The notes beneath the pieces were generated by a model that did not search any database, was not told the origin of the DNA, and was given only the letters and a program-made list of their open reading frames with translations. DNA of 64,000 nucleotides. It comes from a bacterium (GTDB lineage: Bacteria > Bacillota_I > Bacilli_A > RF39 > UBA660). Where the stretch lies: contig CAVIDW010000003.1 of the NCBI GenBank assembly GCA_963641945.1, positions 16,874 through 80,873 of the forward strand, given 5' to 3'. Both the position numbers and the translations under genes were made by a program. This document shows, piece after piece, positions 1 to 64,000 of the stretch (within the stretch, counting starts at the first letter, position 1; the number at the start of each line of letters is the position of its first letter).

Positions 1-1638
1 AGACTATTAAAAAGTTATTTAATTAGTCCATCAAAAAGTAAAGAAGAAATAATAAGAAGACAAAATCTAACAGAAAAATTAATAAATGAATTCTTGATCA
101 AAAGTGAGTTAACTAGCTTATTATTTGAAATATATGATTTAGAAAGATTAACTGGTAAAGTAGCTTGTGGAACACTAAATGCAAGAGATGTACTTCAACT
201 TAAAAATAGTTTAAAAGTATTACCAAGTATAAATGAAATATTAAAGAAATTAGATTTAGAAGAAATAGAAACATTTAAAGATTTATATATATTATTAGAT
301 AATTCAATCAAAGAAGATGTACCACTTACTATTAAAGAAGGTGGAATAATAAAAGATGGATTCAATCAAGAAATAGATGAATTAAGAAGTATTAAATTAA
401 ATGGAAAAGATTTTATATCTAAATTTGAAGAATCAGAAAAAGAAAGAACAGGTATAAAAGGATTAAAGATTGGATTTAATAAAGTATTTGGTTATTATAT
501 TGAAGTACCAAAAGGACAAGTTCATTTAGTAAAAGAAGAATTCCAATATGATAGAAAACAAACAATATCTAATTGTGAAAGATATATAACACCACTATTA
601 AAAGAAAAAGAGAATTTAATACTAAATGCTGAAGATAGAATAAACAGTTTAGAATATGATGTATTCTGTCAAATAAAAGATGAAATTAAAAAACATATTT
701 CATCACTACAAAAAGTAAGTGCAAGAATAGCATATTTAGATGTAATACAATCATTCTCAACTATCGCAGAAGAACATAATTTTGTTAAACCAGAAATTAA
801 TGTTGAACATATAGTTGAAGTAATAGGTGGTAGACATCCAGTAGTTGAAAGCGTTATTACAAGTGAATACATAGACAATGATGTAATACTTGATAACAAT
901 ACAAACATTCTAATAATAACAGGTCCTAATATGAGTGGTAAAAGTACTTATATGAGAGAAATGGGAATAATAGCTGTATTAAATCAAATTGGTTCATTTG
1001 TGCCAGCTAAAAAATGTAATTTACCTATATTTGATAAGATATTTACTAGAATAGGTGCTAGTGATGACTTAGTAGGTGGAGAAAGTACATTCATGGTAGA
1101 AATGAAAGAAAGTGCAAATGCTCTTAGAAATGCTACAGAAAATAGTTTAGTTTTATTTGATGAATTAGGACGTGGAACTAGTACTTATGATGGAATGAGT
1201 TTAGCAGGTTCTATAATTGAATATATTAGTAATCATATAAAATGTAAAACAATGTTTTCAACTCACTATCATGAATTAACAGACTTAGAAAATAAACTAC
1301 CTGGTATAAAGAATGTTCATGTATCAATAGATGAAACAGATGGATGCGTTACATTCCTTCATAAAGTTATGGATGGATGCGTAGATAAAAGTTATGGTAT
1401 AAATGTTGCTAAATTAGCAGACCTACCAGAAGAAGTAATAACAAAAGCAAATGAATTACTTGAAATGTATGAAAGTAATGATCACAAAAAGAATACAAAA
1501 AGGGTTAAACAATTTTCATTAGATTTAAAAGAAGAAAAGAAAGATGAATTAAGAGAATTTTTAAGTAAAGTTAATCCATTAGAAATAACACCAATTGAAG
1601 CACTAAATATATTAGATCAAATGAAAAAAATATCATAA
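1..1638 (+). CDS. mutS: DNA mismatch repair protein MutS, 5'-truncated by window edge
   Basis: The frame is open from nt 1. Walker A reads GPNMSGKST, followed by DELGRGTSTYDG, STHYHEL and a FLHKV-type C-terminal region. Confidence 0.95.
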   Translation, partial: RLLKSYLISPSKSKEEIIRRQNLTEKLINEFLIKSELTSLLFEIYDLERLTGKVACGTLNARDVLQLKNSLKVLPSINEILKKLDLEEIETFKDLYILLDNSIKEDVPLTIKEGGIIKDGFNQEIDELRSIKLNGKDFISKFEESEKERTGIKGLKIGFNKVFGYYIEVPKGQVHLVKEEFQYDRKQTISNCERYITPLLKEKENLILNAEDRINSLEYDVFCQIKDEIKKHISSLQKVSARIAYLDVIQSFSTIAEEHNFVKPEINVEHIVEVIGGRHPVVESVITSEYIDNDVILDNNTNILIITGPNMSGKSTYMREMGIIAVLNQIGSFVPAKKCNLPIFDKIFTRIGASDDLVGGESTFMVEMKESANALRNATENSLVLFDELGRGTSTYDGMSLAGSIIEYISNHIKCKTMFSTHYHELTDLENKLPGIKNVHVSIDETDGCVTFLHKVMDGCVDKSYGINVAKLADLPEEVITKANELLEMYESNDHKKNTKRVKQFSLDLKEEKKDELREFLSKVNPLEITPIEALNILDQMKKIS

Positions 1639-1656
1639 TTTTAATGGAGGGTTTTG

Positions 1657-2271
1657 ATGAAAGAAAATACAGAAAATTATTACATTGAAGGTTTCTTGCC
1701 ACCAGAAGCAGAAGAATTAATAAAAAATGAAATGGAAAGAAATTTTAATTCCACCAAAATTGAAGATATAATCAAAGAAAGAGAAGAAGATTTACGTTTA
1801 ATAGATGAAAGTTTTAAAGCAATAGATACAGACTTCAAAATGGTTAATAAAAGTAGAAAAGAAATTACTTACTCATTATGCATATCCATAATTTATATTA
1901 GTGTATTAAAGTTATTTAAGTCTATGATAAATGATCTTGATTTAGTAGAAGAGTTAGGTAAATTAATAGATAAGATATCATCTGCTTATAAAGAAATAGT
2001 AAGTCAAAGAGAAGTAATGATTATAGTAAGAGATGCATATAAAAGATTAAAGAGTCTAGAAATATATGAATGTAATGGAGACATTAGTGATTTACTTGTA
2101 TTAATGTATGAAAAAGATAGAATTATTCATTCAGATGTATTAAATGAAATTAGAATGACCACATCAAGAATAAAAGGTTTTAGTACATCAAAAGGAGAAA
2201 ATAAAGAGTTAGCTAAAATTAATAGTAAAATAGATAAATCATTAACCAGATTAGGATTAGTAAAGGAGTAG
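1657..2271 (+). CDS. hypothetical acidic helical protein (first of three tandem genes after mutS)
   Basis: ATG at 1657 lies 5 nt after the GGAGGG RBS (the track began at the TTG at 1654). I recognised no family motif. The C-terminus reads LTRLGLVKE. Confidence 0.6.
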   Translation: MKENTENYYIEGFLPPEAEELIKNEMERNFNSTKIEDIIKEREEDLRLIDESFKAIDTDFKMVNKSRKEITYSLCISIIYISVLKLFKSMINDLDLVEELGKLIDKISSAYKEIVSQREVMIIVRDAYKRLKSLEIYECNGDISDLLVLMYEKDRIIHSDVLNEIRMTTSRIKGFSTSKGENKELAKINSKIDKSLTRLGLVKE

Positions 2272-2274
2272 AAT

Positions 2275-2853
2275 ATGAAAGAATCAACTGGACAATGTGA
2301 AATGGACATTAATGAATTATTTGGTCTTGAACCTGTAGATATTGAAGGCATATTATCAAACCCAAATGCCACAATAGAAGAAATGATAAGTGCTTATGAT
2401 TATACAACAGTACTTAATAATATTCAGTTCGCAGCACTAAATTCTATGTTAAACGCAGTAACAAAAGAAAAGAAATTTATTATTAAAAGACTAAAATTAC
2501 TAGCACTTAAAATCAAAACAAGAAGAATATTTAGTAAAGAAAATATAGAAGAGTTAACTCAACTTTTAGAAGATATAAATTATTATATTCAAGATATTAA
2601 AAATGATTATGAGTTAATCCAAGAAATAAGAGGATTGTATAAAGAATTAGTTAAATATACATTTAGTTATCACAATGAAGAATTAGCTGCTATTATAAAA
2701 TATTATATTGATAAATTTGAGATTATTTATAATGAAGTGTTTCAAATATATGAAAGTCCTAAGGATTATGTAAGATTAGATTTTAGTACAGATGAACTTG
2801 ATGCATTAAATAAAGATATTTTAAGATTAGGATTAGGTGTTAAACATGAGTAA
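2275..2853 (+). CDS. hypothetical acidic helical protein (second of three)
   Basis: ATG lies 3 nt after the previous stop, with an AGGAG RBS. The C-terminus reads ILRLGLGVKHE. Confidence 0.6.
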   Translation: MKESTGQCEMDINELFGLEPVDIEGILSNPNATIEEMISAYDYTTVLNNIQFAALNSMLNAVTKEKKFIIKRLKLLALKIKTRRIFSKENIEELTQLLEDINYYIQDIKNDYELIQEIRGLYKELVKYTFSYHNEELAAIIKYYIDKFEIIYNEVFQIYESPKDYVRLDFSTDELDALNKDILRLGLGVKHE

Positions 2854-3499
2854 AGATAATAAAAAGCTAGTAGCTCACATAAATGAACCAATGTATGATG
2901 ATATTGAAGGTTTTGAAGGAAAAAGTTATAGGTCATCACTTACAGATGAAACTATAGAAGAATTAACTGATTTTGAAGGTAAAACTATTTATGAAACATT
3001 AGAGATGTATAAGAAACTAAAAGAATATATCGCATCAGATTTTGAAGCGTTAGAAGAATACTTTTATTCAAGTAAAGAAATGTTAAAAGACTCAAATAAA
3101 ATAATGAGAAGAAACTATATTATTATGAGAATTACTGCATTAAAATATACAATTTTAATTGATGAGGAACTAGTAAAAGAATATTTAAAAATAGCTGCAT
3201 TAGCTCTAAAAAACATTGAAGAAGAAAAGAAAGATAGAGAACTTATTACTAAACTAGAAATCTATTTAGAAACTCTAAAAGCAAGAGGTATAACTTGTTT
3301 TGAACAAGATTTCCTAGACATATTAGCTTATATAACAGATAAAGTAACAATGAGTTTTGATAACTTTAATAGAGTATGTGACAATCTATCAATAAGACTT
3401 CAAGGTATAAGCAGTAGTAGTCCAAAAGATATAGATGAATTTTATAGTGAAAAAAATGAAAAAATAGATGTAATAGTTAAAAAACTTGGTATCAAATAA
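2846..3499 (+). CDS. hypothetical acidic helical protein (third of three)
   Basis: ATG at 2846 overlaps the upstream stop by 8 nt (the track began at the GTG at 2837). The C-terminus reads VKKLGIK. Confidence 0.6.
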   Translation: MSKDNKKLVAHINEPMYDDIEGFEGKSYRSSLTDETIEELTDFEGKTIYETLEMYKKLKEYIASDFEALEEYFYSSKEMLKDSNKIMRRNYIIMRITALKYTILIDEELVKEYLKIAALALKNIEEEKKDRELITKLEIYLETLKARGITCFEQDFLDILAYITDKVTMSFDNFNRVCDNLSIRLQGISSSSPKDIDEFYSEKNEKIDVIVKKLGIK

Positions 3500-3570
3500 G
3501 GTGTAATTATTTACATCCTTTTTAAATTGAATAAAATATTATTTATTGATATACTAATAATGAGGTTATT

Positions 3571-4140
3571 ATGGATGGAATAAGTATTGGAGTTAAAAAA
3601 ATAGTAAAAATATGTTTTATACCATTAGTAGTTATAATACTTTTAATGTTTTTTAGTGGAATTGATAATGAAATAAATAATAAGTTTGTTATAACATTAA
3701 ATAATAATGAATTATTATCTAGAGTAGATACAGAATATGTAGAAATAATATTTAAAAAAATAGGTGGTAATACATATAATAAACAAGTTAATTCTAGCAG
3801 TGAATACTTTAATAAAATTAATTCTTCAAATAAATATATATTAGATGTAAAAGAATATGAAATATATGGCAAATATGGACATAGAGAATCATATAATAGC
3901 ATTGATAGCGTGAATGGAACATCAAAACTAATTACAGATAATAATAAAACAATGATGGTTCAAAAAGACAATAAAATTATATATGAAGATAAATTTAAAA
4001 ATGATGTTACAAGTTTAATTACAGAAAATGGAAGATACTTCTTTCATGTATATACAAGTCAAAAGAGAAGTAGTTCTCCATTTGCTTACATGGATACAAG
4101 TCTTCACTTTAATGTATTGGTAGGTGAAACAGATGAATAA
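3571..4140 (+). CDS. hypothetical membrane-anchored protein
   Basis: Single N-terminal hydrophobic helix (FIPLVVIILLMFF). I recognised no family motif. Confidence 0.5.
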   Translation: MDGISIGVKKIVKICFIPLVVIILLMFFSGIDNEINNKFVITLNNNELLSRVDTEYVEIIFKKIGGNTYNKQVNSSSEYFNKINSSNKYILDVKEYEIYGKYGHRESYNSIDSVNGTSKLITDNNKTMMVQKDNKIIYEDKFKNDVTSLITENGRYFFHVYTSQKRSSSPFAYMDTSLHFNVLVGETDE

Positions 4141-4486
4141 GAAAATCTTTTATGCTCTTGTAACTGTAGTTACTATATTAGTTATAGTCTTAATAAAAAT
4201 ATATTTTTATAATTTAGATAAAAAATGGTATAAAAAAATAGATTATAATAGTTATGTGTTAATTATAAATGATATACATAATAAATATCCTAATTTATTT
4301 AAATTTGATGAAAATAATGATGCCATTATGACTGTAGAAGAATTAGTTACAAAACAAGATGATATAGAATTTGATATCGCACATGATAAAGATGGTAACA
4401 TGTGTATAGGTTATTTTATAGTATCAAAAGTAGGAGAAGGTATTGACATAGATGCATCTCATATGTGTGATATGATAAACTACTAA
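4133..4486 (+). CDS. hypothetical membrane-anchored protein
   Basis: ATG at 4133 follows an AGGTGA RBS and overlaps the upstream stop. N-terminal TM helix. Confidence 0.5.
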   Translation: MNKKIFYALVTVVTILVIVLIKIYFYNLDKKWYKKIDYNSYVLIINDIHNKYPNLFKFDENNDAIMTVEELVTKQDDIEFDIAHDKDGNMCIGYFIVSKVGEGIDIDASHMCDMINY

Positions 4487-4498
4487 AATAAAAAAATC

Positions 4499-5437
4499 CT
4501 AATTATTTAGGATTTTTTCAGTGTTTTTAAAATTAATTTTAGCTATTTTATATAATTCTTCTTTTCCATACTTTTTAACTATTTCACGTCCAACATCATC
4601 AACTTTATCACTAGCACCTTTAAGAATATTTATTTTATATTTCTCACTTAATTTATCCATTTCATTTAAGAATAAATATCTACTTATAACACTAGCAGCT
4701 GCAACACTTAAATGTTTGCTTTCACCTTTAGTTAGAAAAGTTATTTTAGTAACTTTATCCTGAATGTTTTCTTGTTTCAAATAACTAAAGTAACTTCTAG
4801 GAGTAGTAAATTGATCAACAATAATTTTATGATAAGGAATTCCTTTATTAGAAAGTTCAAACAAAACTCTATTGTGTAGTATTGCTTTAACTTTATTCAT
4901 ATTAAATCCCTTATTAGCCATGTCATTATATTTTGGATTAGATAAAGTAAATGTTACATAAGGTAACTTATCCATAAGAATTGGAGCACATCTACGAATT
5001 TTATCATCCGTCATTTTCTTAGAATCCATTATTTTTAAATCTTCAAGCAATTTTCTAGTATTTTTATCAACTAGAGTAGCAGTAACTATGATAGGACCAA
5101 AATAATCTCCAGTACCAACTTCATCACTACCAATAGCATCATAATAGTAATAAGTCTTATCATCTTCTTTATTTTCTTTAGCTTTTATTTCAGAATCAAT
5201 ATCTCTATTATTAAAGTGACTTTCTAAATCTTTCCACATATTAGCGTCAATATCAGCACTAATTCCTTGAAACATAACTTTACCACTTTCATATAAAGTA
5301 ATAACTGTACCACCTTCATCAGCTTGAAAAATAGAGTAAGGAGGTTTCTTATCTCTTCTAAGTAAATCATAATATTCAATCATTTTTTCTTTAATATTAT
5401 CACTTACTTTAAATACTATTGTTTTTTGTTCTGCCAT
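4499..5437 (-). CDS. rnhC: ribonuclease HIII
   Basis: 312 aa with an N-terminal TBP-like domain, then the DEVGTGDYFGP catalytic motif typical of RNase HIII. Confidence 0.85.
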   Translation of the reverse strand: MAEQKTIVFKVSDNIKEKMIEYYDLLRRDKKPPYSIFQADEGGTVITLYESGKVMFQGISADIDANMWKDLESHFNNRDIDSEIKAKENKEDDKTYYYYDAIGSDEVGTGDYFGPIIVTATLVDKNTRKLLEDLKIMDSKKMTDDKIRRCAPILMDKLPYVTFTLSNPKYNDMANKGFNMNKVKAILHNRVLFELSNKGIPYHKIIVDQFTTPRSYFSYLKQENIQDKVTKITFLTKGESKHLSVAAASVISRYLFLNEMDKLSEKYKINILKGASDKVDDVGREIVKKYGKEELYKIAKINFKNTEKILNN

Positions 5438-5594
5438 AAAATCACTTCCAAAAATATTTTATCAAAAAAACATAACTTTTACTAGAAAAATATATTTCTT
5501 ATGTTATAATGAAAATGAGGTAATAATAATGTTAAGACTTTTATAATTAACATGTTTTACCCATGTTAATTTTTTTATATGAGGAGTATTATAT

Positions 5595-6323
5595 ATGAAA
5601 AGAGCAAAGATAATTGTAATTGAAGGAACAGATGGTTCTGGAAAAGAAACACAAAGTAAAAAAGCAGAAAAATATTTAATTGATAATGGATTTAAAGTCA
5701 AAAGATACTCTTTTCCAATATATAATTCTCCTACTGGAAAAATAGTTGGTGCTTCTTATTTAGGAAAACCAGAATTAGGTGAAAGTGTTTTTCCAGAAAC
5801 ATCAGCATCTGTTGATCCAATAGTAAGTAGTCTTTATTATGCGGCAGATAGAAGATATAATTTTTTAAAAGAAATTGAAGAAGATATATATAAGAATGAT
5901 TATATTATTTTAGATAGATATACTACATCTAATATGGGACATCAAGCAGGAAAGGCTAAAACTAAAAAAGAAAAAGATAAAATACTAGATTTTATAGAAA
6001 AATTAGAATTTGATTTATGTGAATTACCAAGACCAGATATTGTAGTATTCCTACATATGCCATATGAAGCAACTATAGAACTTAGAAAAGATAGAGTAGC
6101 TGGAGATGGAAATGAAAATAACCCAGAACATTTAATAAACGCAGAAAAAACATATTTATATATTGCAAAGAAATATAATTGGAAAAACATAAATTGTATT
6201 AAAACAAAAAAATATACTTCACTTAGTGATATTAAATCAATAGATGAAATAAGTCTAGAAGTAATAGACACAATTAAAAACGTTAAAGCAGAAAATAAAA
6301 TATCAAAAATGGAGAGATTTTAA
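5595..6323 (+). CDS. tmk: thymidylate (dTMP) kinase, long form
   Basis: IVIEGTDGSGKETQ P-loop and a DRY motif. GAGGAG RBS. Confidence 0.85.
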   Translation: MKRAKIIVIEGTDGSGKETQSKKAEKYLIDNGFKVKRYSFPIYNSPTGKIVGASYLGKPELGESVFPETSASVDPIVSSLYYAADRRYNFLKEIEEDIYKNDYIILDRYTTSNMGHQAGKAKTKKEKDKILDFIEKLEFDLCELPRPDIVVFLHMPYEATIELRKDRVAGDGNENNPEHLINAEKTYLYIAKKYNWKNINCIKTKKYTSLSDIKSIDEISLEVIDTIKNVKAENKISKMERF

Positions 6324-6892
6324 TGAATAAAAAAACTATAGTTATAGATATGGATGATGTCATAACAACAGAAACACTAACTGGAGTAATAAATGAGTAT
6401 TTAGGAACAAATTATAAAGAAGATGATTTTACTGAATTTTATAAACAAGATGTAGTACCTGACAAAGAAGCATTTTTTAAATATTTTCTTACAAAGAGTG
6501 AATATAATTATGGAAAAATTACTCCAAATGCAGTAGAAGTAATAAAAGAATTAAGTGAGAAATATGAAGTATTTATCGGAACATCTTTTATTTTTAAAGA
6601 AATAGTAAATGAAAGTGGAATACTAGTTAAAAATAAATATGATTTTTTAATAAAAAATTTTCCATTTCTTGACCCAATGAATTTTGTATTTGTTGGTAAC
6701 AAATCAATATTAAAAAGTGATATTAAAATTGATGATAAAATAGAAAATTTAGTTAATGGAGATATTAAAATATTATTTACAGCTTATCATAATAAAAATA
6801 TAAGCGATGAAGAATTAAAGAATCAAGGAATTATAAGAGCTAAAGATTGGTTAGATATTAAAAAAATATTATTAGAAAGTGGGGAAGAGTAA
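6323..6892 (+). CDS. HAD-superfamily 5'(3')-deoxyribonucleotidase-like protein (NT5C family)
   Basis: DMDDV motif I at the N-terminus and about 190 aa in size. The start overlaps the tmk stop. Confidence 0.6.
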   Translation: MNKKTIVIDMDDVITTETLTGVINEYLGTNYKEDDFTEFYKQDVVPDKEAFFKYFLTKSEYNYGKITPNAVEVIKELSEKYEVFIGTSFIFKEIVNESGILVKNKYDFLIKNFPFLDPMNFVFVGNKSILKSDIKIDDKIENLVNGDIKILFTAYHNKNISDEELKNQGIIRAKDWLDIKKILLESGEE

Positions 6893-6893
6893 T

Positions 6894-7796
6894 ATGGCCA
6901 AATGGGACAAAGAATATTTAAAACTTTGTAAAAAAATATTAAAAGAAGGAGTAGAAGTAGAAAATAGAACTGGTATTAATACTATTAAAATCCCAGCTTA
7001 TAGTTTTGAATTTGATTTGGAAAAAGAATTTCCTTTTTTAACTACAAAACAATTATTTTATAGACAAGCAATTTTAGAAATGCTATGGATTTTTCAAGCT
7101 CAAAGTAATGATGTAAGATGGTTACAAGAAAGAAATGTACATATTTGGGATGAATGGGAAATAGATGAAGACGGACTATGGAAAGCAACACAAATGGTAC
7201 CAGATGGAAACGGAAAACTAGTAAAAAAAGAAATAGTAAAAGATTTTGGAAAAGAGTGGGCTCATACTATTGGAACAGCGTATGGATGGATAGTAAGAGA
7301 ATATGATCAAATGAATAAATTAATAAATACAATTAAAACAAATCCAACAGACAGAAGAATGATTATTAATTTATGGCAAAATAAACATTTAGATACAGCA
7401 GTTCTACCATCATGTGTTTGGTCTTCAGAATGGGATGTAACTAATGGACACTTAAACGCATATGTTCATCAAAGAAGTTGTGATGTACCATTAGGTCTTC
7501 CATTTAATGTAACACAATATTCAGTATTATTATATATGATTGCACATGTAACAGGACTTAAACCAGGAAAACTTTATTGGAGTATTAAAGATGCACATAT
7601 TTATGTAAATCAAATAGATGGAATAAAAGAACAAATAAGAAGAGGAAAAGAATTAGAAGATTTACCAGCTCCAAAACTTTGGCTAAACCCTGAAATAAAA
7701 GACTTTTATGATTTTGATAATAGTTCAGATTTAAAAGATATAAAAGTATTAGAATATAAACATCACGGAAAAATATCTTTTCCAATAGCACAATAG
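6894..7796 (+). CDS. thyA: thymidylate synthase ThyA (B. subtilis ThyA / phage phi3T-like subtype)
   Basis: RRMIINLWQ, LPSCVW catalytic Cys, HQRSCDVPLGLPFNV, and a C-terminal NPEIKDFYDF resembling B. subtilis ThyA. I prefer the ATG at 6894 over the track's GTG at 6879. Confidence 0.9.
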   Translation: MAKWDKEYLKLCKKILKEGVEVENRTGINTIKIPAYSFEFDLEKEFPFLTTKQLFYRQAILEMLWIFQAQSNDVRWLQERNVHIWDEWEIDEDGLWKATQMVPDGNGKLVKKEIVKDFGKEWAHTIGTAYGWIVREYDQMNKLINTIKTNPTDRRMIINLWQNKHLDTAVLPSCVWSSEWDVTNGHLNAYVHQRSCDVPLGLPFNVTQYSVLLYMIAHVTGLKPGKLYWSIKDAHIYVNQIDGIKEQIRRGKELEDLPAPKLWLNPEIKDFYDFDNSSDLKDIKVLEYKHHGKISFPIAQ

Positions 7797-7804
7797 GTGA
7801 TTTT

Positions 7805-8290
7805 ATGAGTTATACAATAATCGCAGCTATAGGAAAAAATAGAGAATTAGGAAAAAATAATGATTTGATTTGGCATCTACCAGGAGATTTAAAATTCTTC
7901 AAAGAAACAACAACAGGTCATTCAATAATAATGGGAAGAAAAACTCTAGAATCTCTTCCAAAACTATTACCAAATCGTCATCATATAGTATTATCAAGCA
8001 AAGATGATTTTAGTAGTGAAATAGAACATTATAAAACAATGAAAGAATTATTAGTTAATTTAAAAGATAGAAAAGAAGAGTTCTTTGTTATAGGTGGAGG
8101 AAGCATATATAAAGAATTTATACTAATCGCTAATAAAATGTATTTAACAGAAGTAGAAGAAGAATGCCCAGAGGCTGATACATTCTTTCCAAAATTTAAC
8201 CCATTAGAATGGACAAGAGATGTCATTAAAGAAAATGAAAACAATGGTATAAAATATAAACATGTTTTATATATTAAAAAACAAAAATAG
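7805..8290 (+). CDS. folA: dihydrofolate reductase
   Basis: IAAIGKNRELGKNNDLIWHLPGDLKFFKETT, IMGRKT and VIGGG motifs. Confidence 0.9.
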   Translation: MSYTIIAAIGKNRELGKNNDLIWHLPGDLKFFKETTTGHSIIMGRKTLESLPKLLPNRHHIVLSSKDDFSSEIEHYKTMKELLVNLKDRKEEFFVIGGGSIYKEFILIANKMYLTEVEEECPEADTFFPKFNPLEWTRDVIKENENNGIKYKHVLYIKKQK

Positions 8291-8308
8291 CATAAATTAT
8301 GCTGTTTT

Positions 8309-8336
8309 AAAAGGAAGTTTCAAAAACTTCCTTTTT
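8309..8336. terminator. bidirectional intrinsic terminator between folA and the convergent small gene
   Basis: An 11-bp stem (AAAAGGAAGTT / AACTTCCTTTT) with a 5-nt loop, flanked by T runs on both strands. A second small hairpin (AGCAT..ATGCT) lies at 8289-8303. Confidence 0.75.
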
Positions 8337-8517
8337 AGTTATTGTTATTGTTGAAGAATCCAACTCCAAAAATAATTACCAATAATATAAATAAAACTAA
8401 TATAATAGCTGATCCATATCCAAATCCATAACCATAATTACCACCATTATAATAACCAGGATAAGAATTCATACACATGTTATTTCCATATCCACTATTA
8501 TATCCATAATAATTCAT
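8335..8517 (-). CDS. tiny Gly/Tyr/Asn-rich membrane protein, YjcZ-like sporulation protein family
   Basis: 60 aa: a GY/GN-rich N-terminus followed by the hydrophobic stretch AIILVLFILLVIIFGVGFF, as in the YjcZ tiny-TM family. AGGAGG RBS. Confidence 0.55.
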   Translation of the reverse strand: MNYYGYNSGYGNNMCMNSYPGYYNGGNYGYGFGYGSAIILVLFILLVIIFGVGFFNNNNN

Positions 8518-8633
8518 AATTTACCTCCTTATTATCTATATTATTGTATGGAATAAATGCCTTTATTGACACAACAAACTAATTATACAATTTACAATTT
8601 CTACAATATTTATTATAATTATATTGATATAAT

Positions 8634-9827
8634 ATGAAGAAAAATAATAAAAAAATTTATATTTTTAAATATATGAATAAACCAATACTTATTTTAAGTA
8701 TAATTTTTGCTTTGCTGGGATCGTTATTTATATTAGAAGCTTCAAGTATATCAGCAGTATTAAGATATAAATTAGACACATATTATTTTTTTAGAAGACA
8801 ATTAGAAGTTATTGGTGCATCACTAGTAGCAGGCTTTTTAATTATAAAATTATTTCCAACTAAAACATATAAAGCAATTTCATTAATTTTTTCATTTATA
8901 TTTATTGGCTTATTATTAGCAGTATTTATAAAGAATAAAGTTATAACAACCGATGTTAGTGAAGTTACATTAAAAATTGGTGGATTTAGTCTGCAACCAG
9001 CAGAATTTTTAAAAGTATTTTTAATAATGTATATGGGATGTTTCTTTGGCTCATGGATAAATAATTCAAATAGAAAAAAATGGTCCTATATTATTCCATT
9101 ATGCATTTGTGCAGCTGCGTGCATCTTAATATTAGCAGGTGGAGATTATGGTAGTGCTGCATTAATGATTGCATTATTTGCATTAATATTTATAAGTCTT
9201 CCATATAAAGAAAAATATTTTACAGGATTAAAATTCATAGCAGTGTTTGGTTTAGTATTAGCAATACTAGTACTAAAGTTTTCATATAAATTAATTCCTG
9301 AAGAAACATTAGAATCTTCACCAAGACTTAATAGACTTCTATATACAAATCCATGTGATAGATATGAAGAAAGTTCAGGTTATCAAGTATGTAATGGTTA
9401 TATTGCTATTGACAATGGTGGCTTAAAAGGAGTAGGAGTAGGAAACTCAATTCAAAAATATTTATATTTACCAGAAAGTCATACAGACTTTATATTTCCA
9501 ATAATAGTTGAAGAGTTTGGCGTACTAGCAGGAATGGTTATAATACTTGCTTATATTTGGCTTATTTATTTAATATTTAAAGTAGCTGTTAACTGTTATG
9601 AATTACAAAATTCAATAATATGTTATGGAATAGGAATATATATAATGCTACATGTATTTGTTAACTTAGGCGGTGTTTTAGGAGTCATACCACTAACAGG
9701 AGTACCACTACCATTCTTGAGCTATGGAGGTAGTTTCTGCTTGGTGCTTATTTGTTCTTTAGCAGTAGTACAAAGAATACATATAGAAAATCAAGTAGAA
9801 AAAAGGCGAAAATTAGCAAATAATTAG
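8634..9827 (+). CDS. SEDS-family peptidoglycan glycosyltransferase (FtsW/RodA/SpoVE)
   Basis: Polytopic membrane protein with PESHTDFIF and PLPFLSYGGS motifs. Confidence 0.85.
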   Translation: MKKNNKKIYIFKYMNKPILILSIIFALLGSLFILEASSISAVLRYKLDTYYFFRRQLEVIGASLVAGFLIIKLFPTKTYKAISLIFSFIFIGLLLAVFIKNKVITTDVSEVTLKIGGFSLQPAEFLKVFLIMYMGCFFGSWINNSNRKKWSYIIPLCICAAACILILAGGDYGSAALMIALFALIFISLPYKEKYFTGLKFIAVFGLVLAILVLKFSYKLIPEETLESSPRLNRLLYTNPCDRYEESSGYQVCNGYIAIDNGGLKGVGVGNSIQKYLYLPESHTDFIFPIIVEEFGVLAGMVIILAYIWLIYLIFKVAVNCYELQNSIICYGIGIYIMLHVFVNLGGVLGVIPLTGVPLPFLSYGGSFCLVLICSLAVVQRIHIENQVEKRRKLANN

Positions 9828-9927
9828 AAAAAGCCTAGACAATAAGGCCTTTTTGTGTTATTATTATATCGCTTAATCCGCTGCATTATGTGTATGATTA
9901 AAGAAAGCACAAAGGAGGATAGATCGT

Positions 9928-10266
9928 ATGAATTTAGTCGATAAGATTAATAAGAAACAAATTAATCCTAATGTTCCAGCATTTCAAGTTGGAGACACTG
10001 TAAGAGTAGATGTTAAAATCAAAGAAGGTAAAAGAGAAAGAATCCAAGCATTCGAAGGAATTGTAACTGCTCGTAAGGGTGGAAGTGTTTCTGAAACATT
10101 TACTGTAAGAAAGAAAAGTGGAAACGTTGGTATTAATAGAGTTTTCCCAGTTAATAGTCCTTTAATCGATAAGATAACAGTAGTTAAAAAAGGTAAAGCT
10201 AGAAGAGCTAAACTTAACTTCTTAAAGGGTATTACAGGTACATTCAAACTAAAAGAAAGAAATTAG
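9928..10266 (+). CDS. rplS: 50S ribosomal protein L19
   Basis: FQVGDTVRVDVKIKEGKRERIQAFEGIV signature. AAGGAGG RBS. Confidence 0.95.
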   Translation: MNLVDKINKKQINPNVPAFQVGDTVRVDVKIKEGKRERIQAFEGIVTARKGGSVSETFTVRKKSGNVGINRVFPVNSPLIDKITVVKKGKARRAKLNFLKGITGTFKLKERN

Positions 10267-10309
10267 GTTTTAAACCTAATTTTTTATTAAAGAATAGAAA
10301 GGAATATAT

Positions 10310-10804
10310 ATGAAAAAAATTTGGAATGAAATTAAAGATTATATATTTATTATTATAGCAGTAGTTTTAATACGTACATTTATTATAACTCCAGCCATAG
10401 TAGATGGTGGAAGTATGGATAATACTTTAGAAAATGGACAGCTAGTATTAATAAATAAATTTATTTATAGGTTTGATGATATTAATAGATTTGATATAGT
10501 AGTAATAAATAATGATGAAGACTCAGATAAAATAATTAAAAGAGTAATAGGTCTTCCAAATGAAATAATTGAATATAGAGATAATGTTTTATATATAAAT
10601 GGTAAAAAAGTCGAAGCTGAAATAGGTTTTATTGAAACAGAAGACTTTATAGCTAAAACAGGAGCAAATGAATATTTTGTTTTAGGAGACAATAGACCAA
10701 TATCTAAAGATAGTAGATATTTTGGTAGTTTCAAAAAAGATGACATAATAGGAAGAGTAACTATAAGATTATATCCATTTAGTAAATTCGGTTTGGTAAA
10801 ATAA
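10310..10804 (+). CDS. lepB: signal peptidase I (P-type, S26A)
   Basis: N-terminal TM helix, GGSMDNTL (catalytic Ser box), KRVIGLPNE, GDNRPISKDSR. Confidence 0.9.
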   Translation: MKKIWNEIKDYIFIIIAVVLIRTFIITPAIVDGGSMDNTLENGQLVLINKFIYRFDDINRFDIVVINNDEDSDKIIKRVIGLPNEIIEYRDNVLYINGKKVEAEIGFIETEDFIAKTGANEYFVLGDNRPISKDSRYFGSFKKDDIIGRVTIRLYPFSKFGLVK

Positions 10805-10818
10805 AAAAGGAGAATGTT

Positions 10819-11145
10819 ATGGAAAAAATATTTAATAAGTTAGTAAGGGATAATATTCCAGAAATAATAAAAAGTAAAAATGAAACTCCATATATTAGAA
10901 TATTATCAGATAATGAATATAAAAGAGAGTTATTTAGAAAATTAACTGAAGAATGTAATGAAGTAATAAGCACTAGTAAAAAGGATGAATTATTAGAAGA
11001 ATTAGCTGACGTCTTAGAAGTAATTAAAGCACTTTCAAAAACTGAAAATGAAAGTTTAGAAAAAATAATAGAATTAGCAGAAGAAAAAGCTAAAATTAAA
11101 GGTGCTTTTAACTCAAAAATCTTTTTAGAAAAAACAAGTGATTAA
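10819..11145 (+). CDS. MazG-like / phosphoribosyl-ATP pyrophosphohydrolase-like NTP pyrophosphatase
   Basis: KLVRDNIPEII N-terminus and EELADVLEV metal-binding helix. Confidence 0.6.
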   Translation: MEKIFNKLVRDNIPEIIKSKNETPYIRILSDNEYKRELFRKLTEECNEVISTSKKDELLEELADVLEVIKALSKTENESLEKIIELAEEKAKIKGAFNSKIFLEKTSD

Positions 11146-11283
11146 AAATATATTATTAGCAGGCAAACAATTAAAAGAAAATATTATAAAGTTTTAATTG
11201 AATAAACCTGCTTTTTTATAATTTAATAAATAAGAAAAATAAATATAATTATCATGTATAGAAAATAGTAAGAGGATTATAAT

Positions 11284-11848
11284 ATGTATGATTTTAAAAA
11301 ATAAAAAACAGTGCCAAAAATTTATATAGTCATTCTTTTCTTAATAATGCTTACATGTTTATTTTCTAGTACTCTCACTTGATAATTATTTCAAAAAAAT
11401 AATTGCCAAAAATTATAACATAACAATCAATAAAAAAGTAGAAAATGAAAAAAGTATGAAAATATCATTGATAACAGATTTACATTTAGGTTATAATACA
11501 ACATTATCACATATCAAAAATATGGTCTTGAAGTAGAAAAAAGACTACAGAAGAACTTTTAGAAAATGGAGATAAAACAAAACCAATATTTGTTTTAGAT
11601 CATGAACAATATGAATTAGAAGAATTATCAAATAATGGCGTAGATTTAGATTTATCAGGACATACTCATAATGGTCAAGTGTTTTCATCAAATATATTAT
11701 TAAACTTATATTGAAAATTGCACATGGTTTATTAAAAATAAATAATATGTATAGTGTAGTAACAAGTGGTATTGGAGTGTATGGACCAAATATGAGAGTT
11801 GGAGCAACCACAGAAGTAGTAAATATTAAAATAAAATTTAAGGAGTAG
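11284..11848 (+). pseudogene. decayed membrane metallophosphoesterase (paralogue of 26325..27389)
   Basis: Recognisable fragments ISLITDLHLGYNT and LDLSGHTHNGQV lie in different frames, interrupted by multiple stops and deletions. Confidence 0.75.
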
Positions 11849-11850
11849 AT

Positions 11851-12558
11851 ATGAATATAAAAAAGAAAATATTATTAATTATATTAACTATTACAGCAAT
11901 ATTTTCTTTTGCTAAAATAATTATTTATTATATAAACTCATACCAAAATAAAAAAACAAATCTAGAATTAATAGAAAAATCAATTAAAAAAATAGACAAT
12001 AAATTTAAAATAAATTATTCAAAAATAAATAATGAAGATGTAGTCGGATGGATTATAATGAATCAAAATAAAATAAATTATCCAATACTTAAATCAAATG
12101 ATAATAATTTCTATCTAACAAGAGATTATAATAAAAAAAATAATCAATCTGGAAGTATATTTATGGACTTTAGAAATAATGATTTTAAAGATAAAAATAC
12201 AGTCATATATGGACATTCTATGTTAGATGGAACAATGTTTGGTTCATTAAGAGAAATGTTTAAAAAAGGCTATTTTGACATTAAAAACAATAACTATATA
12301 AAAATATATGATTTAAATTCCAAAGAAACAACATATCAAATATTTAGTTACTACATTATTGATACAGAAGACTATTATATAACAACATCATTTACTACAG
12401 AAGAGCAATATAAAGCATTCATAGATAAAATAGCAAAAAGAAGTTATAAAAATTTTACCATCAAAATAGATACAACAGATCAAATACTAACGCTATCAAC
12501 TTGTAGTAGTAATAATAAAAGAAAAGTAATTCACGCAGTAAAATTAAGTAAAGAATAA
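11851..12558 (+). CDS. srtB: class B sortase
   Basis: N-terminal TM helix, NFYLTRDYN, TVIYGHSM and LTLSTCS catalytic Cys motif. Confidence 0.8.
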   Translation: MNIKKKILLIILTITAIFSFAKIIIYYINSYQNKKTNLELIEKSIKKIDNKFKINYSKINNEDVVGWIIMNQNKINYPILKSNDNNFYLTRDYNKKNNQSGSIFMDFRNNDFKDKNTVIYGHSMLDGTMFGSLREMFKKGYFDIKNNNYIKIYDLNSKETTYQIFSYYIIDTEDYYITTSFTTEEQYKAFIDKIAKRSYKNFTIKIDTTDQILTLSTCSSNNKRKVIHAVKLSKE

Positions 12559-12624
12559 TAAGTAGATTTATGACAATAAGTCTACTTTTCCTATTAAGAA
12601 ATATATATATTAATAGGTGACTTA

Positions 12625-13227
12625 ATGCAAAACATAATAATAAATATATTAAATGATTTTGGTTATCTAGGAATTTTTTTACTTATAACAATTGAAAACT
12701 TATTTCCACCAATTCCATCAGAATTAATACTTTTATTTGGCGGATTCATGACAACTTACACTAAATTAACTATATTTAAAATGATAATATTTTCAAGCCT
12801 AGCATCATTATTTGGATCAATAATTCTTTATTGCATAGGAAAAATATTTAGCAAAGAAAGACTTAAGAAAATTATATCTGGAAAAGTAGGTAAAGTATTA
12901 AGACTCAAAGAAAGTGATATTGATTCTTCTAATAAATGGTTTGATACAAAAGGTCAAAAAACAGTATTCTTTTGTAGATTTATTCCATTAATAAGAAGCA
13001 TAATAAGCATACCGGCAGGTATGAATGAAATGTCTATGATAAAGTTTATATCTTACACTTTACTAGGTTCACTAATATGGAACTCTATATTAATAATAAT
13101 TGGTTCAATAGTAGGTGAAAACTGGATAAATATTTTAAATATATTAGATATTTATTCAAAATACATACTTATTTCATTAGGAATAATATTAATGATAAAA
13201 ATAATAATATTTTATAGAAAAAAGTAA
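12625..13227 (+). CDS. DedA family membrane protein
   Basis: ENLFPPIPSELILLFGG, and FIPLIRSIISIPAG with the typical DedA re-entrant motif. Confidence 0.8.
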   Translation: MQNIIINILNDFGYLGIFLLITIENLFPPIPSELILLFGGFMTTYTKLTIFKMIIFSSLASLFGSIILYCIGKIFSKERLKKIISGKVGKVLRLKESDIDSSNKWFDTKGQKTVFFCRFIPLIRSIISIPAGMNEMSMIKFISYTLLGSLIWNSILIIIGSIVGENWINILNILDIYSKYILISLGIILMIKIIIFYRKK

Positions 13228-13315
13228 AAGATAAAAAAGGATTCTACATAGTAAATAAAAATATAGCACTTATAAGTTTTAAAAAAATATTCTAATTTTA
13301 AATATAGATAAATAT

Positions 13316-13720
13316 TTAATCATCACTTTTAGTATCTATTAAATAACTGAAGTATTCAGTCTTACCGCTTAAAACATCATCATAAAAGTTTTGCTTCCAA
13401 TGTACAAAATCTATTGATTCTTGAATTTGTTTTTTCTTAAGTTCTAATTCTTTAAGTTTTAAATCAAGAATTTCTTTTCTCTCTCTTATACTAGATTTTC
13501 CTTTTAAACAAAGATTTAAATATGTTTTTATTTCAGATATGCTCATACCACAATTTTTAAGACATGAAAGAGAATTTATCCAGTTAATATCATTATCATC
13601 AAATACACGATAATTATTTTTATTTCTTTTAACATTTGGAATAAGTCCTTCATTACAATAATATTTTAATGTGTCATAACTTAAATTAGTTTTTTCACAT
13701 ACTTGCTTCATACTATACAT
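13316..13720 (-). CDS. MerR family transcriptional regulator
   Basis: N-terminal HTH (MKQVCEKTNLSYDTLKYYCNEGLIP..YRVFDDNDINW) and a coiled-coil dimerisation helix. I prefer the ATG at 13720, which has a GGGGTG RBS. Confidence 0.85.
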   Translation of the reverse strand: MYSMKQVCEKTNLSYDTLKYYCNEGLIPNVKRNKNNYRVFDDNDINWINSLSCLKNCGMSISEIKTYLNLCLKGKSSIRERKEILDLKLKELELKKKQIQESIDFVHWKQNFYDDVLSGKTEYFSYLIDTKSDD

Positions 13721-13757
13721 ATTTTTACACCCCATAAATAAATTTTATAAAAAACTA

Positions 13758-13788
13758 TTGACCGTGAGTAACTCACGAGTGATATATT
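13758..13788 (+). promoter_or_regulatory. MerR-type promoter with 19-bp spacer and operator palindrome
   Basis: TTGACC (13758-13763), a 19-nt spacer and TATATT (13783-13788). The perfect palindrome CGTGAGT-A-ACTCACG (13763-13777) fills the spacer. It sits directly between the divergent merR gene and the reductase operon. Confidence 0.8.
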
Positions 13789-13832
13789 TAAATGGTACAT
13801 AAAAAGTGTATTTTTGTCAAGGAGGAGATTAT

Positions 13833-14723
13833 ATGGAATATGTAAAACTAAATAATGGTGTTGAAATGCCAATATTAGGATTTGGTGTTTATCAAATACC
13901 ACCTGAAGAAACAAAAGAATGTGTACTTAATGCTATTAAAGTAGGTTTTAGAAGCATTGATACAGCACAAAGTTATTTTAATGAAGAAGAAGTAGGCGAA
14001 GCAATATCTGAATGTGGAGTACCAAGAAAAGAACTATTTATTACAACAAAAGTATGGATTGATAATTATGGTTATGAAAAATGTAAAAAATCAATAGAAG
14101 AATCTTTGAAGAAATTAAAAACTGATTATATTGATTTAGTATTACTTCATCAACCATTTAGTGATTATTATGGTGCATATAGAGCATTAGAAGATTTATA
14201 TGAAGAAGGCAAGATAAGAGCAATAGGTGTATCTAATTTCTATCCAGATAGATTAAGTGATATGTGTTTATTTGATAGAAAAATAGTACCAACAGTAAAT
14301 CAAGTAGAAACAAACCCATTTAATGCACAATTTAAAGCACAAGAAAATATGGAAAAGTATGGAGTACACATTGAAGCATGGGCACCATTCGGAGAAGGAA
14401 GAAATGATTTATTTGAAAATGAAGCTTTAGTTAGCATCGGTAAGAAATATAATAAGAGTTCAGCTCAAGTAGTACTTAGATGGTTAATTCAAAGAGGAGT
14501 TATTATCGCATGTAAATCAACTCATATAGAAAGAATGAAAGAAAACTTTAACGTCTTTGATTTTAGCCTTTCAAAAGAAGACATGAAAGAAATAAATTCC
14601 TTAGATACAACTGATAGTTTATTCTTTAATCATCAAGACCCTAAAATGGTTGAATGGTTTGATAATATTGTAAAAGTTAGACATAATAATAAAGATTGTA
14701 GAAAGGAAAAAAAGAATTGGTAA
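13833..14723 (+). CDS. aldo/keto reductase
   Basis: MPILGFGV, IDTAQSY, LVLLHQP, VNQVE. ATG at 13833 follows an AAGGAGG RBS. Confidence 0.9.
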   Translation: MEYVKLNNGVEMPILGFGVYQIPPEETKECVLNAIKVGFRSIDTAQSYFNEEEVGEAISECGVPRKELFITTKVWIDNYGYEKCKKSIEESLKKLKTDYIDLVLLHQPFSDYYGAYRALEDLYEEGKIRAIGVSNFYPDRLSDMCLFDRKIVPTVNQVETNPFNAQFKAQENMEKYGVHIEAWAPFGEGRNDLFENEALVSIGKKYNKSSAQVVLRWLIQRGVIIACKSTHIERMKENFNVFDFSLSKEDMKEINSLDTTDSLFFNHQDPKMVEWFDNIVKVRHNNKDCRKEKKNW

Positions 14724-14727
14724 AATT

Positions 14728-15333
14728 ATGAAAAAGAAATTAATATTTATAGGAATTATGGTAGTTATCATAGTAGCAGTAGTAATATTTGTTATTATGA
14801 CTAAAAATAGAGAAAACAATGAAGTTAAAACTGACTTTAAAGGCGATGAAAAAATATTAGTAGTATATTATTCAGCTCAAAATCATACAGAAGCAGTAGC
14901 TCAAAAAATAGCTAGAGAATTAAATGCAGATATATTTGAAATTGAGCCAGTAGAAGAGTATACAAGTAATGATTTAAATTATAGTGATAGTAATTCAAGA
15001 GTATCAAAAGAACATAATGATGAATCTCTAAGAAATATTGAATTAAAACAAACTGCTGTAGACAATTGGAAAGATTATGATATAGTATTAATTGGTTATC
15101 CAATTTGGTGGGGAATAGCTGCTTGGCCAGTAAATAACTTTGTTAAAGAAAATGATTTCACTGAAAAAACAGTTATACCATTCTGTACATCAGCAAGTTC
15201 TGGAATGGGAAATAGCGCTGAACTATTAAAAGAAATGAGTAATGGTGGAAATTGGGAAAATGGAAAAAGATTTTCTTCAAATGCAAGTGACTCAGATATA
15301 AAAGAATTAACTAACAAAATAAAGGAGAAGTAA
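14728..15333 (+). CDS. flavodoxin-like protein with N-terminal membrane anchor
   Basis: TM helix, then ILVVYYS..T, and IGYPIWWG typical of the flavodoxin_4-like family. Confidence 0.7.
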   Translation: MKKKLIFIGIMVVIIVAVVIFVIMTKNRENNEVKTDFKGDEKILVVYYSAQNHTEAVAQKIARELNADIFEIEPVEEYTSNDLNYSDSNSRVSKEHNDESLRNIELKQTAVDNWKDYDIVLIGYPIWWGIAAWPVNNFVKENDFTEKTVIPFCTSASSGMGNSAELLKEMSNGGNWENGKRFSSNASDSDIKELTNKIKEK

Positions 15334-15334
15334 T

Positions 15335-15841
15335 ATGAAAAGTTTAGTAATTTATTTTTCCCACACTGGTGAAAATTACATGAGTGATGGAATAAGAAAT
15401 ATTGATAAAGGAAACACTGAAATAGTCGCAGAAAATATAAAAGAATTAACAAATGCTGATTTGTTTAAAGTAGAAACTGTTAAAGACTATCCATATAAGT
15501 ATAATGAATGTTGTGATGTAGCAAAAGAAGAATTATCATCAAATTATAGACCAGAATTAAAAAATGCTTTGAATAATTTAGACAATTATGATGTTATATA
15601 TATTGGAGGTCCAATATGGTGGGGACATTATCCATGTGCAATATTCACTGCATTAGAAAATTTAGATTTTACATCTAAAATAGTAAAACCATTCTCAACT
15701 CATGAAGGTTCAGGGGCAGGTCACATTATGGAAGATGTAAATAAATATTGTAAAGGTGCAATTATTAAAGAACCTTTAGCTATCAGAGGAAGTAACGCAA
15801 CCACATCAAAAGAAGTGCTAAAAGAATGGTGTGAAAAGTAG
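15335..15841 (+). CDS. flavodoxin-like protein
   Basis: LVIYFSHTGEN and GGPIWWG motifs. Confidence 0.7.
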   Translation: MKSLVIYFSHTGENYMSDGIRNIDKGNTEIVAENIKELTNADLFKVETVKDYPYKYNECCDVAKEELSSNYRPELKNALNNLDNYDVIYIGGPIWWGHYPCAIFTALENLDFTSKIVKPFSTHEGSGAGHIMEDVNKYCKGAIIKEPLAIRGSNATTSKEVLKEWCEK

Positions 15842-15875
15842 ATACAATTACATTTAGAGAAAGAAGGAATATAAA

Positions 15876-16196
15876 ATGATTAAACAAACAGCTGGTAGAG
15901 ATAGTTTAGGAGAATTTGCTCCTGCTTTTGCTCACTATAACGATGATATTTTATTTGGAGAAAACTGGAATGATAAAGGAATTGATTTAAAAACAAGATG
16001 TATTATAACAGTAGTGGCTCTAATGTCTTCAGGTATAACTGATAATTCATTAAGATATCATTTAGAAAATGCAAAAAAGAATGGTGTAACAAAAGAAGAA
16101 ATGGCTTCAATTATAACACATACAGCTTTCTATGTTGGATGGCCTAAAGGATGGGCTGTATTTAATTTAGCAAAAGAGGTTTATAAGGAAGATTAA
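15876..16196 (+). CDS. carboxymuconolactone decarboxylase (CMD) family protein
   Basis: LGEFAPAF..YNDDILFGENW..LDLKTRCII pattern. Confidence 0.75.
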   Translation: MIKQTAGRDSLGEFAPAFAHYNDDILFGENWNDKGIDLKTRCIITVVALMSSGITDNSLRYHLENAKKNGVTKEEMASIITHTAFYVGWPKGWAVFNLAKEVYKED

Positions 16197-16197
16197 T

Positions 16198-16686
16198 ATG
16201 AAAAGAATAATTATTTATTATAGTTATACTGGCAATACTAAAATGATTGCTAATAAATTAAAAGAAGAATTAAATTGTGATTTATTAGAGCTAACACCAC
16301 AAACTCCATTTAGTGAGGATTATGATGAAGTAGTAAATGAATATCAAAATAATTCAATAAATAATAGAGAAGTACCAATAAATGATATAAATATAAATTT
16401 AAATGATTATGATGAAGTAATTATAGGTACACCAGTTTGGTGGTATACAATTTCACCAGTAGTGACAGCGTTTTTAAAACAAAATGATTTATCAAATAAG
16501 AAAGTTTATATGTATGCAACTAATGCAGGATGGTTAGGTCACACATTTAAAGATTTTATTAAATTATGTTCTTCTGGAAAAGAAAGCAATTGTAAAAACA
16601 TAGTTTTTGATTCAGCAGACTTAAATAAATTAATTACATCACAAAAAGAAATAAATGCGTGGGCACAAGAAATAAAAGGAGAATAA
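16198..16686 (+). CDS. flavodoxin-like protein
   Basis: IIYYSYTGNT and GTPVWWYT motifs. Confidence 0.7.
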   Translation: MKRIIIYYSYTGNTKMIANKLKEELNCDLLELTPQTPFSEDYDEVVNEYQNNSINNREVPINDININLNDYDEVIIGTPVWWYTISPVVTAFLKQNDLSNKKVYMYATNAGWLGHTFKDFIKLCSSGKESNCKNIVFDSADLNKLITSQKEINAWAQEIKGE

Positions 16687-16687
16687 T

Positions 16688-17113
16688 ATGAATAAAGAAG
16701 AATTTGATAAAGTAAACGTTTTTGGATTAGGAGAACCAAATAAAAATTATGCACAATATTTTATAGGCAACTCATGTCTTCAACCATTAACAAATCCAAA
16801 TGAAACAGTATTTTTAGCTAATGTAACTTTTGAACCAAGCTGTAGGAATAATTGGCATATTCATCATTCTACAAAAGGTGGAGGTCAAATATTAGTATGT
16901 ACAGCAGGCTATGGTTGGTATCAAGAAGAAGGAAAAAAAGCAATCGGTTTAGAACCAGGAAAAGTCATTACAATTCCCGCAAACGTAAAACATTGGCATG
17001 GAGCTAAAAAAGATTCTTGGTTTAGTCATATTGCAATAGAAGTTCCAGGAGAAAATACTTCAAACGAATGGTGTGAACCTGTAAGTGATGAAGAATACAA
17101 TAAATTAAATTAA
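16688..17113 (+). CDS. cupin domain protein
   Basis: NNWHIHH..GGQIL..PANVKHWHGA..DSWFSHIA motif set. Confidence 0.75.
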   Translation: MNKEEFDKVNVFGLGEPNKNYAQYFIGNSCLQPLTNPNETVFLANVTFEPSCRNNWHIHHSTKGGGQILVCTAGYGWYQEEGKKAIGLEPGKVITIPANVKHWHGAKKDSWFSHIAIEVPGENTSNEWCEPVSDEEYNKLN

Positions 17114-17150
17114 AAAAATTATTTCAATTGAAATCGAGGTTATATAAAAT

Positions 17151-17370
17151 ATGTTAAAAAAATACAAAAGATTTATTAGAAAAAGTATTAAATTTTGATT
17201 ATTATCTATGTTTAGGAGTTGGAGATGATTTTTTAGTAATTGTAAACAATCAAAGCTCTTTAAAACTTGTACCAGTAGTGGATGAAGATAATAAGGATGT
17301 ATTAGAAGATATTGAAAATGAATACTTAATAAAAGAAATAGAAAATATCATAAAAAGAAAAGAAGACTAA
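17151..17370 (+). pseudogene. small hypothetical gene disrupted by a frameshift in an A7 run
   Basis: The ATG-initiated frame stops after 15 codons. The +1 frame is open to 17370 (..DLLEKVLNFDYYLCLGVGDDFLVIV..). One extra A in the A7 tract would join them. Confidence 0.45.
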
Positions 17371-17483
17371 AAAATATTGACACATAAGTAAATAAAATGT
17401 TAATCTATTATCAATAAAAAGAAAATGTATGTTTTATGATATTTGCAGTTAAAGTTGCGCAAGTATTTATTGTGATAGATTGG

Positions 17484-17518
17484 GAATATTGTAAAAAAAT
17501 ACAATATTCTTTTTCTTT
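17484..17518 (+). terminator. intrinsic terminator/attenuator hairpin in the leader of the queC stub
   Basis: Perfect 10-bp stem (GAATATTGTA / TACAATATTC) with an A6 loop, then TTTTTCTTT, immediately before the AGGAGG RBS. Confidence 0.65.
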
Positions 17519-17531
17519 AGAAGGAGGAATT

Positions 17532-17726
17532 ATGAAAAAAGCAATAGTTGCTATAAGCGGAGGAATTGATAGCGCAGTTGTATCTGCAATCGCAAAAAGT
17601 GAAGGATATGAACTTTATTTCTTAACTGTTAATTATGGACAAAAAAATCTAAAAAAGGAAATAAGTAATATTAAAAAGAAGCATAATTATTCTGGTAGGA
17701 TGATTTACTGCTTATTTTTTAAATAG
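17532..17726 (+). pseudogene. queC: 7-cyano-7-deazaguanine synthase QueC, N-terminal stub only
   Basis: MKKAIVAISGGIDSAVVSAIAKSEGYELYFLTVNYGQ (PP-loop SGGxDS) for about 45 aa. After that the similarity is lost and an early stop follows. Confidence 0.7.
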
Positions 17727-17747
17727 ATTTAAAAAATCATTGCATGA

Positions 17748-18140
17748 TGGTATACAATTTCACCAGTAGTGATTACATTCTTAAAACAAAACGATTTATC
17801 AAATAAGAAAGTTTATATGAATGCAACTAATGTAGGATGGTTAGGTCACACATTTAAAGATTTTATTAAATTACGTCTTAAAGGATAATATGAATAAAGA
17901 AGAATTTAATAAAGTAAATGCTTTTGGATTAGGAGAACTAAATAAAAACTATTCACAATATTTTATAGGCAATTCATATCTTCAAACATTAACAAATCCA
18001 AATGAAACAGTATTTTTAGCTAATGTAACTTTTGAACCCTGAAAAAATACTCCAAACGAATGATGTGAAGCTGTAAGTGATGAAGAATATAATAAATTAA
18101 ATTAAAAAAATTATTTCAATTGAAATCGAGGTTATATAAA
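17748..18140 (+). repeat. decayed partial duplicate of 16441..17149 (3' end of third flavodoxin plus cupin gene)
   Basis: Long runs of near-identical nucleotides to the parent copy, with two internal deletions and a TGG to TGA change at 18061. The shared 3' tail reads ATTATTTCAATTGAAATCGAGGTTATATAAA. Confidence 0.85.
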
Positions 18141-18190
18141 GTAAATGGACAAACTGAAATTTTTTGTCTATTTACTTTATTTTTTTATTT
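18141..18190 (+). terminator. intrinsic terminator
   Basis: A 13-bp stem (GTAAATGGACAAA / TTTGTCTATTTAC, one G-U pair) with a 9-nt loop, followed by a T-rich tract. Confidence 0.7.
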
Positions 18191-18253
18191 GATATAATTA
18201 ATCTAGATAATAAGGGAAGACTTATTATACTAAGAAGGAAGGGAGAAAAAAGA

Positions 18254-19498
18254 ATGAGTAGTATTCATGTAACAAGCGAAATCGGAAAGTTAAAGAAAGT
18301 ATTACTTCATAGACCTGGTAATGAATTATTAAATTTAACACCAGATACATTAGGAGAATTACTTTTCGATGACATTCCATATTTGGAGGATGCTCAGAAA
18401 GAACATGATGCATTTGCTGCAGCTCTAAGAGAGAATGGAGTAGAAGTTGTTTATCTTGAAGATTTAGTTGCTGATGTTATTAAAGATGATAACGTTCGTA
18501 CTAAATTTATTAAACAATTTATTAAAGAAGCAGGAATACATACTATTAAATATCGTAATCTAGTTTTTAGCTTCTTAGATGATATCAAAGATCCAAAACA
18601 ATTAGTATTACAAACGATGGAAGGTATTCAAATTAAAGATCTACCAGCTCATAAAAGAGATGTTGAAAAAACTCTTGTTGATTTAGTTGATGCTCCAGAA
18701 AAGTTTATTGCAGCACCTATGCCTAACTTATATTTCACTAGAGATAATTTTGCTAGTGTAGGTGAAGGGGCTAATTTAAATCATATGTATTCAGTAACTA
18801 GAAATAGAGAATGTATTTATGCTGAATATGTTTTTAAATACTATGAAGGCTTAAAAGACACACCTTTATATTACAATAGAGGATATCATTGGCATACTGA
18901 AGGTGGAGATGTTCTAAATATTAATGAACATATTGTAGCTATCGGTATTTCACAAAGAACAGAAGCAGCAGCTATTGATCAAATTGCTAAAAACTTCTTT
19001 AAGGATGAAACTTGCAAAATTGATACAATTTTAGCATTTAGTATTCCTGAATCAAGAGCTTTCATGCATTTGGACACTGTATTTACTCAAATTGATAAAT
19101 ACACATTTACATATCATCCTGGTATTTCTGAAACACTTCAAGTTTACGAAATTACTGAAGGCTACGATCCTACAACTTATGAGGATTTAAATGTTAAAGA
19201 GGTTACTGGTTCATTATCAGAAATCTTAGAAAAATATTTACATCACGAAGTGACACTTATTCCATGTGCTGGAGGAGACAAAGTTGCTTCTGAAAGAGAG
19301 CAATGGAATGATGGATCTAATACTTTATGTATTGCTCCTGGTGTTGTAGTTGTATATGATCGTAACAATGTTACAAACCAAGTTTTACGTGACGCTGGGC
19401 TAAAGGTAATTGAAATACATGGCGCTGAATTGGGGCGTGGTCGTGGTGGACCAAGATGTATGTCTATGCCATTAGTAAGGGAGGACGTTAAATGGTAA
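18254..19498 (+). CDS. arcA: arginine deiminase
   Basis: [18 protein letters not shown]-terminus and [11 protein letters not shown]-terminal catalytic Cys motif. ATG at 18254 follows a GGAAGGGAG RBS. Confidence 0.95.
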
Positions 19499-20487
19499 AC
19501 TTAAAAGGAAGAGATTTCCTAAAACTTTTGGATTATACTCCAGAAGAAATCAGACATTTATTAAATGTAGCAATTGATTTAAAAAGAAAGAAACGTAATG
19601 GTGAACCTCATCGTTACTTAGTTGGAAAACAAATAGCAATGATATTTGAAAAAGATTCAACTAGAACAAGATGTGCTTTTGAAGCAGGAGCACATGATTT
19701 AGGTATGCAAGCAACATATCTAGGACCAACTGGATCTCAAATGGGTAAAAAAGAAACTATTGAAGATACAGCTCGTGTTTTAGATAAAATGTATGATGGT
19801 ATTGAATATCGTGGCTTTGGTCAAGAAATAGTAGAGAGCTTAGCTAAATATAGTAAAGTTCCTGTATGGAATGGTTTAACAAATGAATTTCATCCAACAC
19901 AAATGTTAGCTGATGTAATGACTATTCAAGAAGAATTTGGAGACCTAAAAGGTCGTAAATTAGTTTTCTGTGGAGACGCAAGAAATAATGTTGGAAATTC
20001 TTTAATGGTTGTTAGTGCTAAACTTGGTATGAACTTTGCATGTTGTGCACCAAAAAATCTATGGCCAGAAGAATCTTTAGTTAATAAGTGCAAGCAAATA
20101 GCAGCTGAAACAGGTGCAACAATTACACTGACTGAAGACATTATGGAAGGTACTAAGAATGCAGACGCAATCTATACAGATGTTTGGGTATCTATGGGAG
20201 AACCAATGGAATTATGGCAAGAAAGAATTAAACTTTTAAAACCATATCAAGTTACAATGCAAGTTATGAATAATGCTAAAGAAAACGCAATATTCCTACA
20301 TTGCTTACCTTCTTTCCACAACAATGAGACTACTATAGGTAAAGAAATCGAAGAAAAATTTGGAATTAAAGAAATGGAAGTTACAGACGAAGTATTTGAG
20401 TCTAGTAAGTCTCGTGTCTTCGAAGAGGCTGAAAACAGACTTCATACTATTAAAGCTGTAATGTTGGAGACTTTAAAAGATGAGTAA
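19492..20487 (+). CDS. arcB: ornithine carbamoyltransferase (catabolic)
   Basis: [17 protein letters not shown] and HCLPSFH motifs. The start overlaps the arcA stop. Confidence 0.95.
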
Positions 20488-22864
20488 AATTGTTATTGCA
20501 TTAGGTGGAAATGCATTAGGAAAAAAACCAGAAGAACAACAATCAGTAATTGAAAAGACTGTTAAACATTTGGTTGATATCATTGAGTCTGGAAATGAAA
20601 TTGTAATAACCCATGGAAATGGTCCACAAGTTGGTATGATTTATGAATCAATGAAAGGTGATAACATACCATTTGCAGAAAGTGGAGCAATGTCTCAAGG
20701 ATATATTGGATATCAATTACAACAAACCCTAAAAGATGAATTAGACAAACGTGGTATCAAAAAAAGCGTTGTTACTGTTGTAACACAAGTCGAAGTAGAT
20801 AAAAAAGATCCTGCTTTCGACAATCCAACAAAACCAATTGGAGCATTTTTAACTAAAGAAGAAGCAGAAGCAAAAAGAAAGATAGACAAAGCAATCTATA
20901 AAGAAGATGCAGGAAGAGGATATCGTAAAGTAGTTGCTTCTCCAAAACCAAAGAAAATTCTTGAGTTAAATACAATTGAAAAATTAATGAATGAAGGCAC
21001 TATTGTTATTGCTTGTGGTGGAGGTGGAATTCCAGTAATCAAAACAAAAGAAGATGGTTATGAAGGAATTGATGCTGTAATCGATAAAGATAGAACAAGT
21101 GCTTTACTAGCAAAAGAAATCAATGCTGATAAATTATTAATTTTAACTGATGTAGAAAAAGTTTGCATCAATTATAAAAAAGAAAATGAAACTCAAATTG
21201 ATAAAATGTCAGTAGCTGAAGCTCGTGTATCAATGAGACATGAAGAATTTAAAGAAGGCAGCATGTTACCAAAAGTAGAAGCTGCAGTTGACTTTGCTAA
21301 ATCTACAGAACATGAAGCAATAATTACTTCATTAGATAAAGCAGGCGAAGCACTAGAAGGAAAGAATGGCACATTAATTTATAAGGATCAAGTTAAAAAA
21401 GAACCTGAAAAGAAACGTGCTTCATTCTCATTAAGTGCATTTACAATTATATTATTATTAATATTTATTTTAGCACTATTAACACATTTACTACCATCAG
21501 CTGTTATGAGCGAAGGTGAATTAGTAAATGGTAGTGGAGTAGTAGGTGCTACATTAGCACAAACTCTATTAGCACCAGTTCAAGGATTTGGCGATGCTAT
21601 TGATATTTGTGTATTTATCCTAATTTTAGGAGCATTCTTAAATATAGTTAATTCAACAAAATCAATTGAAACAGGAATTCAAGTTTTAATTAAAAAATTA
21701 CATGGAAAAGAATTAGTATTAATTCCAATTCTTATGACATTATTCTCAATTGGTGGAACAACATATGGAATGCTAGAAGAAACTGTAGGTTTCTATGCAT
21801 TACTTGCTGTAACAATGGTAGCAGCAGGAATGGATACAGTTGTATCTTCTGCAATAGTTCTTTTAGGAGCTGGATCTGGTGTTTTAGGTTCAACAGTTAA
21901 CCCATTTGCTGTAGGTGTTGCTGTTGATGCAGCTAAATCAGTATTACCAGAAGGAACAGTTATTAGTCAAGGAACAATTATTGCTTTAGGCGCAATATTA
22001 TGGATAACAACATTAGTTATTTCAATATTATTTGTAATGTCTTATGCTAAAAAAGTAATTAAGAAAAAAGGTTCAACAATATTAAGTCTTCAAGAACAAA
22101 AAGCTATGGAAGCCACATATGGTGAAGATGAAATACAAAAAGATGTTGCTTTAACTGGAAAACAAAAAGCTACATTATTACTATTTGCATTTACATTTAT
22201 TATCATGATTATAAGCTTTATTCCATGGGAAGACTTTGGAATTACATTCTTTGCTGAACATAAGATTTTAGGTTTATCTTGGTTAGCAGGTTGTCCAATA
22301 GGTCAATGGTATTTCCAAGAAGCAACATTATGGTTCTTAATTATGACTATCGTTATTGCAATTGTTAACGGTATGAAAGAAAAAGAAATTGTTGATAAAA
22401 TTGTTGATGGTGCTGATGACATGGTTGGCGTAATTTTAATTATTGCCGTAGCTCGTGGTGCTTCAATATTAATGAAAGAAACATATTTAGATAATTATTT
22501 AATTTATAATGTAGCTGAAATGTTAAAACAAGTGCCAAAAGGAGTATTTGCTCCATTAAATTATATTTTCCATACAGTTTTATCAGTGCTTGTACCATCA
22601 AGTAGTGGTTTAGCAACATTATCTGCTCCAATTATGGCTCCACTTGCAAATCAAGTAGGATATAGTGTTGAAGCAACATTAATGGGTATGGTAGCCGCAA
22701 ATGGATTTGTAAACTTATTTACACCAACTTGTGGAGCAATTATGGGAGGCTTAGCATTAGCAAAAGTAGAATATACTACATGGATTAAATGGGTAACTAA
22801 AGTATTAGTTGTAATATTTATAGTAAATATTGCTGTTCTAACACTCGCAATGCTAGTTTTATAA
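20480..22864 (+). CDS. arcC: carbamate kinase fused in frame to a YfcC/ArcD-type (C4-dicarboxylate anaerobic carrier-like) membrane transporter
   Basis: Residues 1 to about 305 are carbamate kinase ([29 protein letters not shown]). A short [11 protein letters not shown] linker follows, then about 480 aa of polytopic membrane protein whose start resembles YfcC-family N-termini. It is a single uninterrupted ORF. Confidence 0.8.
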
Positions 22865-22874
22865 AAAAACATTT

Positions 22875-22902
22875 AAAAGGGAGTTTTAAAAACTTCCTTT
22901 TT
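22875..22902 (+). terminator. intrinsic terminator after the ADI operon
   Basis: An 11-bp stem (AAAAGGGAGTT / AACTTCCTTTT) with a 5-nt loop and a T run. It is nearly identical in sequence to the terminator at 8309. Confidence 0.75.
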
Positions 22903-22928
22903 ATGTTAATATTACAATAGGTGAGAAT

Positions 22929-24374
22929 ATGAAAAAGAAAACGATTTCTATCTTAACTATGATAGTATTAACATTTAGCTTCTTTTTTAATGCTTTTACG
23001 ATGAAAGTTTTATCAAAAGAAGATGAATTAATTCTAGTAACTGAAGCTGGTTTTGCCCCATATGAATATTATAAATCAGGTAATATAGTTGGAGTTGATA
23101 TAGATATAGCAAAAAGAATTGCAGAAAAAATAAATAAAAAATTAGTAATTAAAGATGTCGCATTTGATTCAATTATTAGTGAAGTAAAAACTGGGAAAAG
23201 TGATTTAGGTGCAGCTGGAATATCATATACAGAAGAAAGAGCTTTAGAAGTTGATTTCACAATAAATTATGCTGCTTCAAAACAAGTAATAATTGTAAAA
23301 AATAATAGTGATATTACTGGTTCAGATAATTTATATGGTAAAGTAGCAGTACAACTTGGAACAACAGCAGATACATATCTTACAGAAAATTATAGTGCTT
23401 TAGATATAGTTAGAGAAAAAAAGTTTTTATCAGCAATAGAAGACTTAAAAAATGATAAAGTTAATGCAGTTGTAATGGATGAATTACCTGCTCAAAAATT
23501 AATAAACGAAGACATGAAAATACTAAAGACTCCATTAGTAGTAGATAATTACGGAATGGTAGTTGCTAAAGGAAATACTGAATTATTAAACGCATGCAAT
23601 GAAGTAATAAGAGAAATGCAAGAATCAAATGAAATTGATAAATTAATATTATCTCATATGGGAATAGATAATATAGAAGATAAAAATCAAACAATAATAG
23701 ATAGATTCTATAAAAGCGTTATTTATGATGGAAGATATAAATATATTTTGGAAGGTCTAAAAAATACACTTATAATTGCTTTAGGAGCAGTTATAATTGG
23801 TGTGATTTTAGGAACAGTACTTGCTTTAATTAGAAACTATCACGAGAACACTAATAAACTTTATATATTAAATGCATTATCTAAATTTTATATAACAGTT
23901 ATTCGAGGAACACCGAGTATTCTTCAATTAATGATAATTTATTACGTAATATTTAAAACAACATCAATAAATATAATACTGGTTGGAATCTTATCATTTG
24001 GTATGAATAGTGCAGCATATGTAGCAGAAATTATAAGATCAGGATTAAATTCGGTTGATGATGGTCAAAAAGAAGCAGGATATGCACTTGGACTTGAATA
24101 TAAAAAAGTTATGGCATATATTGTATTTCCACAAGCATTAAAAAATATTCTTCCAGCACTAGGAAATGAATTTATAACATTAGTAAAAGAAACATCAGTT
24201 GGAGCTTATATCGGAATAGTTGAATTAACAAAAGCCAGTGATATCATCGCATCACGTACATATGATTATTTCTTCCCATTAATATTAATCGCAATTATTT
24301 ATTTAGCAATCACTTATGGATTAAGTAAATTAGTTGGTATGATGGAAAAGAGGTTAGACAATGTTAGAAGTTAA
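22929..24374 (+). CDS. amino acid ABC transporter, fused substrate-binding protein/permease
   Basis: Signal/TM segment, a type-3 SBP-like N-terminal half, and a C-terminal permease with an EAA-type loop (EAGYALGL..FPQALKNILPALGNEF). Confidence 0.85.
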   Translation: MKKKTISILTMIVLTFSFFFNAFTMKVLSKEDELILVTEAGFAPYEYYKSGNIVGVDIDIAKRIAEKINKKLVIKDVAFDSIISEVKTGKSDLGAAGISYTEERALEVDFTINYAASKQVIIVKNNSDITGSDNLYGKVAVQLGTTADTYLTENYSALDIVREKKFLSAIEDLKNDKVNAVVMDELPAQKLINEDMKILKTPLVVDNYGMVVAKGNTELLNACNEVIREMQESNEIDKLILSHMGIDNIEDKNQTIIDRFYKSVIYDGRYKYILEGLKNTLIIALGAVIIGVILGTVLALIRNYHENTNKLYILNALSKFYITVIRGTPSILQLMIIYYVIFKTTSINIILVGILSFGMNSAAYVAEIIRSGLNSVDDGQKEAGYALGLEYKKVMAYIVFPQALKNILPALGNEFITLVKETSVGAYIGIVELTKASDIIASRTYDYFFPLILIAIIYLAITYGLSKLVGMMEKRLDNVRS

Positions 24375-25092
24375 AAATTTAGAGAAAACCTTTGGTAAAA
24401 AGAAAGTATTAAAAGACATTAATTTTAAGATTGATAAAGGTGATGTAATAGGTATCATTGGCCCTTCAGGATGTGGTAAATCAACTCTTTTAAGATGTAT
24501 AAACCTTTTAGAAATTCCATCTTCTGGTACAATTATATTTGAAGAAAATAATATAAATTATCATCATAATTTAGAATCTATACGTAAGAAAATAGGAATG
24601 GTATTTCAATCATTTAATTTATTTAATAATATGACTGTTATTGAAAATATAATTCTAGCACCAACAAAGTTAGGAATATTAACTAAAGAAGAAGCAATCA
24701 AAAAAGCAAATAAATTATTAAAGAAAATAAATCTTTTAGATAAAAAAGATTTTTATCCAGAAGAACTTTCAGGTGGTCAAAAACAAAGAATAGCTATCAT
24801 AAGAGCATTATTAATGGAACCAGATTTAATGTTATTTGATGAGCCAACATCAGCACTTGACCCGGAAATGATAGGCGAAGTTACTGATTTAATGCGTGAA
24901 ATTGCATTAGGTGGAATGACTATGATAGTAGTGTCACATGAAATGAACTTTATTAAGAATTTTACTACTAAAGTGTTATTTATGGATGAAGGTAAAATAA
25001 TTGAAGAAAATACTCCAGAAGAATTATTTAATAATCCAAAAGACAAAAGACTAAAAGAATTCCTATCAGTATTAAATGAAAATAAGGCTTAA
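24361..25092 (+). CDS. amino acid ABC transporter ATP-binding protein
   Basis: GPSGCGKST, LSGGQKQRIAI, LMLFDEPTSALD. Confidence 0.9.
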   Translation: MLEVKNLEKTFGKKKVLKDINFKIDKGDVIGIIGPSGCGKSTLLRCINLLEIPSSGTIIFEENNINYHHNLESIRKKIGMVFQSFNLFNNMTVIENIILAPTKLGILTKEEAIKKANKLLKKINLLDKKDFYPEELSGGQKQRIAIIRALLMEPDLMLFDEPTSALDPEMIGEVTDLMREIALGGMTMIVVSHEMNFIKNFTTKVLFMDEGKIIEENTPEELFNNPKDKRLKEFLSVLNENKA

Positions 25093-25138
25093 AAAAGCCT
25101 TTTTAGTTTGATATAATAAATTATATAAGGAGAATAAA

Positions 25139-25597
25139 ATGAATAAAATAACCCCGGCAGAATTAACTGACAGAGGCATATGCCCAACATGCTATAACAA
25201 AGAACATAATAATAAATTATATGGAGATAACACAGATAAAATATTATTTGAAAATGATATTTTTGAATGTTTTTTAGTTGGTAATCCAAGATGTGAAGGC
25301 CATACAGCAATAAGCACTAAAACACACTACAAAGATATGATGGAAGCACCAGATGATGTCATTAAAGAAATATTTTTATTTTCAAAAAAATGTATGAATA
25401 TATTAAAAGAAGTATATAAATCAGAAAGTGTATACTTATGTACCATGTGTGATGGTCCTATGAATCACTTTCATGTTCAATTAATACCAAGATATAGTTA
25501 TGAAAAAAGAGGATCAAAAAACTTTGTAAAAGAAAGACAAGAATACAAAGAAGATAAAGAAAAAATAAATAAACTAAGAGAATTATTAAAAAAGTAA
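25139..25597 (+). CDS. HIT-superfamily protein with HxHxQ variant motif
   Basis: NHFHVQLIPR sits at the position of the histidine triad. The N-terminus carries CPTC. Confidence 0.6.
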   Translation: MNKITPAELTDRGICPTCYNKEHNNKLYGDNTDKILFENDIFECFLVGNPRCEGHTAISTKTHYKDMMEAPDDVIKEIFLFSKKCMNILKEVYKSESVYLCTMCDGPMNHFHVQLIPRYSYEKRGSKNFVKERQEYKEDKEKINKLRELLKK

Positions 25598-25608
25598 GTA
25601 GTGATAAT

Positions 25609-26313
25609 ATGAATAAGTATTTAAAAGAAACAAAACTATTAAATTATTCCTCTAAATCAATTCAAGATTTAATACAAGAAAAGAAGTGGAAAGATTTAGA
25701 TGATTTTAATAAGATAAAAGAAATATATAATTTTGTAAGAGATGATATTCTATTTGGCTATAATAAAAGTGATAATATTACAGCAGAACAAGTATTAAAA
25801 GATGGTTATGGTCAATGTAATACAAAAGGAATATTATTTATGGCTTTATTAAGAGCAGTAAATATCAAATGTAGAATTCATGGATTTACTATTGATAAAA
25901 AACTTCAAAAAGGTGCAATGACCAATTTTGTATATAAAAGTGCCCCAAATAATATAATACATAGTTGGGTAGAAGTCTTTTATAAAGAAAAATGGTATGA
26001 ATTAGAAGCATTTATTTTAGATAAAAAATATTTAAATAAATTACAAGAAAAATTTAAGAATAATAAAGAATTTTTTGGTTATGGAGTAGCAGTAAAAAAT
26101 TTTAGTAATTTAAATATTGATTGGAATGAAAATAATACATATATTCAAAGTGAAGGAATAAATAATGATTATGGTATTTACGATTCACCAGATGAATTTT
26201 TTGAAAAATATAGTCAAAATTTATCTAAGATTAAAACACTTTTATATCAAAATATAGGGAGACATCTAATGAATTACAATGTAAATAGAATAAGAAATAG
26301 TAAAAAGGGGTAA
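25609..26313 (+). CDS. transglutaminase-like cysteine peptidase domain protein
   Basis: GYGQCNTKGILFMALLRAV (Cys) and HSWVEV (His) motifs. Confidence 0.7.
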   Translation: MNKYLKETKLLNYSSKSIQDLIQEKKWKDLDDFNKIKEIYNFVRDDILFGYNKSDNITAEQVLKDGYGQCNTKGILFMALLRAVNIKCRIHGFTIDKKLQKGAMTNFVYKSAPNNIIHSWVEVFYKEKWYELEAFILDKKYLNKLQEKFKNNKEFFGYGVAVKNFSNLNIDWNENNTYIQSEGINNDYGIYDSPDEFFEKYSQNLSKIKTLLYQNIGRHLMNYNVNRIRNSKKG

Positions 26314-26324
26314 GGAGAAATAAT

Positions 26325-27389
26325 ATGTTGTGGATACTAATAATGATATTTTCTATATTATTTTTTATATTTGGAATAATTTATATGTGCAAGAGTATTA
26401 GTAAGTTTGGTATTAAAAATAAATTTATTCCTTATCTTATAGTAGCAATTTTAACTTTAATACTCACATTAATATTAAATTTTATTAGTACAGTTATTAT
26501 AATTATTCATTATTTAATTGTTTGGTTATTTATGGATTTTGTATTTTTAATAGTTAAAAAAATATCAAAAAAAGAATTAAAACATTATTGTGCAGGTATT
26601 ATAACTATAATTTTTATACCTTTATATATAGGAATAGGTATATATAATGCATATCATGTATTAGAAACAGACTATAGTTTTAAAACTGATAAAATTAATA
26701 ATAAATATAAAATAGCTTTAATTTCAGATAGTCATATGGGAACTACATTTAATGCAGATAAATTTTATGAATACTTAAAAGATATAGAAAAGAATAAACC
26801 TGATATAATTCTAATAGCTGGTGATTTTGTAGATGATAAAACCACTAAAGAAGAAATGATTAAGTCTTGTGAGTATTTAGGAAAAACAAAAACAAAATAT
26901 GGTATTTATTTTGCTCATGGAAATCATGATAAAGGTTATTACGGAAATTTAAGAGGATATTCAAGTAATGATTTGGAAAACGAATTAACTAAAAATAATA
27001 TTAAAGTATTAAAAGATGAAAGCGTTTTAATAAACAATGATTTATATATAATAGGAAGAAAAGATTTTGAAGATACAAGTAGATTAAATGTTAATGATTT
27101 AGTTAAAAAAATAGATAAAAGTAAATATATGATAGTAATGAATCATCAACCAACAGATTATTATAATGAATCAAATAGTGGAGTTGACTTAGTAGTGTCA
27201 GGACATACTCATGGTGGTCAATTAATACCATTAAATTTAATTAACACACTTGTAAGTGACAATGATGCAGTGTATGGATACAAAAAAATAAAGAATACAA
27301 ACTTTATAGTTACATCAGGAATATCAGACTGGGAAATAAAAATTAAAACAGGATGTATTGCAGAATATGTAATAATAAATATTAATTAA
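26325..27389 (+). CDS. membrane-anchored metallophosphoesterase (YkuE-like)
   Basis: Several N-terminal TM helices, then ISDSHMG, GDFVDD, GNHD and SGHTHGGQ. Confidence 0.85.
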   Translation: MLWILIMIFSILFFIFGIIYMCKSISKFGIKNKFIPYLIVAILTLILTLILNFISTVIIIIHYLIVWLFMDFVFLIVKKISKKELKHYCAGIITIIFIPLYIGIGIYNAYHVLETDYSFKTDKINNKYKIALISDSHMGTTFNADKFYEYLKDIEKNKPDIILIAGDFVDDKTTKEEMIKSCEYLGKTKTKYGIYFAHGNHDKGYYGNLRGYSSNDLENELTKNNIKVLKDESVLINNDLYIIGRKDFEDTSRLNVNDLVKKIDKSKYMIVMNHQPTDYYNESNSGVDLVVSGHTHGGQLIPLNLINTLVSDNDAVYGYKKIKNTNFIVTSGISDWEIKIKTGCIAEYVIININ

Positions 27390-27431
27390 CATTAAAAAAT
27401 ATGTTACAATTTCATATAGAGGACTTTATAG

Positions 27432-27929
27432 GAGAAAATTATTAAAATATTTATAATTGAATCTTTAATAGGAATAATAGTATTTACAATATTAGTATTA
27501 ATTATTGGAACTAATCCACTAAATACGATAAATGATTATCCCCCAAAAATAATAGAATGATGTAAAGAACTTAAATTAATTACTGATAATCAGTTACCAA
27601 TGTCAAAAAGAGTAATATTAAGAAAACTATTTACTACAATCTTATTCTTAATTGCATTTGTAATTATTATATATAAATTTAATAGAGCAAGAACATTTGC
27701 AAAAGGTTTTTTAATAAGTTATGGTATTTGGAATGTAATTGATTGGTATGATGCATTTATATTAGATTGTCTTTATTTTTGCCATAATAAAAGATTTATA
27801 ATACCAGAAACAGAAGATTTGATTGACTCGTATCATGACTATATGTTTCATATAAAAGGAAGCTTAAAAGGAATGATTATAGGATTTCCAATATGTATAA
27901 TAATAGGTATAATAATAAAGATGATTTGA
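27432..27929 (+). pseudogene. membrane protein gene with no ATG start and an in-frame TGA
   Basis: The frame reads EKIIKIFIIE..NDYPPKIIE-TGA(27558)-CKELKLI..MSKRVIL and continues into the 27600 ORF. An AGGAG sits upstream but no canonical start follows it. Confidence 0.45.
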
Positions 27930-27962
27930 TTTATCAAGCAAAACGAAAGTGAGAAATGATTT

Positions 27963-28665
27963 ATGAAAGAAAAGGATTTAGATATTGATTTAACATGTCA
28001 TGTAGTTTATTCAAAAGAATGTAAAAAAGAAATAAAAAAAGTTATAGAAAAACATTATAATGAAAGAGAAAGAACATTAATTTGGAAAAAAGTACAAACA
28101 AAATATGTAGAGTTTTTAAAATCATTTAGAACTGATTTAGGTGGAAAAAAGAACTTTCATAATTGTAAAGGTGGAACTTATGATTGTATTGCCATAGCAA
28201 GCTATTATGTTGTATGTAAAGATAAAACATCATTAGAAGAACTTGAAACAATAGAAAAAAAGCATATTATTACCATCATTTAAAAAATTGAAATTTGTTG
28301 ATATAAATAAACCTTTATTTAAAAAGTTAATGTATATTGCATTCAAAAAAGCACTTTGCAGATGCAATAAGTGGAATGACTATAAAATGCATTTAGATGA
28401 TTATAATAAAGAAAAACCACTTTCATATGATTTTACTGAGTGTCCTGTAGCAAGGTTTGCTAAAGAAAATGACTTACTAGAGATTATGCCTGCATTTTGC
28501 AATCCTGATTATGACGCGATGGAGTTAATACATGCCAAACTTATTAGAAAAACAACTTGCTCTAATGGTAAAATGTGTGATTATGTAATTTGCGGCGATA
28601 AGGATCCATATATAAAAGGGCATAAAGAATACATTGATAAAATAGGATATAAAAGAAATAAATAG
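27963..28665 (+). pseudogene. L-2-amino-thiazoline-4-carboxylate hydrolase-like family protein, frameshifted in an A7 run
   Basis: Two ORFs (27963..28283 and 28288..28665) can be joined by a 1-nt shift in the A7 tract at 28255-28261 (..IEKSILLPSFKKLKFVD..). The C-terminal half carries CPVARFAKE..MPAFCNPDYD..CDY, as I remember the family. Confidence 0.55.
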
Positions 28666-28679
28666 AAAGAAGAAAAAGT

Positions 28680-28844
28680 ATGAAAAAAAATATAATTAAG
28701 ATAATGATGATGATTTTTGGAATAGGAATTTTAGATTGGGGAATTATTACAGAAATAGATGGAATAGGAAGATTTGCTATGCTTTTATTTGGTACATTAT
28801 TTACAATAATTGCGTGTATTATTCCATTTAAAAAGAAAAATTAG
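28680..28844 (+). CDS. small (54 aa) two-helix membrane protein
   Basis: Not in the ORF track because it is under 60 aa. ATG follows a GAAAGAAGAAAAAG purine tract. It has two hydrophobic segments. Confidence 0.4.
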   Translation: MKKNIIKIMMMIFGIGILDWGIITEIDGIGRFAMLLFGTLFTIIACIIPFKKKN

Positions 28845-28945
28845 ACTAAGTTATTTTTGCAAAAAAATTTTATTGAATTTTTGTACAAAATGTGTTATGT
28901 TTATAATGAAAAATAAAAAATAGGGAAATAATGTAGGAGAAAAAA

Positions 28946-31435
28946 ATGAAGAAAGAAAATGAAAAAATACCATTTAATATTTTTTCTGAAAAGAATTTAA
29001 AGATACTTGCCATGACAGGTATTATAGTTGCAAGTCCATTTATTCTTGCAGGTTGCTCTGAAGGTAAAGATGGGTCTAATGGAGAAGATGGAACAAAAAT
29101 TTTAGCTGGTTTAAGTTATAACGAATTTACAGATGCTAAAGCAGGTGATTACTTTATTGACACTGATGACTATATTTTGTATACAAAGACTACAAACGAT
29201 TGGGAAGTTGTAATGAGAAACTTTGGAAAGCCTGGAACAAATGGAAAAGACGGTAAGGATGGACAAGATGGCACAAATGGAAAAGACGGTCAAACAGTAA
29301 CAGTTTCAATTAATAGTAAAGGTTATTGGGTTATTAATGGCAAAACAACAACTACAAAAGCAACTGGTAAAGACGGAAACACACCATATATTAATAGTGA
29401 TGGTTACTGGTATATTGGTAATACTTCAACTGGTGTTAAAGCACAAGGTGAACAAGGATCACAAGGCAATGTAGGCAAATCTGCTTTTGAACTTTATAAA
29501 GAAGAAAATCCTGAATTTAACGGTACACTTCAAGATTGGTTAGAATCTTTGAAAGGTCAAAGCGGAGAAAAAGGACAAGATGGTACAAGCGTATACATTG
29601 GTTATGATGGATATGTTTGGAATGGTAAAACAAAAACAAAATATAAATTGCAAACTGACGAAACAACTAAAACAAATGTTTTTGAAGATACAATTGAAGT
29701 ATCAAATGCAATGAAAAAATATTTTGATTATGAATATGTTGATTTATCATCAAATACTATTGCTTTAATGCAATATTACAAACCAAATGCTCAAATGACA
29801 ATTTATGGAAAAACTTTTGTAACTGAAATTCAGGTTGTAAGTGAAGAAGATGGCACTTTATATATTGGTAAGGCAAAAGTAAGTGATATAGTAAATGCAA
29901 GAACAAATGGAACCAAACTTAAAGCAACAACAACATCATATAATGTTTCAGCAGGAGAGAATACAATAAAATTTAATGCTCCTTTGGAACTTGCTGAAGG
30001 TGAAACACTTGTTTTAGGTGGAAGTGGTTCCACAGCAAAATTATATGTTGCAAAAAATATTCCAGAAAATGATGAAGTAGGAAACTTTACACTAATAAAT
30101 GGAAAAACAAATACAAGTATAATAAGTAAAACAGGTAAATATGCTGATACATTGGCTGTAATGGTAAAAGCAAAGGCTGTTGCTGAAACTGTAACTGCTA
30201 TATTTGAAAACTTTGATACAGAATATGTAGCTGATGATGTTACAGCAGCAGTTGTACTTGAATATGCACCATTCAAATATAATAGTTCTTATGATTCAAA
30301 CTTTTCTGGCCAAACTATAACAAAGATTGGTGCTTATATGGATGAAAATAATGCAGCAAGTGGTGAGAACCCATATATGACAGTATATAAAATTAAAACA
30401 TCAACAACAAGTAATTTCGCAGAAAATGCTCTACAAGAAGTCAAAGTTTACTTCCCTGAAAATGCTACCGAAGGTTCTTTAGTTTATGCAGATTGTAATA
30501 TTGTTTTAGGAGATGATGAAACAATTGCATTCGGTAAAAGTGATGATACATTTATTTGGAGATTTAAAGGAGTAAATAGTGGTGGCAATTTAATGAATAA
30601 TGATGGTACCCTAGGTCCAAAAGCAGCACTCGTATTTGATATTTATGGAAAGAAAACAATTGAAAAAGATTATGCTACACATTTAACAGAATTAAATGAA
30701 AAAGAATCAACTAAAGCTTTACAAAATGCATTAAAAGGTAAAAATTTATCAATTCTAGGTGATAGCATTTCTACATTTGATGGATATTCAAATGATAGTA
30801 CAAATACAAACTCTACAATTGGTAGTAACTATGTATCATATGGAACAAGTGGAAGAGATTTAACCCTTTCATCAGTTAATGATACATGGTGGATGCAAAC
30901 AGCTAATATAACAGGAATGAATGTATTAGTTAACAACTCTTATGGTGGAAGCAAAGTTACTGATACTTCTAATACTTCAGCAAATGCCTTAACTCGTGCA
31001 CAAAATCTTCATGATAATACTGGAAAAAATGCAAATACAAATCCTGATATAATTGCTGTTTATTTAGGAATAAATGATTTTATCAATAGAGTTTCAAGCA
31101 CAGATTTTGCTACTGCATATGATAAAATGATTGCACAAATTAGAACAACTTATGGAAAAAATGTTAAGATATTTGTATTCACACATGTTACTTATGGATC
31201 AGTTGGTGATAATAATGCAACACTATTAGCATATAACACTGCTATAAAAGAAACTGCAAGTAAATATAATTGCGTTGTAGTTGACTATGCAAATAGTGGA
31301 GTAAAAAGTTCTAACCTTTCAACATATATGCTAGATAGTTCTCATCTTCATCCAAATGAAAAAGGTATGGACATTATTTCCGATTGCTTCTTGGATGCAC
31401 TTAAAAAAACTTATGTAACAAATTCTGGTAATTAA
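28946..31435 (+). CDS. surface lipoprotein with collagen-like G-X-Y tracts and C-terminal SGNH/GDSL hydrolase domain
   Basis: Lipobox ILAGC. GKDGSNGEDG and GTNGKDGKDGQDGTNGKDGQ triplet runs. SAFELYKEENPEFNGTLQDWLESLKG, a tail-fibre-like motif. SGNH blocks GDSIS, GINDF and DSSHLHP. Confidence 0.75.
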   Translation: MKKENEKIPFNIFSEKNLKILAMTGIIVASPFILAGCSEGKDGSNGEDGTKILAGLSYNEFTDAKAGDYFIDTDDYILYTKTTNDWEVVMRNFGKPGTNGKDGKDGQDGTNGKDGQTVTVSINSKGYWVINGKTTTTKATGKDGNTPYINSDGYWYIGNTSTGVKAQGEQGSQGNVGKSAFELYKEENPEFNGTLQDWLESLKGQSGEKGQDGTSVYIGYDGYVWNGKTKTKYKLQTDETTKTNVFEDTIEVSNAMKKYFDYEYVDLSSNTIALMQYYKPNAQMTIYGKTFVTEIQVVSEEDGTLYIGKAKVSDIVNARTNGTKLKATTTSYNVSAGENTIKFNAPLELAEGETLVLGGSGSTAKLYVAKNIPENDEVGNFTLINGKTNTSIISKTGKYADTLAVMVKAKAVAETVTAIFENFDTEYVADDVTAAVVLEYAPFKYNSSYDSNFSGQTITKIGAYMDENNAASGENPYMTVYKIKTSTTSNFAENALQEVKVYFPENATEGSLVYADCNIVLGDDETIAFGKSDDTFIWRFKGVNSGGNLMNNDGTLGPKAALVFDIYGKKTIEKDYATHLTELNEKESTKALQNALKGKNLSILGDSISTFDGYSNDSTNTNSTIGSNYVSYGTSGRDLTLSSVNDTWWMQTANITGMNVLVNNSYGGSKVTDTSNTSANALTRAQNLHDNTGKNANTNPDIIAVYLGINDFINRVSSTDFATAYDKMIAQIRTTYGKNVKIFVFTHVTYGSVGDNNATLLAYNTAIKETASKYNCVVVDYANSGVKSSNLSTYMLDSSHLHPNEKGMDIISDCFLDALKKTYVTNSGN

Positions 31436-31484
31436 ATAATAAAACTGAAAATACAAAAGTAGTTTGGTTTTAGATATTCTTGTT

Positions 31485-31511
31485 AAGATAGCATGAAAAT
31501 GCTATCTTTTT
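31485..31511 (+). terminator. intrinsic terminator
   Basis: Stem AAGATAGCAT / ATGCTATCTT with a GAAA loop and a T run. Confidence 0.8.
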
Positions 31512-31620
31512 GTGAGAAAAAATAATAAAGAATCTATTAAAATATTTTATCTCACATAGAAAATTGAATTAGTGCTAGCTAGAAAATAGAGGTATAGCAT
31601 GAGAGCATTAAATAAATTAA

Positions 31621-32091
31621 AGCAGGATTATTGATTATGAAAACAAATTTAAAAGTGAAAATTATAAAACACATAAACAAGTTTTAAATAATGAGAAAGA
31701 TTGGATAATAACTGATAATCATCATAAAGAATTAGTGTCTGAAGAGATATTTGAGAAAGTACAATTAATGATGAAAAAGTCTAATGATTCAAAAGATATA
31801 TTTTCTGGTTATTTAAAATGTGCTGATTGTAAAAGTGCTATGTACTTAAAATCTGGTAAAAACAAAAATTATTATTGTGGTAGAAATAGAATTTATGGAG
31901 TATGTTCAAATCATTCTATAAGAGAAGAATATATTAAAAATGAATTATTAGAACAATTAAATTTAAGAAATATTGATGGTAAGAAATTTAATAAATTAAC
32001 AAGAAATACAATAGTGAAATATGTAGATAATATATATGTTAATGAAGACAAGACTTTAGAAATAGTCTTAAAGTATGAAAATAAAATTTAA
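31621..32091 (+). pseudogene. large serine recombinase, C-terminal fragment only (mobile-element remnant)
   Basis: The frame is open from 31621 with no start codon. It reads ..KDWIITDNHHKELVSEEIFEKVQ.., then a Zn-ribbon (CADCKSAMYLKSGKNKNYYCG..GVCSNH) and a C-terminal tail. The catalytic resolvase domain is absent. Confidence 0.7.
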
Positions 32092-32139
32092 ATTATGATA
32101 TAATAAAAAGGTAATTTTACGTATGAGGAGTTGATATAA

Positions 32140-33012
32140 ATGAAAGAAAACAATGAGGCGTTGCAAAAAAGCCAAATAAACTGGTATCCAGGACATATGG
32201 CTAAAACAAGAAGAGAAATAATGGATGTTATATCACTAATAGATGTAGTAATTGAAGTTATTGATTCAAGAATACCATGCAGTTCTAGAATACCTGATTT
32301 AAATAAAGTAACTAGAGAAAAACAAAATATAATTGTATTTAATAAATATGATTTATGTGACAAAGAAGAAACTAATAAATGGATTAGTAAATATCAAAGT
32401 GAAGGATATATTTGCGTTACTTGTGATTCAAAGAATTCTAATGACTATAAAAAGGTAATAAGTGAAGTAAATGTTTTAATGAGCAAAGTTAATCAAAAAA
32501 GATTATTAAAAGGCTTGTTGCCTAAAAAAGCTAAATGTCTTGTTATTGGTGTTCCTAATGTTGGAAAGAGTACATTAATTAATAAATTAGCTGGTAGAAA
32601 TATAGTAGGAGTAGGTAACAAACCAGGGGTAACTAAACAATTAAGTACTATAAAAATAAATGAATTTATGGATCTGGTAGATACTCCAGGAATTCTATGG
32701 CCTAAATTTAATAGTCAAGAGTTAGCTTTAAATTTAGCAAGTATGACAATCATTAAAGAAGAAATATTAACTATTGAAGAAGTTGCTATTCATATATTAA
32801 AGAAATTAGATATGTTCTATAAAGATATATTAAAAAAAGAATTTGGAATATCTTACTATAATGATGATGAAGTAGAAGAACTATTTGAAATAATTTCTAA
32901 ATATAAAAACATTCCTGTAAATGGAGAAGTTAATTATGAAAGAGTAAGTACTTTAATAGTAAATACAATCAAACAAGAAAAGATAAAAAACATCACATTT
33001 GATAGATTATAA
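32140..33012 (+). CDS. rbgA: ribosome biogenesis GTPase A (YlqF/RbgA)
   Basis: INWYPGHMAKT, circularly permuted G motifs NKYDL .. GVPNVGKSTLIN .. DTPG. Confidence 0.9.
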   Translation: MKENNEALQKSQINWYPGHMAKTRREIMDVISLIDVVIEVIDSRIPCSSRIPDLNKVTREKQNIIVFNKYDLCDKEETNKWISKYQSEGYICVTCDSKNSNDYKKVISEVNVLMSKVNQKRLLKGLLPKKAKCLVIGVPNVGKSTLINKLAGRNIVGVGNKPGVTKQLSTIKINEFMDLVDTPGILWPKFNSQELALNLASMTIIKEEILTIEEVAIHILKKLDMFYKDILKKEFGISYYNDDEVEELFEIISKYKNIPVNGEVNYERVSTLIVNTIKQEKIKNITFDRL

Positions 33013-33016
33013 AAAT

Positions 33017-33040
33017 AAGCACATAATTATATATGTGCTT
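33017..33040. terminator. bidirectional hairpin between convergent genes
   Basis: A 9-bp stem (AAGCACATA / TATGTGCTT) with a 6-nt loop. A/T runs flank it on both sides. Confidence 0.6.
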
Positions 33041-33068
33041 TTAATGTACAAAAAAACATAACTTTTAA

Positions 33069-33680
33069 TTATGCTTTTTGTTCGAAACTTATATTCGCAT
33101 TGATTTTAAATGAATCTGCACTATTAGTGGCGTTAGTATCACTTTCGTCATTCATTTGTTCATTTTCACCTTCATACCATTCAAAATATACTCTAATGGT
33201 AAATGGTTTAAAACTGAAGTTTTCTGTTGTATTATCAAAATCTAATGTGTTTGTTATGCTTGTTCCTTCTAAGTTGATTACTTCTAATTCATCTCCTTCA
33301 GTATAATCATCAGGAATAATAGAGTATTTAGTAATCATCAAATCAGGAATGTTTTCATTTTCTATTGATAGGTTAATTGTATAATTAAATGATACTTCTA
33401 CATTAGACGGATCAATATCGATATCAAAGTGCCCCTTAGATGTTGGTGCAACTGTATTTGATTTGATATTATTATTTGCTTCAATAACAGGTTCAAAACT
33501 TATTTCAGAACTATTACCAGCAGTTATATCATTTTGATTAACCAAGATTTGCCATTTAGCAAATAAAATATCAATATTACCAGTTGTTCCAGATACATAT
33601 CTTGAATAAGTATTGCTCATTAAACACATTGAAATTGAGGCAGAAATTAATAAAAATAGAAAACAAATTTTCTTTGCCAT
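33069..33680 (-). CDS. TasA/camelysin-like secreted protein with SipW-cognate-type signal peptide
   Basis: I prefer the start MAKKICF, which has an AGGAG RBS. The signal ends ..NTYS/RYVSGTT. The beta-rich body ends ..INANISFEQKA, comparable to the TasA C-terminal FSFEATQ. Confidence 0.6.
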   Translation of the reverse strand: MAKKICFLFLLISASISMCLMSNTYSRYVSGTTGNIDILFAKWQILVNQNDITAGNSSEISFEPVIEANNNIKSNTVAPTSKGHFDIDIDPSNVEVSFNYTINLSIENENIPDLMITKYSIIPDDYTEGDELEVINLEGTSITNTLDFDNTTENFSFKPFTIRVYFEWYEGENEQMNDESDTNATNSADSFKINANISFEQKA

Positions 33681-33840
33681 ATAAGTCCCTTTTCTCCTTT
33701 TTTCTAATCTAATTATAAAATCATATGGTTTTGCTCTCAATATTTCGAAATCAATATTACACTAAACTTTACATTAATTTTGAAAAACAAAGTGTAAAAT
33801 TGAAGTTAATCTATATGTAAAACAAAAAACATAATTATGA

Positions 33841-33870
33841 TTGACAATTATTATCTTTTACGTGTATAAT
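33841..33870 (+). promoter_or_regulatory. sigma-A-like promoter for the 33915 gene cluster
   Basis: TTGACA (33841-33846), an 18-nt spacer and TATAAT (33865-33870). Confidence 0.55.
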
Positions 33871-33914
33871 TGTAATGTAAAATAGATAAGAATATTATTA
33901 TAGAGGTTATGACT

Positions 33915-34631
33915 ATGAAGAAAGAAATTACCGTTGGTGTTGATAAAGTTAAAAGAAGAAAAAGAATTAAAAAGATAGCCAAGCTTATCATATTAATATT
34001 ATTTATACTTCTAATTTTACTTTACTTTGTTATGGGTATAATATATAACAATGGAAATTTCAGCATAACGCTTGATAAGAACCTTTATTTTGAAAGAGGA
34101 ATAATCATGTATGATGATCCGACTTACAAAGTATATAGGGAAGAACTACAAGCCCCGGCAGTTGATTATTTTGATAATATATCATATAAATGGTTGCCAG
34201 ATGATATAGATGAAATAGATGGCTCTCATAATGGTAAAAATTATGTTGCTTATACATTTTACGTAGAAAATACAGGTACTGATACATCAGACTACTGGAC
34301 AGAAATAATAATTGACGATGTTGTTAAAAATGTAGATGAAGCCGTAAGAATAAGAATATATAAAAATGGTGAGTATGTAACTTATGCTAAAATTGGTTCT
34401 AATGGTCAACCTGAAAAAAATACAGTTGCATTTGAAAGCAATGATTTAGTTGCAATGAATCATATTGAAAATTTTGGTCCAGGCCAAGTTGACAAATATA
34501 CAATTGTAATGTGGGTTGAAGGAAGCGATCCAGAATGTACAGATAATATTCTTGGGGGAGAAATTAAAGTACATATGGAATTTAATTCAGAATTTGTAGA
34601 AGTTGTAGGAAAAGAGAAGAAAAAAGATTAA
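33915..34631 (+). CDS. membrane-anchored protein sharing the core fold signature of the 36623/38183/39897 family
   Basis: N-terminal Lys-rich segment plus a TM helix. YVAYTFYVENTGT and KYTIVMWVEGSDPECTDNILGGEIKVHMEF parallel YVAFDLFVKNFSG and IRVYIYIEGQDIDNYDL..ISVAFGF in the paralogues. Confidence 0.55.
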   Translation: MKKEITVGVDKVKRRKRIKKIAKLIILILFILLILLYFVMGIIYNNGNFSITLDKNLYFERGIIMYDDPTYKVYREELQAPAVDYFDNISYKWLPDDIDEIDGSHNGKNYVAYTFYVENTGTDTSDYWTEIIIDDVVKNVDEAVRIRIYKNGEYVTYAKIGSNGQPEKNTVAFESNDLVAMNHIENFGPGQVDKYTIVMWVEGSDPECTDNILGGEIKVHMEFNSEFVEVVGKEKKKD

Positions 34632-34647
34632 AAAGGAGAAAAAGAAT

Positions 34648-34785
34648 ATGGAAGAGAGTACAATTAATTTCGATATTTCTAAATTAACACTTAAAGAGTT
34701 AATAGAAGTATATGAAAAAATAAATTTATTTATAAAATACTTAGAAGATAATAGACTAGAACAAGAAGGAGAAAAACATGAATAA
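34648..34785 (+). CDS. 45-aa acidic micro-protein, translationally coupled to the next gene
   Basis: AAAGGAGAA RBS with a 7-nt spacer to the ATG. The stop overlaps the downstream ATG (ATGAATAA). Not in the ORF track. Confidence 0.4.
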   Translation: MEESTINFDISKLTLKELIEVYEKINLFIKYLEDNRLEQEGEKHE

Positions 34786-36400
34786 CTTTTTAGATTTTAT
34801 AAACGAAGATATAGAAGCAAAAAAAACTTTATTATCCTCTATGCCTACAAACAACAAAACAAATGTAAAAAAATATAACGAAAAAATAGACTCGACCATT
34901 GAAACATATAATGAATACAAAGAAAATATAAAAAAATATTTAAAAGCTAAGTCAGAAACATTTGAAGAAAAAGAAAAGAAAGACTCAAAAGATATAGAAT
35001 CATTAAAAAAGAAAGTAAAAGCATTAAAACATTTAGTTGTAATTTTGAATCCATTAAATACATATATAGAAAAATTAGAAATAGATGATTTAATGTTTGA
35101 CATTAAAAACTATTCAAGTATTTCTTTTGATAAATTAAATGAAATATTTAATACTTTAATAGATATATTTGCTTCTGCTGATATAAAACTTGAAAGTGAA
35201 AACTTTAATACAACTTATTATGTTCAAAAATATATGTCAGCATTATTTAAAATAAGAAATCAAAAATCTAAAGATTATAGTGAACTATCAGATACATTTG
35301 AAAAAATATATTGGTTTAATCCAGAAATTATAGAGCATATAGAATTGAATTTTAGAATATTATTAAAGAAAAATGATAAACAATTTAAAATATATATATC
35401 AAAATTAACAAAAAAATTAATGGAAGAATATAATATAGAAGATTACGAAGATGCAAAAAAGAAATATAAAGAAGCGTATAATGAATTAGAAAACTCACAA
35501 AAAGAAGATGTAAATGATCTTATAGATTTAGCAAAAAAAGGTACGATTGATATAAAAAATTATTTTGAGGATAGCAAATATAGAATTTCAACTTATGAAG
35601 CATTAATTATTAATCAGGAAAATAATGATGAGAGTAGATTTTATAAATCACTTGAAAAATTAAAACAAAATGCCTTGGAATATCGCAATTACACAAATTA
35701 CAAAGTGGTTTTTGATAATTTTAAAGAAGAATATCCAGTTACAACAAAAGAATTTGATAGTAGTAAACTAAAAGAATTAGAAACTAGTATTAATGAAAAA
35801 GAAGAAGAATTAGAAAAAATAAATAAAAAGATTTTTGCTAAAGATGGAAAAGAAGAAAAAAAGATTTTTGAATTTGCATCTAAAAAGAATGAAGAATCAT
35901 TAAAAAAATTGAAAATTGAATCTGTTAAAATAGCAAAAGAAATATATGATCTATATCAAGTATATGATAAAGAAAAAATCAAAGAAATGATTACGCCAAA
36001 TATAAGCAGTACAACTTTAATAGATGATGTATTAAAAATATATGCAAGTTTTAATTATTATAGAAAGAATGCTATAGAAAAAGCATTAAAAATTGATAAT
36101 TATAATGAGTTATTAATTGAAGACAAAAAATTTAAAGATTTTGCAGCTAACCCAAATAATATCGTTATAAATGGAATTTATTTATATGAAGAAAGTGATG
36201 TACCTAAAATAATTACAAATAAATATAGATTTGAAAATATAAATGTTCATGAAGATGAAGTATCTGATAATATAGATGCACTTTTAGAAAAAATAAATTT
36301 TGCACTAAGAGTAAATGTTATAAATAATGGTGAGTTAAATGTAGAAAAAATATGGTTTATTAAAGAAGTAGACTCATTATTAAATAATACGAAAAAATAG
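34778..36400 (+). CDS. 540-aa Lys/Glu-rich, predicted cytoplasmic coiled-coil protein, unknown function
   Basis: No signal peptide or TM helix. Strong heptad-like K/E/L content. I recognised no family motif. Confidence 0.55.
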   Translation: MNNFLDFINEDIEAKKTLLSSMPTNNKTNVKKYNEKIDSTIETYNEYKENIKKYLKAKSETFEEKEKKDSKDIESLKKKVKALKHLVVILNPLNTYIEKLEIDDLMFDIKNYSSISFDKLNEIFNTLIDIFASADIKLESENFNTTYYVQKYMSALFKIRNQKSKDYSELSDTFEKIYWFNPEIIEHIELNFRILLKKNDKQFKIYISKLTKKLMEEYNIEDYEDAKKKYKEAYNELENSQKEDVNDLIDLAKKGTIDIKNYFEDSKYRISTYEALIINQENNDESRFYKSLEKLKQNALEYRNYTNYKVVFDNFKEEYPVTTKEFDSSKLKELETSINEKEEELEKINKKIFAKDGKEEKKIFEFASKKNEESLKKLKIESVKIAKEIYDLYQVYDKEKIKEMITPNISSTTLIDDVLKIYASFNYYRKNAIEKALKIDNYNELLIEDKKFKDFAANPNNIVINGIYLYEESDVPKIITNKYRFENINVHEDEVSDNIDALLEKINFALRVNVINNGELNVEKIWFIKEVDSLLNNTKK

Positions 36401-36418
36401 TTTTAAAACTATTTTTTT
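36394..36418 (+). terminator. AT-rich palindromic terminator
   Basis: The AAAATAGTTTT/AAAACTATTTT palindrome overlaps the stop and is followed by a T run. Confidence 0.5.
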
Positions 36419-36467
36419 ATATGTAAAAAAATTAATAACATAATTCTACAAAAATCGATTTTTGGAA

Positions 36468-36496
36468 TTGACTTTTAATTATTCATATAATATAAT
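36468..36496 (+). promoter_or_regulatory. sigma-A-like promoter upstream of the major TasA-like paralogues
   Basis: TTGACT (36468-36473), a 17-nt spacer and TATAAT (36491-36496). It would give a roughly 120-nt leader. Confidence 0.55.
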
Positions 36497-36622
36497 TTAT
36501 ATATAATATGACAGTAAGAATAAAATGACTGTTGTATAATTGTGTAAGTAAAATTAAAAATATTATTCTAGAGAATATTTTTATTTTGCAAATTTAGTTA
36601 GTAAAGGAGAAGGAAAGATAGT

Positions 36623-38107
36623 ATGGCTAAAAAGAACAAAAAATACACAAAAAGAGTAAAGAATCTTGTTGTTATTTGTACACTTAGTTCATTAGTATTT
36701 ATCGTTACAACATTTGCATGGTTTATTGGTATGCGTACTGTTAACGTTTCTACTTTTGATGTATCAATTGCAACTACAGATTCATTATTACTATCATTAG
36801 ATGGTAAAAAATGGGATACTACTGTTTCAATTAACAGTACAAACTACAACGATACAGTAGATACTGTATATGTTGGAAATGCCAATACATGGAGTGATGG
36901 TGGATTAATTCCAATGTCTTCAATTGGCGAGATGGATGCAACAGCATCAAGAATGAAACTTTATCAAAAAGCTAGTTTAACTAAAACAGCAGGTGGCTAT
37001 AGATTAATGGCTAGCCGTGTTGATAATCACACAACGACTGTTGATGGCTTAAATTGGCAATACAATGAAGCAAAAGGATATGTTGCTTTTGACTTATTTG
37101 TTAAAAACTTCTCAGGGGTAGAATATTATACAGAAAATAATGAGGCTAATGAAGAGTCAATTTATTTAACTACTGATTCAGAAGTTAAGGTTGCAGCTGA
37201 TGGAGTAGCAAATACTGGTATTGAAAACTCAGTGAGAATTGCGTTTGCTCAAATTGGTAGAGTAATTGCAACAACAAGTGATCCTACTACAATTACAAGC
37301 ATTACATGTAATGGAGGAGGAAGTGTTACTGGAATTTGCCGTACTGCTCAAATTTGGGAACCAAATGAAGATAAACACGTAGCTGGAGCAATTAGCTATT
37401 ACAATACTTCTTGTAAAAAGAGAACGGGAGATAATGTCTTTACTGATGGAACTTATAGTGGAACATGCGGAACCGTTAATAATGATACAGCATATCCAAC
37501 ATATGCAATTGCTAAAGAAATTGCAGATGGAACGGTTGTTGATGTATATGATGGAGAAAAATATAATGGTTATACAACAACATCAACTGGTGCTGAAGCA
37601 TATTTGAATGCATATGATACATTCACAGATGCTGAAAAAATGGAACAAGGTGTACTTAGAAATGAATTTCTTACTTTAGCACCAAATAGTATTACTAAAA
37701 TTAGAGTTTATATCTATATTGAAGGACAAGATATTGACAACTATGATTTAGCATCTATTGGAAAGAAAATATCAGTTGCATTTGGATTTACTAAAGATAG
37801 ATTTGATTATAGTGAAGATGATGAATATCTTGCTAATGTTGTAGCAAATGATACAACTGCACCAACAATTACAATTATTAGAGATGATTTTGCTGAGGAT
37901 ACATTAACATTAGCTTTAAATGCTACATTTAATGCTCTAGATGGTGTAACTGCAACTGATGCTGAAGAAGGAGATATTACTGCAAGAGTTAGCGTTGTAA
38001 ATAATACTGTTAATACAGCAAAAGCTGGAGATTATATTGTTTCATACATAGTAAGTGACTGGGCAGGAAATTATACACAAAAAGATATTGCTGTCAAAGT
38101 ACAATAA
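36623..38107 (+). CDS. secreted TasA-like family protein with SipW-cognate-type signal and C-terminal bacterial Ig-like (DUF5011-like) domain
   Basis: The signal reads ..IVTTFA/WFIGMRTVNV. Conserved Cys pairs are present, along with IRVYIYIEGQDIDNYDL. The C-terminus (PTITII..LDGVTATDAEEGDIT..AGDYIVSYIVSDWAGN) resembles a DUF5011-type Ig domain. Confidence 0.65.
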   Translation: MAKKNKKYTKRVKNLVVICTLSSLVFIVTTFAWFIGMRTVNVSTFDVSIATTDSLLLSLDGKKWDTTVSINSTNYNDTVDTVYVGNANTWSDGGLIPMSSIGEMDATASRMKLYQKASLTKTAGGYRLMASRVDNHTTTVDGLNWQYNEAKGYVAFDLFVKNFSGVEYYTENNEANEESIYLTTDSEVKVAADGVANTGIENSVRIAFAQIGRVIATTSDPTTITSITCNGGGSVTGICRTAQIWEPNEDKHVAGAISYYNTSCKKRTGDNVFTDGTYSGTCGTVNNDTAYPTYAIAKEIADGTVVDVYDGEKYNGYTTTSTGAEAYLNAYDTFTDAEKMEQGVLRNEFLTLAPNSITKIRVYIYIEGQDIDNYDLASIGKKISVAFGFTKDRFDYSEDDEYLANVVANDTTAPTITIIRDDFAEDTLTLALNATFNALDGVTATDAEEGDITARVSVVNNTVNTAKAGDYIVSYIVSDWAGNYTQKDIAVKVQ

Positions 38108-38131
38108 AAACAATAAATTATAAAATAAATG

Positions 38132-38159
38132 GTAAAGAGTAAATAAAATTACTCTTTAC
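38132..38159 (+). other. 11-bp hairpin between the two tandem paralogues (possible partial terminator/processing site)
   Basis: GTAAAGAGTAA / TTACTCTTTAC with a 6-nt loop and no clear U tract. Confidence 0.4.
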
Positions 38160-38182
38160 TAAAATATATGAAAGGAAAAAAT

Positions 38183-39781
38183 ATGGCAAAAAGAAATAAA
38201 AAACAACAAAGACGTGTCAAAAACCTTGCATTAGTATTTACTTTAACTACAATTGTTTTAGTTACATCTACATTTGCATGGTTTATTGGTATGCGTACTG
38301 TTAATGTTGATGAATTTGATGTTACAATTGCAGCAGTTGATGGATTGTCTCTTTCTTTAAATGGAACTGATTGGACAGAAAAGTTGTCTGTTAGCAAAGA
38401 AGCAGCAAATTATGATGGAAACACTAATGTTTGGGCAGAAAAGGGGCTAATTCCTATGTCTACAATTGGTGCATTAGATGATAATTCATCTACAATGAAA
38501 CTATTCCAAAAAGCAAGTTTAACTAAAACTGATGGTGGTTATAGATTACTTGCTAGCCGTGTAAATAATTATACAGAAACAGATGGAAAATATAATGAAG
38601 GTGATGGATATGTTGCATTTGACTTATTCATTAAAAACCTTTCTGGAGAAGAGTACTATATAGAAGATAATATAGCAAATGAAGAAGCAATTTATTTAAC
38701 AAATGATTCTTCAGTTAAAGTTTCAACAAGTGGTGGAATAGCTGGCACAGGAATTGAAAATTCAGTAAGAGTAGCATTCGCTCAAATTGGTAGAGTAATT
38801 GCAACAACAACTAATGCTGATATTATCAGAGGATTGAAATGTACTGGTGAGGCTACTGAACTTACAGATCCAACAGGAATTTGTCGTACAGCACAAATTT
38901 GGGAACCAAATGATAGAAACCACGTAGCAGGTGCAATCGAATATTATAGTGAATCTTGCAAAACAAGAACTGCAGATGGATATGGAGATACTAAATGTAA
39001 AGCAATTACTGATGGACTTGCATATTCAACATATGCTATATCTGAAGTAATAACATATAAGGATGGAGAAAACTTATTACCAGTTGTAGATGTATATGAT
39101 GGAGCAGATTATAATGGTTATGCGGGTTCAACAAAACTTCAAGCTGTTGATACATTTACAGATAGTGAAAAGTTATTAGCTGGAACTGCTAGACAAGATT
39201 TTATGACATTAGCTCCAAATAGTATTACTAAAGTTAGAGTTTATGTATATATTGAAGGTCAAGATATTGACAACTATGACTTAGCACAAATTGGTAAGAA
39301 GATATCAATTAACTTTGGATTTACTAAACAAAGATTTAATGAAGATGATATAAATTACACTGGTGATAATACTAATGAAGGTGATGGACCATTTGTAGCA
39401 AATGGAGATGGAACTTATAAACAAGCAAATGATACTACTAAACCATACATTGTATTAACTGGTGAAGGCATTACAAATGACACATTAACTATAACTAAAG
39501 GCACTGACTTTAGTACACTTTCAATAACTGCTAAAGCATATGATAAGGTTTCTACATATGAGGAAGGAACAGATGATGAAGGAAATAAAACTTACAATGT
39601 AACAACAACAGTAAATAATGAATTAACATGTGCTGATGCAACAAAAGGTGGAGCTGGATGTATTACTGAATCTGGTACTGTAAATACTGCAGTTGCAGGT
39701 ACTTACCAAGTTGTATACTCAGTTAAAGATACATCTGGAAATCTTGGTACTAAAGTATTAAATGTAGTTGTAAATGAATAG
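38183..39781 (+). CDS. secreted TasA-like family protein, tandem paralogue of 36623, with C-terminal Ig-like domain
   Basis: I prefer the start MAKRNKKQQRRVKNL, which parallels the paralogue's MAKKNKKYTKRVKNL. The signal reads ..VTSTFA/WFIGMRTVNV. The C-terminus reads ..AGTYQVVYSVKDTSGN. Confidence 0.65.
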   Translation: MAKRNKKQQRRVKNLALVFTLTTIVLVTSTFAWFIGMRTVNVDEFDVTIAAVDGLSLSLNGTDWTEKLSVSKEAANYDGNTNVWAEKGLIPMSTIGALDDNSSTMKLFQKASLTKTDGGYRLLASRVNNYTETDGKYNEGDGYVAFDLFIKNLSGEEYYIEDNIANEEAIYLTNDSSVKVSTSGGIAGTGIENSVRVAFAQIGRVIATTTNADIIRGLKCTGEATELTDPTGICRTAQIWEPNDRNHVAGAIEYYSESCKTRTADGYGDTKCKAITDGLAYSTYAISEVITYKDGENLLPVVDVYDGADYNGYAGSTKLQAVDTFTDSEKLLAGTARQDFMTLAPNSITKVRVYVYIEGQDIDNYDLAQIGKKISINFGFTKQRFNEDDINYTGDNTNEGDGPFVANGDGTYKQANDTTKPYIVLTGEGITNDTLTITKGTDFSTLSITAKAYDKVSTYEEGTDDEGNKTYNVTTTVNNELTCADATKGGAGCITESGTVNTAVAGTYQVVYSVKDTSGNLGTKVLNVVVNE

Positions 39782-39845
39782 TAAATACATAAAATCAATT
39801 CAAAATATACTAACTATATGGTTATGTTAGCAATATATAAATATT

Positions 39846-39874
39846 AAAGAATAATCACAAGTTGGTTATTCTTT
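39846..39874 (+). terminator. hairpin terminator (weak U tract)
   Basis: Stem AAAGAATAATC / GGTTATTCTTT (one G-U pair) with a 7-nt loop. Confidence 0.5.
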
Positions 39875-39896
39875 AATTGTTTATAGGAGGCTTTAG

Positions 39897-41012
39897 GTGA
39901 AAAATAAAAAAGATGTCAAAAACAATAATAAAAGCACAAAGCAAAAAAAAATTAAGATATTAAATGATAAAAAAAGAACAAGAATATTGTTTTGCATTAC
40001 AGTACTTCTTACAATCTTGCTAATATCTTCAACATATGCTTGGTTTAAAGCATCTCTTAATGTAAAGGTTAAGTTTATAAATATGAAAGTATCTACAGAT
40101 AGTGGTCTATTTATATCATTAGATGGTGTCAACTTTTCCAGTGAAATAGAAGTATCAAGAGAATCAATTATGGAAGATATTAATGATATTTATCCAAATC
40201 ATACAAATCAATGGGCATCAAGTGGACTTTGGACAGTCTCATCAAATGGAATAGAAAATTCTAATTCAGATAAGTTTAATTTATTTTATGGTGAACTTGG
40301 TAAATATCGTAGTGGAGAGAAAAAAGGCCAAAGATATTTATCTACAATGAAGATAGATGAAAGTAAAAAACAATCATGGAATAGATATATTGCTTTTGAT
40401 ATATTTTTAAAGAATGTAAGTGGTTCACCAAAAAGTGATAATTTATACTTAACTGAAGAGACATATTTTCAATTTGAAGATGGATATTTAGAAGGTTTAG
40501 AAGAAGATGATAGAGTTGAAATGGAAGGAATAATGAATTCTATTAGGCTTGGAATTGTAAGAATAGGTGATACTACTCTTAATGCTGATAAAGACACAAT
40601 TCAAAATTTAAAATGTAATAATAATTGTAAAACTATAATATATGAACCATTTAGTACTTCGCATACAGAAAAATCAATTGAAGATGCTGCTGAATATGGA
40701 ATTACAATGAGTAATGGAGAGTATATTCCAACTTATGGAGTATATAGTGAAGGAATATATTTAAATCATAAGAGTTGTTACTTTAATTCTGGAGTTTCAA
40801 TTGATACAGAACATTTTGCTCTACAAAAAACAATAAAAGATTCAAATTTAGATGATCCAATATTTCAATTACCAAATGGTATAACAAAATTACGTGTATA
40901 TATTTGGTTAGAAGGACAGGATATAGATAGTTTAGAAACACATTCAACAGGTGCTCCTATAGATGTTGGATTAGACTTTATAAAAGACTTATCAGGTTAT
41001 GAAGGATATTAG
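39897..41012 (+). CDS. secreted TasA-like family protein (third paralogue, no Ig tail)
   Basis: GTG start after an AGGAGG RBS. The signal reads ..ISSTYA/WFKASLN. It shares YIAFDIFLKNVSG and LRVYIWLEGQDIDSLE with the paralogues. Confidence 0.6.
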   Translation: MKNKKDVKNNNKSTKQKKIKILNDKKRTRILFCITVLLTILLISSTYAWFKASLNVKVKFINMKVSTDSGLFISLDGVNFSSEIEVSRESIMEDINDIYPNHTNQWASSGLWTVSSNGIENSNSDKFNLFYGELGKYRSGEKKGQRYLSTMKIDESKKQSWNRYIAFDIFLKNVSGSPKSDNLYLTEETYFQFEDGYLEGLEEDDRVEMEGIMNSIRLGIVRIGDTTLNADKDTIQNLKCNNNCKTIIYEPFSTSHTEKSIEDAAEYGITMSNGEYIPTYGVYSEGIYLNHKSCYFNSGVSIDTEHFALQKTIKDSNLDDPIFQLPNGITKLRVYIWLEGQDIDSLETHSTGAPIDVGLDFIKDLSGYEGY

Positions 41013-41030
41013 TAAAGGAAGTGATAAAAA

Positions 41031-44000
41031 TTGACAAGATTAAATTATAAAAAAATTATATATCTTTTAATTACGTTAATTTTTATAATGGGTATTACTA
41101 TTGCTATTCCTTCATTAGCAAGATATAAAAATAGAGTAAACACAGAAATAAATGTATGGGATGGAACTGTAGCAACCAGTTTCAAAAGTGGAGAAGGCAC
41201 AGCTTCATCTCCATATATAATTTCAAATGGTAGTGAACTTGCTTATCTTTCTGATTCATTAAAGGCAAACAATTATGAAGGTATTTACTTTAAAATATCT
41301 AGTGATATTGTTTTAAATGATGGAAAATTTAATTATGAAGATAATAAATACATATATGAAAAAGACAATAATAAATATTATATAAAAGATGATAAATATT
41401 ATAGTGATATTGGATATACAAGCGAAGTTGGCTCATTAAATATTTTAAATTCACTAGAAGGATTTAAAGGTACATTTAATGGAGATTCCCATGTAATATC
41501 AGGATTATATATGTATAATGATGAATCAGCTTTATTTAAAAGTTTAAATGGAAAAGTAGAAAAATTATATATTAAAAATTCTCTTTTAACGGGAAATAAA
41601 GCTGCATCACTAGTAACAAATTCTACTTCATCAATTATAAATGAAATACTATTTGATGGATTTGTTATTAGTAATGCAGAAAGTAAGATAAAAAATGGAA
41701 CAATTTCTATTGATACAATAGAATTAAACAATAATTCAAAGACAATAACTATAAATATAGATGATAGTATAGAAAGTTATAATAATATTAGTTCAATTAC
41801 AGTAAATGGTGACTATAATATAGATACTAATAATGGTTCTGTTTTAATAAACGAAACACCTGTAACTGATAATCATTTTGAAATAACTACAACAAATAAA
41901 TATTTTACAATTACTGCTAGTTCTACAGAAATAACTAATATTGGATTTGATAATGTATCATATGAAATAACTTATAATGATAATATGGCTAGTGGAATAG
42001 CGTTAAACGTTACCAACACTGAACTTACAAATATTATCAATAAAGGAAAAATATATTCTAATAATGTTTCAAGTGGAATAGTTGGAATATTAAATAACTC
42101 AAATTTAACTAATGCTTATAATAATGGAGTAGTAAATACTTTAGGTGGAATAACTTCATATATAACAGGAAGTTCTAGTTTAATTAATGTATATAATACT
42201 TATGAAGAAACATCTTTGATTAATATAATAGAAAATTCAAATTTAAATATAATTGGCTCTTTTAATACATCAAATATTAAACCAATAAATAATAATATTA
42301 ATTCAGTATTAAGTATCCAAGACTCATATATAGTTGATAGTTCTTTAGACAGTACATCTAGTTTTACCATAAAAACGATAGAAGAATTAAAATCAGAAAA
42401 TATGAAGAATATATTCCATGAATATATTTCACTTGATGACTTAAATTCAAATATAGATAATGCTTGGATATATGAAAATGATAGTTATCCACTTTTATTT
42501 AATGATGATATAACTAATGGAATTGCAACTCTTCATATTAAAACATATTCATATGATAATTTTAGTAATGTTTTAGAGACATTTAATTATAAAGATAATG
42601 TTTCATTTGGTATAGAAGATAATGATGAATTAAATCCTAGTAGTAAATATTATTATATTCATAATAGTAATACGCCTCTATCAAAAACAGAACTTGAAAG
42701 CATTGAAAATTGGATAGAATATAATCAAATACAAACAATATCTGAAGAAGGAAATTATATAGTATATGTTAAACTAGTAAATAATAATAAAACATATTAT
42801 ATAAATTCAGATGTATTTGCTATTGATAAAACTATTCCAAGTGTTACATTAACATTAGATAATAATGTATGGAATTCATTAAATACCGAATTAAATACAA
42901 TAGATATAGATGGCGAAAAGGCATTTACAATTGATGCTGTTGACTTACTATCAGGAGTTAAATCAATAAAATATTATTTATCAAAAAATATATTAAGTGA
43001 AACAGAATTAAGTAGTGTAGAGTGGATTACTTATGATGAAAATGCAAAAATTAAAGATTTAGGTAAATATATCATATATGTAAAAGTAAGTGATAAAGTT
43101 TCAAATGAAACAATAATAAATAGTGATTATATAAATTATGATGGATATAAATTAACTATAACATCTGGTAATCATTTGAATAGTAATTTAAATATAACAG
43201 ATAAATCTAAATTAAAATTTAAATTTATATATGATGGAGAAAACAATGTATCTGGAACACATAGTTTAGTTTCAAACACACTATTGCCAAATGGAACAAT
43301 AATAACATTAAATGATCAAAATAAAATATATGAACATATAGTTGATAACATTTCAAACAATTATGGATATGAAACTAATAATTATGCTACATATAATTTT
43401 GTACTATTTAAAGAAAAAAATAAATATAATGATACTTACTATCAAGAAAGTAATAGCGTTGGAGTAGAAAATATAGAAGTTACAATAGACTTTAAAAATA
43501 CAAATTTAACAAATAATTTAGAAAATGTTACATTATCATTAAATATTGGCAATGATAGAAAAACACTACAAAGTAACATTAAAGAATTTAATGTATATAT
43601 AGATAGTGATGCTACACTTGAATTAACATCAACTTATGACAATAAAGAAATAGAATTTAATATAGATTCAACTATAAGTATAGAGTTATCTAGTGGTGTT
43701 AAATATGCTACCAAAGATTCACAATCAGTTTTAGATACAACATATGAAGATAAAATGCAGGGCATTGCAATTAAATTACTTGATAGCAATAATAATATTT
43801 TAGATAAAACATATTTAGAAAAATTAGTATTTACTATAGATGGAATAAATTATACACCAGATAATGATAATATAATAAGAATCCCATTTAGTGATACAAC
43901 ATCATTAACAACAAAATCATTATTAATTACAACATCAAAAAGTGATTTAAATCTAACTGAAGATAATATAAATATAGAAATATCTAATTATATCTCATAT

Positions 44001-44444
44001 GATGGAAAGTACTATAATGAATTAAATAACAGCATTATAATTCCAGTTGTAATAACAAATAATAATAAAACAACAACTGATTATGAATTTAGTATTACAG
44101 TAGCAGATGAATCAAGAATAATAAATAAGAAAGATGAAAGTACTACATTAGATTTTGATATTGTTACCAAAAACATAATAAATCCTACAATTAAAGTTTC
44201 ATTATATAAAAAAGATAAATTAACAGCATATGATCAAACATACAATATAGTTGACTTAAAAGAATATACAACATCCACATTACAATCTTTTACTACAAAT
44301 GTATATTTGACAGATATAAATGATACATTTACTTTAAATTTAATACCTAGTAAATTTGAAAGCAATGGATATAAATTTGTATTTGATTTATATAGTGATA
44401 ATGTAAAAATAAATACTATAGAAAAGTATTTTATTGCTAAGTGA
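41031..44444 (+). CDS. 1137-aa Asn/Ile-rich secreted giant protein with SipW-type signal, beta-helix-like N-terminal region and tandem Ig-like modules
   Basis: TTG start after an AGGAAG RBS. The signal reads ..AIPSLA/RYKNRVN. GEGTASSPYIISNGSELAYL..YFKISSDIVLNDG is typical of passenger/beta-helix adhesins. Two repeated ..EL.S(I/V)EW(I).Y..I...G.YI(V/I)YVK modules follow. Confidence 0.6.
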   Translation: MTRLNYKKIIYLLITLIFIMGITIAIPSLARYKNRVNTEINVWDGTVATSFKSGEGTASSPYIISNGSELAYLSDSLKANNYEGIYFKISSDIVLNDGKFNYEDNKYIYEKDNNKYYIKDDKYYSDIGYTSEVGSLNILNSLEGFKGTFNGDSHVISGLYMYNDESALFKSLNGKVEKLYIKNSLLTGNKAASLVTNSTSSIINEILFDGFVISNAESKIKNGTISIDTIELNNNSKTITINIDDSIESYNNISSITVNGDYNIDTNNGSVLINETPVTDNHFEITTTNKYFTITASSTEITNIGFDNVSYEITYNDNMASGIALNVTNTELTNIINKGKIYSNNVSSGIVGILNNSNLTNAYNNGVVNTLGGITSYITGSSSLINVYNTYEETSLINIIENSNLNIIGSFNTSNIKPINNNINSVLSIQDSYIVDSSLDSTSSFTIKTIEELKSENMKNIFHEYISLDDLNSNIDNAWIYENDSYPLLFNDDITNGIATLHIKTYSYDNFSNVLETFNYKDNVSFGIEDNDELNPSSKYYYIHNSNTPLSKTELESIENWIEYNQIQTISEEGNYIVYVKLVNNNKTYYINSDVFAIDKTIPSVTLTLDNNVWNSLNTELNTIDIDGEKAFTIDAVDLLSGVKSIKYYLSKNILSETELSSVEWITYDENAKIKDLGKYIIYVKVSDKVSNETIINSDYINYDGYKLTITSGNHLNSNLNITDKSKLKFKFIYDGENNVSGTHSLVSNTLLPNGTIITLNDQNKIYEHIVDNISNNYGYETNNYATYNFVLFKEKNKYNDTYYQESNSVGVENIEVTIDFKNTNLTNNLENVTLSLNIGNDRKTLQSNIKEFNVYIDSDATLELTSTYDNKEIEFNIDSTISIELSSGVKYATKDSQSVLDTTYEDKMQGIAIKLLDSNNNILDKTYLEKLVFTIDGINYTPDNDNIIRIPFSDTTSLTTKSLLITTSKSDLNLTEDNINIEISNYISYDGKYYNELNNSIIIPVVITNNNKTTTDYEFSITVADESRIINKKDESTTLDFDIVTKNIINPTIKVSLYKKDKLTAYDQTYNIVDLKEYTTSTLQSFTTNVYLTDINDTFTLNLIPSKFESNGYKFVFDLYSDNVKINTIEKYFIAK

Positions 44445-44456
44445 GGATGTGCGTAA

Positions 44457-44993
44457 ATGAAATATAAAATATTAAAATTATTAATAATTGCAGCACTAGC
44501 AGTATTTGGACTAGGTATTACATATTCAATATTTAGTTCAAATACACTAGCTTCTGGTGATCAAAAAATAGCAAAATTTATTTTTAATGCTGAAGAAGTA
44601 GATAAACTTTCTATCCCTATTACCGACTTAAAACCAGGATATACAAATGATTTTGATTTTTCAGTTAGTAATAGTAAGGACGAAAAAATAAGTGATGTAA
44701 CAATAGAATATCAAATGACTATAAAAACATTTCATTTGGTACCATTAAATATAGAATTATATAAAGTAGATGGAGAAAGTGAAACATTACTTATAACATG
44801 TGATGAAACATTTTCAAGAAATGAAGATAATGAACTTGTATGTAATCTTCCAATAGAAGAATTAGATTATCAAAAAGAAATCAAAAATAATTATAGATTG
44901 AAAATATCTTTCCCAGAAGAATATAATGATGAAGTATATTCTAATTTAGTAGATTATATTGATATTGAAATAAAAAGTTGGCAAAAGGTATAG
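44457..44993 (+). CDS. small TasA/camelysin-like secreted protein
   Basis: The signal reads ..GLGITYS/IFSSNT. LKPGYTNDFDFSVSN parallels TasA LKPGDKLTKDFQFEN. Confidence 0.6.
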   Translation: MKYKILKLLIIAALAVFGLGITYSIFSSNTLASGDQKIAKFIFNAEEVDKLSIPITDLKPGYTNDFDFSVSNSKDEKISDVTIEYQMTIKTFHLVPLNIELYKVDGESETLLITCDETFSRNEDNELVCNLPIEELDYQKEIKNNYRLKISFPEEYNDEVYSNLVDYIDIEIKSWQKV

Positions 44994-45004
44994 AAAGGAA
45001 TATT

Positions 45005-45880
45005 ATGAAAAAGAAAAAAAGTTTATTATTAATTCTAATCATATTAGCTAGTTTCTTATTCATAAGTTCTATTTCCTTAGCTAAATATGTATCAAATAAA
45101 GTATGGAATCAATATTTAAAATCACAAGGTTTTTACTTTGAAAGCGAAAATTTATCAACTACAGGTAAGACAACAGTAAATACTTTATGGAATGGTTCAC
45201 AAGTAGATTTAGTTATACAAAATAATAATTTGAATCAAATAACGGATACTGATATAGAATATGAAATGACTTGTAGTATAGAAGGTGAGCAAAATGATTC
45301 ATTAAAATGTTTATCAAATGGAAAAGATACATATATTGGTACATTATCTGCTACAAGTACATGTGTAAATGATTCTAATATTGATACAAGCACCTTAACT
45401 AAAACAGAATGTGAATTAGGAGGATATACTTGGCAAAATATGATTGCTAAGAATGACTTATATTTTGAAATAGTTAAAACAGATGAATCGTATGAATTAA
45501 GTGATGTAACAGTAAATGTAACCATTACGAGTAAAAAGCCATACAAAAAAACATTAAAAGGAACGTATATATTAAAGTATAATAATATTGAAGATGGAAT
45601 AGTAACATCATCTTATAAAAATTATACTGATTATAATAGATTAACTATAACAAATTCATATGATACAAATAAATGTATAAATATTTCATATGATGGGAAT
45701 ACAAAAACATTAGATGTTGATTCTAGTCTAGCTAAAGGTTCTAATCAAGAAGGCAATATTAATGAAATGGAATTTATTATAAAAGGTAAAACTAGTGAAA
45801 GTTTTATAGTATATGATAGTAGTGAAGAATTAACTGATAACTTTGTTATTAGTGTTATAGATGAATGTAAAGGTAGTTGA
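45005..45880 (+). CDS. secreted Cys-containing protein with SipW-type signal
   Basis: ATG at 45005 (MKKKKSLLL..). The signal reads ..SSISLA/KYVSNKV. Several Cys residues sit in the mature part. Confidence 0.55.
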   Translation: MKKKKSLLLILIILASFLFISSISLAKYVSNKVWNQYLKSQGFYFESENLSTTGKTTVNTLWNGSQVDLVIQNNNLNQITDTDIEYEMTCSIEGEQNDSLKCLSNGKDTYIGTLSATSTCVNDSNIDTSTLTKTECELGGYTWQNMIAKNDLYFEIVKTDESYELSDVTVNVTITSKKPYKKTLKGTYILKYNNIEDGIVTSSYKNYTDYNRLTITNSYDTNKCINISYDGNTKTLDVDSSLAKGSNQEGNINEMEFIIKGKTSESFIVYDSSEELTDNFVISVIDECKGS

Positions 45881-45922
45881 TATTAATTTTCAACTGTGAT
45901 AATATAGAATAGGTGGTAATGT

Positions 45923-46447
45923 ATGAAAGTATTAAATGCAATAAAAAAATTTTTTCTAGGAGTTTTAACATTTGTGTTCTTTGTTTACGCGATTGCAATG
46001 ACATTTCTATTATTAAATTTTAATGATTACGGAGTTACAGAAGTTGGGGATACATCTGTAATTATAATTAAAGATAAAATATCTAATGAAAATTATAAAA
46101 AAGGTGACATTGTACTTGTAGAAAATAAGCAAATGAAGAATATACAAGTAGGAGATGAGTTATTTGCTTATAGAATTGATTCTAAAGGTGCTGCAAATAT
46201 TGAAATAGGAACAGTTGGTCAAGTACATTTAGATAGCGAAGCAGTTACTTTTGAAAATGGAGACTCTTACTCATATGAATTCTTAATCGGAGAAGGAACT
46301 AAAACTATTGGTAGTTTTGGAACATTCTTGGGACTAGTCGAATCTAAATGGGGATTCTTATTCACAGTACTAGTACCAAGTTTCATATTCTTTGTATATA
46401 ATCTATATGCATTAATCGTAGAAATAAAATACGGAGATGAAGAATAA
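45923..46447 (+). CDS. SipW-like bitopic membrane protein lacking recognisable catalytic motifs (possible pseudo-peptidase)
   Basis: SipW-like size and topology (N-terminal and C-terminal TM helices) and a KGDIVLV..VGDELFAY beta-core pattern. GSMxP and THR(I/V) boxes are absent. Confidence 0.4.
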   Translation: MKVLNAIKKFFLGVLTFVFFVYAIAMTFLLLNFNDYGVTEVGDTSVIIIKDKISNENYKKGDIVLVENKQMKNIQVGDELFAYRIDSKGAANIEIGTVGQVHLDSEAVTFENGDSYSYEFLIGEGTKTIGSFGTFLGLVESKWGFLFTVLVPSFIFFVYNLYALIVEIKYGDEE

Positions 46448-46448
46448 T

Positions 46449-46474
46449 AAATACGAATTAATTCGTATTTTTTT
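46449..46474 (+). terminator. intrinsic terminator
   Basis: Palindrome AAATACGAATT/AATTCGTATTT followed by a T run. Confidence 0.75.
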
Positions 46475-46566
46475 ATTTTAAAAAAACAGTTTATATGATA
46501 ATATAAATATATAAATATGTAATAAAGAAAATTTGCAAATAAAGTATTAAAGAAAGGAGGAAATAT

Positions 46567-46989
46567 ATGAAAAAATATTTAGCAATAACGTTTTTTGTAC
46601 TAACAATTGCAATTGTAACAAATTATGTCATAGTGAAAGCAGCAACATATCCATCGCCAGTAGGAACTTCATTCAGCAAAGAACTTGACAAAAACCAAGC
46701 ACAATACACATTTTGGAGAACAAAAACAAACTATTCAAGACAAACTTATGAAAACTTAGATGCTTTTACAAAATTAACAGATCCATGTCCTAATTGCAAA
46801 ATAGGTGCTAAACCATTTTTAGATAATGGTGATTTTCATTCTGGTATTGTAACAACATTAGGACATGTTGGAAAATTTAGTTCAACGTCTTCCACACCAG
46901 GAAATTACAGATTAAGCGTATGGAGAGTTGATGCAACATTGTTAACCACTTATCATTCTGCTCTTTGGACAATGAACAGTAATAATTAA
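46567..46989 (+). CDS. small secreted protein (140 aa) with CPNC motif
   Basis: Sec-type signal ..VIVKA/ATYPSP and AGGAGG RBS. I recognised no family motif. Confidence 0.6.
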   Translation: MKKYLAITFFVLTIAIVTNYVIVKAATYPSPVGTSFSKELDKNQAQYTFWRTKTNYSRQTYENLDAFTKLTDPCPNCKIGAKPFLDNGDFHSGIVTTLGHVGKFSSTSSTPGNYRLSVWRVDATLLTTYHSALWTMNSNN

Positions 46990-47039
46990 TAACAAAATAT
47001 AATGCAAATTTTCTTTATTTTAATTAATGGAGTGAAAAA

Positions 47040-47921
47040 ATGAAAAAAATAATATTTAATAATATACCTTTAATAATCAGTTTTTTATTTTTATTTTCAT
47101 TAGTTGTTTATGGACATTTGGAATATAAGAATGAGGTTCAAGGGATAAATGATACATATAATAAATATGTTACGGAATGTTCTCTATCCAATTTTGAAGA
47201 TGAAGAATATATAAGTTATTGCAATGATTTACTAGAAGACAAATATTATCCTAATTTTTTTTCAGAAGTTAGCTATATAATACATACAGTTAATTATATA
47301 TCAATGGTTTTATTTTTCACAGTAAGTATGCCAAGCTTATATTATATCTCAAAATATTTAAAAAATGGGATCATAAAAAACGAACTAACAAGAAAAACTT
47401 TTAAAAAATGTAAAATAAATTTACTTGCTATTTCATATAAAGGTGCATTAATATTACCTATAATTGCAATTGTAATGTTTGTTTTAAGTTATGCAAATAC
47501 AAAAACATTTGAAACATTTAACATGCAAGATATTATCTGGGAAAATTCGACTACAGCAAATCCATATTTATTTATAATAATGTATTTAATAAATATTACA
47601 ATCCATTCTATATTGTATTGTAATATATCATTATGCATAGTTAGAAAAAAACATAATTATTATGTTTCATCAATATTGTCTTACCTAACATTTATTGCAA
47701 TTGAATTGATACTAGAGCTAGGAATAAACACTATATTATTTGGAAAAATATTTAAAATAAACCTAGGTGTAATATTAAGTATATTTAATGTATTAGCATT
47801 TAATGACAGCTATGGAGTTTTGGCACCACTTGTAGTTCCAACTATTATGCTATGTATATCATATGTATTCTTATATTTTATGTATAAAGATAAAGAAAAA
47901 TTAATTATAGATTGTAATTAG
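47040..47921 (+). CDS. polytopic membrane protein, ABC-2-type permease-like
   Basis: TM1, then an extracytoplasmic loop, then about five further TM helices. It lies adjacent to the ABC ATPase. Confidence 0.5.
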   Translation: MKKIIFNNIPLIISFLFLFSLVVYGHLEYKNEVQGINDTYNKYVTECSLSNFEDEEYISYCNDLLEDKYYPNFFSEVSYIIHTVNYISMVLFFTVSMPSLYYISKYLKNGIIKNELTRKTFKKCKINLLAISYKGALILPIIAIVMFVLSYANTKTFETFNMQDIIWENSTTANPYLFIIMYLINITIHSILYCNISLCIVRKKHNYYVSSILSYLTFIAIELILELGINTILFGKIFKINLGVILSIFNVLAFNDSYGVLAPLVVPTIMLCISYVFLYFMYKDKEKLIIDCN

Positions 47922-47929
47922 GAGTTAAA

Positions 47930-48574
47930 ATGAAAATTGAATTTAAAAATGTTAATAAAAATTTTAAAAAAGTTGAGATATTGAAACAGATTAATTTAAA
48001 ATTCGAAACTGGAAATGTATATGGAATCTATGGTAGAAATGGCAGTGGTAAGAGTGTATTTTTGAAGATGATTGCAGGGTTTATGCTTCCGACGAGCGGA
48101 GAAATACTTTTTGATGGTGAAAATTTAAATTTTAAAAATGAATTTCCGAAAGATTTGAGAGCATTAATAGAAAATCCATCATTTTTCCCAGATTTAACTG
48201 GATTTGAAAATTTAAGATTATTAGCTAAAATACAAAATAGGATAGGAGATAACGAAATATTAGCAGCATTAGATATAGTTAACTTAACAGATGAAAAAGA
48301 TAAAAAATACAGTAAATACTCTTTAGGAATGAAACAAAAATTAGGAATAGCTCAAGCAATAATGGAAAATCCTAAAATATTAATATTAGATGAGCCATTC
48401 AATGGAATAGAGGAAAAAACAGTCAAAAAAATAATTGATTATCTAAATGAAATTAAAAAAGATAGAATAATAATAATAAGTACACATATTATAGAAGATC
48501 TGCATAAATTAACAGAAAAAATATATTATTTTGATAATAAGGAAGTTTATGAAAATATTAAAAAACAGAGTTGA
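47930..48574 (+). CDS. ABC transporter ATP-binding protein
   Basis: GRNGSGKSV Walker A, YSLGMKQKLGIAQAI signature and ILILDEPFNG Walker B. Confidence 0.85.
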   Translation: MKIEFKNVNKNFKKVEILKQINLKFETGNVYGIYGRNGSGKSVFLKMIAGFMLPTSGEILFDGENLNFKNEFPKDLRALIENPSFFPDLTGFENLRLLAKIQNRIGDNEILAALDIVNLTDEKDKKYSKYSLGMKQKLGIAQAIMENPKILILDEPFNGIEEKTVKKIIDYLNEIKKDRIIIISTHIIEDLHKLTEKIYYFDNKEVYENIKKQS

Positions 48575-49286
48575 ACAAATTCTAACCGTCAAGGATCATG
48601 TCTTAATATATTTGATTATTGTATTAGGGGTGTGTATACCGACATTTTCAGGACTAGCTAGCGAAAATTTTTGGGTAAGATTATATAGTATTAACACGAC
48701 TCCAATTTATTTAACAATGTTTTATTTATCTACAGGGTTATTCACTATGTATTCAATAAAGAACTATTGCTTAGAATACAATATACTGATAAGAAATACA
48801 AATTATAAGCAAATGATAGATGATAGTTTAAAAGTAATAATATTTGGGACAATATTTTTAAATATTATAGGTTTACTTTTAACTATAGCTGGAGCAGTAA
48901 TTTTCTGTTATAACGATTTTTCGGTAATTTCTCATCCGATATATAATATATCATTTATAAGTTACATGTTATTTTTTGCCTTAAGAGGGTTGACTATCTC
49001 CTGCATAATAAATGTAACGTTATATTTGTTATATATGCTATTTAAGGACTACGCAAATATAATTTTGATTGCAATTTGTTCAAGCTTTACAGCATTACCA
49101 TCTAAATCAGTAAAAATATTGCATTTTTATAACATGCCATTGTTGTTTCATAACTATTATTTTAATATAGAATATTCAACATTTTATTTAGAAATATTAT
49201 GTTCAACTATCGAGACGTTACTATTAATAGGAATATGCAAATTATTATATTATTTTGCGATAAAGAAGAAAAGAGACATTATATGA
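48549..49286 (+). CDS. polytopic membrane protein (putative ABC-2 permease component)
   Basis: ATG at 48549 follows an AAGGAAG RBS and overlaps the ATPase 3' end. About six TM helices. Confidence 0.5.
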   Translation: MKILKNRVEQILTVKDHVLIYLIIVLGVCIPTFSGLASENFWVRLYSINTTPIYLTMFYLSTGLFTMYSIKNYCLEYNILIRNTNYKQMIDDSLKVIIFGTIFLNIIGLLLTIAGAVIFCYNDFSVISHPIYNISFISYMLFFALRGLTISCIINVTLYLLYMLFKDYANIILIAICSSFTALPSKSVKILHFYNMPLLFHNYYFNIEYSTFYLEILCSTIETLLLIGICKLLYYFAIKKKRDII

Positions 49287-49912
49287 AAATACAATCTAAA
49301 ATATTATTAGAAAGATTCAAAAAGAATATTTTGTATATTACAATATACTTTATAAGCTTAATATTTGGAGTAATACTGTTTTATTTAAGAAACAAACAAA
49401 TAGAATTTAATATAGATGAATTCTTAGTACTTATTAATTTTCCAAAATTCTCAAATTTAAGTTACTTATATGAATTAATTAAAATATATGAAATTGGATT
49501 ATTAGTGTATTTAGTATATGACTATTATACTTATGATTTAAATTATTCATTAGATAATATTATGATAAGAGAAAGTGTAAATAAATGGTATTTAAATAAA
49601 ATAATAATATTCAGTATATTTATAACTTTATTTAAAATATTTGAAGTATCAATATTATATTTAATTCATAGTAGTGAAGTATCATTTGATATTAATTTTT
49701 ATATCTATTCAATCATATTTGATATATTTATTTTATTAATCATCACAACATTATATAACTATAGAAGAAGCATTTTAAACTATATATTTTTATCAATAAT
49801 ATTAATTTATATATATTTAAGATTTAATGTAATAATAGTTCTTATTTTGTCTATAATTATCGCTATTTTTAATTATAAAACATTAAATTTCACCAAGAAT
49901 TTTACTGAATAA
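49283..49912 (+). CDS. polytopic membrane protein (putative ABC-2 permease component)
   Basis: ATG at 49283 forms an ATGA overlap with the upstream stop. About six TM helices. Confidence 0.5.
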   Translation: MKIQSKILLERFKKNILYITIYFISLIFGVILFYLRNKQIEFNIDEFLVLINFPKFSNLSYLYELIKIYEIGLLVYLVYDYYTYDLNYSLDNIMIRESVNKWYLNKIIIFSIFITLFKIFEVSILYLIHSSEVSFDINFYIYSIIFDIFILLIITTLYNYRRSILNYIFLSIILIYIYLRFNVIIVLILSIIIAIFNYKTLNFTKNFTE

Positions 49913-49916
49913 AATG

Positions 49917-49938
49917 AACTAGACTTTAGTCTAGTTTT
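49917..49938 (+). terminator. hairpin terminator after the ABC module
   Basis: AACTAGAC-TTTA-GTCTAGTT followed by TT. Confidence 0.55.
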
Positions 49939-49960
49939 AATATAAATTTTTCTATTATTA

Positions 49961-49989
49961 TTGCATGAATTTTGTTAATATGGTAGAAT
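49961..49989 (+). promoter_or_regulatory. promoter with extended -10 for the 50021-56688 operon
   Basis: TTGCAT (49961-49966), a 17-nt spacer and TGgTAGAAT (49981-49989). Confidence 0.6.
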
Positions 49990-50020
49990 TAATAAAGTAA
50001 AAAGATAGTAGGGTAAGAGT

Positions 50021-52144
50021 ATGAAAAAAATGAATAAAGTTGTTGAAAAAGTAGCAAATGTATCATTAAATATACTAATCGGAATATTTGCAATCATATT
50101 GCTTATATTTATATATAAAGGATTTCAAGTTAAAATTTTAAAGAATGATTTTAATTTCTTTGGATATACAATGTTTGAAGTTCAAACAGGAAGTATGAAA
50201 AGTTATATTAATGCTGGAGATTGGGTAGTAGTAAAACTTACAAAGGATGTAGATATTAATGATGTCATTACATTTAAGCAAGATGGAAATAATATTACAC
50301 ATAGGGTAATTGAAATATATAATGGAACCTATATTACCAAAGGGGATGCTAATAATTCGAAAGATGACCCAATAGATCAAAGTCAAATAATTGGAAAGGT
50401 AGTGAAAGTTCTTAGCGGATTTGGAATACTGCGAAAAACAATATTTAATCCAGCAGTAATAATTGCTTTAATAATAACTTTGTTATTATTTAATTTAACT
50501 TTTAAGAATGATGTGGAAAGTATGAAAAAGAAAAAACAAATAAGAATTATAGTAAATAAGATAATAAATCTCTTTAAAAATATTAAGAAAGATGAATTTA
50601 GTGATTTGGATAAATTTGATGAATCTAAGAAAGAAAGAATAGAAGAAGAAAAAATCATCAAGCAAGAAATACTTGATGAGGGTGACATTCAAAAAGAGCC
50701 AAAGAAAGAAGAACTAAGTAAAACATCAATGTTTAGAGTTGTTAGTGTTAGAAAAGAAGGACATAAACCTAAAGAAGAATCAAAAATAGAAGAAAAAATT
50801 GAAGCAGATGAAGAAATAATTGAATCAGAAAAAACTCCTGAGCAAATTGAAGAAGAATTAAGTAAAACTTCTATGTTTAGAATAATTAAAGCTGATACAA
50901 GTGATATAGACAAAAAAATAAAAAAGATAATTAAAAAAGAAAAAAAGGAAAATAAAGATAATAACGTCTATACAGTAACTCTAGAAGCAGAAAAAGTAGT
51001 TAAAAAACTTGATAAAAATATGGGAAAAAACGAAAGAAGTGAAAAGAGTGAATCTATAAATTCAAATGATTTAAAAATCAAAACATATAATACAAAAGCT
51101 AAGACAATAATAGAAAAAGCAATTAAAGTAAAAAAACTAGAAATAAATCAAGTAATCGATGTTATATTAGAAGGTCAAAAATCATATGTAATTAAATCAA
51201 GTTTTAGAACAGACTTTATAGATGCATATATTACTAGTAAATATTATTTGGCAGAAAATTCAAATAGTATTGGTGATGTAAAAGAATCTATCAGTGCTTT
51301 AAGTAAAAAACTAACAAAGAAGAACATTAGAGATGAAAAACAAAAGTTAATTATTAAAACATATGAAGATTTAATGCTTTTATATTCAAATATTGATAAA
51401 TACAATAAAGATGAAGAAAATAGAATAACTTTTTATCAAAAGACATTAAGAAAATATAGTAATTGGGATATAGAATATATTAATTATTTAGTTTATAGAA
51501 TTATTGAAATACAAAATAAATGTTTAGATGAAATGGAAGAAAGTTATAAAAAACTAGAAACAGATACATTTGAAATAACATTTAATAAAATATCAAATAA
51601 TAAAGATTTATATTCAGCAGTATTAAATCATAATATATCATTTAGTAGTGTATATAGCGATTATATAGTTGATAAAACATATAATGAAGGAATCGTATCA
51701 GAAGATAAAGTAGTAGTTCTTATAACATTATTATCAAGTAGAATTGCAAAAGATATAACGAACTATGATTATAATAAAAAATATGTAGTTTATATGCCAA
51801 GCGGATTATATGAAAAAGAAAAGAAAATGGCTGGATTATTAAAATTAATTGAAGATGAATATGCTAAAAATCATATCTATATATTATTAGATGCTAATAC
51901 GTTGATATTGAACAAGAAAATAACAACGAATCTTAAAAAACAAGGATATAATTTTGCAGTTGTATTAAATGATGAAAGCAAAATTAATGAAAAAAACATA
52001 GGTGCATTGTATTTAGCAGATTATATATTTGTAAGTAAAGATATTAAAAACATATCAAATATAATTGGAGAAGTACCTAATGAACTTTTAGAAAAAATTG
52101 TAAAAGAAAATATAAAAAAATTGGGTGATTTTGGAGGCGAATAA
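50021..52144 (+). CDS. SipW-type (ER-type S26B) signal peptidase fused to a ~540-aa cytoplasmic extension
   Basis: The N-terminal ~160 aa comprise a TM helix, QTGSMKS (Ser box), ITHRVIE (His box), TKGDANNSKDDP (Asp box) and a second TM helix. A K/E-rich linker with duplicated EELSKTSMFR(V/I) follows, then a globular domain of about 330 aa of unknown family. Confidence 0.7.
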   Translation: MKKMNKVVEKVANVSLNILIGIFAIILLIFIYKGFQVKILKNDFNFFGYTMFEVQTGSMKSYINAGDWVVVKLTKDVDINDVITFKQDGNNITHRVIEIYNGTYITKGDANNSKDDPIDQSQIIGKVVKVLSGFGILRKTIFNPAVIIALIITLLLFNLTFKNDVESMKKKKQIRIIVNKIINLFKNIKKDEFSDLDKFDESKKERIEEEKIIKQEILDEGDIQKEPKKEELSKTSMFRVVSVRKEGHKPKEESKIEEKIEADEEIIESEKTPEQIEEELSKTSMFRIIKADTSDIDKKIKKIIKKEKKENKDNNVYTVTLEAEKVVKKLDKNMGKNERSEKSESINSNDLKIKTYNTKAKTIIEKAIKVKKLEINQVIDVILEGQKSYVIKSSFRTDFIDAYITSKYYLAENSNSIGDVKESISALSKKLTKKNIRDEKQKLIIKTYEDLMLLYSNIDKYNKDEENRITFYQKTLRKYSNWDIEYINYLVYRIIEIQNKCLDEMEESYKKLETDTFEITFNKISNNKDLYSAVLNHNISFSSVYSDYIVDKTYNEGIVSEDKVVVLITLLSSRIAKDITNYDYNKKYVVYMPSGLYEKEKKMAGLLKLIEDEYAKNHIYILLDANTLILNKKITTNLKKQGYNFAVVLNDESKINEKNIGALYLADYIFVSKDIKNISNIIGEVPNELLEKIVKENIKKLGDFGGE

Positions 52145-52146
52145 TT

Positions 52147-53709
52147 ATGAATACATTCTTACGATTTTTTTACGAATTTATATCAATATTTTTTGATGGA
52201 GTAGAAAAAATTGTAAAAGGCTTTATAAATGGCTTTATGCAAATGTTTAATTATGGAGATTATAAACAAATAATAAGCAATTATAAAGGAAGTTTTAGTG
52301 GAATAGAATGGGTATTTGTAGGATTAGGTGTGGCATTTTTTGTTCTCCTAGTTGGAGCAATTTTAGTACTTATATTTATGGGTATTAGAAAAATATTTAG
52401 ACTTAGAAAAGAGAAATTAAATCAAGATGAATTATTAGATGAAATTGGGGAACTAAATGATAAAGTTAAGCAATTGATGAAAGAAAAAGATGAATTAATG
52501 GCCATGAAAGTTTCTCAATTAGGATTAAATCCAAAAGATGAGCCAACAGAAGAACAAAAAGAAGAAAATAAAAATGCTGATGGTTATACTGAAGAAGAAC
52601 AAAATACAGAAGACCTTGATGAAGCTGGAAATGTTCGTTTTCCTAAACTTGTTAGAATCGATCAAGAATATAAGAATTATAAAATTAAAAATTATAATAA
52701 CAACTTCTCTTTAGAAGAATTAATAGATAACTTTAGATGTTTTGCTGCAAGTCAACTTCATTTATATTATGAAGCACATTTGTTAAGAGCATTCATTGGA
52801 GGTCTTGCTTGTGGTAAATTAATTATCTTACAAGGTATTTCTGGTACAGGTAAAACATCTTTAGCATATGCTTGGGGTAAATTTGTTAAAAATGATTCAT
52901 GCGTAGCATCAGTTCAACCATCATGGAGAGATAAAACTGAATTACTTGGATACTTTAATGAATTTACTAAAAAGTTTAACGAGTCAAACGTTTTAGAAGA
53001 GTTATACTTAGCCGGATATGATGATAATGTTCATACAATAATACTTGATGAAATGAATATAGCCAGAGTTGAATATTATTTTGCAGAAATGCTATCTATA
53101 TTAGAATTACCTCAAAGAAGTGAATGGCAGATTGAACTTGTATCTACAATATGGCCAGATGATCCAAAAAGGTTGGATAAAGGAAAACTTCATTTACCTG
53201 GAAACTTATGGTATATTGGAACAATCAATAATGATGACTCAACATTTATGGTAACAGATAAAGTATACGATAGAGCAATGCCTATTGATATAAATAAAAA
53301 GATAGATCCATTTGAATGTAGAGAACAAGAAGCAGTTGCTATAAACTCAAGTTATTTAGAAAGTTTATTTAAACAAGCATTCGAAGATCATAAATTATCA
53401 CAAAAATCAATTAAAATGGTTGAAGAAATTGATAATTATGTTATCGCTCATTTTAGAGTTGCATTTGGTAATCGTATTATGAAACAATTAAGAGACTTTA
53501 CAGCAGTTTATGTAGCTAGTGGTGGAGATGAAGTAGAAGCAATAGACTATTTTCTAGCACAAAAAGTATTAAGAAAATTTGACCAATTAAATATTGCTCA
53601 AATAAGAGATGAAATAGATGGTTTTATTAAATATCTTGATGCATCAACTGGTAAAGGCAAAATGAAAGAATGTATTGCATTTTTAGAAAGATTAAAGAAA
53701 TCAGTTTAG
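52147..53709 (+). CDS. membrane-anchored McrB-family AAA+ GTPase homologue
   Basis: TM helix (WVFVGLGVAFFVLLVGAILVLIFMGI) followed by RKIFRLRKEK, then a coiled coil. The core is McrB-like: ILQGISGTGKTS, VQPSWRDKTELLGYF, IILDEMNIARVEYYFAEMLSILE, NLWYIGTINNDDS (NxxD), YDRAMPIDI. Confidence 0.75.
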   Translation: MNTFLRFFYEFISIFFDGVEKIVKGFINGFMQMFNYGDYKQIISNYKGSFSGIEWVFVGLGVAFFVLLVGAILVLIFMGIRKIFRLRKEKLNQDELLDEIGELNDKVKQLMKEKDELMAMKVSQLGLNPKDEPTEEQKEENKNADGYTEEEQNTEDLDEAGNVRFPKLVRIDQEYKNYKIKNYNNNFSLEELIDNFRCFAASQLHLYYEAHLLRAFIGGLACGKLIILQGISGTGKTSLAYAWGKFVKNDSCVASVQPSWRDKTELLGYFNEFTKKFNESNVLEELYLAGYDDNVHTIILDEMNIARVEYYFAEMLSILELPQRSEWQIELVSTIWPDDPKRLDKGKLHLPGNLWYIGTINNDDSTFMVTDKVYDRAMPIDINKKIDPFECREQEAVAINSSYLESLFKQAFEDHKLSQKSIKMVEEIDNYVIAHFRVAFGNRIMKQLRDFTAVYVASGGDEVEAIDYFLAQKVLRKFDQLNIAQIRDEIDGFIKYLDASTGKGKMKECIAFLERLKKSV

Positions 53710-53720
53710 GAGTGAATTAA

Positions 53721-54842
53721 ATGGCAAAGACAAGTATAGAAATTGACAAAGAAATAAAAAAACAATGTAATCTTTTTCTAAAAAATACAGAATCAAATAT
53801 GCATTATCTTGCAGATTTAGATAATACATTAAGTTCTACAAAATGGTTAGAAATAATGGAAGAAACATTTCCATATTTAGATACATATATTAGAGCTCCA
53901 AAAGTAGCATTAATTACTGAAACAGAAACACAACCCATTGAAAAAGCAAAAAAAATTGGAGTAGAAAGTGTTAAAGATTTAGCAAAACATAGTAATTATA
54001 TTGAAAATGTAGTTAGTGATAAAGATATTAAACCATCAAAAATACTTGTCTTACTTCGTGAAGAAACATACAATACATACGAGAATAGATTTATTTATAC
54101 ATTGGTTCATGAAACTTTAAGATTTATAATTTTAATGGAAGAAAAACTAAAAAAATTAGAATCAAAAGATCAAAAACAATTAGAGTATACATCTAATACA
54201 AATAATGGAAAAGATAAAATTAAAATATGCTTAAGAATCAGTGCTGTTGAAATAGATAAAGGATCAAAAAATAGTGATTTTGAAGCACAAGTTAGTAATA
54301 TCAAAAAAAGATTAAAATTACTAAAGGAATATATAACTTTATGGCAAAGATGTGAAATGATGGAATCACTTAAAAAAGCACATGTTCCATTTGTAACATC
54401 TCCAATTAAAAAGACTAATTTAATATTAAAAAATCCAAACTTTAAAGAAGCAACAAAACTATGGAATTTTTTAATGAATTACTTAGATAATGAATCAAAT
54501 AAAAATAAACTATATGATACAAATGGTAATCAATTCTTAAGAAATATATTAGATGAATCATTTTTGATGGATTATTATGTATTAGATGCAATCTCAAATA
54601 TAAGAAAGAATCAAAGAGATAAGCTTACACAATATGCTGTATTAATGATTAGTGAACAAGTTAAAAAATCAATGGAAATATTACTATATAATGGAATAAA
54701 GGTATCTGAAGAAAAACTATTACAAATGGTAAATATAGAAATAAATAATGATAAAAGTAAAATGGCACTAGGAAGTAGTGATATAAAGAAAAAATTTGAA
54801 AAAGAAATGAATGAATACCTGGCAAAGGTTCAAAATTTATAG
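53721..54842 (+). CDS. McrC-like (N-terminal domain only) partner protein with no recognisable PD-(D/E)xK nuclease motif
   Basis: It occupies the McrC position 12 nt after the McrB-like gene. ETYNTYENRFIYTLVHETLRFI resembles the McrC EDTLANRIIKSTL region, and LKNPNFKEATKLWNFLMNY is also present. I see no D..(D/E)xK motif equivalent to IIDAKYY. Confidence 0.5.
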   Translation: MAKTSIEIDKEIKKQCNLFLKNTESNMHYLADLDNTLSSTKWLEIMEETFPYLDTYIRAPKVALITETETQPIEKAKKIGVESVKDLAKHSNYIENVVSDKDIKPSKILVLLREETYNTYENRFIYTLVHETLRFIILMEEKLKKLESKDQKQLEYTSNTNNGKDKIKICLRISAVEIDKGSKNSDFEAQVSNIKKRLKLLKEYITLWQRCEMMESLKKAHVPFVTSPIKKTNLILKNPNFKEATKLWNFLMNYLDNESNKNKLYDTNGNQFLRNILDESFLMDYYVLDAISNIRKNQRDKLTQYAVLMISEQVKKSMEILLYNGIKVSEEKLLQMVNIEINNDKSKMALGSSDIKKKFEKEMNEYLAKVQNL

Positions 54843-54851
54843 GAGCAAATA

Positions 54852-55424
54852 ATGAAAAAAATAAAAAATAATAAAGTACTAAAAATTATACTTAAAGTTA
54901 TTAAAGCTTGTATAATTATAACATTAATAGCATTTATATTAGTTGTTTTTTTACAAAGATTCAGTAATAATAAATTATCATTATTTAACTATAGAATCTT
55001 TGCAGTAGCAACTGGTTCTATGCAACCAAAATATAATATTGGTGATGTATTAATATCAAAAGATGTAGATCCAAGTAAATTAAAAGTTGGAGATAATATT
55101 AGTTATTTAGGAACTAAATCAAATTTTAAAGGAAAAGTTATAACGCACCAAATAGTTAAAATTGAAACAGATGAAAATGGTAAATTATTATTCTATACAA
55201 AAGGTATAGCAAATCTAGTAGAAGATCCAGTAGTTGAAGAAGGTCAAGTGTATGGAAAAGTTATTTATAAAACAATTTTATTATCATGGTTATATAAATT
55301 TGTTAGTACAAGTACTGGGTTTGGATTAATAATAGTTATTCCAATAATAATAATTATTGGATATGAAATACTTGCAACATTACTAGAAAAAAAGGAAGAA
55401 GAAATTAACTCAAAAAGAAAATAG
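54852..55424 (+). CDS. SipW-type signal peptidase homologue with altered Asp box
   Basis: N- and C-terminal TM helices, ATGSMQPKY (Ser box) and ITHQIVK (His box). TKGIANLVEDP stands where SipW has KGDNN. Confidence 0.7.
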   Translation: MKKIKNNKVLKIILKVIKACIIITLIAFILVVFLQRFSNNKLSLFNYRIFAVATGSMQPKYNIGDVLISKDVDPSKLKVGDNISYLGTKSNFKGKVITHQIVKIETDENGKLLFYTKGIANLVEDPVVEEGQVYGKVIYKTILLSWLYKFVSTSTGFGLIIVIPIIIIIGYEILATLLEKKEEEINSKRK

Positions 55425-55440
55425 AAAAGGAGGCACAAAA

Positions 55441-56688
55441 ATGAAAAAAAGACATAAATTATATATAAAACTTAATTTAGTTTCATTAATTTTCATTGTT
55501 GTGTCTTTAATTTTTACAACACTTGCATGGTTTGCATATAGTGGTTTATCTTCCTTAGATACAGAAATCGGTGTAAAAGCATGGTATATAGAATTAACTA
55601 AGAATGGCGAAGCAGTTGCTAATGATATAGTTATTTCAATTCCAACAATTTATCCAGGAATGGATACAATAACTGAAAAGATAAATATTGAAAATTTTGG
55701 TGATTCCGTTGCACAGGTAAAATATGAAATTTTATCAGCAAGAATACTTGACACTAAATATGATACAGAAAATGATAAAAGTATTGTTTCAGAAGATTTA
55801 GAAACATCATTATCTCATGATTATCCATTTCATATAAATATAAGTTTGAGTGATTATGTTGTTGATTCAAATGGTGGAACAGCAACATTTAAAGTAAGCG
55901 CATCTTGGCCATTAGATGGTGGAAATGACAGTGCTGATAGTGAATGGGGAACGAAAGCATATGAATTCTCTCAAGCAGAAAAAAATAAACAAGCAACTGA
56001 TTCAAATTATGCTATAGACTCACCAATTCAAGTTGTAATAAAAGTAAGTGCTGAGCAATATGTTGATAGTGATACATCAAGTTCAAGAGATTATGCATAT
56101 GGTAATACAATATTATATAATGTAGTAGCAGATGATTTTTGTTCTAAAGTTAGTGACACATGTATAAGTACAACAGTAATTGATGAAAACAATAAAATAG
56201 GCGATGAAACAATTACTGTAATACCAAATATATTAACAAAATTTACAGAGGCAACTTATGATAATTATAATAATACATTAAATAGTATTACTTCAAACTG
56301 GAATGTAGAATATAGAGCTTTAACAGCAGATGATGTATTAAAAATTATTTCAAGAGATATAGAATCATCAAATATGATTAGTTCTTCATTATCTAATATA
56401 ATAATTGGAAAAATGAATTCATCAGAATTAATAAATCAAACATTGAACAATGCAGTTTTACTAGATGGACATTTTGAATTTATTAATGATAATTTTAAAT
56501 TTTTATATAATTCTTCAAGTACATGTTATTGGACAATGACAGAATATAATACAAGTAAAGGTTACGCTTTCTCAAAGATAGATAGTAGTAAATCTAAATT
56601 ATATGGAGAAAATAAAACCACTTCTTGTCAAGTATTACCAGTAATAATAATAACAAAAAAAGAAATTATAAAGGAAGAAAATGGTTAA
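55441..56688 (+). CDS. TasA-like secreted protein with SipW-cognate-type signal and extended C-terminal domain
   Basis: The signal reads ..IFTTLA/WFAYSGLS. IYPGMDTITEKINIENFGDSVAQVKYEI and IQVVIKVSAEQY are TasA-like strands. Confidence 0.6.
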   Translation: MKKRHKLYIKLNLVSLIFIVVSLIFTTLAWFAYSGLSSLDTEIGVKAWYIELTKNGEAVANDIVISIPTIYPGMDTITEKINIENFGDSVAQVKYEILSARILDTKYDTENDKSIVSEDLETSLSHDYPFHINISLSDYVVDSNGGTATFKVSASWPLDGGNDSADSEWGTKAYEFSQAEKNKQATDSNYAIDSPIQVVIKVSAEQYVDSDTSSSRDYAYGNTILYNVVADDFCSKVSDTCISTTVIDENNKIGDETITVIPNILTKFTEATYDNYNNTLNSITSNWNVEYRALTADDVLKIISRDIESSNMISSSLSNIIIGKMNSSELINQTLNNAVLLDGHFEFINDNFKFLYNSSSTCYWTMTEYNTSKGYAFSKIDSSKSKLYGENKTTSCQVLPVIIITKKEIIKEENG

Positions 56689-56707
56689 AAAAATAACCAT
56701 TTTTTTA
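56681..56707 (+). terminator. intrinsic terminator closing the 50-56.7 kb operon
   Basis: ATGGTTA-AAAAAA-TAACCAT followed by T7. It overlaps the stop codon. Confidence 0.7.
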
Positions 56708-56743
56708 TGTAAAAAATTTTGTGTGAAAATTTTATTTTAAGTG

Positions 56744-56772
56744 TTTACATTTTTAATTTTTACTCTTATAAT
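56744..56772 (+). promoter_or_regulatory. sigma-A-like promoter for lon
   Basis: TTTACA (56744-56749), a 17-nt spacer and TATAAT (56767-56772). Confidence 0.55.
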
Positions 56773-56805
56773 AAATACCCATAAGACGAGGAGGCAGGCA
56801 TACAA

Positions 56806-59121
56806 ATGATTAAAAGCAATTTACCAGTTATCTTGTTAAAGAACCTAGTCTTACTACCTCACCAAGAAGTTAGAGTTGAAATTAAAAGTGAAGTAAGTAA
56901 AAAAGTCACTGAAATTTCCTCAATTTATCATGATAATGAAGTATTAGTTGTATGTCCTCTAAATTCACTTGAAGAAAAACCAGATATTTCAGATTTGCCT
57001 AGAATCGGAGTAGTCGGTAAAATAAAAAATGTTATTGAATTACCAAATGGAAATAAAAGAATAATTATTTCTGGCCTTTATAGAGTAAAAGTAATAAGTT
57101 ATGTAAATTATACAAATGAAGAAGACATTTTAGACAGTATTATAACAAATATAGACATGCATGATGCAGAAATAGAAGAAACTGCATATCATAGAAAATT
57201 AATAAATGAATTAGAAAATTATGTTAGCAAAAATCCGTTCATAACCAATTCTATTATGTCTATGGTAAAAGGAAATATATCACTTGATAAACTAACTGAT
57301 ATAATAGGTGCATTTTTACAATTATCTTTTGATAAAAAATTATCATTAATGCTTGATAGTAGTCCAATAAGTAGAAGTAAAACTTTAATAAAAGAATTAG
57401 CTATAGAAAGTGCAGTAATAGATTTAGAAGGACACATAGAAACTGAAATCAAAAAAGGATTAGATGATACTCAAAAAGAATTTATATTAAAAGAAAAATT
57501 AAAAGTAATCAAGAATGAATTAGGTGAATCTAATACAAAAGATGAAGATGTAATTAATTATAGAGATAAAGTAAAATATGGAGAATATCCAGATAGAATA
57601 AAGATTAAATTAATTAGTGAAATTGAAAGATATAATGCTTCTAGTGAAATGAGTCCAGATGCAGGTATAATTAGAAATTATATTGAGTATTTATTACAAA
57701 TACCATGGTATTATGAAACTAAAGATGAAAAAGATTTACTGAAAATAGAAAAGAAACTAAATACTTCTCACTATGGAATGCAAAATGTTAAAAATAGAAT
57801 AATCGAATACATTGCAGTTAAAAGTATTTCTCCAGACATAAATAGTCCAATATTATGTTTAGTTGGTCCTCCTGGAGTAGGTAAAACAACATTCGCAGAA
57901 TCAATTTCCCATGCATTAAATAGAAATTTTGTAAAGATATCTCTAGGAGGAATGAGCGATTCAGCAGAATTAAATGGACATAGACGAGCATATATAGGTT
58001 CTAACCCAGGAAAAATTGTTACATCATTAATAAAATGTGGAAGTAAAAATCCAGTATTTCTATTAGATGAAGTTGATAAATTAAAAAAAGATTACAAAGG
58101 AGACCCAGCATCTACATTACTTGATATTTTAGATGTAAGTCAAAACAAAAGATTCACAGATAACTATGTAGATGAAGAAATAGATTTAAGTAAAGTATTA
58201 TTTATATTAACAGCAAATGATATAACAAGCATTCCAGTAGCCTTGTTAGATAGATTAGAAATAATAAGCCTAACAGGCTATACTGAAGAAGAAAAATTGT
58301 ATATAGCAGAAAATTATTTAATACCATCTATTCTAAAAAAACATGGATTAAAAAATAATGTCATAAAATTTGAAACAGAAACAATAAGAAAAATAATTTC
58401 AAATTATACAAGTGAATCAGGTGTCAGAGAATTAGAAAGATGTATTAATAAAATAATAAGAAAAGTTATTACAGAACATATAAAAACAAGTAGAAAAATA
58501 GTAAGCGTCAGAATACATGATGAAGATTTAATAAAATATTTAGATCAAGAACTATATTTAAGTAGTGATTACAAAGAAATAACTACTGAAGGAGAAGTAA
58601 GAATAGTGGCATGTACAACACTTGGAGGAGCAATTCTTGATATAGAATGCAGTGATTTTAAAGGAACTGGAAAATACACATTCACAGGATCACTTGGAGA
58701 TGTAACTAAAGAAAGTATTGAAGTATCAATAAGTTATATAAAAAGTAACGCTAAAAAATTTAAAATAAATGAATCATTTTTTTCAGAAAAAGACATTCAT
58801 ATTCATTTTACAGAAGGTGGAATATCAAAAGATGGCCCATCTGCAGGAATTGCAATAACAACAGCTATATTATCTTTAATTAAATCGAAAGTTGTTACAA
58901 GCAACATATCCATGACTGGTGAAATAACTTTAAAAGGTGATATATTAAAAGTAGGCGGAATAAAAGAAAAAGTAATGGCATGCAAAAAAAATAAAATTAC
59001 AACCCTATATATTCCAAAAAGTAATCAACGAGATATAGAATTTTTAGACAAAAATTTAAAAGAAGGAATAGATTTTAAGTATATAGAAAACTATATAGAA
59101 ATATATAATGATCTATTTTAG
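56806..59121 (+). CDS. lon: ATP-dependent Lon protease (LonA)
   Basis: LON N-domain, GPPGVGKTT, LLDEVDK and the KDGPSAGIA catalytic Ser motif. Confidence 0.95.
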   Translation: MIKSNLPVILLKNLVLLPHQEVRVEIKSEVSKKVTEISSIYHDNEVLVVCPLNSLEEKPDISDLPRIGVVGKIKNVIELPNGNKRIIISGLYRVKVISYVNYTNEEDILDSIITNIDMHDAEIEETAYHRKLINELENYVSKNPFITNSIMSMVKGNISLDKLTDIIGAFLQLSFDKKLSLMLDSSPISRSKTLIKELAIESAVIDLEGHIETEIKKGLDDTQKEFILKEKLKVIKNELGESNTKDEDVINYRDKVKYGEYPDRIKIKLISEIERYNASSEMSPDAGIIRNYIEYLLQIPWYYETKDEKDLLKIEKKLNTSHYGMQNVKNRIIEYIAVKSISPDINSPILCLVGPPGVGKTTFAESISHALNRNFVKISLGGMSDSAELNGHRRAYIGSNPGKIVTSLIKCGSKNPVFLLDEVDKLKKDYKGDPASTLLDILDVSQNKRFTDNYVDEEIDLSKVLFILTANDITSIPVALLDRLEIISLTGYTEEEKLYIAENYLIPSILKKHGLKNNVIKFETETIRKIISNYTSESGVRELERCINKIIRKVITEHIKTSRKIVSVRIHDEDLIKYLDQELYLSSDYKEITTEGEVRIVACTTLGGAILDIECSDFKGTGKYTFTGSLGDVTKESIEVSISYIKSNAKKFKINESFFSEKDIHIHFTEGGISKDGPSAGIAITTAILSLIKSKVVTSNISMTGEITLKGDILKVGGIKEKVMACKKNKITTLYIPKSNQRDIEFLDKNLKEGIDFKYIENYIEIYNDLF

Positions 59122-59147
59122 AAGGAACTTGTGTTCCTTTTTCTTTT
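59122..59147 (+). terminator. intrinsic terminator after lon
   Basis: AAGGAAC-TTGT-GTTCCTT followed by a T-rich run. Confidence 0.8.
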
Positions 59148-59194
59148 GTTCTAAATATATGATTACCTCATATATTTAACTGAAAGGAGAATAT

Positions 59195-59878
59195 ATGAAA
59201 GAAATTATTCCATTAAAAAAAGATATTATTTTTAAAACTAAAATAGGAGAACTAACAAATATTAGTTTAGATCATGATTATAAAATTAATGAAGATATTA
59301 TAGAAGGTACAGTAGTAATAAGTGGTACATATAAACTAACTGAAGCAAGTGTTCAAGAAGAAGAATTCTATTACACAATTCCATTTAGTGTAGCTATATC
59401 AAAAAGAATAGATAAAGATACTATTAATATAGAAATAGATGACTTTAAATATGAACCTTTAAAAGATGTTTTAAAAGTAAATATAGATTTGCTTATTACA
59501 TGTGATGAAAAAGAATCATTAGAAAGTATGCTTAGTAAAGAAGAAAATATAATTGAAGAAAGTGAAGATGATAAAGAAATGAAAAAAGATGATTTAGATG
59601 ATTATATAGATAACTATTTTAATAGTGAAGAAGTTAAAAAAGAAGAAAATATCAAAGAAAGCAAAATTAAAATAGAAGATAATATTAGTAATATAACTAA
59701 TAATTTTGTTAATGAAAATAAATACTATACATACAAAGTTTATATAGTAAGAAGTGGAGATACTATAGAAAATATATGTAATAAATATAATACAACTTTA
59801 GAAGAATTAAAACTTTATAATAATATAGGTGAATTAAATGTAGGAGATAAAATAATTATCCCACAAGTAAATGACTAA
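59195..59878 (+). CDS. SpoVID-like protein (SPOCS-like N-terminal domain, acidic linker, C-terminal LysM)
   Basis: N-terminal ..GELTNISLDHDYKINEDIIEGTVVISGTY.., an acidic E/D/K linker, and C-terminal LysM (YKVYIVRSGDTIENICNKYNTTLEELKLYNN..VGDKIIIP). Confidence 0.5.
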   Translation: MKEIIPLKKDIIFKTKIGELTNISLDHDYKINEDIIEGTVVISGTYKLTEASVQEEEFYYTIPFSVAISKRIDKDTINIEIDDFKYEPLKDVLKVNIDLLITCDEKESLESMLSKEENIIEESEDDKEMKKDDLDDYIDNYFNSEEVKKEENIKESKIKIEDNISNITNNFVNENKYYTYKVYIVRSGDTIENICNKYNTTLEELKLYNNIGELNVGDKIIIPQVND

Positions 59879-60692
59879 ATATAAAAATAGTGTTCTAATA
59901 GAAGATAAAGTAGTAAAAAAGAAGTATAAAAAAGATTTATTAGAATTATATGACTTTCTTGAAAGTAGAAATTTTGATAATTTTCCAAAAGTAATAGATA
60001 ATGATGAAGAATATATACGAAGTGAATTCATAGAAAGCAAACCACATCATGAAATGACTAAAGGAGTAGAATTTATAAAAGTTGTTTCACTTCTACATTA
60101 TAAAACTCTTTACTTTAAAGAAATAAATAAAAGCAAGTATAAAAATATTTATAATAAATTATCTAGTAATATAGAATATCTAAAAGAACATTATTTGAAT
60201 ATTATAGAAAGCATTGAAGAAGAAGTATATATGTCCCCATCTCACTACTTATTTGCTAGAAATTATTCTGTTATAGATAGTTCACTAAAATATGCTAAAA
60301 GTGAATTAGATAAATGGTATAAAAAAGTAGAAAATAAAACAAAAGAAAGAGTATGTACTAATCACAATAATCTTTCACTAGAACATTTTATATACAGGGA
60401 TAAAGGTTATCTATTAAGTTTTGATAACTATTTGGTTGATACTCCTATTTTAGATTTATATAAATTTTATAGAAAAGAAGGCTATAAACTAGACTTTAAT
60501 TATTTACTTGATATTTATAGTGAAAACTTAACACTTTTAGAAGAAGAGAGAATGCTCTTTAATGTTTTAATTTCTATTCCTCCTAAAATAGAAATGATTA
60601 AAAATGAATACTATAACACTATTAATATAAGTGATAGTTTAAAATATATTTACAGTGGAATAGATGTAGTTAATAAGAAAGAGGAATCATAA
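59871..60692 (+). CDS. CotS/YsxE-like phosphotransferase-fold protein, possibly catalytically degenerate
   Basis: It overlaps the spoVID-like stop, as in the B. subtilis spoVID-ysxE operon. The kinase-like region reads VCTNHNNLSLEHFIY..LLSFDNY where HGDxxxxN and DFD are expected. Confidence 0.4.
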   Translation: MTKYKNSVLIEDKVVKKKYKKDLLELYDFLESRNFDNFPKVIDNDEEYIRSEFIESKPHHEMTKGVEFIKVVSLLHYKTLYFKEINKSKYKNIYNKLSSNIEYLKEHYLNIIESIEEEVYMSPSHYLFARNYSVIDSSLKYAKSELDKWYKKVENKTKERVCTNHNNLSLEHFIYRDKGYLLSFDNYLVDTPILDLYKFYRKEGYKLDFNYLLDIYSENLTLLEEERMLFNVLISIPPKIEMIKNEYYNTINISDSLKYIYSGIDVVNKKEES

Positions 60693-60701
60693 ATGATGAA
60701 T

Positions 60702-60725
60702 GCACACAATTATAAGTGTGCTTTT
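60702..60725 (+). terminator. intrinsic terminator
   Basis: GCACAC-AATTATAA-GTGTGC followed by TTTT. Confidence 0.6.
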
Positions 60726-60820
60726 AAAATGCTTGAAATTATTCTTTAGACTAGTTTTTTTTCTTACTTTGTGATATAATTCCAATAGCGATTTAAACTT
60801 TTAAAGGGAGAGATGATATA

Positions 60821-62470
60821 ATGAGTAAAATAAATATAATGAGTTTAGGTGGCCTAAATGAAAATGGTAAAAACATATATACAGTTAATATAGATGGTAA
60901 AATTTTAATATTTGATTGTGGTATTAAGTATGCACCAGATAAAGTATATGGAATAGATTATGTAATTCCTGATTTTTCTTATCTAGTAAAAAATAAAGAA
61001 AATATTGTAGGATTATTTATATCACATCCACATCATGAAAATATGGGAGCATTAACAGATTTATTGAAACTAATACCAGAATTACAAGTATATGCTTCAC
61101 CTTATACATGTGAAATAATTAAGATGCAATGTGCAGAAGAAAAAGTTCAAATTAAGAATTTAAATGTAATTCCTGTTCATAAAAAAATTAACTTTAAAAA
61201 CTTTAGTGTATTTCCATTCAATGTAACACATAGTAGTCCAGAAACATATGGATTTTCAGTTAATACAGAAGATGGAGCTATAGTTTATATGGCAGACTTT
61301 GTAATAGATCCAACTATGGGTGGACATTATGATATGGATTTAGGAAAATTAGCATATATTGGAAAACAAGGCGTACTTTGTTTGATGGCAGAAAGTGTTT
61401 TTGCCGAAAAGAAAGGACACACAAGTCCAAATCATAAACTAGAAGGATTCTTTAAAAAGTTAGTAGACAAACAAGAAGGAAGAATCATATTTACTGTTTT
61501 ACCATTACATATATATACTATTCAAGAAATATTTAATTCAATAAAAGGAAAAGATAGAAAAGTAGTTATAATGGGAAAAGAACTACATTCAATAGTTAAT
61601 TTATGTATCAAAACAGGATATCTAAATGTAGATGAAAATTTAATTGGTAACTTAACAGACTTAAAAAATGATAATACAATAATTTTAATCAGTAATGATA
61701 GAGAAGCACCATATAGTAATATAAACAGAATATTAGCTGGTCATGATAAATTTATTACATTAGAACAAACTGATACAATATGTTTTGCTGAACCAAGTTA
61801 TGATGCATATGAAAAAATGCTTGTTAAAATTATGAATGAATTGGCTATTAAAGGAGTTAATATTGCACCAATACCAAAAGATAAAAGTGTAAGACATCAT
61901 GCTTCAAGTGAAGATTTAATGTTATTAGTTAAATTATTTAATCCTAAATACTATATGCCTATAAAAGGAGAATACAGATATCAAGTAGTAAATGGTGATT
62001 TAGCTCACGAAGTAGGAGTACCAACAGAAAATATATTACTAAAAGAAAATGGTTACATTGTTACATTTGAAAATGGTAAATTAGTAGATAACTTTGATAG
62101 AGTATTCGTAGATGATATATTAATTGATGGAAAAAGTAGTGAAGATGTAGGAGAATTAGTACTTAAAGATAGAGAATTACTTGGAGAAAATGGTTTAGTA
62201 TTAATATCAGCTACATTAAGTAAAAAAGATAAAAAAATACTAGTAGGTCCAGAAATAATGACAAGAGGATTTATTTATCAAAAAGATAATATGGATATAA
62301 TAGATGAAATTAAAAGAATAAGTTTAGAAAATATAAATGAAAATACATTTAATGAAAAATATGCTGATTATGTTAAAATAAGAAACGAAATGCGTGAAAA
62401 AGTAGGAGCTTATTTATTTAAAACTACTCAATGTAAACCAGTTATTTTAACGGTTATACAAGAAATATAA
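60821..62470 (+). CDS. rnj: ribonuclease J family protein (metallo-beta-lactamase/beta-CASP) with non-canonical motif II
   Basis: 549 aa with RNase J architecture. GGLNENGKN, then ISHPHHENMG where RNase J1 has THGHEDHIG. HASSEDL is also present. Confidence 0.8.
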   Translation: MSKINIMSLGGLNENGKNIYTVNIDGKILIFDCGIKYAPDKVYGIDYVIPDFSYLVKNKENIVGLFISHPHHENMGALTDLLKLIPELQVYASPYTCEIIKMQCAEEKVQIKNLNVIPVHKKINFKNFSVFPFNVTHSSPETYGFSVNTEDGAIVYMADFVIDPTMGGHYDMDLGKLAYIGKQGVLCLMAESVFAEKKGHTSPNHKLEGFFKKLVDKQEGRIIFTVLPLHIYTIQEIFNSIKGKDRKVVIMGKELHSIVNLCIKTGYLNVDENLIGNLTDLKNDNTIILISNDREAPYSNINRILAGHDKFITLEQTDTICFAEPSYDAYEKMLVKIMNELAIKGVNIAPIPKDKSVRHHASSEDLMLLVKLFNPKYYMPIKGEYRYQVVNGDLAHEVGVPTENILLKENGYIVTFENGKLVDNFDRVFVDDILIDGKSSEDVGELVLKDRELLGENGLVLISATLSKKDKKILVGPEIMTRGFIYQKDNMDIIDEIKRISLENINENTFNEKYADYVKIRNEMREKVGAYLFKTTQCKPVILTVIQEI

Positions 62471-62483
62471 GGAAGTGTAAAAA

Positions 62484-63608
62484 ATGATATATTTAGATTA
62501 TAGTGCTACTACTCCAGTAGATGAAAGAGTATTAGATTCTTATTGCAAAGTTACTCGTGAATTTATAGGCAATGCTAATTCAATTCATACTCTTGGAATG
62601 AAATCAAAAGAATTATTAATGCAAGCAACTAATCAAATAGCAGATATATTAAATTGTCATCCAAAAGAATTAATATTCACAAGTGGAGCAAGTGAAAGTA
62701 ATACTACTGCTATAAAAGGAGTAGCATTTAGATATGTAAAAAAAGGTAAACATATAATAACATCAAAGCTAGAACATAAAAGTGTTTTAGAAGTAATGGG
62801 TTATTTAAGCAGTATTGGATATGAAGTAGACTTTGTAAATATTCTTCCTAATGGACAAATAGATTTACATCATTTAGAGAGCCTTATAAGAGAAGATACT
62901 ATATTAGTAAGTATTTGTGCAGTTAATTCAGAGACAGGCTTTAAACAACCTCTAAAAACAATAAGACAAGTTATTAATAAAAAGAATCCAAATGTTATAT
63001 TCCATAGTGACTTAACACAAGCATTAGGAAAAACAAAATTCTATTTAAGCGATTTAGATCTAGCTTCATTCTCATCACATAAAATATATGCTCCTAAAGG
63101 AATAGGAATATTATACAAAAGAAGAGATTTACAAATAGACACATTAATCTATGGTACAACAGAAAATTGTCCATTCAGAGGAGGAACACCTGCATTACCA
63201 TTAGTTGTTTCATTTTCAAAAGCAATGAGATTAATGTATGATAAATTAGACTCAAATATAAAAAAATGTGAAAAATTAAAATCAGAATTATTGAAAGGAC
63301 TTTCAAAATACCCAATTCAAATAAATTCAAATGAATTATGCGTTCCTCAAATAGTTAACTTTAGTTTAATGAAAATTAAATCTGAAACATTTGTACATGC
63401 TTTAGAAAAATATGAAATATATGTTTCAACTACAACTGCATGCTCTTCATTAGAAGAAAGCGTTGTATTAAAAGCATTAGCTAATGGTAATAAAGATGTA
63501 TCAACTACTTCAATAAGAGTAAGTTTATCACATTTAACTACTATGGAAGAAATACAAAAATTCTTAAGTGTATTTGATAAAGTATGGAATGAATTATTAT
63601 TAAAATGA
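62484..63608 (+). CDS. cysteine desulfurase (class V aminotransferase, NifS/IscS-like)
   Basis: YLDYSATTP, SSHKIYAPKGIG (PLP Lys) and a C-terminal region. It is followed by thiI. Confidence 0.85.
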   Translation: MIYLDYSATTPVDERVLDSYCKVTREFIGNANSIHTLGMKSKELLMQATNQIADILNCHPKELIFTSGASESNTTAIKGVAFRYVKKGKHIITSKLEHKSVLEVMGYLSSIGYEVDFVNILPNGQIDLHHLESLIREDTILVSICAVNSETGFKQPLKTIRQVINKKNPNVIFHSDLTQALGKTKFYLSDLDLASFSSHKIYAPKGIGILYKRRDLQIDTLIYGTTENCPFRGGTPALPLVVSFSKAMRLMYDKLDSNIKKCEKLKSELLKGLSKYPIQINSNELCVPQIVNFSLMKIKSETFVHALEKYEIYVSTTTACSSLEESVVLKALANGNKDVSTTSIRVSLSHLTTMEEIQKFLSVFDKVWNELLLK

Positions 63609-64000
63609 ATAGAGTAATATTAATAAAATATGGTGAATTAACTACTAAAAAAGATAATAGAAATTTCTTTATTAAAACATTAAAAAAGAATATTTTTGAA
63701 AAATTATCTTCTTTTGATTTTGAAATACAAGAAGACTATTATAGAATGTTTATTTTTCCAAAAGAAGAAGATATTGATTTTATTGTAAATAAACTTCAAA
63801 ATATATTTGGAATTCATGAAATAGTAGTTGCTATAAAAGATGAAGATACTAGTGAAAAAAACATTGAATCTTTATGTTTAGATGTGCTAAAAGAAGAAAA
63901 ATTTAAGACTTTTAAAGTAGTTACTAATAGAAGTGATAAAAACTATCCAATAAAATCGATGGAAATGAATAATATTTTAGGAAGTTATATTCTAAAAAAT
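63605..64000 (+). CDS. thiI: tRNA 4-thiouridine synthase ThiI, 3'-truncated by window edge
   Basis: ILIKYGELTTKKDNRNFF N-terminal ferredoxin-like/THUMP signature. The ATG forms an ATGA overlap with the upstream stop. Confidence 0.8.
   Translation, partial: MNRVILIKYGELTTKKDNRNFFIKTLKKNIFEKLSSFDFEIQEDYYRMFIFPKEEDIDFIVNKLQNIFGIHEIVVAIKDEDTSEKNIESLCLDVLKEEKFKTFKVVTNRSDKNYPIKSMEMNNILGSYILKN

Follow-up and report, generated by a model that had tools for sequence, protein, structure and literature searches.

McrBC is the textbook example of a restriction motor driven by GTP. In canonical McrB, an MNxxDRS consensus loop takes the place of sensor I (PMC7680126); this loop is a catalytic and not a specificity element, and guanine is stacked by an aromatic residue located right after the P-loop, Trp223 in the Tg and Phe209 in the Ec protein (PMC7680126; preprint 10.64898/2026.08.31.748284). 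An NxD variant of the signature motif defines a separate McrB branch, and homologs of this type are known from sequence alone (PMC11090510). The branch includes the CoCoNuT systems (CnuB/CnuC), which by definition have a nuclease, HEPN or another, encoded close by and whose McrC homologs are often without an active nuclease of their own (PMC11090510), as well as CoCoPALM, a class to which Bell et al. (eLife 2024) gave its name and which combines an McrB-like architecture with a link to signal peptidases (PMC11090510). The same authors described the N-terminal module of CoCoPALM as FtsB-homologous and its McrC homolog as 'usually' also having a coiled coil, and treated the class in one paragraph, without analysis (PMC11090510). 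A literature search for later work on CoCoPALM found no paper, and no CoCoPALM entries were found in the accessible part of the supplements of the eLife paper (PMC11090510).

The locus described here lies in a window of 64,000 nucleotides, the whole stretch of DNA that was analysed (Table 1). It matches the CoCoPALM class, and no tested feature contradicts membership: a transmembrane (TM) and coiled-coil module is joined to an McrB-like NTPase of the NxD type, the adjoining McrC homolog carries only a DUF2357 domain with helical extensions, and the pair is flanked by two SipW genes scoring above the TIGR02228 cutoff, with a divergent third one upstream, an arrangement found in 78 of 80 loci. 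The novelty implied by the first-pass annotation, which had described an McrB-family GTPase with a TM helix and coiled coil in place of its DNA-binding N-domain, is thereby lost, since this architecture and the signal-peptidase link had already been named. What the present analysis adds to the CoCoPALM paper is a 53-aa N-terminal segment, a cytoplasmic orientation of the zipper, a cluster of about 11 genes containing SipW and T-x-A-x-F proteins, and the almost universal occurrence of the McrB-like gene within a single gut Bacilli lineage. Together, the resulting parts list and topology make the class directly testable.

Table 1. Features of the McrB-like locus and its gene cluster, with positions in the window and residue numbers of the McrB-like protein
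Feature	Position	Residues	Strand	Basis
Two paralogous surface proteins, 494 and 537 aa, T-F-A-W-F signal anchors	36623..39781		+	sequences
Four conserved genes 5' of the pair, secreted proteins of 371, 1137, 178 and 300 aa, [ST]-x-[AS]-x-[FY] signal anchors	39897..45880		+	
Third, divergent SipW-like protein, 174 aa	45923..46447		+	clusters with the SipW genes (C0); TIGR02228 weak, E 0.0047
SipW-type signal peptidase carrying a fused K/E-rich linker and ~340-aa cytoplasmic domain (SipW-long), 707 aa	50021..52144		+	TIGR02228 66.8 bits, cutoff 51.85
McrB-like AAA+ NTPase gene, stop included	52147..53709		+	ATG start, 520 aa
Conserved amphipathic, aromatic-rich N-segment	52147..52305	1-53	+	hydrophobic moment ~1.9
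TM helix	52309..52386	55-80	+	Kyte-Doolittle 19-mer up to 3.08; in all homologs
Basic stretch (RKIFRLRKEK), then leucine-zipper-like helix, continuous with the TM helix	52387..52518	81-124	+	
Acidic, length-variable, disordered linker, ~35 aa	52519..52626	125-160	+	gap fraction 0.32 in homologs
Pre-AAA segment, AAA+ core and helical lid	52627..53706	161-520	+	conservation, Foldseek
Walker A, GISGTGKTS	52834..52860	230-238	+	G230, G233, G235, K236 invariant in distant relatives
Walker B, LDEMN	53044..53058	300-304	+	D301 and N304 invariant, E302 nearly so; aligns with EcMcrB IDEIN
Consensus loop N-N-D-D-S-T, N-x-D-(D/E) variant of the McrB signature	53227..53244	361-366	+	
McrC-type partner without nuclease, 373 aa; DUF2357 N-domain and all-helical C-terminal half	53721..54842		+	Pfam
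SipW-type signal peptidase I, 190 aa	54852..55424		+	TIGR02228 82.8 bits, cutoff 51.85; position kept in 78 of 80 loci
p415, secreted, 415 aa, signal anchor ending T-L-A-W-F	55441..56688		+	A29, W30, F31 invariant; in 74 of 80 loci

The open reading frame of the McrB-like protein, preceded by a GGAGG Shine-Dalgarno sequence 9 nt 5' of its start, lies far beyond chance, since more than 8000 homologs are present in the databases and the 120 best of these are 66–93% identical to it with 100% of its length covered. Judged by sequence comparison, the encoded protein is a genuine member of the McrB-family AAA+ proteins, as had been proposed. Alignment of the family profile to E. coli K-12 McrB by hhalign gave a probability of 96.9% (E 1.6e-10, 166 columns, residues 205–379) and began ahead of Walker A and reached as far as the Arg-finger helix, with the positions of the H2-insert and the consensus loop agreeing with those of the E. 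coli protein. McrB was likewise the sole significant PDB match (E 2.7e-5), and the NCBIfam McrB model, which matched the protein with an E-value of 1.7e-5, was also matched by 23 of the 39 family members. By tblastn, plasmid genes annotated as EVE- or DUF3578-domain McrB-type proteins were matched at approximately 1e-20.

The AAA+ core is the best-conserved region of the protein, with a mean column identity of 0.84. All the motifs quoted in the first-pass annotation are present in the order given there, from GISGTGKTS at residues 230–238 through VQPSWRDKTELLGYF (residues 256–270) and LDEMNIARVEYYFAEMLSILE (residues 300–320) to INNDDS (residues 360–365), and with HMMER the quoted strings align with the corresponding segments of E. 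coli McrB. Across 150 representatives, N361, D363, S365 and T366 of the consensus loop never change, residue 362 is variable and D or E is found at residue 364, giving the pattern [AI]-N-x-D-[DE]-S-T, which is one residue shorter than MNxxDRS and has its R replaced. The earlier description of this loop as an NxxD box conferring GTP specificity hence has to be revised on two counts, as the motif is N-x-D-(D/E) and the McrB consensus loop is catalytic (PMC7680126; 10.64898/2026.08.31.748284). The position of the guanine-stacking aromatic after the P-loop is occupied by Ser238, which is nearly invariant in the family; because of this replacement a preference for GTP is unproven, and the term GTPase used in the annotation is an assumption. 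Furthermore, YDRAM aligns with EcMcrB LRRRF, so that of the adjacent trans-acting Arg pair (sensor II/Arg finger) only R376 is kept, where it is invariant.

A DNA-binding N-domain (modified-base reader) is absent from residues 1–160, which instead comprise the amphipathic segment, the TM helix, a further helix and the disordered linker. The replacement of the N-domain by a TM helix and coiled coil was thus correctly recognised, whereas the placement of the TM helix at the very N-terminus was not, as it sits behind the 53-aa segment. Within this segment M1, F4, R6, F8, Y9, E10, S13, F15, G18, G25, G29, Y39, Y46 and F50 are invariant, and the AlphaFold2 (AF2) model contains helices at residues 3–33 and 36–49. 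Relatives carry a true second TM helix at the same position, and the segment is predicted either to lie outside the membrane or to form a marginal first TM helix. The model then shows one unbroken helix over residues 52–124, the basic stretch after the TM helix being where it had been claimed. The coiled coil had been put at about 60 aa; a zipper-like helix does exist, but it is shorter, at about 44 aa with approximately four canonical heptads, and is followed by the acidic linker, with pLDDT values below 50 over residues 121–160. Of the heptad core residues, L96, I100, L103, V107 and L110 are invariant, with L117 highly conserved, and the MKVSxLGL motif ending the helix (residues 120–127) is invariant apart from Q124. 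On average, 5.2 K+R residues were counted after the TM helix and 1.3 before it, a positive-inside bias that was seen in 77 of 77 homologs and that predicts a cytoplasmic location for the AAA+ module, in line with the earlier proposal.

The product of the gene that follows, preceded by an AGGAG Shine-Dalgarno sequence at a distance of 8 nt, had been named for a joint GTPase assay with the McrB-like protein and is an McrC-type partner by its Pfam DUF2357 match (E 6.6e-10), shared by all 35 members of the partner family examined. That this partner is devoid of a nuclease had been overlooked: no nuclease family was matched among the 35 members, and a conserved D..(D/E)xK motif was not found in the family. 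The AF2 model of the partner, which is of mediocre quality (pLDDT 66.5), displays long helices over residues 184–371. A profile search of the partner against the PDB yielded no match, Foldseek of its model gave nothing below an E-value of 0.28, and hhalign revealed no similarity to E. coli McrC. Since these three comparisons were all blank, the label McrC-like is based on the DUF2357 domain together with gene adjacency, the partner gene following the McrB-like gene in 77 of 80 loci.

With the canonical McrBC systems of E. coli and T. gammatolerans (PMC7680126, PMC6624300), the locus shares an AAA+ core whose homology extends between Walker A and the Arg-finger helix, as well as a translationally coupled partner gene immediately 3' of the NTPase gene, and a ring with an inserted activator is probably common to both. 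The differences concern almost every other part of the system, as here a membrane anchor stands in place of the DNA-binding N-domain, an N-x-D-(D/E)ST loop in place of MNxxDRS and a Ser in place of the guanine-stacking aromatic, a single Arg remains of the RR(R) pair, and the partner has neither a PD-(D/E)xK nuclease nor similarity to EcMcrC. By composition, the McrB-like/DUF2357 pair is no restriction enzyme. With CoCoNuT (PMC11090510) the protein shares the NxD branch and a coiled coil N-terminal to the NTPase, and its nearest TM-less relatives, of 700–870 aa, look CoCoNuT-like. In contrast to CoCoNuT, however, the coiled coil is short and membrane-anchored, and no family of nucleases or other known effectors was detected among the cluster genes.

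The pair is embedded in a large, conserved cluster of approximately 11 surface-protein and signal-peptidase genes, a setting that the first-pass annotation had missed. The cluster encodes two SipW-type signal peptidases and a weak third one, along with seven or more secreted proteins whose signal anchors follow the TasA-type [ST]-x-[AS]-x-[FY] (T-x-A-x-F-type) pattern, and has operon-like intergenic gaps of 2–16 nt and Shine-Dalgarno sequences. A scan for promoters and terminators was uninformative in this 25% GC DNA, with 63 sites found and 61 expected. The order SipW-long, McrB-like, DUF2357, SipW and p415 was held in 74–78 of the 80 loci, while the flanks of the cluster differ between genomes and its chromosomal position varies. 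Further upstream, the genes of four secreted-protein clusters (C7, C10, C8 and C5) occur in the same order in 26–56 loci, and in L081, the locus most closely related, they form one uninterrupted series with the McrB-like gene, the whole being headed by a 536-aa homolog of the two paralogous surface proteins. The 494-aa member of these paralogs has a C-terminal Ig-like domain (Pfam Bact_surface_Ig-like, E 1e-9). The C-terminal domain of SipW-long is found in distant relatives as a protein of its own, TM-less and about 330 aa long, encoded directly 5' of the McrB-like gene. An EAL-like reading of this domain, prompted by a weak Pfam EAL match in one of 25 members and accompanied by no PDB match, was not adopted and is a lead only.

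An archaeal-type or SipW peptidase beside T-x-A-x-F secreted proteins is also the feature shared with tapA-sipW-tasA operons and archaeal bundling pili (PMC9674648, PMC9245690). The signal anchor of p415 (...TTLAWFAY) can be set beside that of TasA (...GGGTWA/AFND, with the mature start at A28 in PDB 8aur), and the active sites of the SipW-type peptidases are expected to lie outside the cell. A cytoplasmic NTPase, in contrast, is present only here, and the secreted proteins of the cluster, unlike those of the tapA-sipW-tasA operons, have no significant similarity to TasA or to any family. For p415, whose N-terminal half (~200 aa) recurs in the shorter homologs, about 200 aa long, of distant relatives, no family match was obtained in a PDB profile search or in NCBIfam and Pfam scans of 33 members. 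A TasA-like nature of p415 was not supported by hhalign either, which gave a probability of 2.3% against TasA and aligned only a PG..N.G motif. Given that TasA-likeness was not found in the secreted proteins, the words fibre and pilus as used below are based on the signal-anchor motif and the SipW neighbours. A link between SipW and McrB was not found in the literature either, the one apparent match being an E. coli strain genotype.

We regard the protein as a membrane-anchored NxD McrB homolog of the CoCoPALM type which, together with its DUF2357 partner, most likely serves as a motor or switch in surface-fibre assembly and not as a restriction enzyme, an assignment that we make with moderate confidence. 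The NTPase would form a hexameric ring, as in McrB, hanging on the cytoplasmic face of the membrane, and the DUF2357 domain of the partner would insert into this ring and stimulate nucleotide hydrolysis; we infer hexamer, hydrolysis and partner interaction from homology only. Such a module could act as a cytoplasmic, energy-using motor or switch, in which hydrolysis would be coupled through the TM helix and the N-segment to the processing by SipW, the release or the polymerisation of pilus-like subunits, possibly with the participation of the cytoplasmic domain of SipW-long. Its working may be comparable to that of mechanotransmission systems such as FtsEX, or to that of pilus assembly ATPases. 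A counterpoint to a motor is that known TasA-type fibres polymerise without an NTPase. The flanks that differ between genomes, the blank comparisons of the partner with E. coli McrC and the PDB, and the TasA comparison of the secreted proteins also weigh against this assignment.

Three other explanations have to be weighed against a role in surface assembly. The McrB homology itself would also suit anti-phage or anti-plasmid defence, in which a membrane derivative of a Type IV restriction or CoCoNuT-like system senses infection and responds by membrane damage, receptor shedding or an as yet unseen nuclease. PADLOC PDC-M26A, for which no mention was found in a literature search, is the best defence-library match of the protein (E 3.7e-37), meaning that close AAA+ relatives are counted as candidate defence genes, which speaks against surface assembly. 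Moreover, many plasmids carry related AAA+ domains, a 37%-identical relative with one TM helix adjoins phage-like genes including a holin, and the shifting chromosomal position of the cluster would fit such a system. We nevertheless consider defence unlikely. Neither the partner nor the cluster genes have a detectable nuclease or other known effector, and the gene order among surface-protein and signal-peptidase genes is fixed in 74–78 of 80 species. Among uncultured gut Bacilli/Mollicutes-type bacteria, 476 or more species-representative genomes carry the McrB-like gene, with the NTPase 57–73% identical over these species of one lineage, unlike patchy, fast-evolving defence genes. In addition, the full-length protein is essentially absent from mobile elements, with a single distant match among 2.9 million viral contigs and no full-length match found in plasmids and phages.

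It could also be argued that the McrB-like motifs are convergent or over-read, and that the protein is a generic AAA+ of the H2-insert clade, such as a MoxR/RavA-, MCM- or chelatase-like chaperone. The profile check proposed in the first-pass annotation, against McrB and AAA_5, was in fact split, since McrB was significant by hhalign whereas Pfam AAA_5 scored 16.8 bits on the protein alone, under the gathering score of 22; the McrB link accordingly draws on NCBIfam, the PDB and hhalign. Foldseek of the AF2 model returned AAA+ proteins of the H2-insert clade with MCM and RavA chains at the top and McrB (6ut6_D) at rank 7, and changes are seen in the MNxxDRS loop, the aromatic following the P-loop and the Arg pair alike. 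This ranking, however, can support an assignment to the clade and nothing finer, since the insert loops are exactly where the model is poor (pLDDT under 50 for residues 251–279 and 307–326), and McrB was the only AAA+ family significant in the sequence searches. As the hhalign alignment further keeps H2-insert and consensus loop in register, as a gene for DUF2357, the N-domain of McrC, follows in nearly all loci, and as an N-x-D-(D/E) loop is the diagnostic mark of an McrB branch already described (PMC11090510), a generic AAA+ protein appears highly improbable. We judge equally remote a cell-division or envelope positioning factor, in which TM helix and leucine zipper would form an FtsB/FtsL/DivIC-type module on a co-opted McrB relative. 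The FtsB-homologous label given to the module by Bell et al. (PMC11090510) points that way, as does PcdA of Staphylococcus aureus (PMC10602043), an McrB-family NTPase co-opted from restriction to a non-defence role, namely division-plane selection. The label was not reproduced with HMMER, where FtsL_Actino matched the McrB-like protein weakly (E 0.0087) and even such weak FtsL matches (E ~0.009) were confined to 2 of the 39 family members. The zipper of FtsB/FtsL lies outside the membrane, opposite to the cytoplasmic orientation predicted here, and the neighbouring genes encode signal peptidases and secreted proteins and not division proteins. PcdA, for its part, reportedly works without an McrC-type partner and is said to have neither a membrane anchor nor a signal-peptidase context, unlike the present protein with its widely retained DUF2357 partner.

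A role in surface-fibre assembly therefore remains our preferred reading. More tentatively, the ring and its nuclease-less partner may be the engine of a new NTP-powered surface-filament apparatus, comprising the SipW peptidases and the T-x-A-x-F preproteins, that is vertically inherited and near-universal in the lineage. Were this doubtful but attractive extension true, a restriction motor would have been wholly exapted into a membrane mechanotransducer, and the chaperone-usher, sortase, type IV and TasA-type systems would be joined by a new pilus-biogenesis machine. An McrB branch without DNA binding and nuclease, located beside signal peptidases, would show the reuse of a defence motor for surface biogenesis. 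The cluster is strongly conserved across hundreds of species of abundant, uncultured gut Bacilli with reduced genomes, and the NTPase is the slowest-evolving of its genes, which indicates that the NTPase is probably important for surface building or attachment.

The McrB-like NTPase is encoded in a window of approximately 25% G+C whose + strand holds nearly all long ORFs, and GGAGG lies 9 nt 5' of its start, within the 3' end of the gene before it. Over 8000 proteins in the database matched the NTPase, and the best 120 did so over 100% of its length at 66–93% identity, so that a chance ORF can be dismissed; nearly all of these 120 were unnamed or 'hypothetical protein' entries from Bacilli MAGs. 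The motif strings quoted in the first-pass annotation were all present, in the order given there (see table), and the segments carrying them aligned with the corresponding parts of E. coli McrB in HMMER. Its assignment of the protein to the McrB family held, with agreement between NCBIfam, PDB and hhalign matches. The NCBIfam McrB model (PRK11331) matched residues 215–413 (E 1.7e-5), and E. coli McrB entries (6hz4, 6ut6 and 7vsr) were the only significant PDB sequences, both in a single-sequence search (E 1e-4) and with a profile built from 39 diverse relatives (E 2.7e-5). In hhalign, residues 205–379 of the family profile aligned with residues 176–351 of E. coli K-12 McrB (locus L088) at a probability of 96.9% (E 1.6e-10). 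While the anticipated profile match to McrB was obtained, that to Pfam AAA_5 was not for the protein alone (16.8 bits, against a gathering threshold of 22); among the 39 relatives, 23 matched the McrB model and 24 AAA_5. Despite this sub-threshold score, the McrB-specific evidence from sequence comparison is consistent. Plasmid tblastn matched AAA+ domains encoded by genes with EVE- or DUF3578-domain annotations (~1e-20), domains that occur on McrB homologs.

Among 150 representatives obtained by clustering at 50% identity, the loop carrying the signature read G-T-[AI]-N-x-D-[DE]-S-T-[F], with N361, D363, S365 and T366 invariant, position 362 free and position 364 either D or E. The loop had been read as an NxxD box running from N361 to D364, which is not its best description, since the conservation fits NxD followed by D or E. 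It thereby corresponds to the variant marking a major non-canonical McrB branch, 'NxD, usually followed by E or a second D' (Bell et al., eLife 2024, PMC11090510). The GTPase activity and GTP specificity claimed for the protein also call for correction. According to structural work, the canonical McrB loop positions the catalytic water and does not confer guanine specificity (PMC7680126), and a 2026 preprint attributes GTP specificity to the N-linker together with an aromatic residue directly after the P-loop, homologs without these features being promiscuous (10.64898/2026.08.31.748284). The residue after GKT in this family is a conserved Ser238, and only one Arg of the canonical McrB pair, R376, is retained; 'GTPase' is therefore an assumption, and 'NTPase' the preferred name.

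The protein encoded directly downstream matched Pfam DUF2357 (E 6.6e-10), which Bell et al. use as the McrC N-terminal domain (PMC11090510). All 35 aligned homologs of this partner matched DUF2357, while none matched a nuclease family. Its invariant residues (F19, W42, R58, Y120-E121-N122, P228, T232, N233, K237 and N238) contain no D...(D/E)xK arrangement, and the AF2 model (pLDDT 66.5) displayed beta-hairpins, a low-confidence region at 64–115 and an all-helical C-terminal half, with no alpha/beta nuclease fold. The PDB yielded neither a sequence nor a fold match, and a comparison with E. coli McrC showed no similarity. The partner is a nuclease-less McrC-type protein, as reported across much of the coiled-coil NxD branch (Bell et al., PMC11090510).

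The NTPase contains one strong TM helix at approximately residues 55–80 (Kyte-Doolittle up to 3.08), followed directly by the basic stretch RKIFRLRKEK. The single TM helix and charged stretch described in the first-pass annotation were thus recovered, though not at the N-terminus, as 53 residues precede the helix. This preceding segment is aromatic-rich and strongly amphipathic (hydrophobic moment ~1.9), and 14 of its positions are invariant in 76 sequences (M1, F4, R6, F8, Y9, E10, S13, F15, G18, G25, G29, Y39, Y46 and F50). AF2 predicted a single continuous helix at 52–124 and then a disordered acidic stretch to ~160, whose length differs among homologs. The zipper-like part had been put at about 60 aa of coiled coil but comprises approximately four heptads, or ~44 residues of helix, as delimited by the heptad core (L96, I100, L103, V107 and L110 invariant, L117 highly conserved) and the terminal motif MKVSxLGL, invariant save Q124. 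The 15 residues after the TM helix hold on average 5.2 K+R, compared to 1.3 before it, and this bias was present in all 77 close homologs and in 14 of 15 distant relatives with a single TM helix. By the positive-inside rule, this puts the zipper and AAA+ module in the cytoplasm. The proposed tether to the cytoplasmic face is a reasonable prediction. Residues 1–53 would be either extracellular or a marginal first TM helix; a genuine second TM helix occupies this position in many relatives, and the AAA+ module would lie inside under both placements.

Features of the surface-protein cluster in the window and sequence motifs of the NTPase
Feature	Position	Strand	Details
Secreted protein	36623-38107		494 aa; T-F-A-W-F anchor, C-terminal Ig-like domain
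Secreted protein	38168-39781		537 aa; T-F-A-W-F anchor
Secreted protein	39897-41012		371 aa; T-Y-A-W-F anchor
Upstream-block protein	41031-44444		1137 aa
Anchored protein	44457-44993		178 aa; T-Y-S-I-F anchor
Upstream-block gene	44978-45880		300 aa; listed start TTG
Third SipW-like gene	45923-46447		divergent
Inserted segment	46448-50020		~3.5 kb
Four inserted genes	47040-49912		ABC-transporter/membrane proteins
SipW-long signal peptidase	50021-52144		707 aa; TIGR02228 66.8 bits, above curated cutoff
SipW-long C-terminal domain	51119-52141		
McrB-like NTPase	52147-53709	+	520 aa; ATG start
NTPase motif GISGTGKTS	residues 230-238		
NTPase motif VQPSWRDKTELLGYF	residues 256-270		
NTPase motif LDEMNIARVEYYFAEMLSILE	residues 300-320		
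NTPase motif INNDDS	residues 360-365		
McrC-type partner (DUF2357)	53721-54842		373 aa; starts 11 nt past NTPase stop, AGGAG ahead
SipW/archaeal-type signal peptidase	54852-55424		190 aa; TIGR02228 82.8 bits, above curated cutoff
p415, secreted protein	55441-56688		415 aa; signal anchor ends T-L-A-W-F; A29, W30, F31 invariant

The pair is flanked by SipW-long upstream and the 190-aa SipW downstream, and the intergenic gaps from SipW-long to p415 are only 2–16 nt. This five-gene order was retained in 74–78 of 80 loci from other genomes, the NTPase being the most conserved product (57–73% identity, compared to 25–57% for the rest). When all ORFs in these loci were clustered, the conserved block was seen to reach further upstream, and the closest NCBI relative (locus L081, 80% identity) carries all eleven cluster genes in a contiguous run. 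In the window, the cluster is split by an inserted segment that lies past the third SipW and ahead of SipW-long and carries four genes, preceded by what looks like a small coding region; in L081, just ~105 nt separate the genes flanking the insertion point. Nearly all other loci lacked counterparts of the four genes, with the ABC ATPase alone weakly matched (~28–30%), elsewhere in three loci. The listed start of the 300-aa gene gives it a 16-nt overlap with the 3' end of the 178-aa gene, and an internal Met (MKKKKS..., residue 10) is the more likely start. In 61 of the 80 loci, a conserved ~210-aa minus-strand gene lies ~30–400 nt past the p415 homolog (e.g. L002:12591-13223), sometimes with a second copy upstream; it had no family match and is absent from the window, where lon is found instead.

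SipW-long is a fusion of a peptidase, a K/E-rich linker and a ~340-aa domain, which in distant relatives occurs as a separate TM-less ~330-aa protein directly upstream of the NTPase gene (e.g. L047:6990-7985 and L062:7012-7992). The linker (product residues ~230–290) contains the near-repeat EELSKTSMFR(V/I) at ~230 and ~278. The C-terminal part of the domain (e.g. GYKIAIVMDDTFE...FKYVIVNK) resembles a degenerate EAL (c-di-GMP phosphodiesterase) domain; Pfam gave a weak EAL match in only 1 of 25 members (E 0.035) and the PDB gave none.

The T-x-A-x-F anchors of the cluster carry the motif of the B. subtilis TasA signal peptide. In PDB 8aur, mature TasA, the fibre subunit, begins at A28, directly after ...GGGTWA. 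Beyond one short aligned motif, hhalign of p415 with TasA was not significant (probability 2.3%), and p415 had no family or PDB match. Three paralogous secreted proteins of the upstream block (494, 537 and 371 aa) share the anchor ...[ST]T[FY]AWF and resemble one another in their N-terminal domains; one carries a Pfam Bact_surface_Ig-like domain. All three are candidates for fibre or adhesin subunits belonging to the cluster.

When one genome per species was scanned, at least 476 genomes carried a relative of the NTPase. The best 80 were titled mostly uncultured Bacilli, Mollicutes, Tenericutes, 'Clostridium sp. CAG:567/628' and Candidatus Coprovivens; some bore other MAG labels (e.g. Muribaculaceae, Clostridia), which look like submitter mislabelling. 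The chromosomal flanks of the cluster vary between genomes. Only one distant match, to the AAA+ part at 31% identity, was obtained in 2.9 million viral contigs, two partial matches were found in phage records, and none of 283 plasmid matches covered the N-terminal anchor.

Bell et al. named, under the term CoCoPALM, a clade whose GTPase carries a fused FtsB-like domain of TM helix and coiled coil, and left its analysis for a subsequent publication (PMC11090510); a literature search did not find one. The window pair closely matches their description and is a further member of this class; the architecture had already been described. What is added here is the full cluster anatomy, the predicted topology, nuclease loss checked across homologs, and evidence that the cluster behaves as a chromosomal trait conserved within one gut lineage and not as mobile defence. 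Of the first-pass reading as a whole, the observation was largely correct, the McrB assignment stood and the membrane-tethered ring is a reasonable idea, while the motif reading and GTP claim call for correction. Taken as a whole, the NTPase is probably a motor or switch for the processing and assembly of surface fibres, a statement in which architecture and classification deserve more confidence, and function less. Its observed basis is the McrB homology, the intact Walker A, Walker B and N-x-D motifs, the membrane anchor and nuclease-less DUF2357 partner, the tight operon, the fixed linkage to SipW and T-x-A-x-F preproteins, and lineage-wide conservation. The NTPase would form a hexameric ring on the cytoplasmic membrane face, which the DUF2357 domain may enter to stimulate hydrolysis, as in McrBC. 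The conserved TM helix and N-terminal segment would relay the nucleotide state outward, possibly joined by the SipW-long cytoplasmic domain, and outside the cell the SipW active sites would process the anchored preproteins.

The main rival, a role in defence, is suggested by the McrB ancestry and a PADLOC PDC-M26A match but is unlikely: no cluster gene gave a detectable nuclease or other defence effector, the surface-protein context is fixed, and the distribution counts against it. Still less probable is a role in cell division modelled on FtsB or PcdA. The TM and coiled-coil module is FtsB-homologous according to Bell et al. (PMC11090510). With HMMER, weak FtsL matches were obtained in just 2 of 39 members. 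The FtsB/FtsL zipper is periplasmic, whereas that of the NTPase is predicted in the opposite orientation. The protein might also be regarded as a generic AAA+ protein, which we consider every bit as improbable as the division role. Foldseek with the AF2 model (mean pLDDT 71.9, pTM 0.62; poor at 251–279 and 307–326) led to the H2-insert clade (MCM, RavA, BchI and BrxL), with McrB (6ut6_D) at rank 7, and this model-based result supports placement at clade level only; the specific sequence matches are to McrB.

Relatives of the NTPase with four, two or no TM helices sit in other contexts; membrane anchoring is thus a widespread property of NxD-type NTPases, the SipW context being one particular form. 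Anchoring in this branch is also far more varied than the single-TM form, with four or two N-terminal TM helices in the relatives P0155–P0249 (e.g. L084:2723-4693) and at L086:5475-12585. The four-TM form is followed by a 478-aa protein and has no SipW nearby. The two-TM form occurs as tandem pairs of an AAA_5 gene and a ~670-aa downstream gene, adjoining a giant ORF of >3000 aa; one of the ~670-aa genes matched DUF2357 weakly and the other did not. Finally, a single-TM relative of 37% identity (P0139, L085:5777-7279) adjoins phage-like DUF859 and Phage_holin_1 genes on a short metagenomic contig, a context compatible with a version of the pair carried by a prophage.

Follow-up and report, generated by a model that had tools for sequence, protein, structure and literature searches.

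The standard example of a restriction nuclease driven by GTP is McrBC. In the EcoKMcrBC and Thermococcus McrBC systems (6HZ4, 6UT6; PMC7680126, PMC6624300), an AAA+ GTPase with Walker A and B motifs and an N-x-x-D-like signature is paired with the product of a downstream gene, whose McrC N-terminal-type domain bears the motif NR[IF]I..[ST]L. McrC stimulates GTP hydrolysis, the stimulating residue in these type IV restriction enzymes being an Arg or Lys (K157 in EcMcrC, R263 in TgMcrC), and from the structures it has been proposed to move sequentially around the ring (PMC7680126). The gene pair described here has the same GTPase motifs, the same gene arrangement and the same partner motif, but lacks the DNA-binding and PD-(D/E)xK domains; it appears instead to be tethered to the membrane and is accompanied by secretion and surface proteins. 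CoCoNuTs (CnuB/CnuC; Bell et al., eLife 2024, PMC11090510) likewise combine an NxD-type McrB carrying coiled-coil fusions with a CnuC that often has no active nuclease. They always include HEPN or other nuclease domains together with RNA-binding domains, none of which was found in our locus, where the fusions are membrane anchors and the neighbors are peptidases and secreted proteins.

The locus matches a class that is already known, the CoCoPALM systems named in the same study (PMC11090510), where they are described in two sentences with analysis deferred. Our literature search found no follow-up paper, and the supplementary files examined do not mention the class. Three features agree: (i) an FtsB-like transmembrane (TM) segment and coiled coil fused to an McrB-like GTPase, which in CoCoPALM belongs to the NxD branch; (ii) a DUF2357 McrC homologue without nuclease and with a helical or coiled-coil tail, the coiled coil being 'usually' present in the class and the tail predicted as helical here; and (iii) signal-peptidase genes in the operon, here two TIGR02228 peptidases flanking the pair and a dead third one upstream. 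The tail differs in being short (~110-190 aa) rather than a long coiled coil. The text of Bell et al. does not contain the 13-gene content found here, with a dead SipW among three, seven secreted proteins sharing a motif, and an extra domain on one peptidase.

The McrC-like protein

The window, a 64,000-nucleotide stretch of bacterial DNA (contig CAVIDW010000003.1), contains the gene at which this work started:

53721..54842, + strand: nuclease-free McrC homologue, 373 aa, with a DUF2357 'finger' half and a predicted all-helical tail

The reading frame is present as described in a first-pass annotation, which had called its product a McrC-position partner with McrC-like N-terminal motifs. Residues 8-163 match Pfam PF09823 (DUF2357; E 6.6e-10, 39.1 bits against a cutoff of 23.3 bits), identified as the N-terminal domain of McrC by Bell et al. 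2024 (eLife, PMC11090510); this match, together with the gene context, supports a McrC-like N-terminal half. Both motifs quoted in the annotation were recovered, TYENRFIYTLVHETL at residues 119-133 and NPNFKEATKLWNFL at residues 238-251. Among 75 diverse homologues, five positions never vary (Y120, E121, N122, N233 and W248) and two more, R123 and K237, are kept in 95-99%; judged from these alignments, the conservation at the quoted motifs, the highest in the family, far exceeds chance. Four positions (K77, R123, R197 and K237) hold a basic residue in 97-100% of the family sequences. R172 has the spacing equivalent to K157 of EcMcrC but is not conserved.

The annotation had likened the first motif to TLANRIIKSTL of McrC, which is indeed present in the E. 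coli K-12 protein (N106-R107), whereas the McrC nuclease motif, cited as IIDAKYY, was slightly misquoted and reads ILIVDAKYY. An E-x-T...NR-[IF]-I-x-[ST]-L motif is common to the two proteins. E. coli McrC falls in PF10117, not PF09823; phmmer and hmmsearch with the 373-aa protein and two family profiles did not find McrC among PDB sequences, and hhalign gave no match between the family profile and E. coli McrC. An AlphaFold2 model was built on the 75-sequence alignment (mean pLDDT 80.6), an alignment of 25 close sequences having given too poor a result (pLDDT 60.8). Foldseek comparison of the model with PDB placed McrC chain 6hz4_M at rank 32 (E 0.56, TM 0.23-0.25). Among the long alignments this one has the highest TM and by far the lowest rmsd (8.4 Å, 242 columns), a modelled likeness that is suggestive only.

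As solved McrC structures were not directly matched by sequence or fold, we considered that the protein might be the remnant of a McrC whose nuclease was lost in this genome by decay or truncation, or that it is unrelated to McrC and matches DUF2357 by chance. Both are very improbable. The ~750 homologues are all of roughly 370-380 aa (~376 aa), 1701 representatives match the family at E<1e-3, and the uniform homologue length and a dN/dS of 0.12 (0.116, against locus L002) exclude the truncation that the annotation had proposed checking for among homologues. Chance is opposed by the independent detection of DUF2357 in 8 of the 10 long relatives as well as in the protein itself (E 1e-7 to 1e-12), by the position of the gene directly 3' of an McrB homologue, and by the motif shared with E. 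coli McrC. The long relatives bear coiled-coil-like tails of 200-800 aa, rich in K, E, Q, R, D and L.

Absence of a nuclease domain

The annotation had found no PD-(D/E)xK arrangement, and profile, conservation and predicted fold are all negative. The 373-aa protein has no nuclease match in Pfam, NCBIfam or PADLOC. Its seven [DE]xK tripeptides (at 11, 102, 140, 147, 150, 330 and 354) include none that is at least 80% conserved across the broad family, and past residue 165 the family alignment has no acidic column at that level. Residues 184-372 are modelled as helices with one 4-residue strand, which would be incompatible with an alpha/beta nuclease core, and no nuclease is among the Foldseek matches of the model in PDB. 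The modelled C-terminus is a single 43-residue helix (330-372) and the final 44 residues are 32% K+E, in keeping with the K/E-rich helical tail described earlier. No nuclease domain was found in any of 10 distant relatives scanned, and Pfam, NCBIfam and PADLOC detected no nuclease, HEPN or other effector domain in the conserved neighbor genes.

The McrB-like partner

The gene upstream is:

52147..53709, + strand: McrB-like AAA+ GTPase, 520 aa, with an N-terminal TM helix (~55-82) and a coiled coil replacing the DNA-binding domain

Its product matches EcMcrB in PDB (6hz4_A, E 1e-4), the NCBIfam McrB family (1.7e-5) and, over the AAA+ core alone, the PADLOC model PDC-M26A (3.7e-37), the sole PADLOC match among the proteins. 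Hydropathy shows a hydrophobic stretch at ~55-82 followed by a K/E/L-rich one, and residues 56-133 weakly match an FtsL family (NCBIfam NF053549, E 0.0087). The GTPase motifs are intact: Walker A GISGTGKT and Walker B DEMN occur in 72 of 72 homologues and GTINNDDST in 69 of 72. One reading of the last is NxD plus D, as described by Bell et al. (one homologue has NNDE), while HMMER aligns it without gaps to E. coli NTAD, as NxxD. Across 80 loci with 78 McrB homologues, one adjoins the McrC-like gene wherever the contig extends to the upstream gene. Because the DNA reader of McrB is replaced by a TM helix and coiled coil and the partner has no nuclease, classical restriction is implausible, as the first-pass annotation had argued.

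Signal peptidases

Three SipW paralogues belong to the cluster:

45923..46447, + strand: dead SipW paralogue, 174 aa, two TM helices and peptidase-like sequence kept, catalytic His replaced by Gly
50021..52144, + strand: SipW-type peptidase fusion, 707 aa, with a TM segment, a predicted active SipW-type peptidase, a TM segment, a K/E-rich linker and a ~330-aa conserved cytoplasmic domain
54852..55424, + strand: SipW-type (ER/archaeal-type) signal peptidase I, 190 aa, two TM helices, TIGR02228 family, with catalytic Ser and His (GSM, ITH)

The 707-aa and 190-aa proteins pass the TIGR02228 cutoff of 51.85 bits (1.9e-18, 66.8 bits and 2.3e-23, 82.8 bits); the Ser of GSM and the His of ITH are kept in the former too, and both are predicted to be active peptidases. 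The 174-aa paralogue matches TIGR02228 weakly (0.0047) and is conserved in 59 loci. The C-terminal domain of the 707-aa protein has no Pfam or PDB match, and a by-eye guess that it is EAL-like found no support in the same searches. In the Clostridia loci L067-L080 this domain is encoded by a separate gene directly upstream of McrB.

Secreted proteins

The cluster encodes seven proteins with predicted secretion signals and one cytoplasmic protein:

34778..36400, + strand: cytoplasmic protein, 540 aa, 28% K+E, probably coiled coil, with no Pfam or NCBIfam family
36623..41012, + strand: three paralogous secreted proteins of 494, 537 and 371 aa, candidate major subunits, signals TFA|WF, TFA|WF and TYA|WF
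41031..44444, + strand: secreted protein, 1137 aa, candidate tip or adhesin component, signal SLA|RY
44457..44993, + strand: secreted protein, 178 aa, camelysin/TasA-like family, signal TYS|IF
44978..45880, + strand: secreted protein, 300 aa, candidate minor subunit, signal SLA|KY
55441..56688, + strand: secreted protein, 415 aa, signal VTLA|WF, always following the SipW gene

All seven share a TasA-like motif, [ST]-x-[AS]-x-[FY], directly after the hydrophobic region, and it is kept in their orthologues. The predicted cleavage sites (TFA|WF, TFA|WF, TYA|WF, SLA|RY, TYS|IF, SLA|KY and TLA|WF) have a small residue at P3 and P1 and an aromatic at P2', thereby matching TWA|AF, the TasA site processed by the ER-type SipW, where Phe occupies P2' (PMC10269814). 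In the 415-aa family, T27, A29, W30 and F31 are invariant or nearly so among 39 homologues; this protein has no Pfam or PDB match, and its 766 homologues are all close and annotated 'hypothetical'. Homologues of the 300-aa protein at the same locus position carry TLARY, SFARY or TSAKY. Those of the 1137-aa protein are 1053-1232 aa long and occupy the same position in L082 and L084, and the three-paralogue family has homologues in Clostridia and other loci; two of its window members end in a bacterial surface Ig-like domain (PF16403; 1e-9, 1e-5).

The window copy of the 178-aa family matches PF12389 with E 0.0071, short of the Pfam cutoff, while 15 of 48 family members match, the best with E 1e-5. 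No TasA or camelysin match was found in the other six secreted proteins, and the NCBIfam model for the SipW-cognate signal peptide matched none of the proteins scanned. 'TasA-like' is accordingly used here for one small family and for the signal motif, most of the secreted proteins belonging to no detectable family. The locus resembles the biofilm-fibre operons sipW-tasA-tapA of B. subtilis and sipW-bsaABC of C. perfringens in that one substrate family matches camelysin/TasA and several paralogous substrates occur per locus. Those loci have 3-4 genes and no NTPase, whereas the window has three peptidase paralogues, many more substrates and the McrBC-like GTPase pair.

Operon structure and distribution

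The conserved cluster spans ~22 kb and comprises 13 genes, among them the three SipW paralogues and the seven secreted proteins. Intergenic gaps in the operon are 2-16 nt, with 11 nt between the McrB-like and McrC-like genes. The ribosome binding site of the McrC-like gene (AGGAG, 7-13 nt upstream) overlaps the McrB-like stop codon, that of the 190-aa SipW-type gene overlaps the McrC-like stop codon, and the operon is, on this reading of the sequence, translationally coupled. Promoter and terminator scans were uninformative in this 25% G+C DNA (139 promoter-like sites against 121 expected).

A gene set of dead SipW, peptidase with tail, TM-McrB, DUF2357 protein, SipW and secreted protein is common to 80 loci of different species, all from gut Bacilli and Clostridia. 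These loci come from GTDB species representatives, every one titled as a MAG, uncultured or metagenome assembly, with no cultured isolate among them. In the Bacilli loci the genes keep one order, and the upstream secreted-protein genes are conserved too. The 540-aa protein co-occurs in some Clostridia loci and is tentatively assigned to the system. All operon genes have dN/dS values of 0.07-0.22, by which measure the operon is under purifying selection. We dropped the notion that conservation of McrB equals that of housekeeping genes: in the comparison with the closest relative, Lon is far more conserved (dN 0.012, versus 0.045 for McrB). In distant loci the Lon copies are possibly not orthologous.

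Two relatives of the McrC-like protein deserve mention. (i) A distant one of 662 aa (locus L087) is flanked by an McrB gene, a SipW gene and four proteins with a [ST][YF]AW[FI] signal; two large LRR proteins of that locus have the same signal. (ii) Another (P0258) is a single fusion of DUF2357, coiled coil, TM helix and TGSMEP peptidase. It comes from one short contig, and read-through or an assembly artefact is possible.

These surroundings bear on whether the pair could instead lie at the heart of a CoCoNuT-like system for anti-phage defence or conflict, where the effector would be a nuclease acting in trans from an unrecognized domain, or else a component of membrane or peptidase type. For CoCoNuTs, the nearest described relatives, a defence function is predicted, with separate nucleases accompanying McrC homologues that have none; PDC-M26A is a defence-candidate model, and two conserved cytoplasmic regions have no assigned fold (the C-terminal ~330 aa of the 707-aa protein and the K/E-rich 540-aa protein). 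We nevertheless regard a defence role as distinctly unlikely. The PADLOC match is confined to the AAA+ core, the conserved genes show no effector domain, and the pair is consistently accompanied by signal peptidases and seven structural-looking secreted proteins. On either side of the cluster the window carries unremarkable chromosomal genes, among which no integrase, no tRNA and no further defence gene was seen; searches of the whole window for tRNAs and Rfam families returned nothing, and the cluster is syntenic across Bacilli and Clostridia under purifying selection.

Proposed function

Because the pair is located in a conserved cluster of signal peptidases and secreted TasA-like proteins, it most likely powers or controls the assembly of a surface fibre rather than restriction. 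We think it probable, by a modest margin of confidence, that the McrC-like protein is both plug and adaptor for an McrB motor tethered to the membrane, activating its GTPase, and that this motor is coupled to the biogenesis of a fibre or pilus. By analogy with the solved McrBC complexes, we infer that the two proteins make contact: the DUF2357 'finger' half would plug the central pore of an McrB hexamer, and a conserved basic residue, for which K237, R123 and K77 are candidates, would stimulate the GTPase. The variable helical tail, standing in place of the nuclease half, probably serves as an adaptor, while the TM helix and coiled coil would tether the McrB-like ring beneath the membrane. GTP hydrolysis in the ring, gated by the McrC-like protein, might then be passed on to the membrane peptidase complex by way of the coiled coils and of the cytoplasmic domain that the 707-aa peptidase carries. 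The presumed output is control or energizing of the processing of TasA-like subunits, cleaved by the SipW-type enzymes, and of their polymerization into a surface fibre or pilus.

One point against a motor is that the GTPase would here be left unexplained, as the TasA/SipW systems known so far need no NTPase, TasA-type fibres polymerizing without one (PMC11580942, PMC9674648). The pair could accordingly be a regulator, a checkpoint or a quality-control device (gating SipW or anchoring the fibre base), or an organizer of the envelope or division site; the last recalls the FtsB/FtsL-type TM segment and coiled coil of the McrB-like N-terminus, noted also by Bell et al., and the dead peptidase paralogue points to a role in holding substrate more than to a catalytic one. 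The present data, strict conservation of the GTPase motifs included, fit a motor equally well, and we judge these non-motor roles unlikely, if less so than defence.

The assembly-motor reading can be extended, more doubtfully, to a general picture. An McrB-type GTPase ring with a nuclease-free McrC 'shaft', recruited from restriction enzymes, might be the engine of an uncharacterized class of Gram-positive surface filaments, in which TasA-like subunits are released by ER-type peptidases and polymerized, perhaps also retracted, under GTP control. We hold this to be possible but on balance doubtful. It would be a type IV pilus analogue made from unrelated parts, widespread in uncultured gut Bacilli and Clostridia. 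Like the PilB/PilC/PilD machines, it would have a membrane-associated hexameric cytoplasmic NTPase, a dedicated leader peptidase, and major, minor and large tip-like subunits with a common N-terminal processing motif. This is an analogy only, as homology is absent throughout: a PilB/GspE ATPase contrasts with an McrB-type AAA+ protein, an aspartic A24 peptidase with a serine S26 peptidase, and a class III signal with the predicted cleavable Sec-type leader of the window proteins.

Implications

The CoCoPALM class had been named before, without further analysis or testing in the literature. The anatomy of this locus makes it directly testable, by providing a component list, a shared cleavage motif, a dead peptidase paralogue and candidate activating residues. 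A branch of McrBC with neither DNA reader nor nuclease, tied to membrane signal peptidases and putative secreted fibre proteins, suggests that the motor has been reused beyond nucleic acids. If the motor model is true, it would represent a new energy-dependent route for making surface fibres in Bacillota. Gut lineages about which little is known (RF39-like Bacilli and Clostridia MAGs) commonly carry the system, and in the guts of animals fibres of this kind could play a part in adhesion and the formation of biofilms.

The McrC-like protein and its relatives

The 373-aa open reading frame that the first-pass annotation had read as a McrC-like partner is real; an AGGAG Shine-Dalgarno lies 7-13 nt upstream of its ATG, overlapping the stop codon of the upstream gene, and the gene directly downstream is coupled likewise, its Shine-Dalgarno lying over the preceding stop codon. 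The locus comprises:

34778-36400, +, 540-aa K/E-rich protein
36623-41012, +, secreted proteins of 494, 537 and 371 aa
41031-44444, +, 1137-aa secreted protein
44457-44993, +, 178-aa secreted protein
44978-45880, +, 300-aa secreted protein
45923-46447, +, third SipW-like paralogue, keeping two TM helices and similarity to both peptidases below, with Gly for the catalytic His
50021-52144, +, 707-aa signal peptidase with cytoplasmic tail
52147-53709, +, 520-aa McrB-like GTPase
53721-54842, +, 373-aa McrC-like protein
54852-55424, +, 190-aa SipW
55441-56688, +, 415-aa secreted protein

Both peptide motifs quoted at first pass are found in the 373-aa protein, and the claimed likeness to McrC stands, with EDTLANRIIKSTL present in E. 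coli K-12 McrC versus EETYNTYENRFIYTLV here. The sole Pfam match is DUF2357 (PF09823; residues 8-163, E 6.6e-10, above the gathering score), the domain that Bell et al. 2024 take as the 'McrC N-terminal domain'; NCBIfam and PADLOC scans of the protein gave no match. In an alignment of 75 homologues, with identity down to 22%, Y120, E121, N122, N233 and W248 are invariant and R123 and K237 are 95-99% conserved; conservation is highest at residues 50-130 and 220-250 and lowest at 250-373. Close to the start of the last helix is a G-S-x-D-[IV]-K-x-K-F motif (window 54771-54797, residues 351-359), weaker across the broad family, whose G351, D354, K356, K358 and F359 show no change among the 25 closest homologues; it may mark a docking site peculiar to the lineage.

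The nuclease motif of E. coli K-12 McrC reads ILIVDAKYY. That the 373-aa protein has no PD-(D/E)xK nuclease, as first proposed by eye, is borne out by the family alignment, where no acidic column beyond residue 165 is conserved at 80% or more and family-wide conservation is lacking for all seven [DE]xK tripeptides, and by a usable AlphaFold2 model (75-sequence alignment, mean pLDDT 80.6, pTM 0.53). The model's N-terminal half is mixed alpha/beta, with a 25-residue helix from YENR, a long beta-hairpin at 150-176 and more long helices, while residues 184-372 are predicted to be all helices but for one 4-residue strand, which is incompatible with the alpha-beta-beta-beta-alpha-beta core of such nucleases. 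Foldseek of the model against the PDB gave no significant match and no nuclease among the results; E. coli McrC (6hz4_M) came at rank 32 (E 0.56, TM 0.23-0.25, rmsd 8.4 Å over 242 columns), which of the long alignments fits best geometrically and by itself is not evidence of McrC kinship. Sequence-profile searches of the family against the PDB gave no McrC match, nor did hhalign against E. coli McrC, whose Pfam family is PF10117, not PF09823. With no solved McrC matched directly, the case for kinship is built on DUF2357, the NR motif common to both and the invariant gene context.

A word-index search returned 750 homologues; among the 120 matches listed, lengths are 373-393 aa and PF09823 is the sole domain. 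An exhaustive search of representatives gave 1701 proteins at E<1e-3. The closest, short fragments aside, have 360-385 aa; distant ones have 450-1150 aa and share with our protein only its first ~260-300 residues, followed by K/E/Q/R/D/L-rich tails whose composition suggests coiled coils, and a Pfam scan found a nuclease domain in 0 of ten distant relatives. On the question of truncation raised at first pass, the relatives scanned or listed carry no nuclease domain either and close ones are of similar length, and against its 84%-identical orthologue in L002 the gene shows a dN/dS of 0.116 (dS 0.71); L001 (98%) and L002 (84%) are the MAGs closest to the window. These comparisons mark the gene as functional and the absence of the nuclease as ancestral in its clade. 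A decayed McrC and a chance Pfam match are excluded as far as the methods used allow. One relative, P0258 (locus L086:112-3162, 1016 aa), joins DUF2357, a coiled coil, a TM helix, a signal peptidase (TGSMEP) and then another TM helix. The McrC-like and SipW genes may be naturally fused here, or the protein is a read-through or assembly artefact; we give it little weight because it comes from a single 4.6 kb contig.

The McrB-like partner

Residues ~205-410 of the 520-aa protein align to E. coli McrB (6hz4_A, E 1e-4), and it matches NCBIfam McrB (1.7e-5) and PADLOC PDC-M26A (3.7e-37). All 72 full-length homologues keep Walker A GISGTGKT and Walker B DEMN unchanged, and 69 of them have the signature loop GTINNDDST (NNDE in one). 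This loop fits the 'NxD then D/E' pattern that Bell et al. give for the NxD branch, an assignment that is ambiguous because HMMER pairs it ungapped with E. coli NTAD. Where a DNA-binding domain would be, the N-terminus has one long hydrophobic segment (~55-82); basic residues come next, along with a stretch rich in K/E/L that gives a weak FtsL-like match. According to the positive-inside rule, the AAA+ domain would lie on the cytoplasmic side, tethered to the membrane.

Signal peptidases and secreted proteins

The operon order is peptidase-plus-tail (707 aa), McrB, McrC-like, SipW (190 aa) and secreted protein (415 aa), with gaps of 2-16 nt. Both peptidases match TIGR02228 (archaeal/ER-type signal peptidase I; 66.8 and 82.8 bits against a cutoff of 51.85) and keep the catalytic Ser and His. 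The third SipW-like paralogue has homologues in 59 loci, with Ser shifted or lost in most copies and both TM helices conserved; it is presumably inactive and may hold signal peptides rather than cleave them. For the C-terminal ~330-aa cytoplasmic domain of the 707-aa protein (window 51101-52141) there was no Pfam match and no PDB sequence match; F157, E201, Y228, K239 and K242 are invariant in 47 sequences. In Clostridia loci (L067-L080) two genes stand in for the single 707-aa one, for a ~165-aa peptidase and, directly before McrB, a ~330-aa protein, a layout which suggests that the domain is dedicated to partnering the McrBC pair. A ~3.4 kb cassette (46567-49912) separates the dead SipW paralogue from the 707-aa gene, encoding a 140-aa secreted protein, a 6-TM protein, an ABC ATPase (PF00005, 5e-33) and two multi-TM proteins; it looks like an inserted ABC exporter or immunity module, since L002 has only a short remnant there.

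Directly after the signal-peptide hydrophobic region, all seven secreted proteins (the six encoded upstream of the operon and the 415-aa one) carry [ST]-x-[AS]-x-[FY], as TFAWF, TFAWF, TYAWF, SLARY, TYSIF, SLAKY and TLAWF. The ER-type peptidase SipW cuts TasA at TWA↓AF, a site whose P2' Phe is poorly handled by P-type peptidases (PMC10269814). The camelysin/TasA profile PF12389 matches 15 of 48 members of the 178-aa family (best E 1e-5), the window's copy scoring E 0.007, under the Pfam cutoff. Two large secreted paralogues end C-terminally in a bacterial surface Ig-like domain; no family was detected for the other secreted proteins of the locus.

Conservation across genomes

Scanning one genome per GTDB species gave 157 loci with a relative of the 373-aa protein. 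The 80 inspected all come from MAGs or metagenome assemblies labelled Bacilli, Mollicutes/Tenericutes, Clostridia or Muribaculaceae, the last label probably due to mis-binning. All inspected Bacilli loci have dead SipW, peptidase-plus-tail, TM-McrB, DUF2357, SipW and secreted protein in identical order, with the 1137-, 178- and 300-aa genes 5' of this block wherever the available flank is long enough. Clostridia loci have equivalent components in changed order, with genes homologous to the 371-aa one downstream and, in some, also to the 540-aa one. At locus L087, a far more distant 662-aa relative is flanked by a McrB gene, four [ST][YF]AW[FI] proteins, a SipW gene and two >1400-aa LRR_5 proteins (L087:6411-12274), which bear a [ST][YF][AS]W[FY] signal, as in the other secreted proteins. 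To judge by these sequences, this distant CoCoPALM-like system can evidently export very large adhesin-like cargo.

The flanks in the window are ordinary chromosomal genes (Lon, an RNase J-like gene, an RbgA-type GTPase, transporters), and tRNA and Rfam scans of the 64 kb returned no element. G+C of 21-33%, a GC skew positive throughout and long ORFs nearly all on the + strand fit a small, AT-rich Bacilli genome with a strong strand bias. Also in the window are an unusual 794-aa fusion (20480-22864) of an amino-acid kinase (PF00696, 8e-30) to a DcuC-type C4-dicarboxylate carrier (PF03606, 1e-77), and an 829-aa protein (28946-31435) whose C-terminal domain is of the GDSL lipase/acylhydrolase type and which gives a weak collagen-repeat match near its N-terminus.

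Class and proposed function

The locus architecture matches CoCoPALM, a class of McrBC-related systems named by Bell et al. (eLife 2024). In their description an NxD-type McrB bears an FtsB-like TM and coiled coil, McrB and McrC homologues both have coiled coils, and signal-peptidase genes are present. They give the class two sentences and leave its analysis for a later paper; a search of the accessible literature for such a follow-up found none. The window's system belongs to a class already named, yet unexplored, and is not a new kind; the anatomy presented here exceeds what the published text consulted describes.

We judge the first-pass interpretation, of a McrC-like, nuclease-free protein outside classical restriction, to be correct. 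A defence system with an unrecognised effector is conceivable but unlikely. In its favour, a defence role is predicted for the related CoCoNuTs, and the locus has two conserved domains of unknown fold; however, no effector was found in the locus, and the fixed partners are structural-looking secreted proteins.

We favour a role in surface-fibre assembly. What we observe is the domain content, the intact catalytic motifs, the operon structure, the synteny and the selection; all the protein-protein contacts, and the coupling of GTPase to fibre assembly, we infer. Solved structures of McrBC show the pore of the McrB hexamer filled by the finger domain of McrC; one conserved Arg/Lys is inserted beside the signature loop of one McrB active site, and hydrolysis around the ring with stepwise McrC movement, likened to F/V-ATPases, has been proposed (PMC7680126). 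By transfer, the 373-aa protein would plug and activate a GTPase ring tethered to the membrane, and its variable helical tail, at the usual nuclease position, would be an adaptor, its likely partner being either the 707-aa peptidase, through the cytoplasmic domain, or the 540-aa coiled-coil protein. The ring would thereby control or energise the cleavage of signal peptides and the polymerisation of TasA-like subunits to form a fibre on the cell surface. A regulatory or anchoring pair, instead of a motor, seems to us unlikely, present data being compatible with both. A restriction motor reused for another task would be striking.
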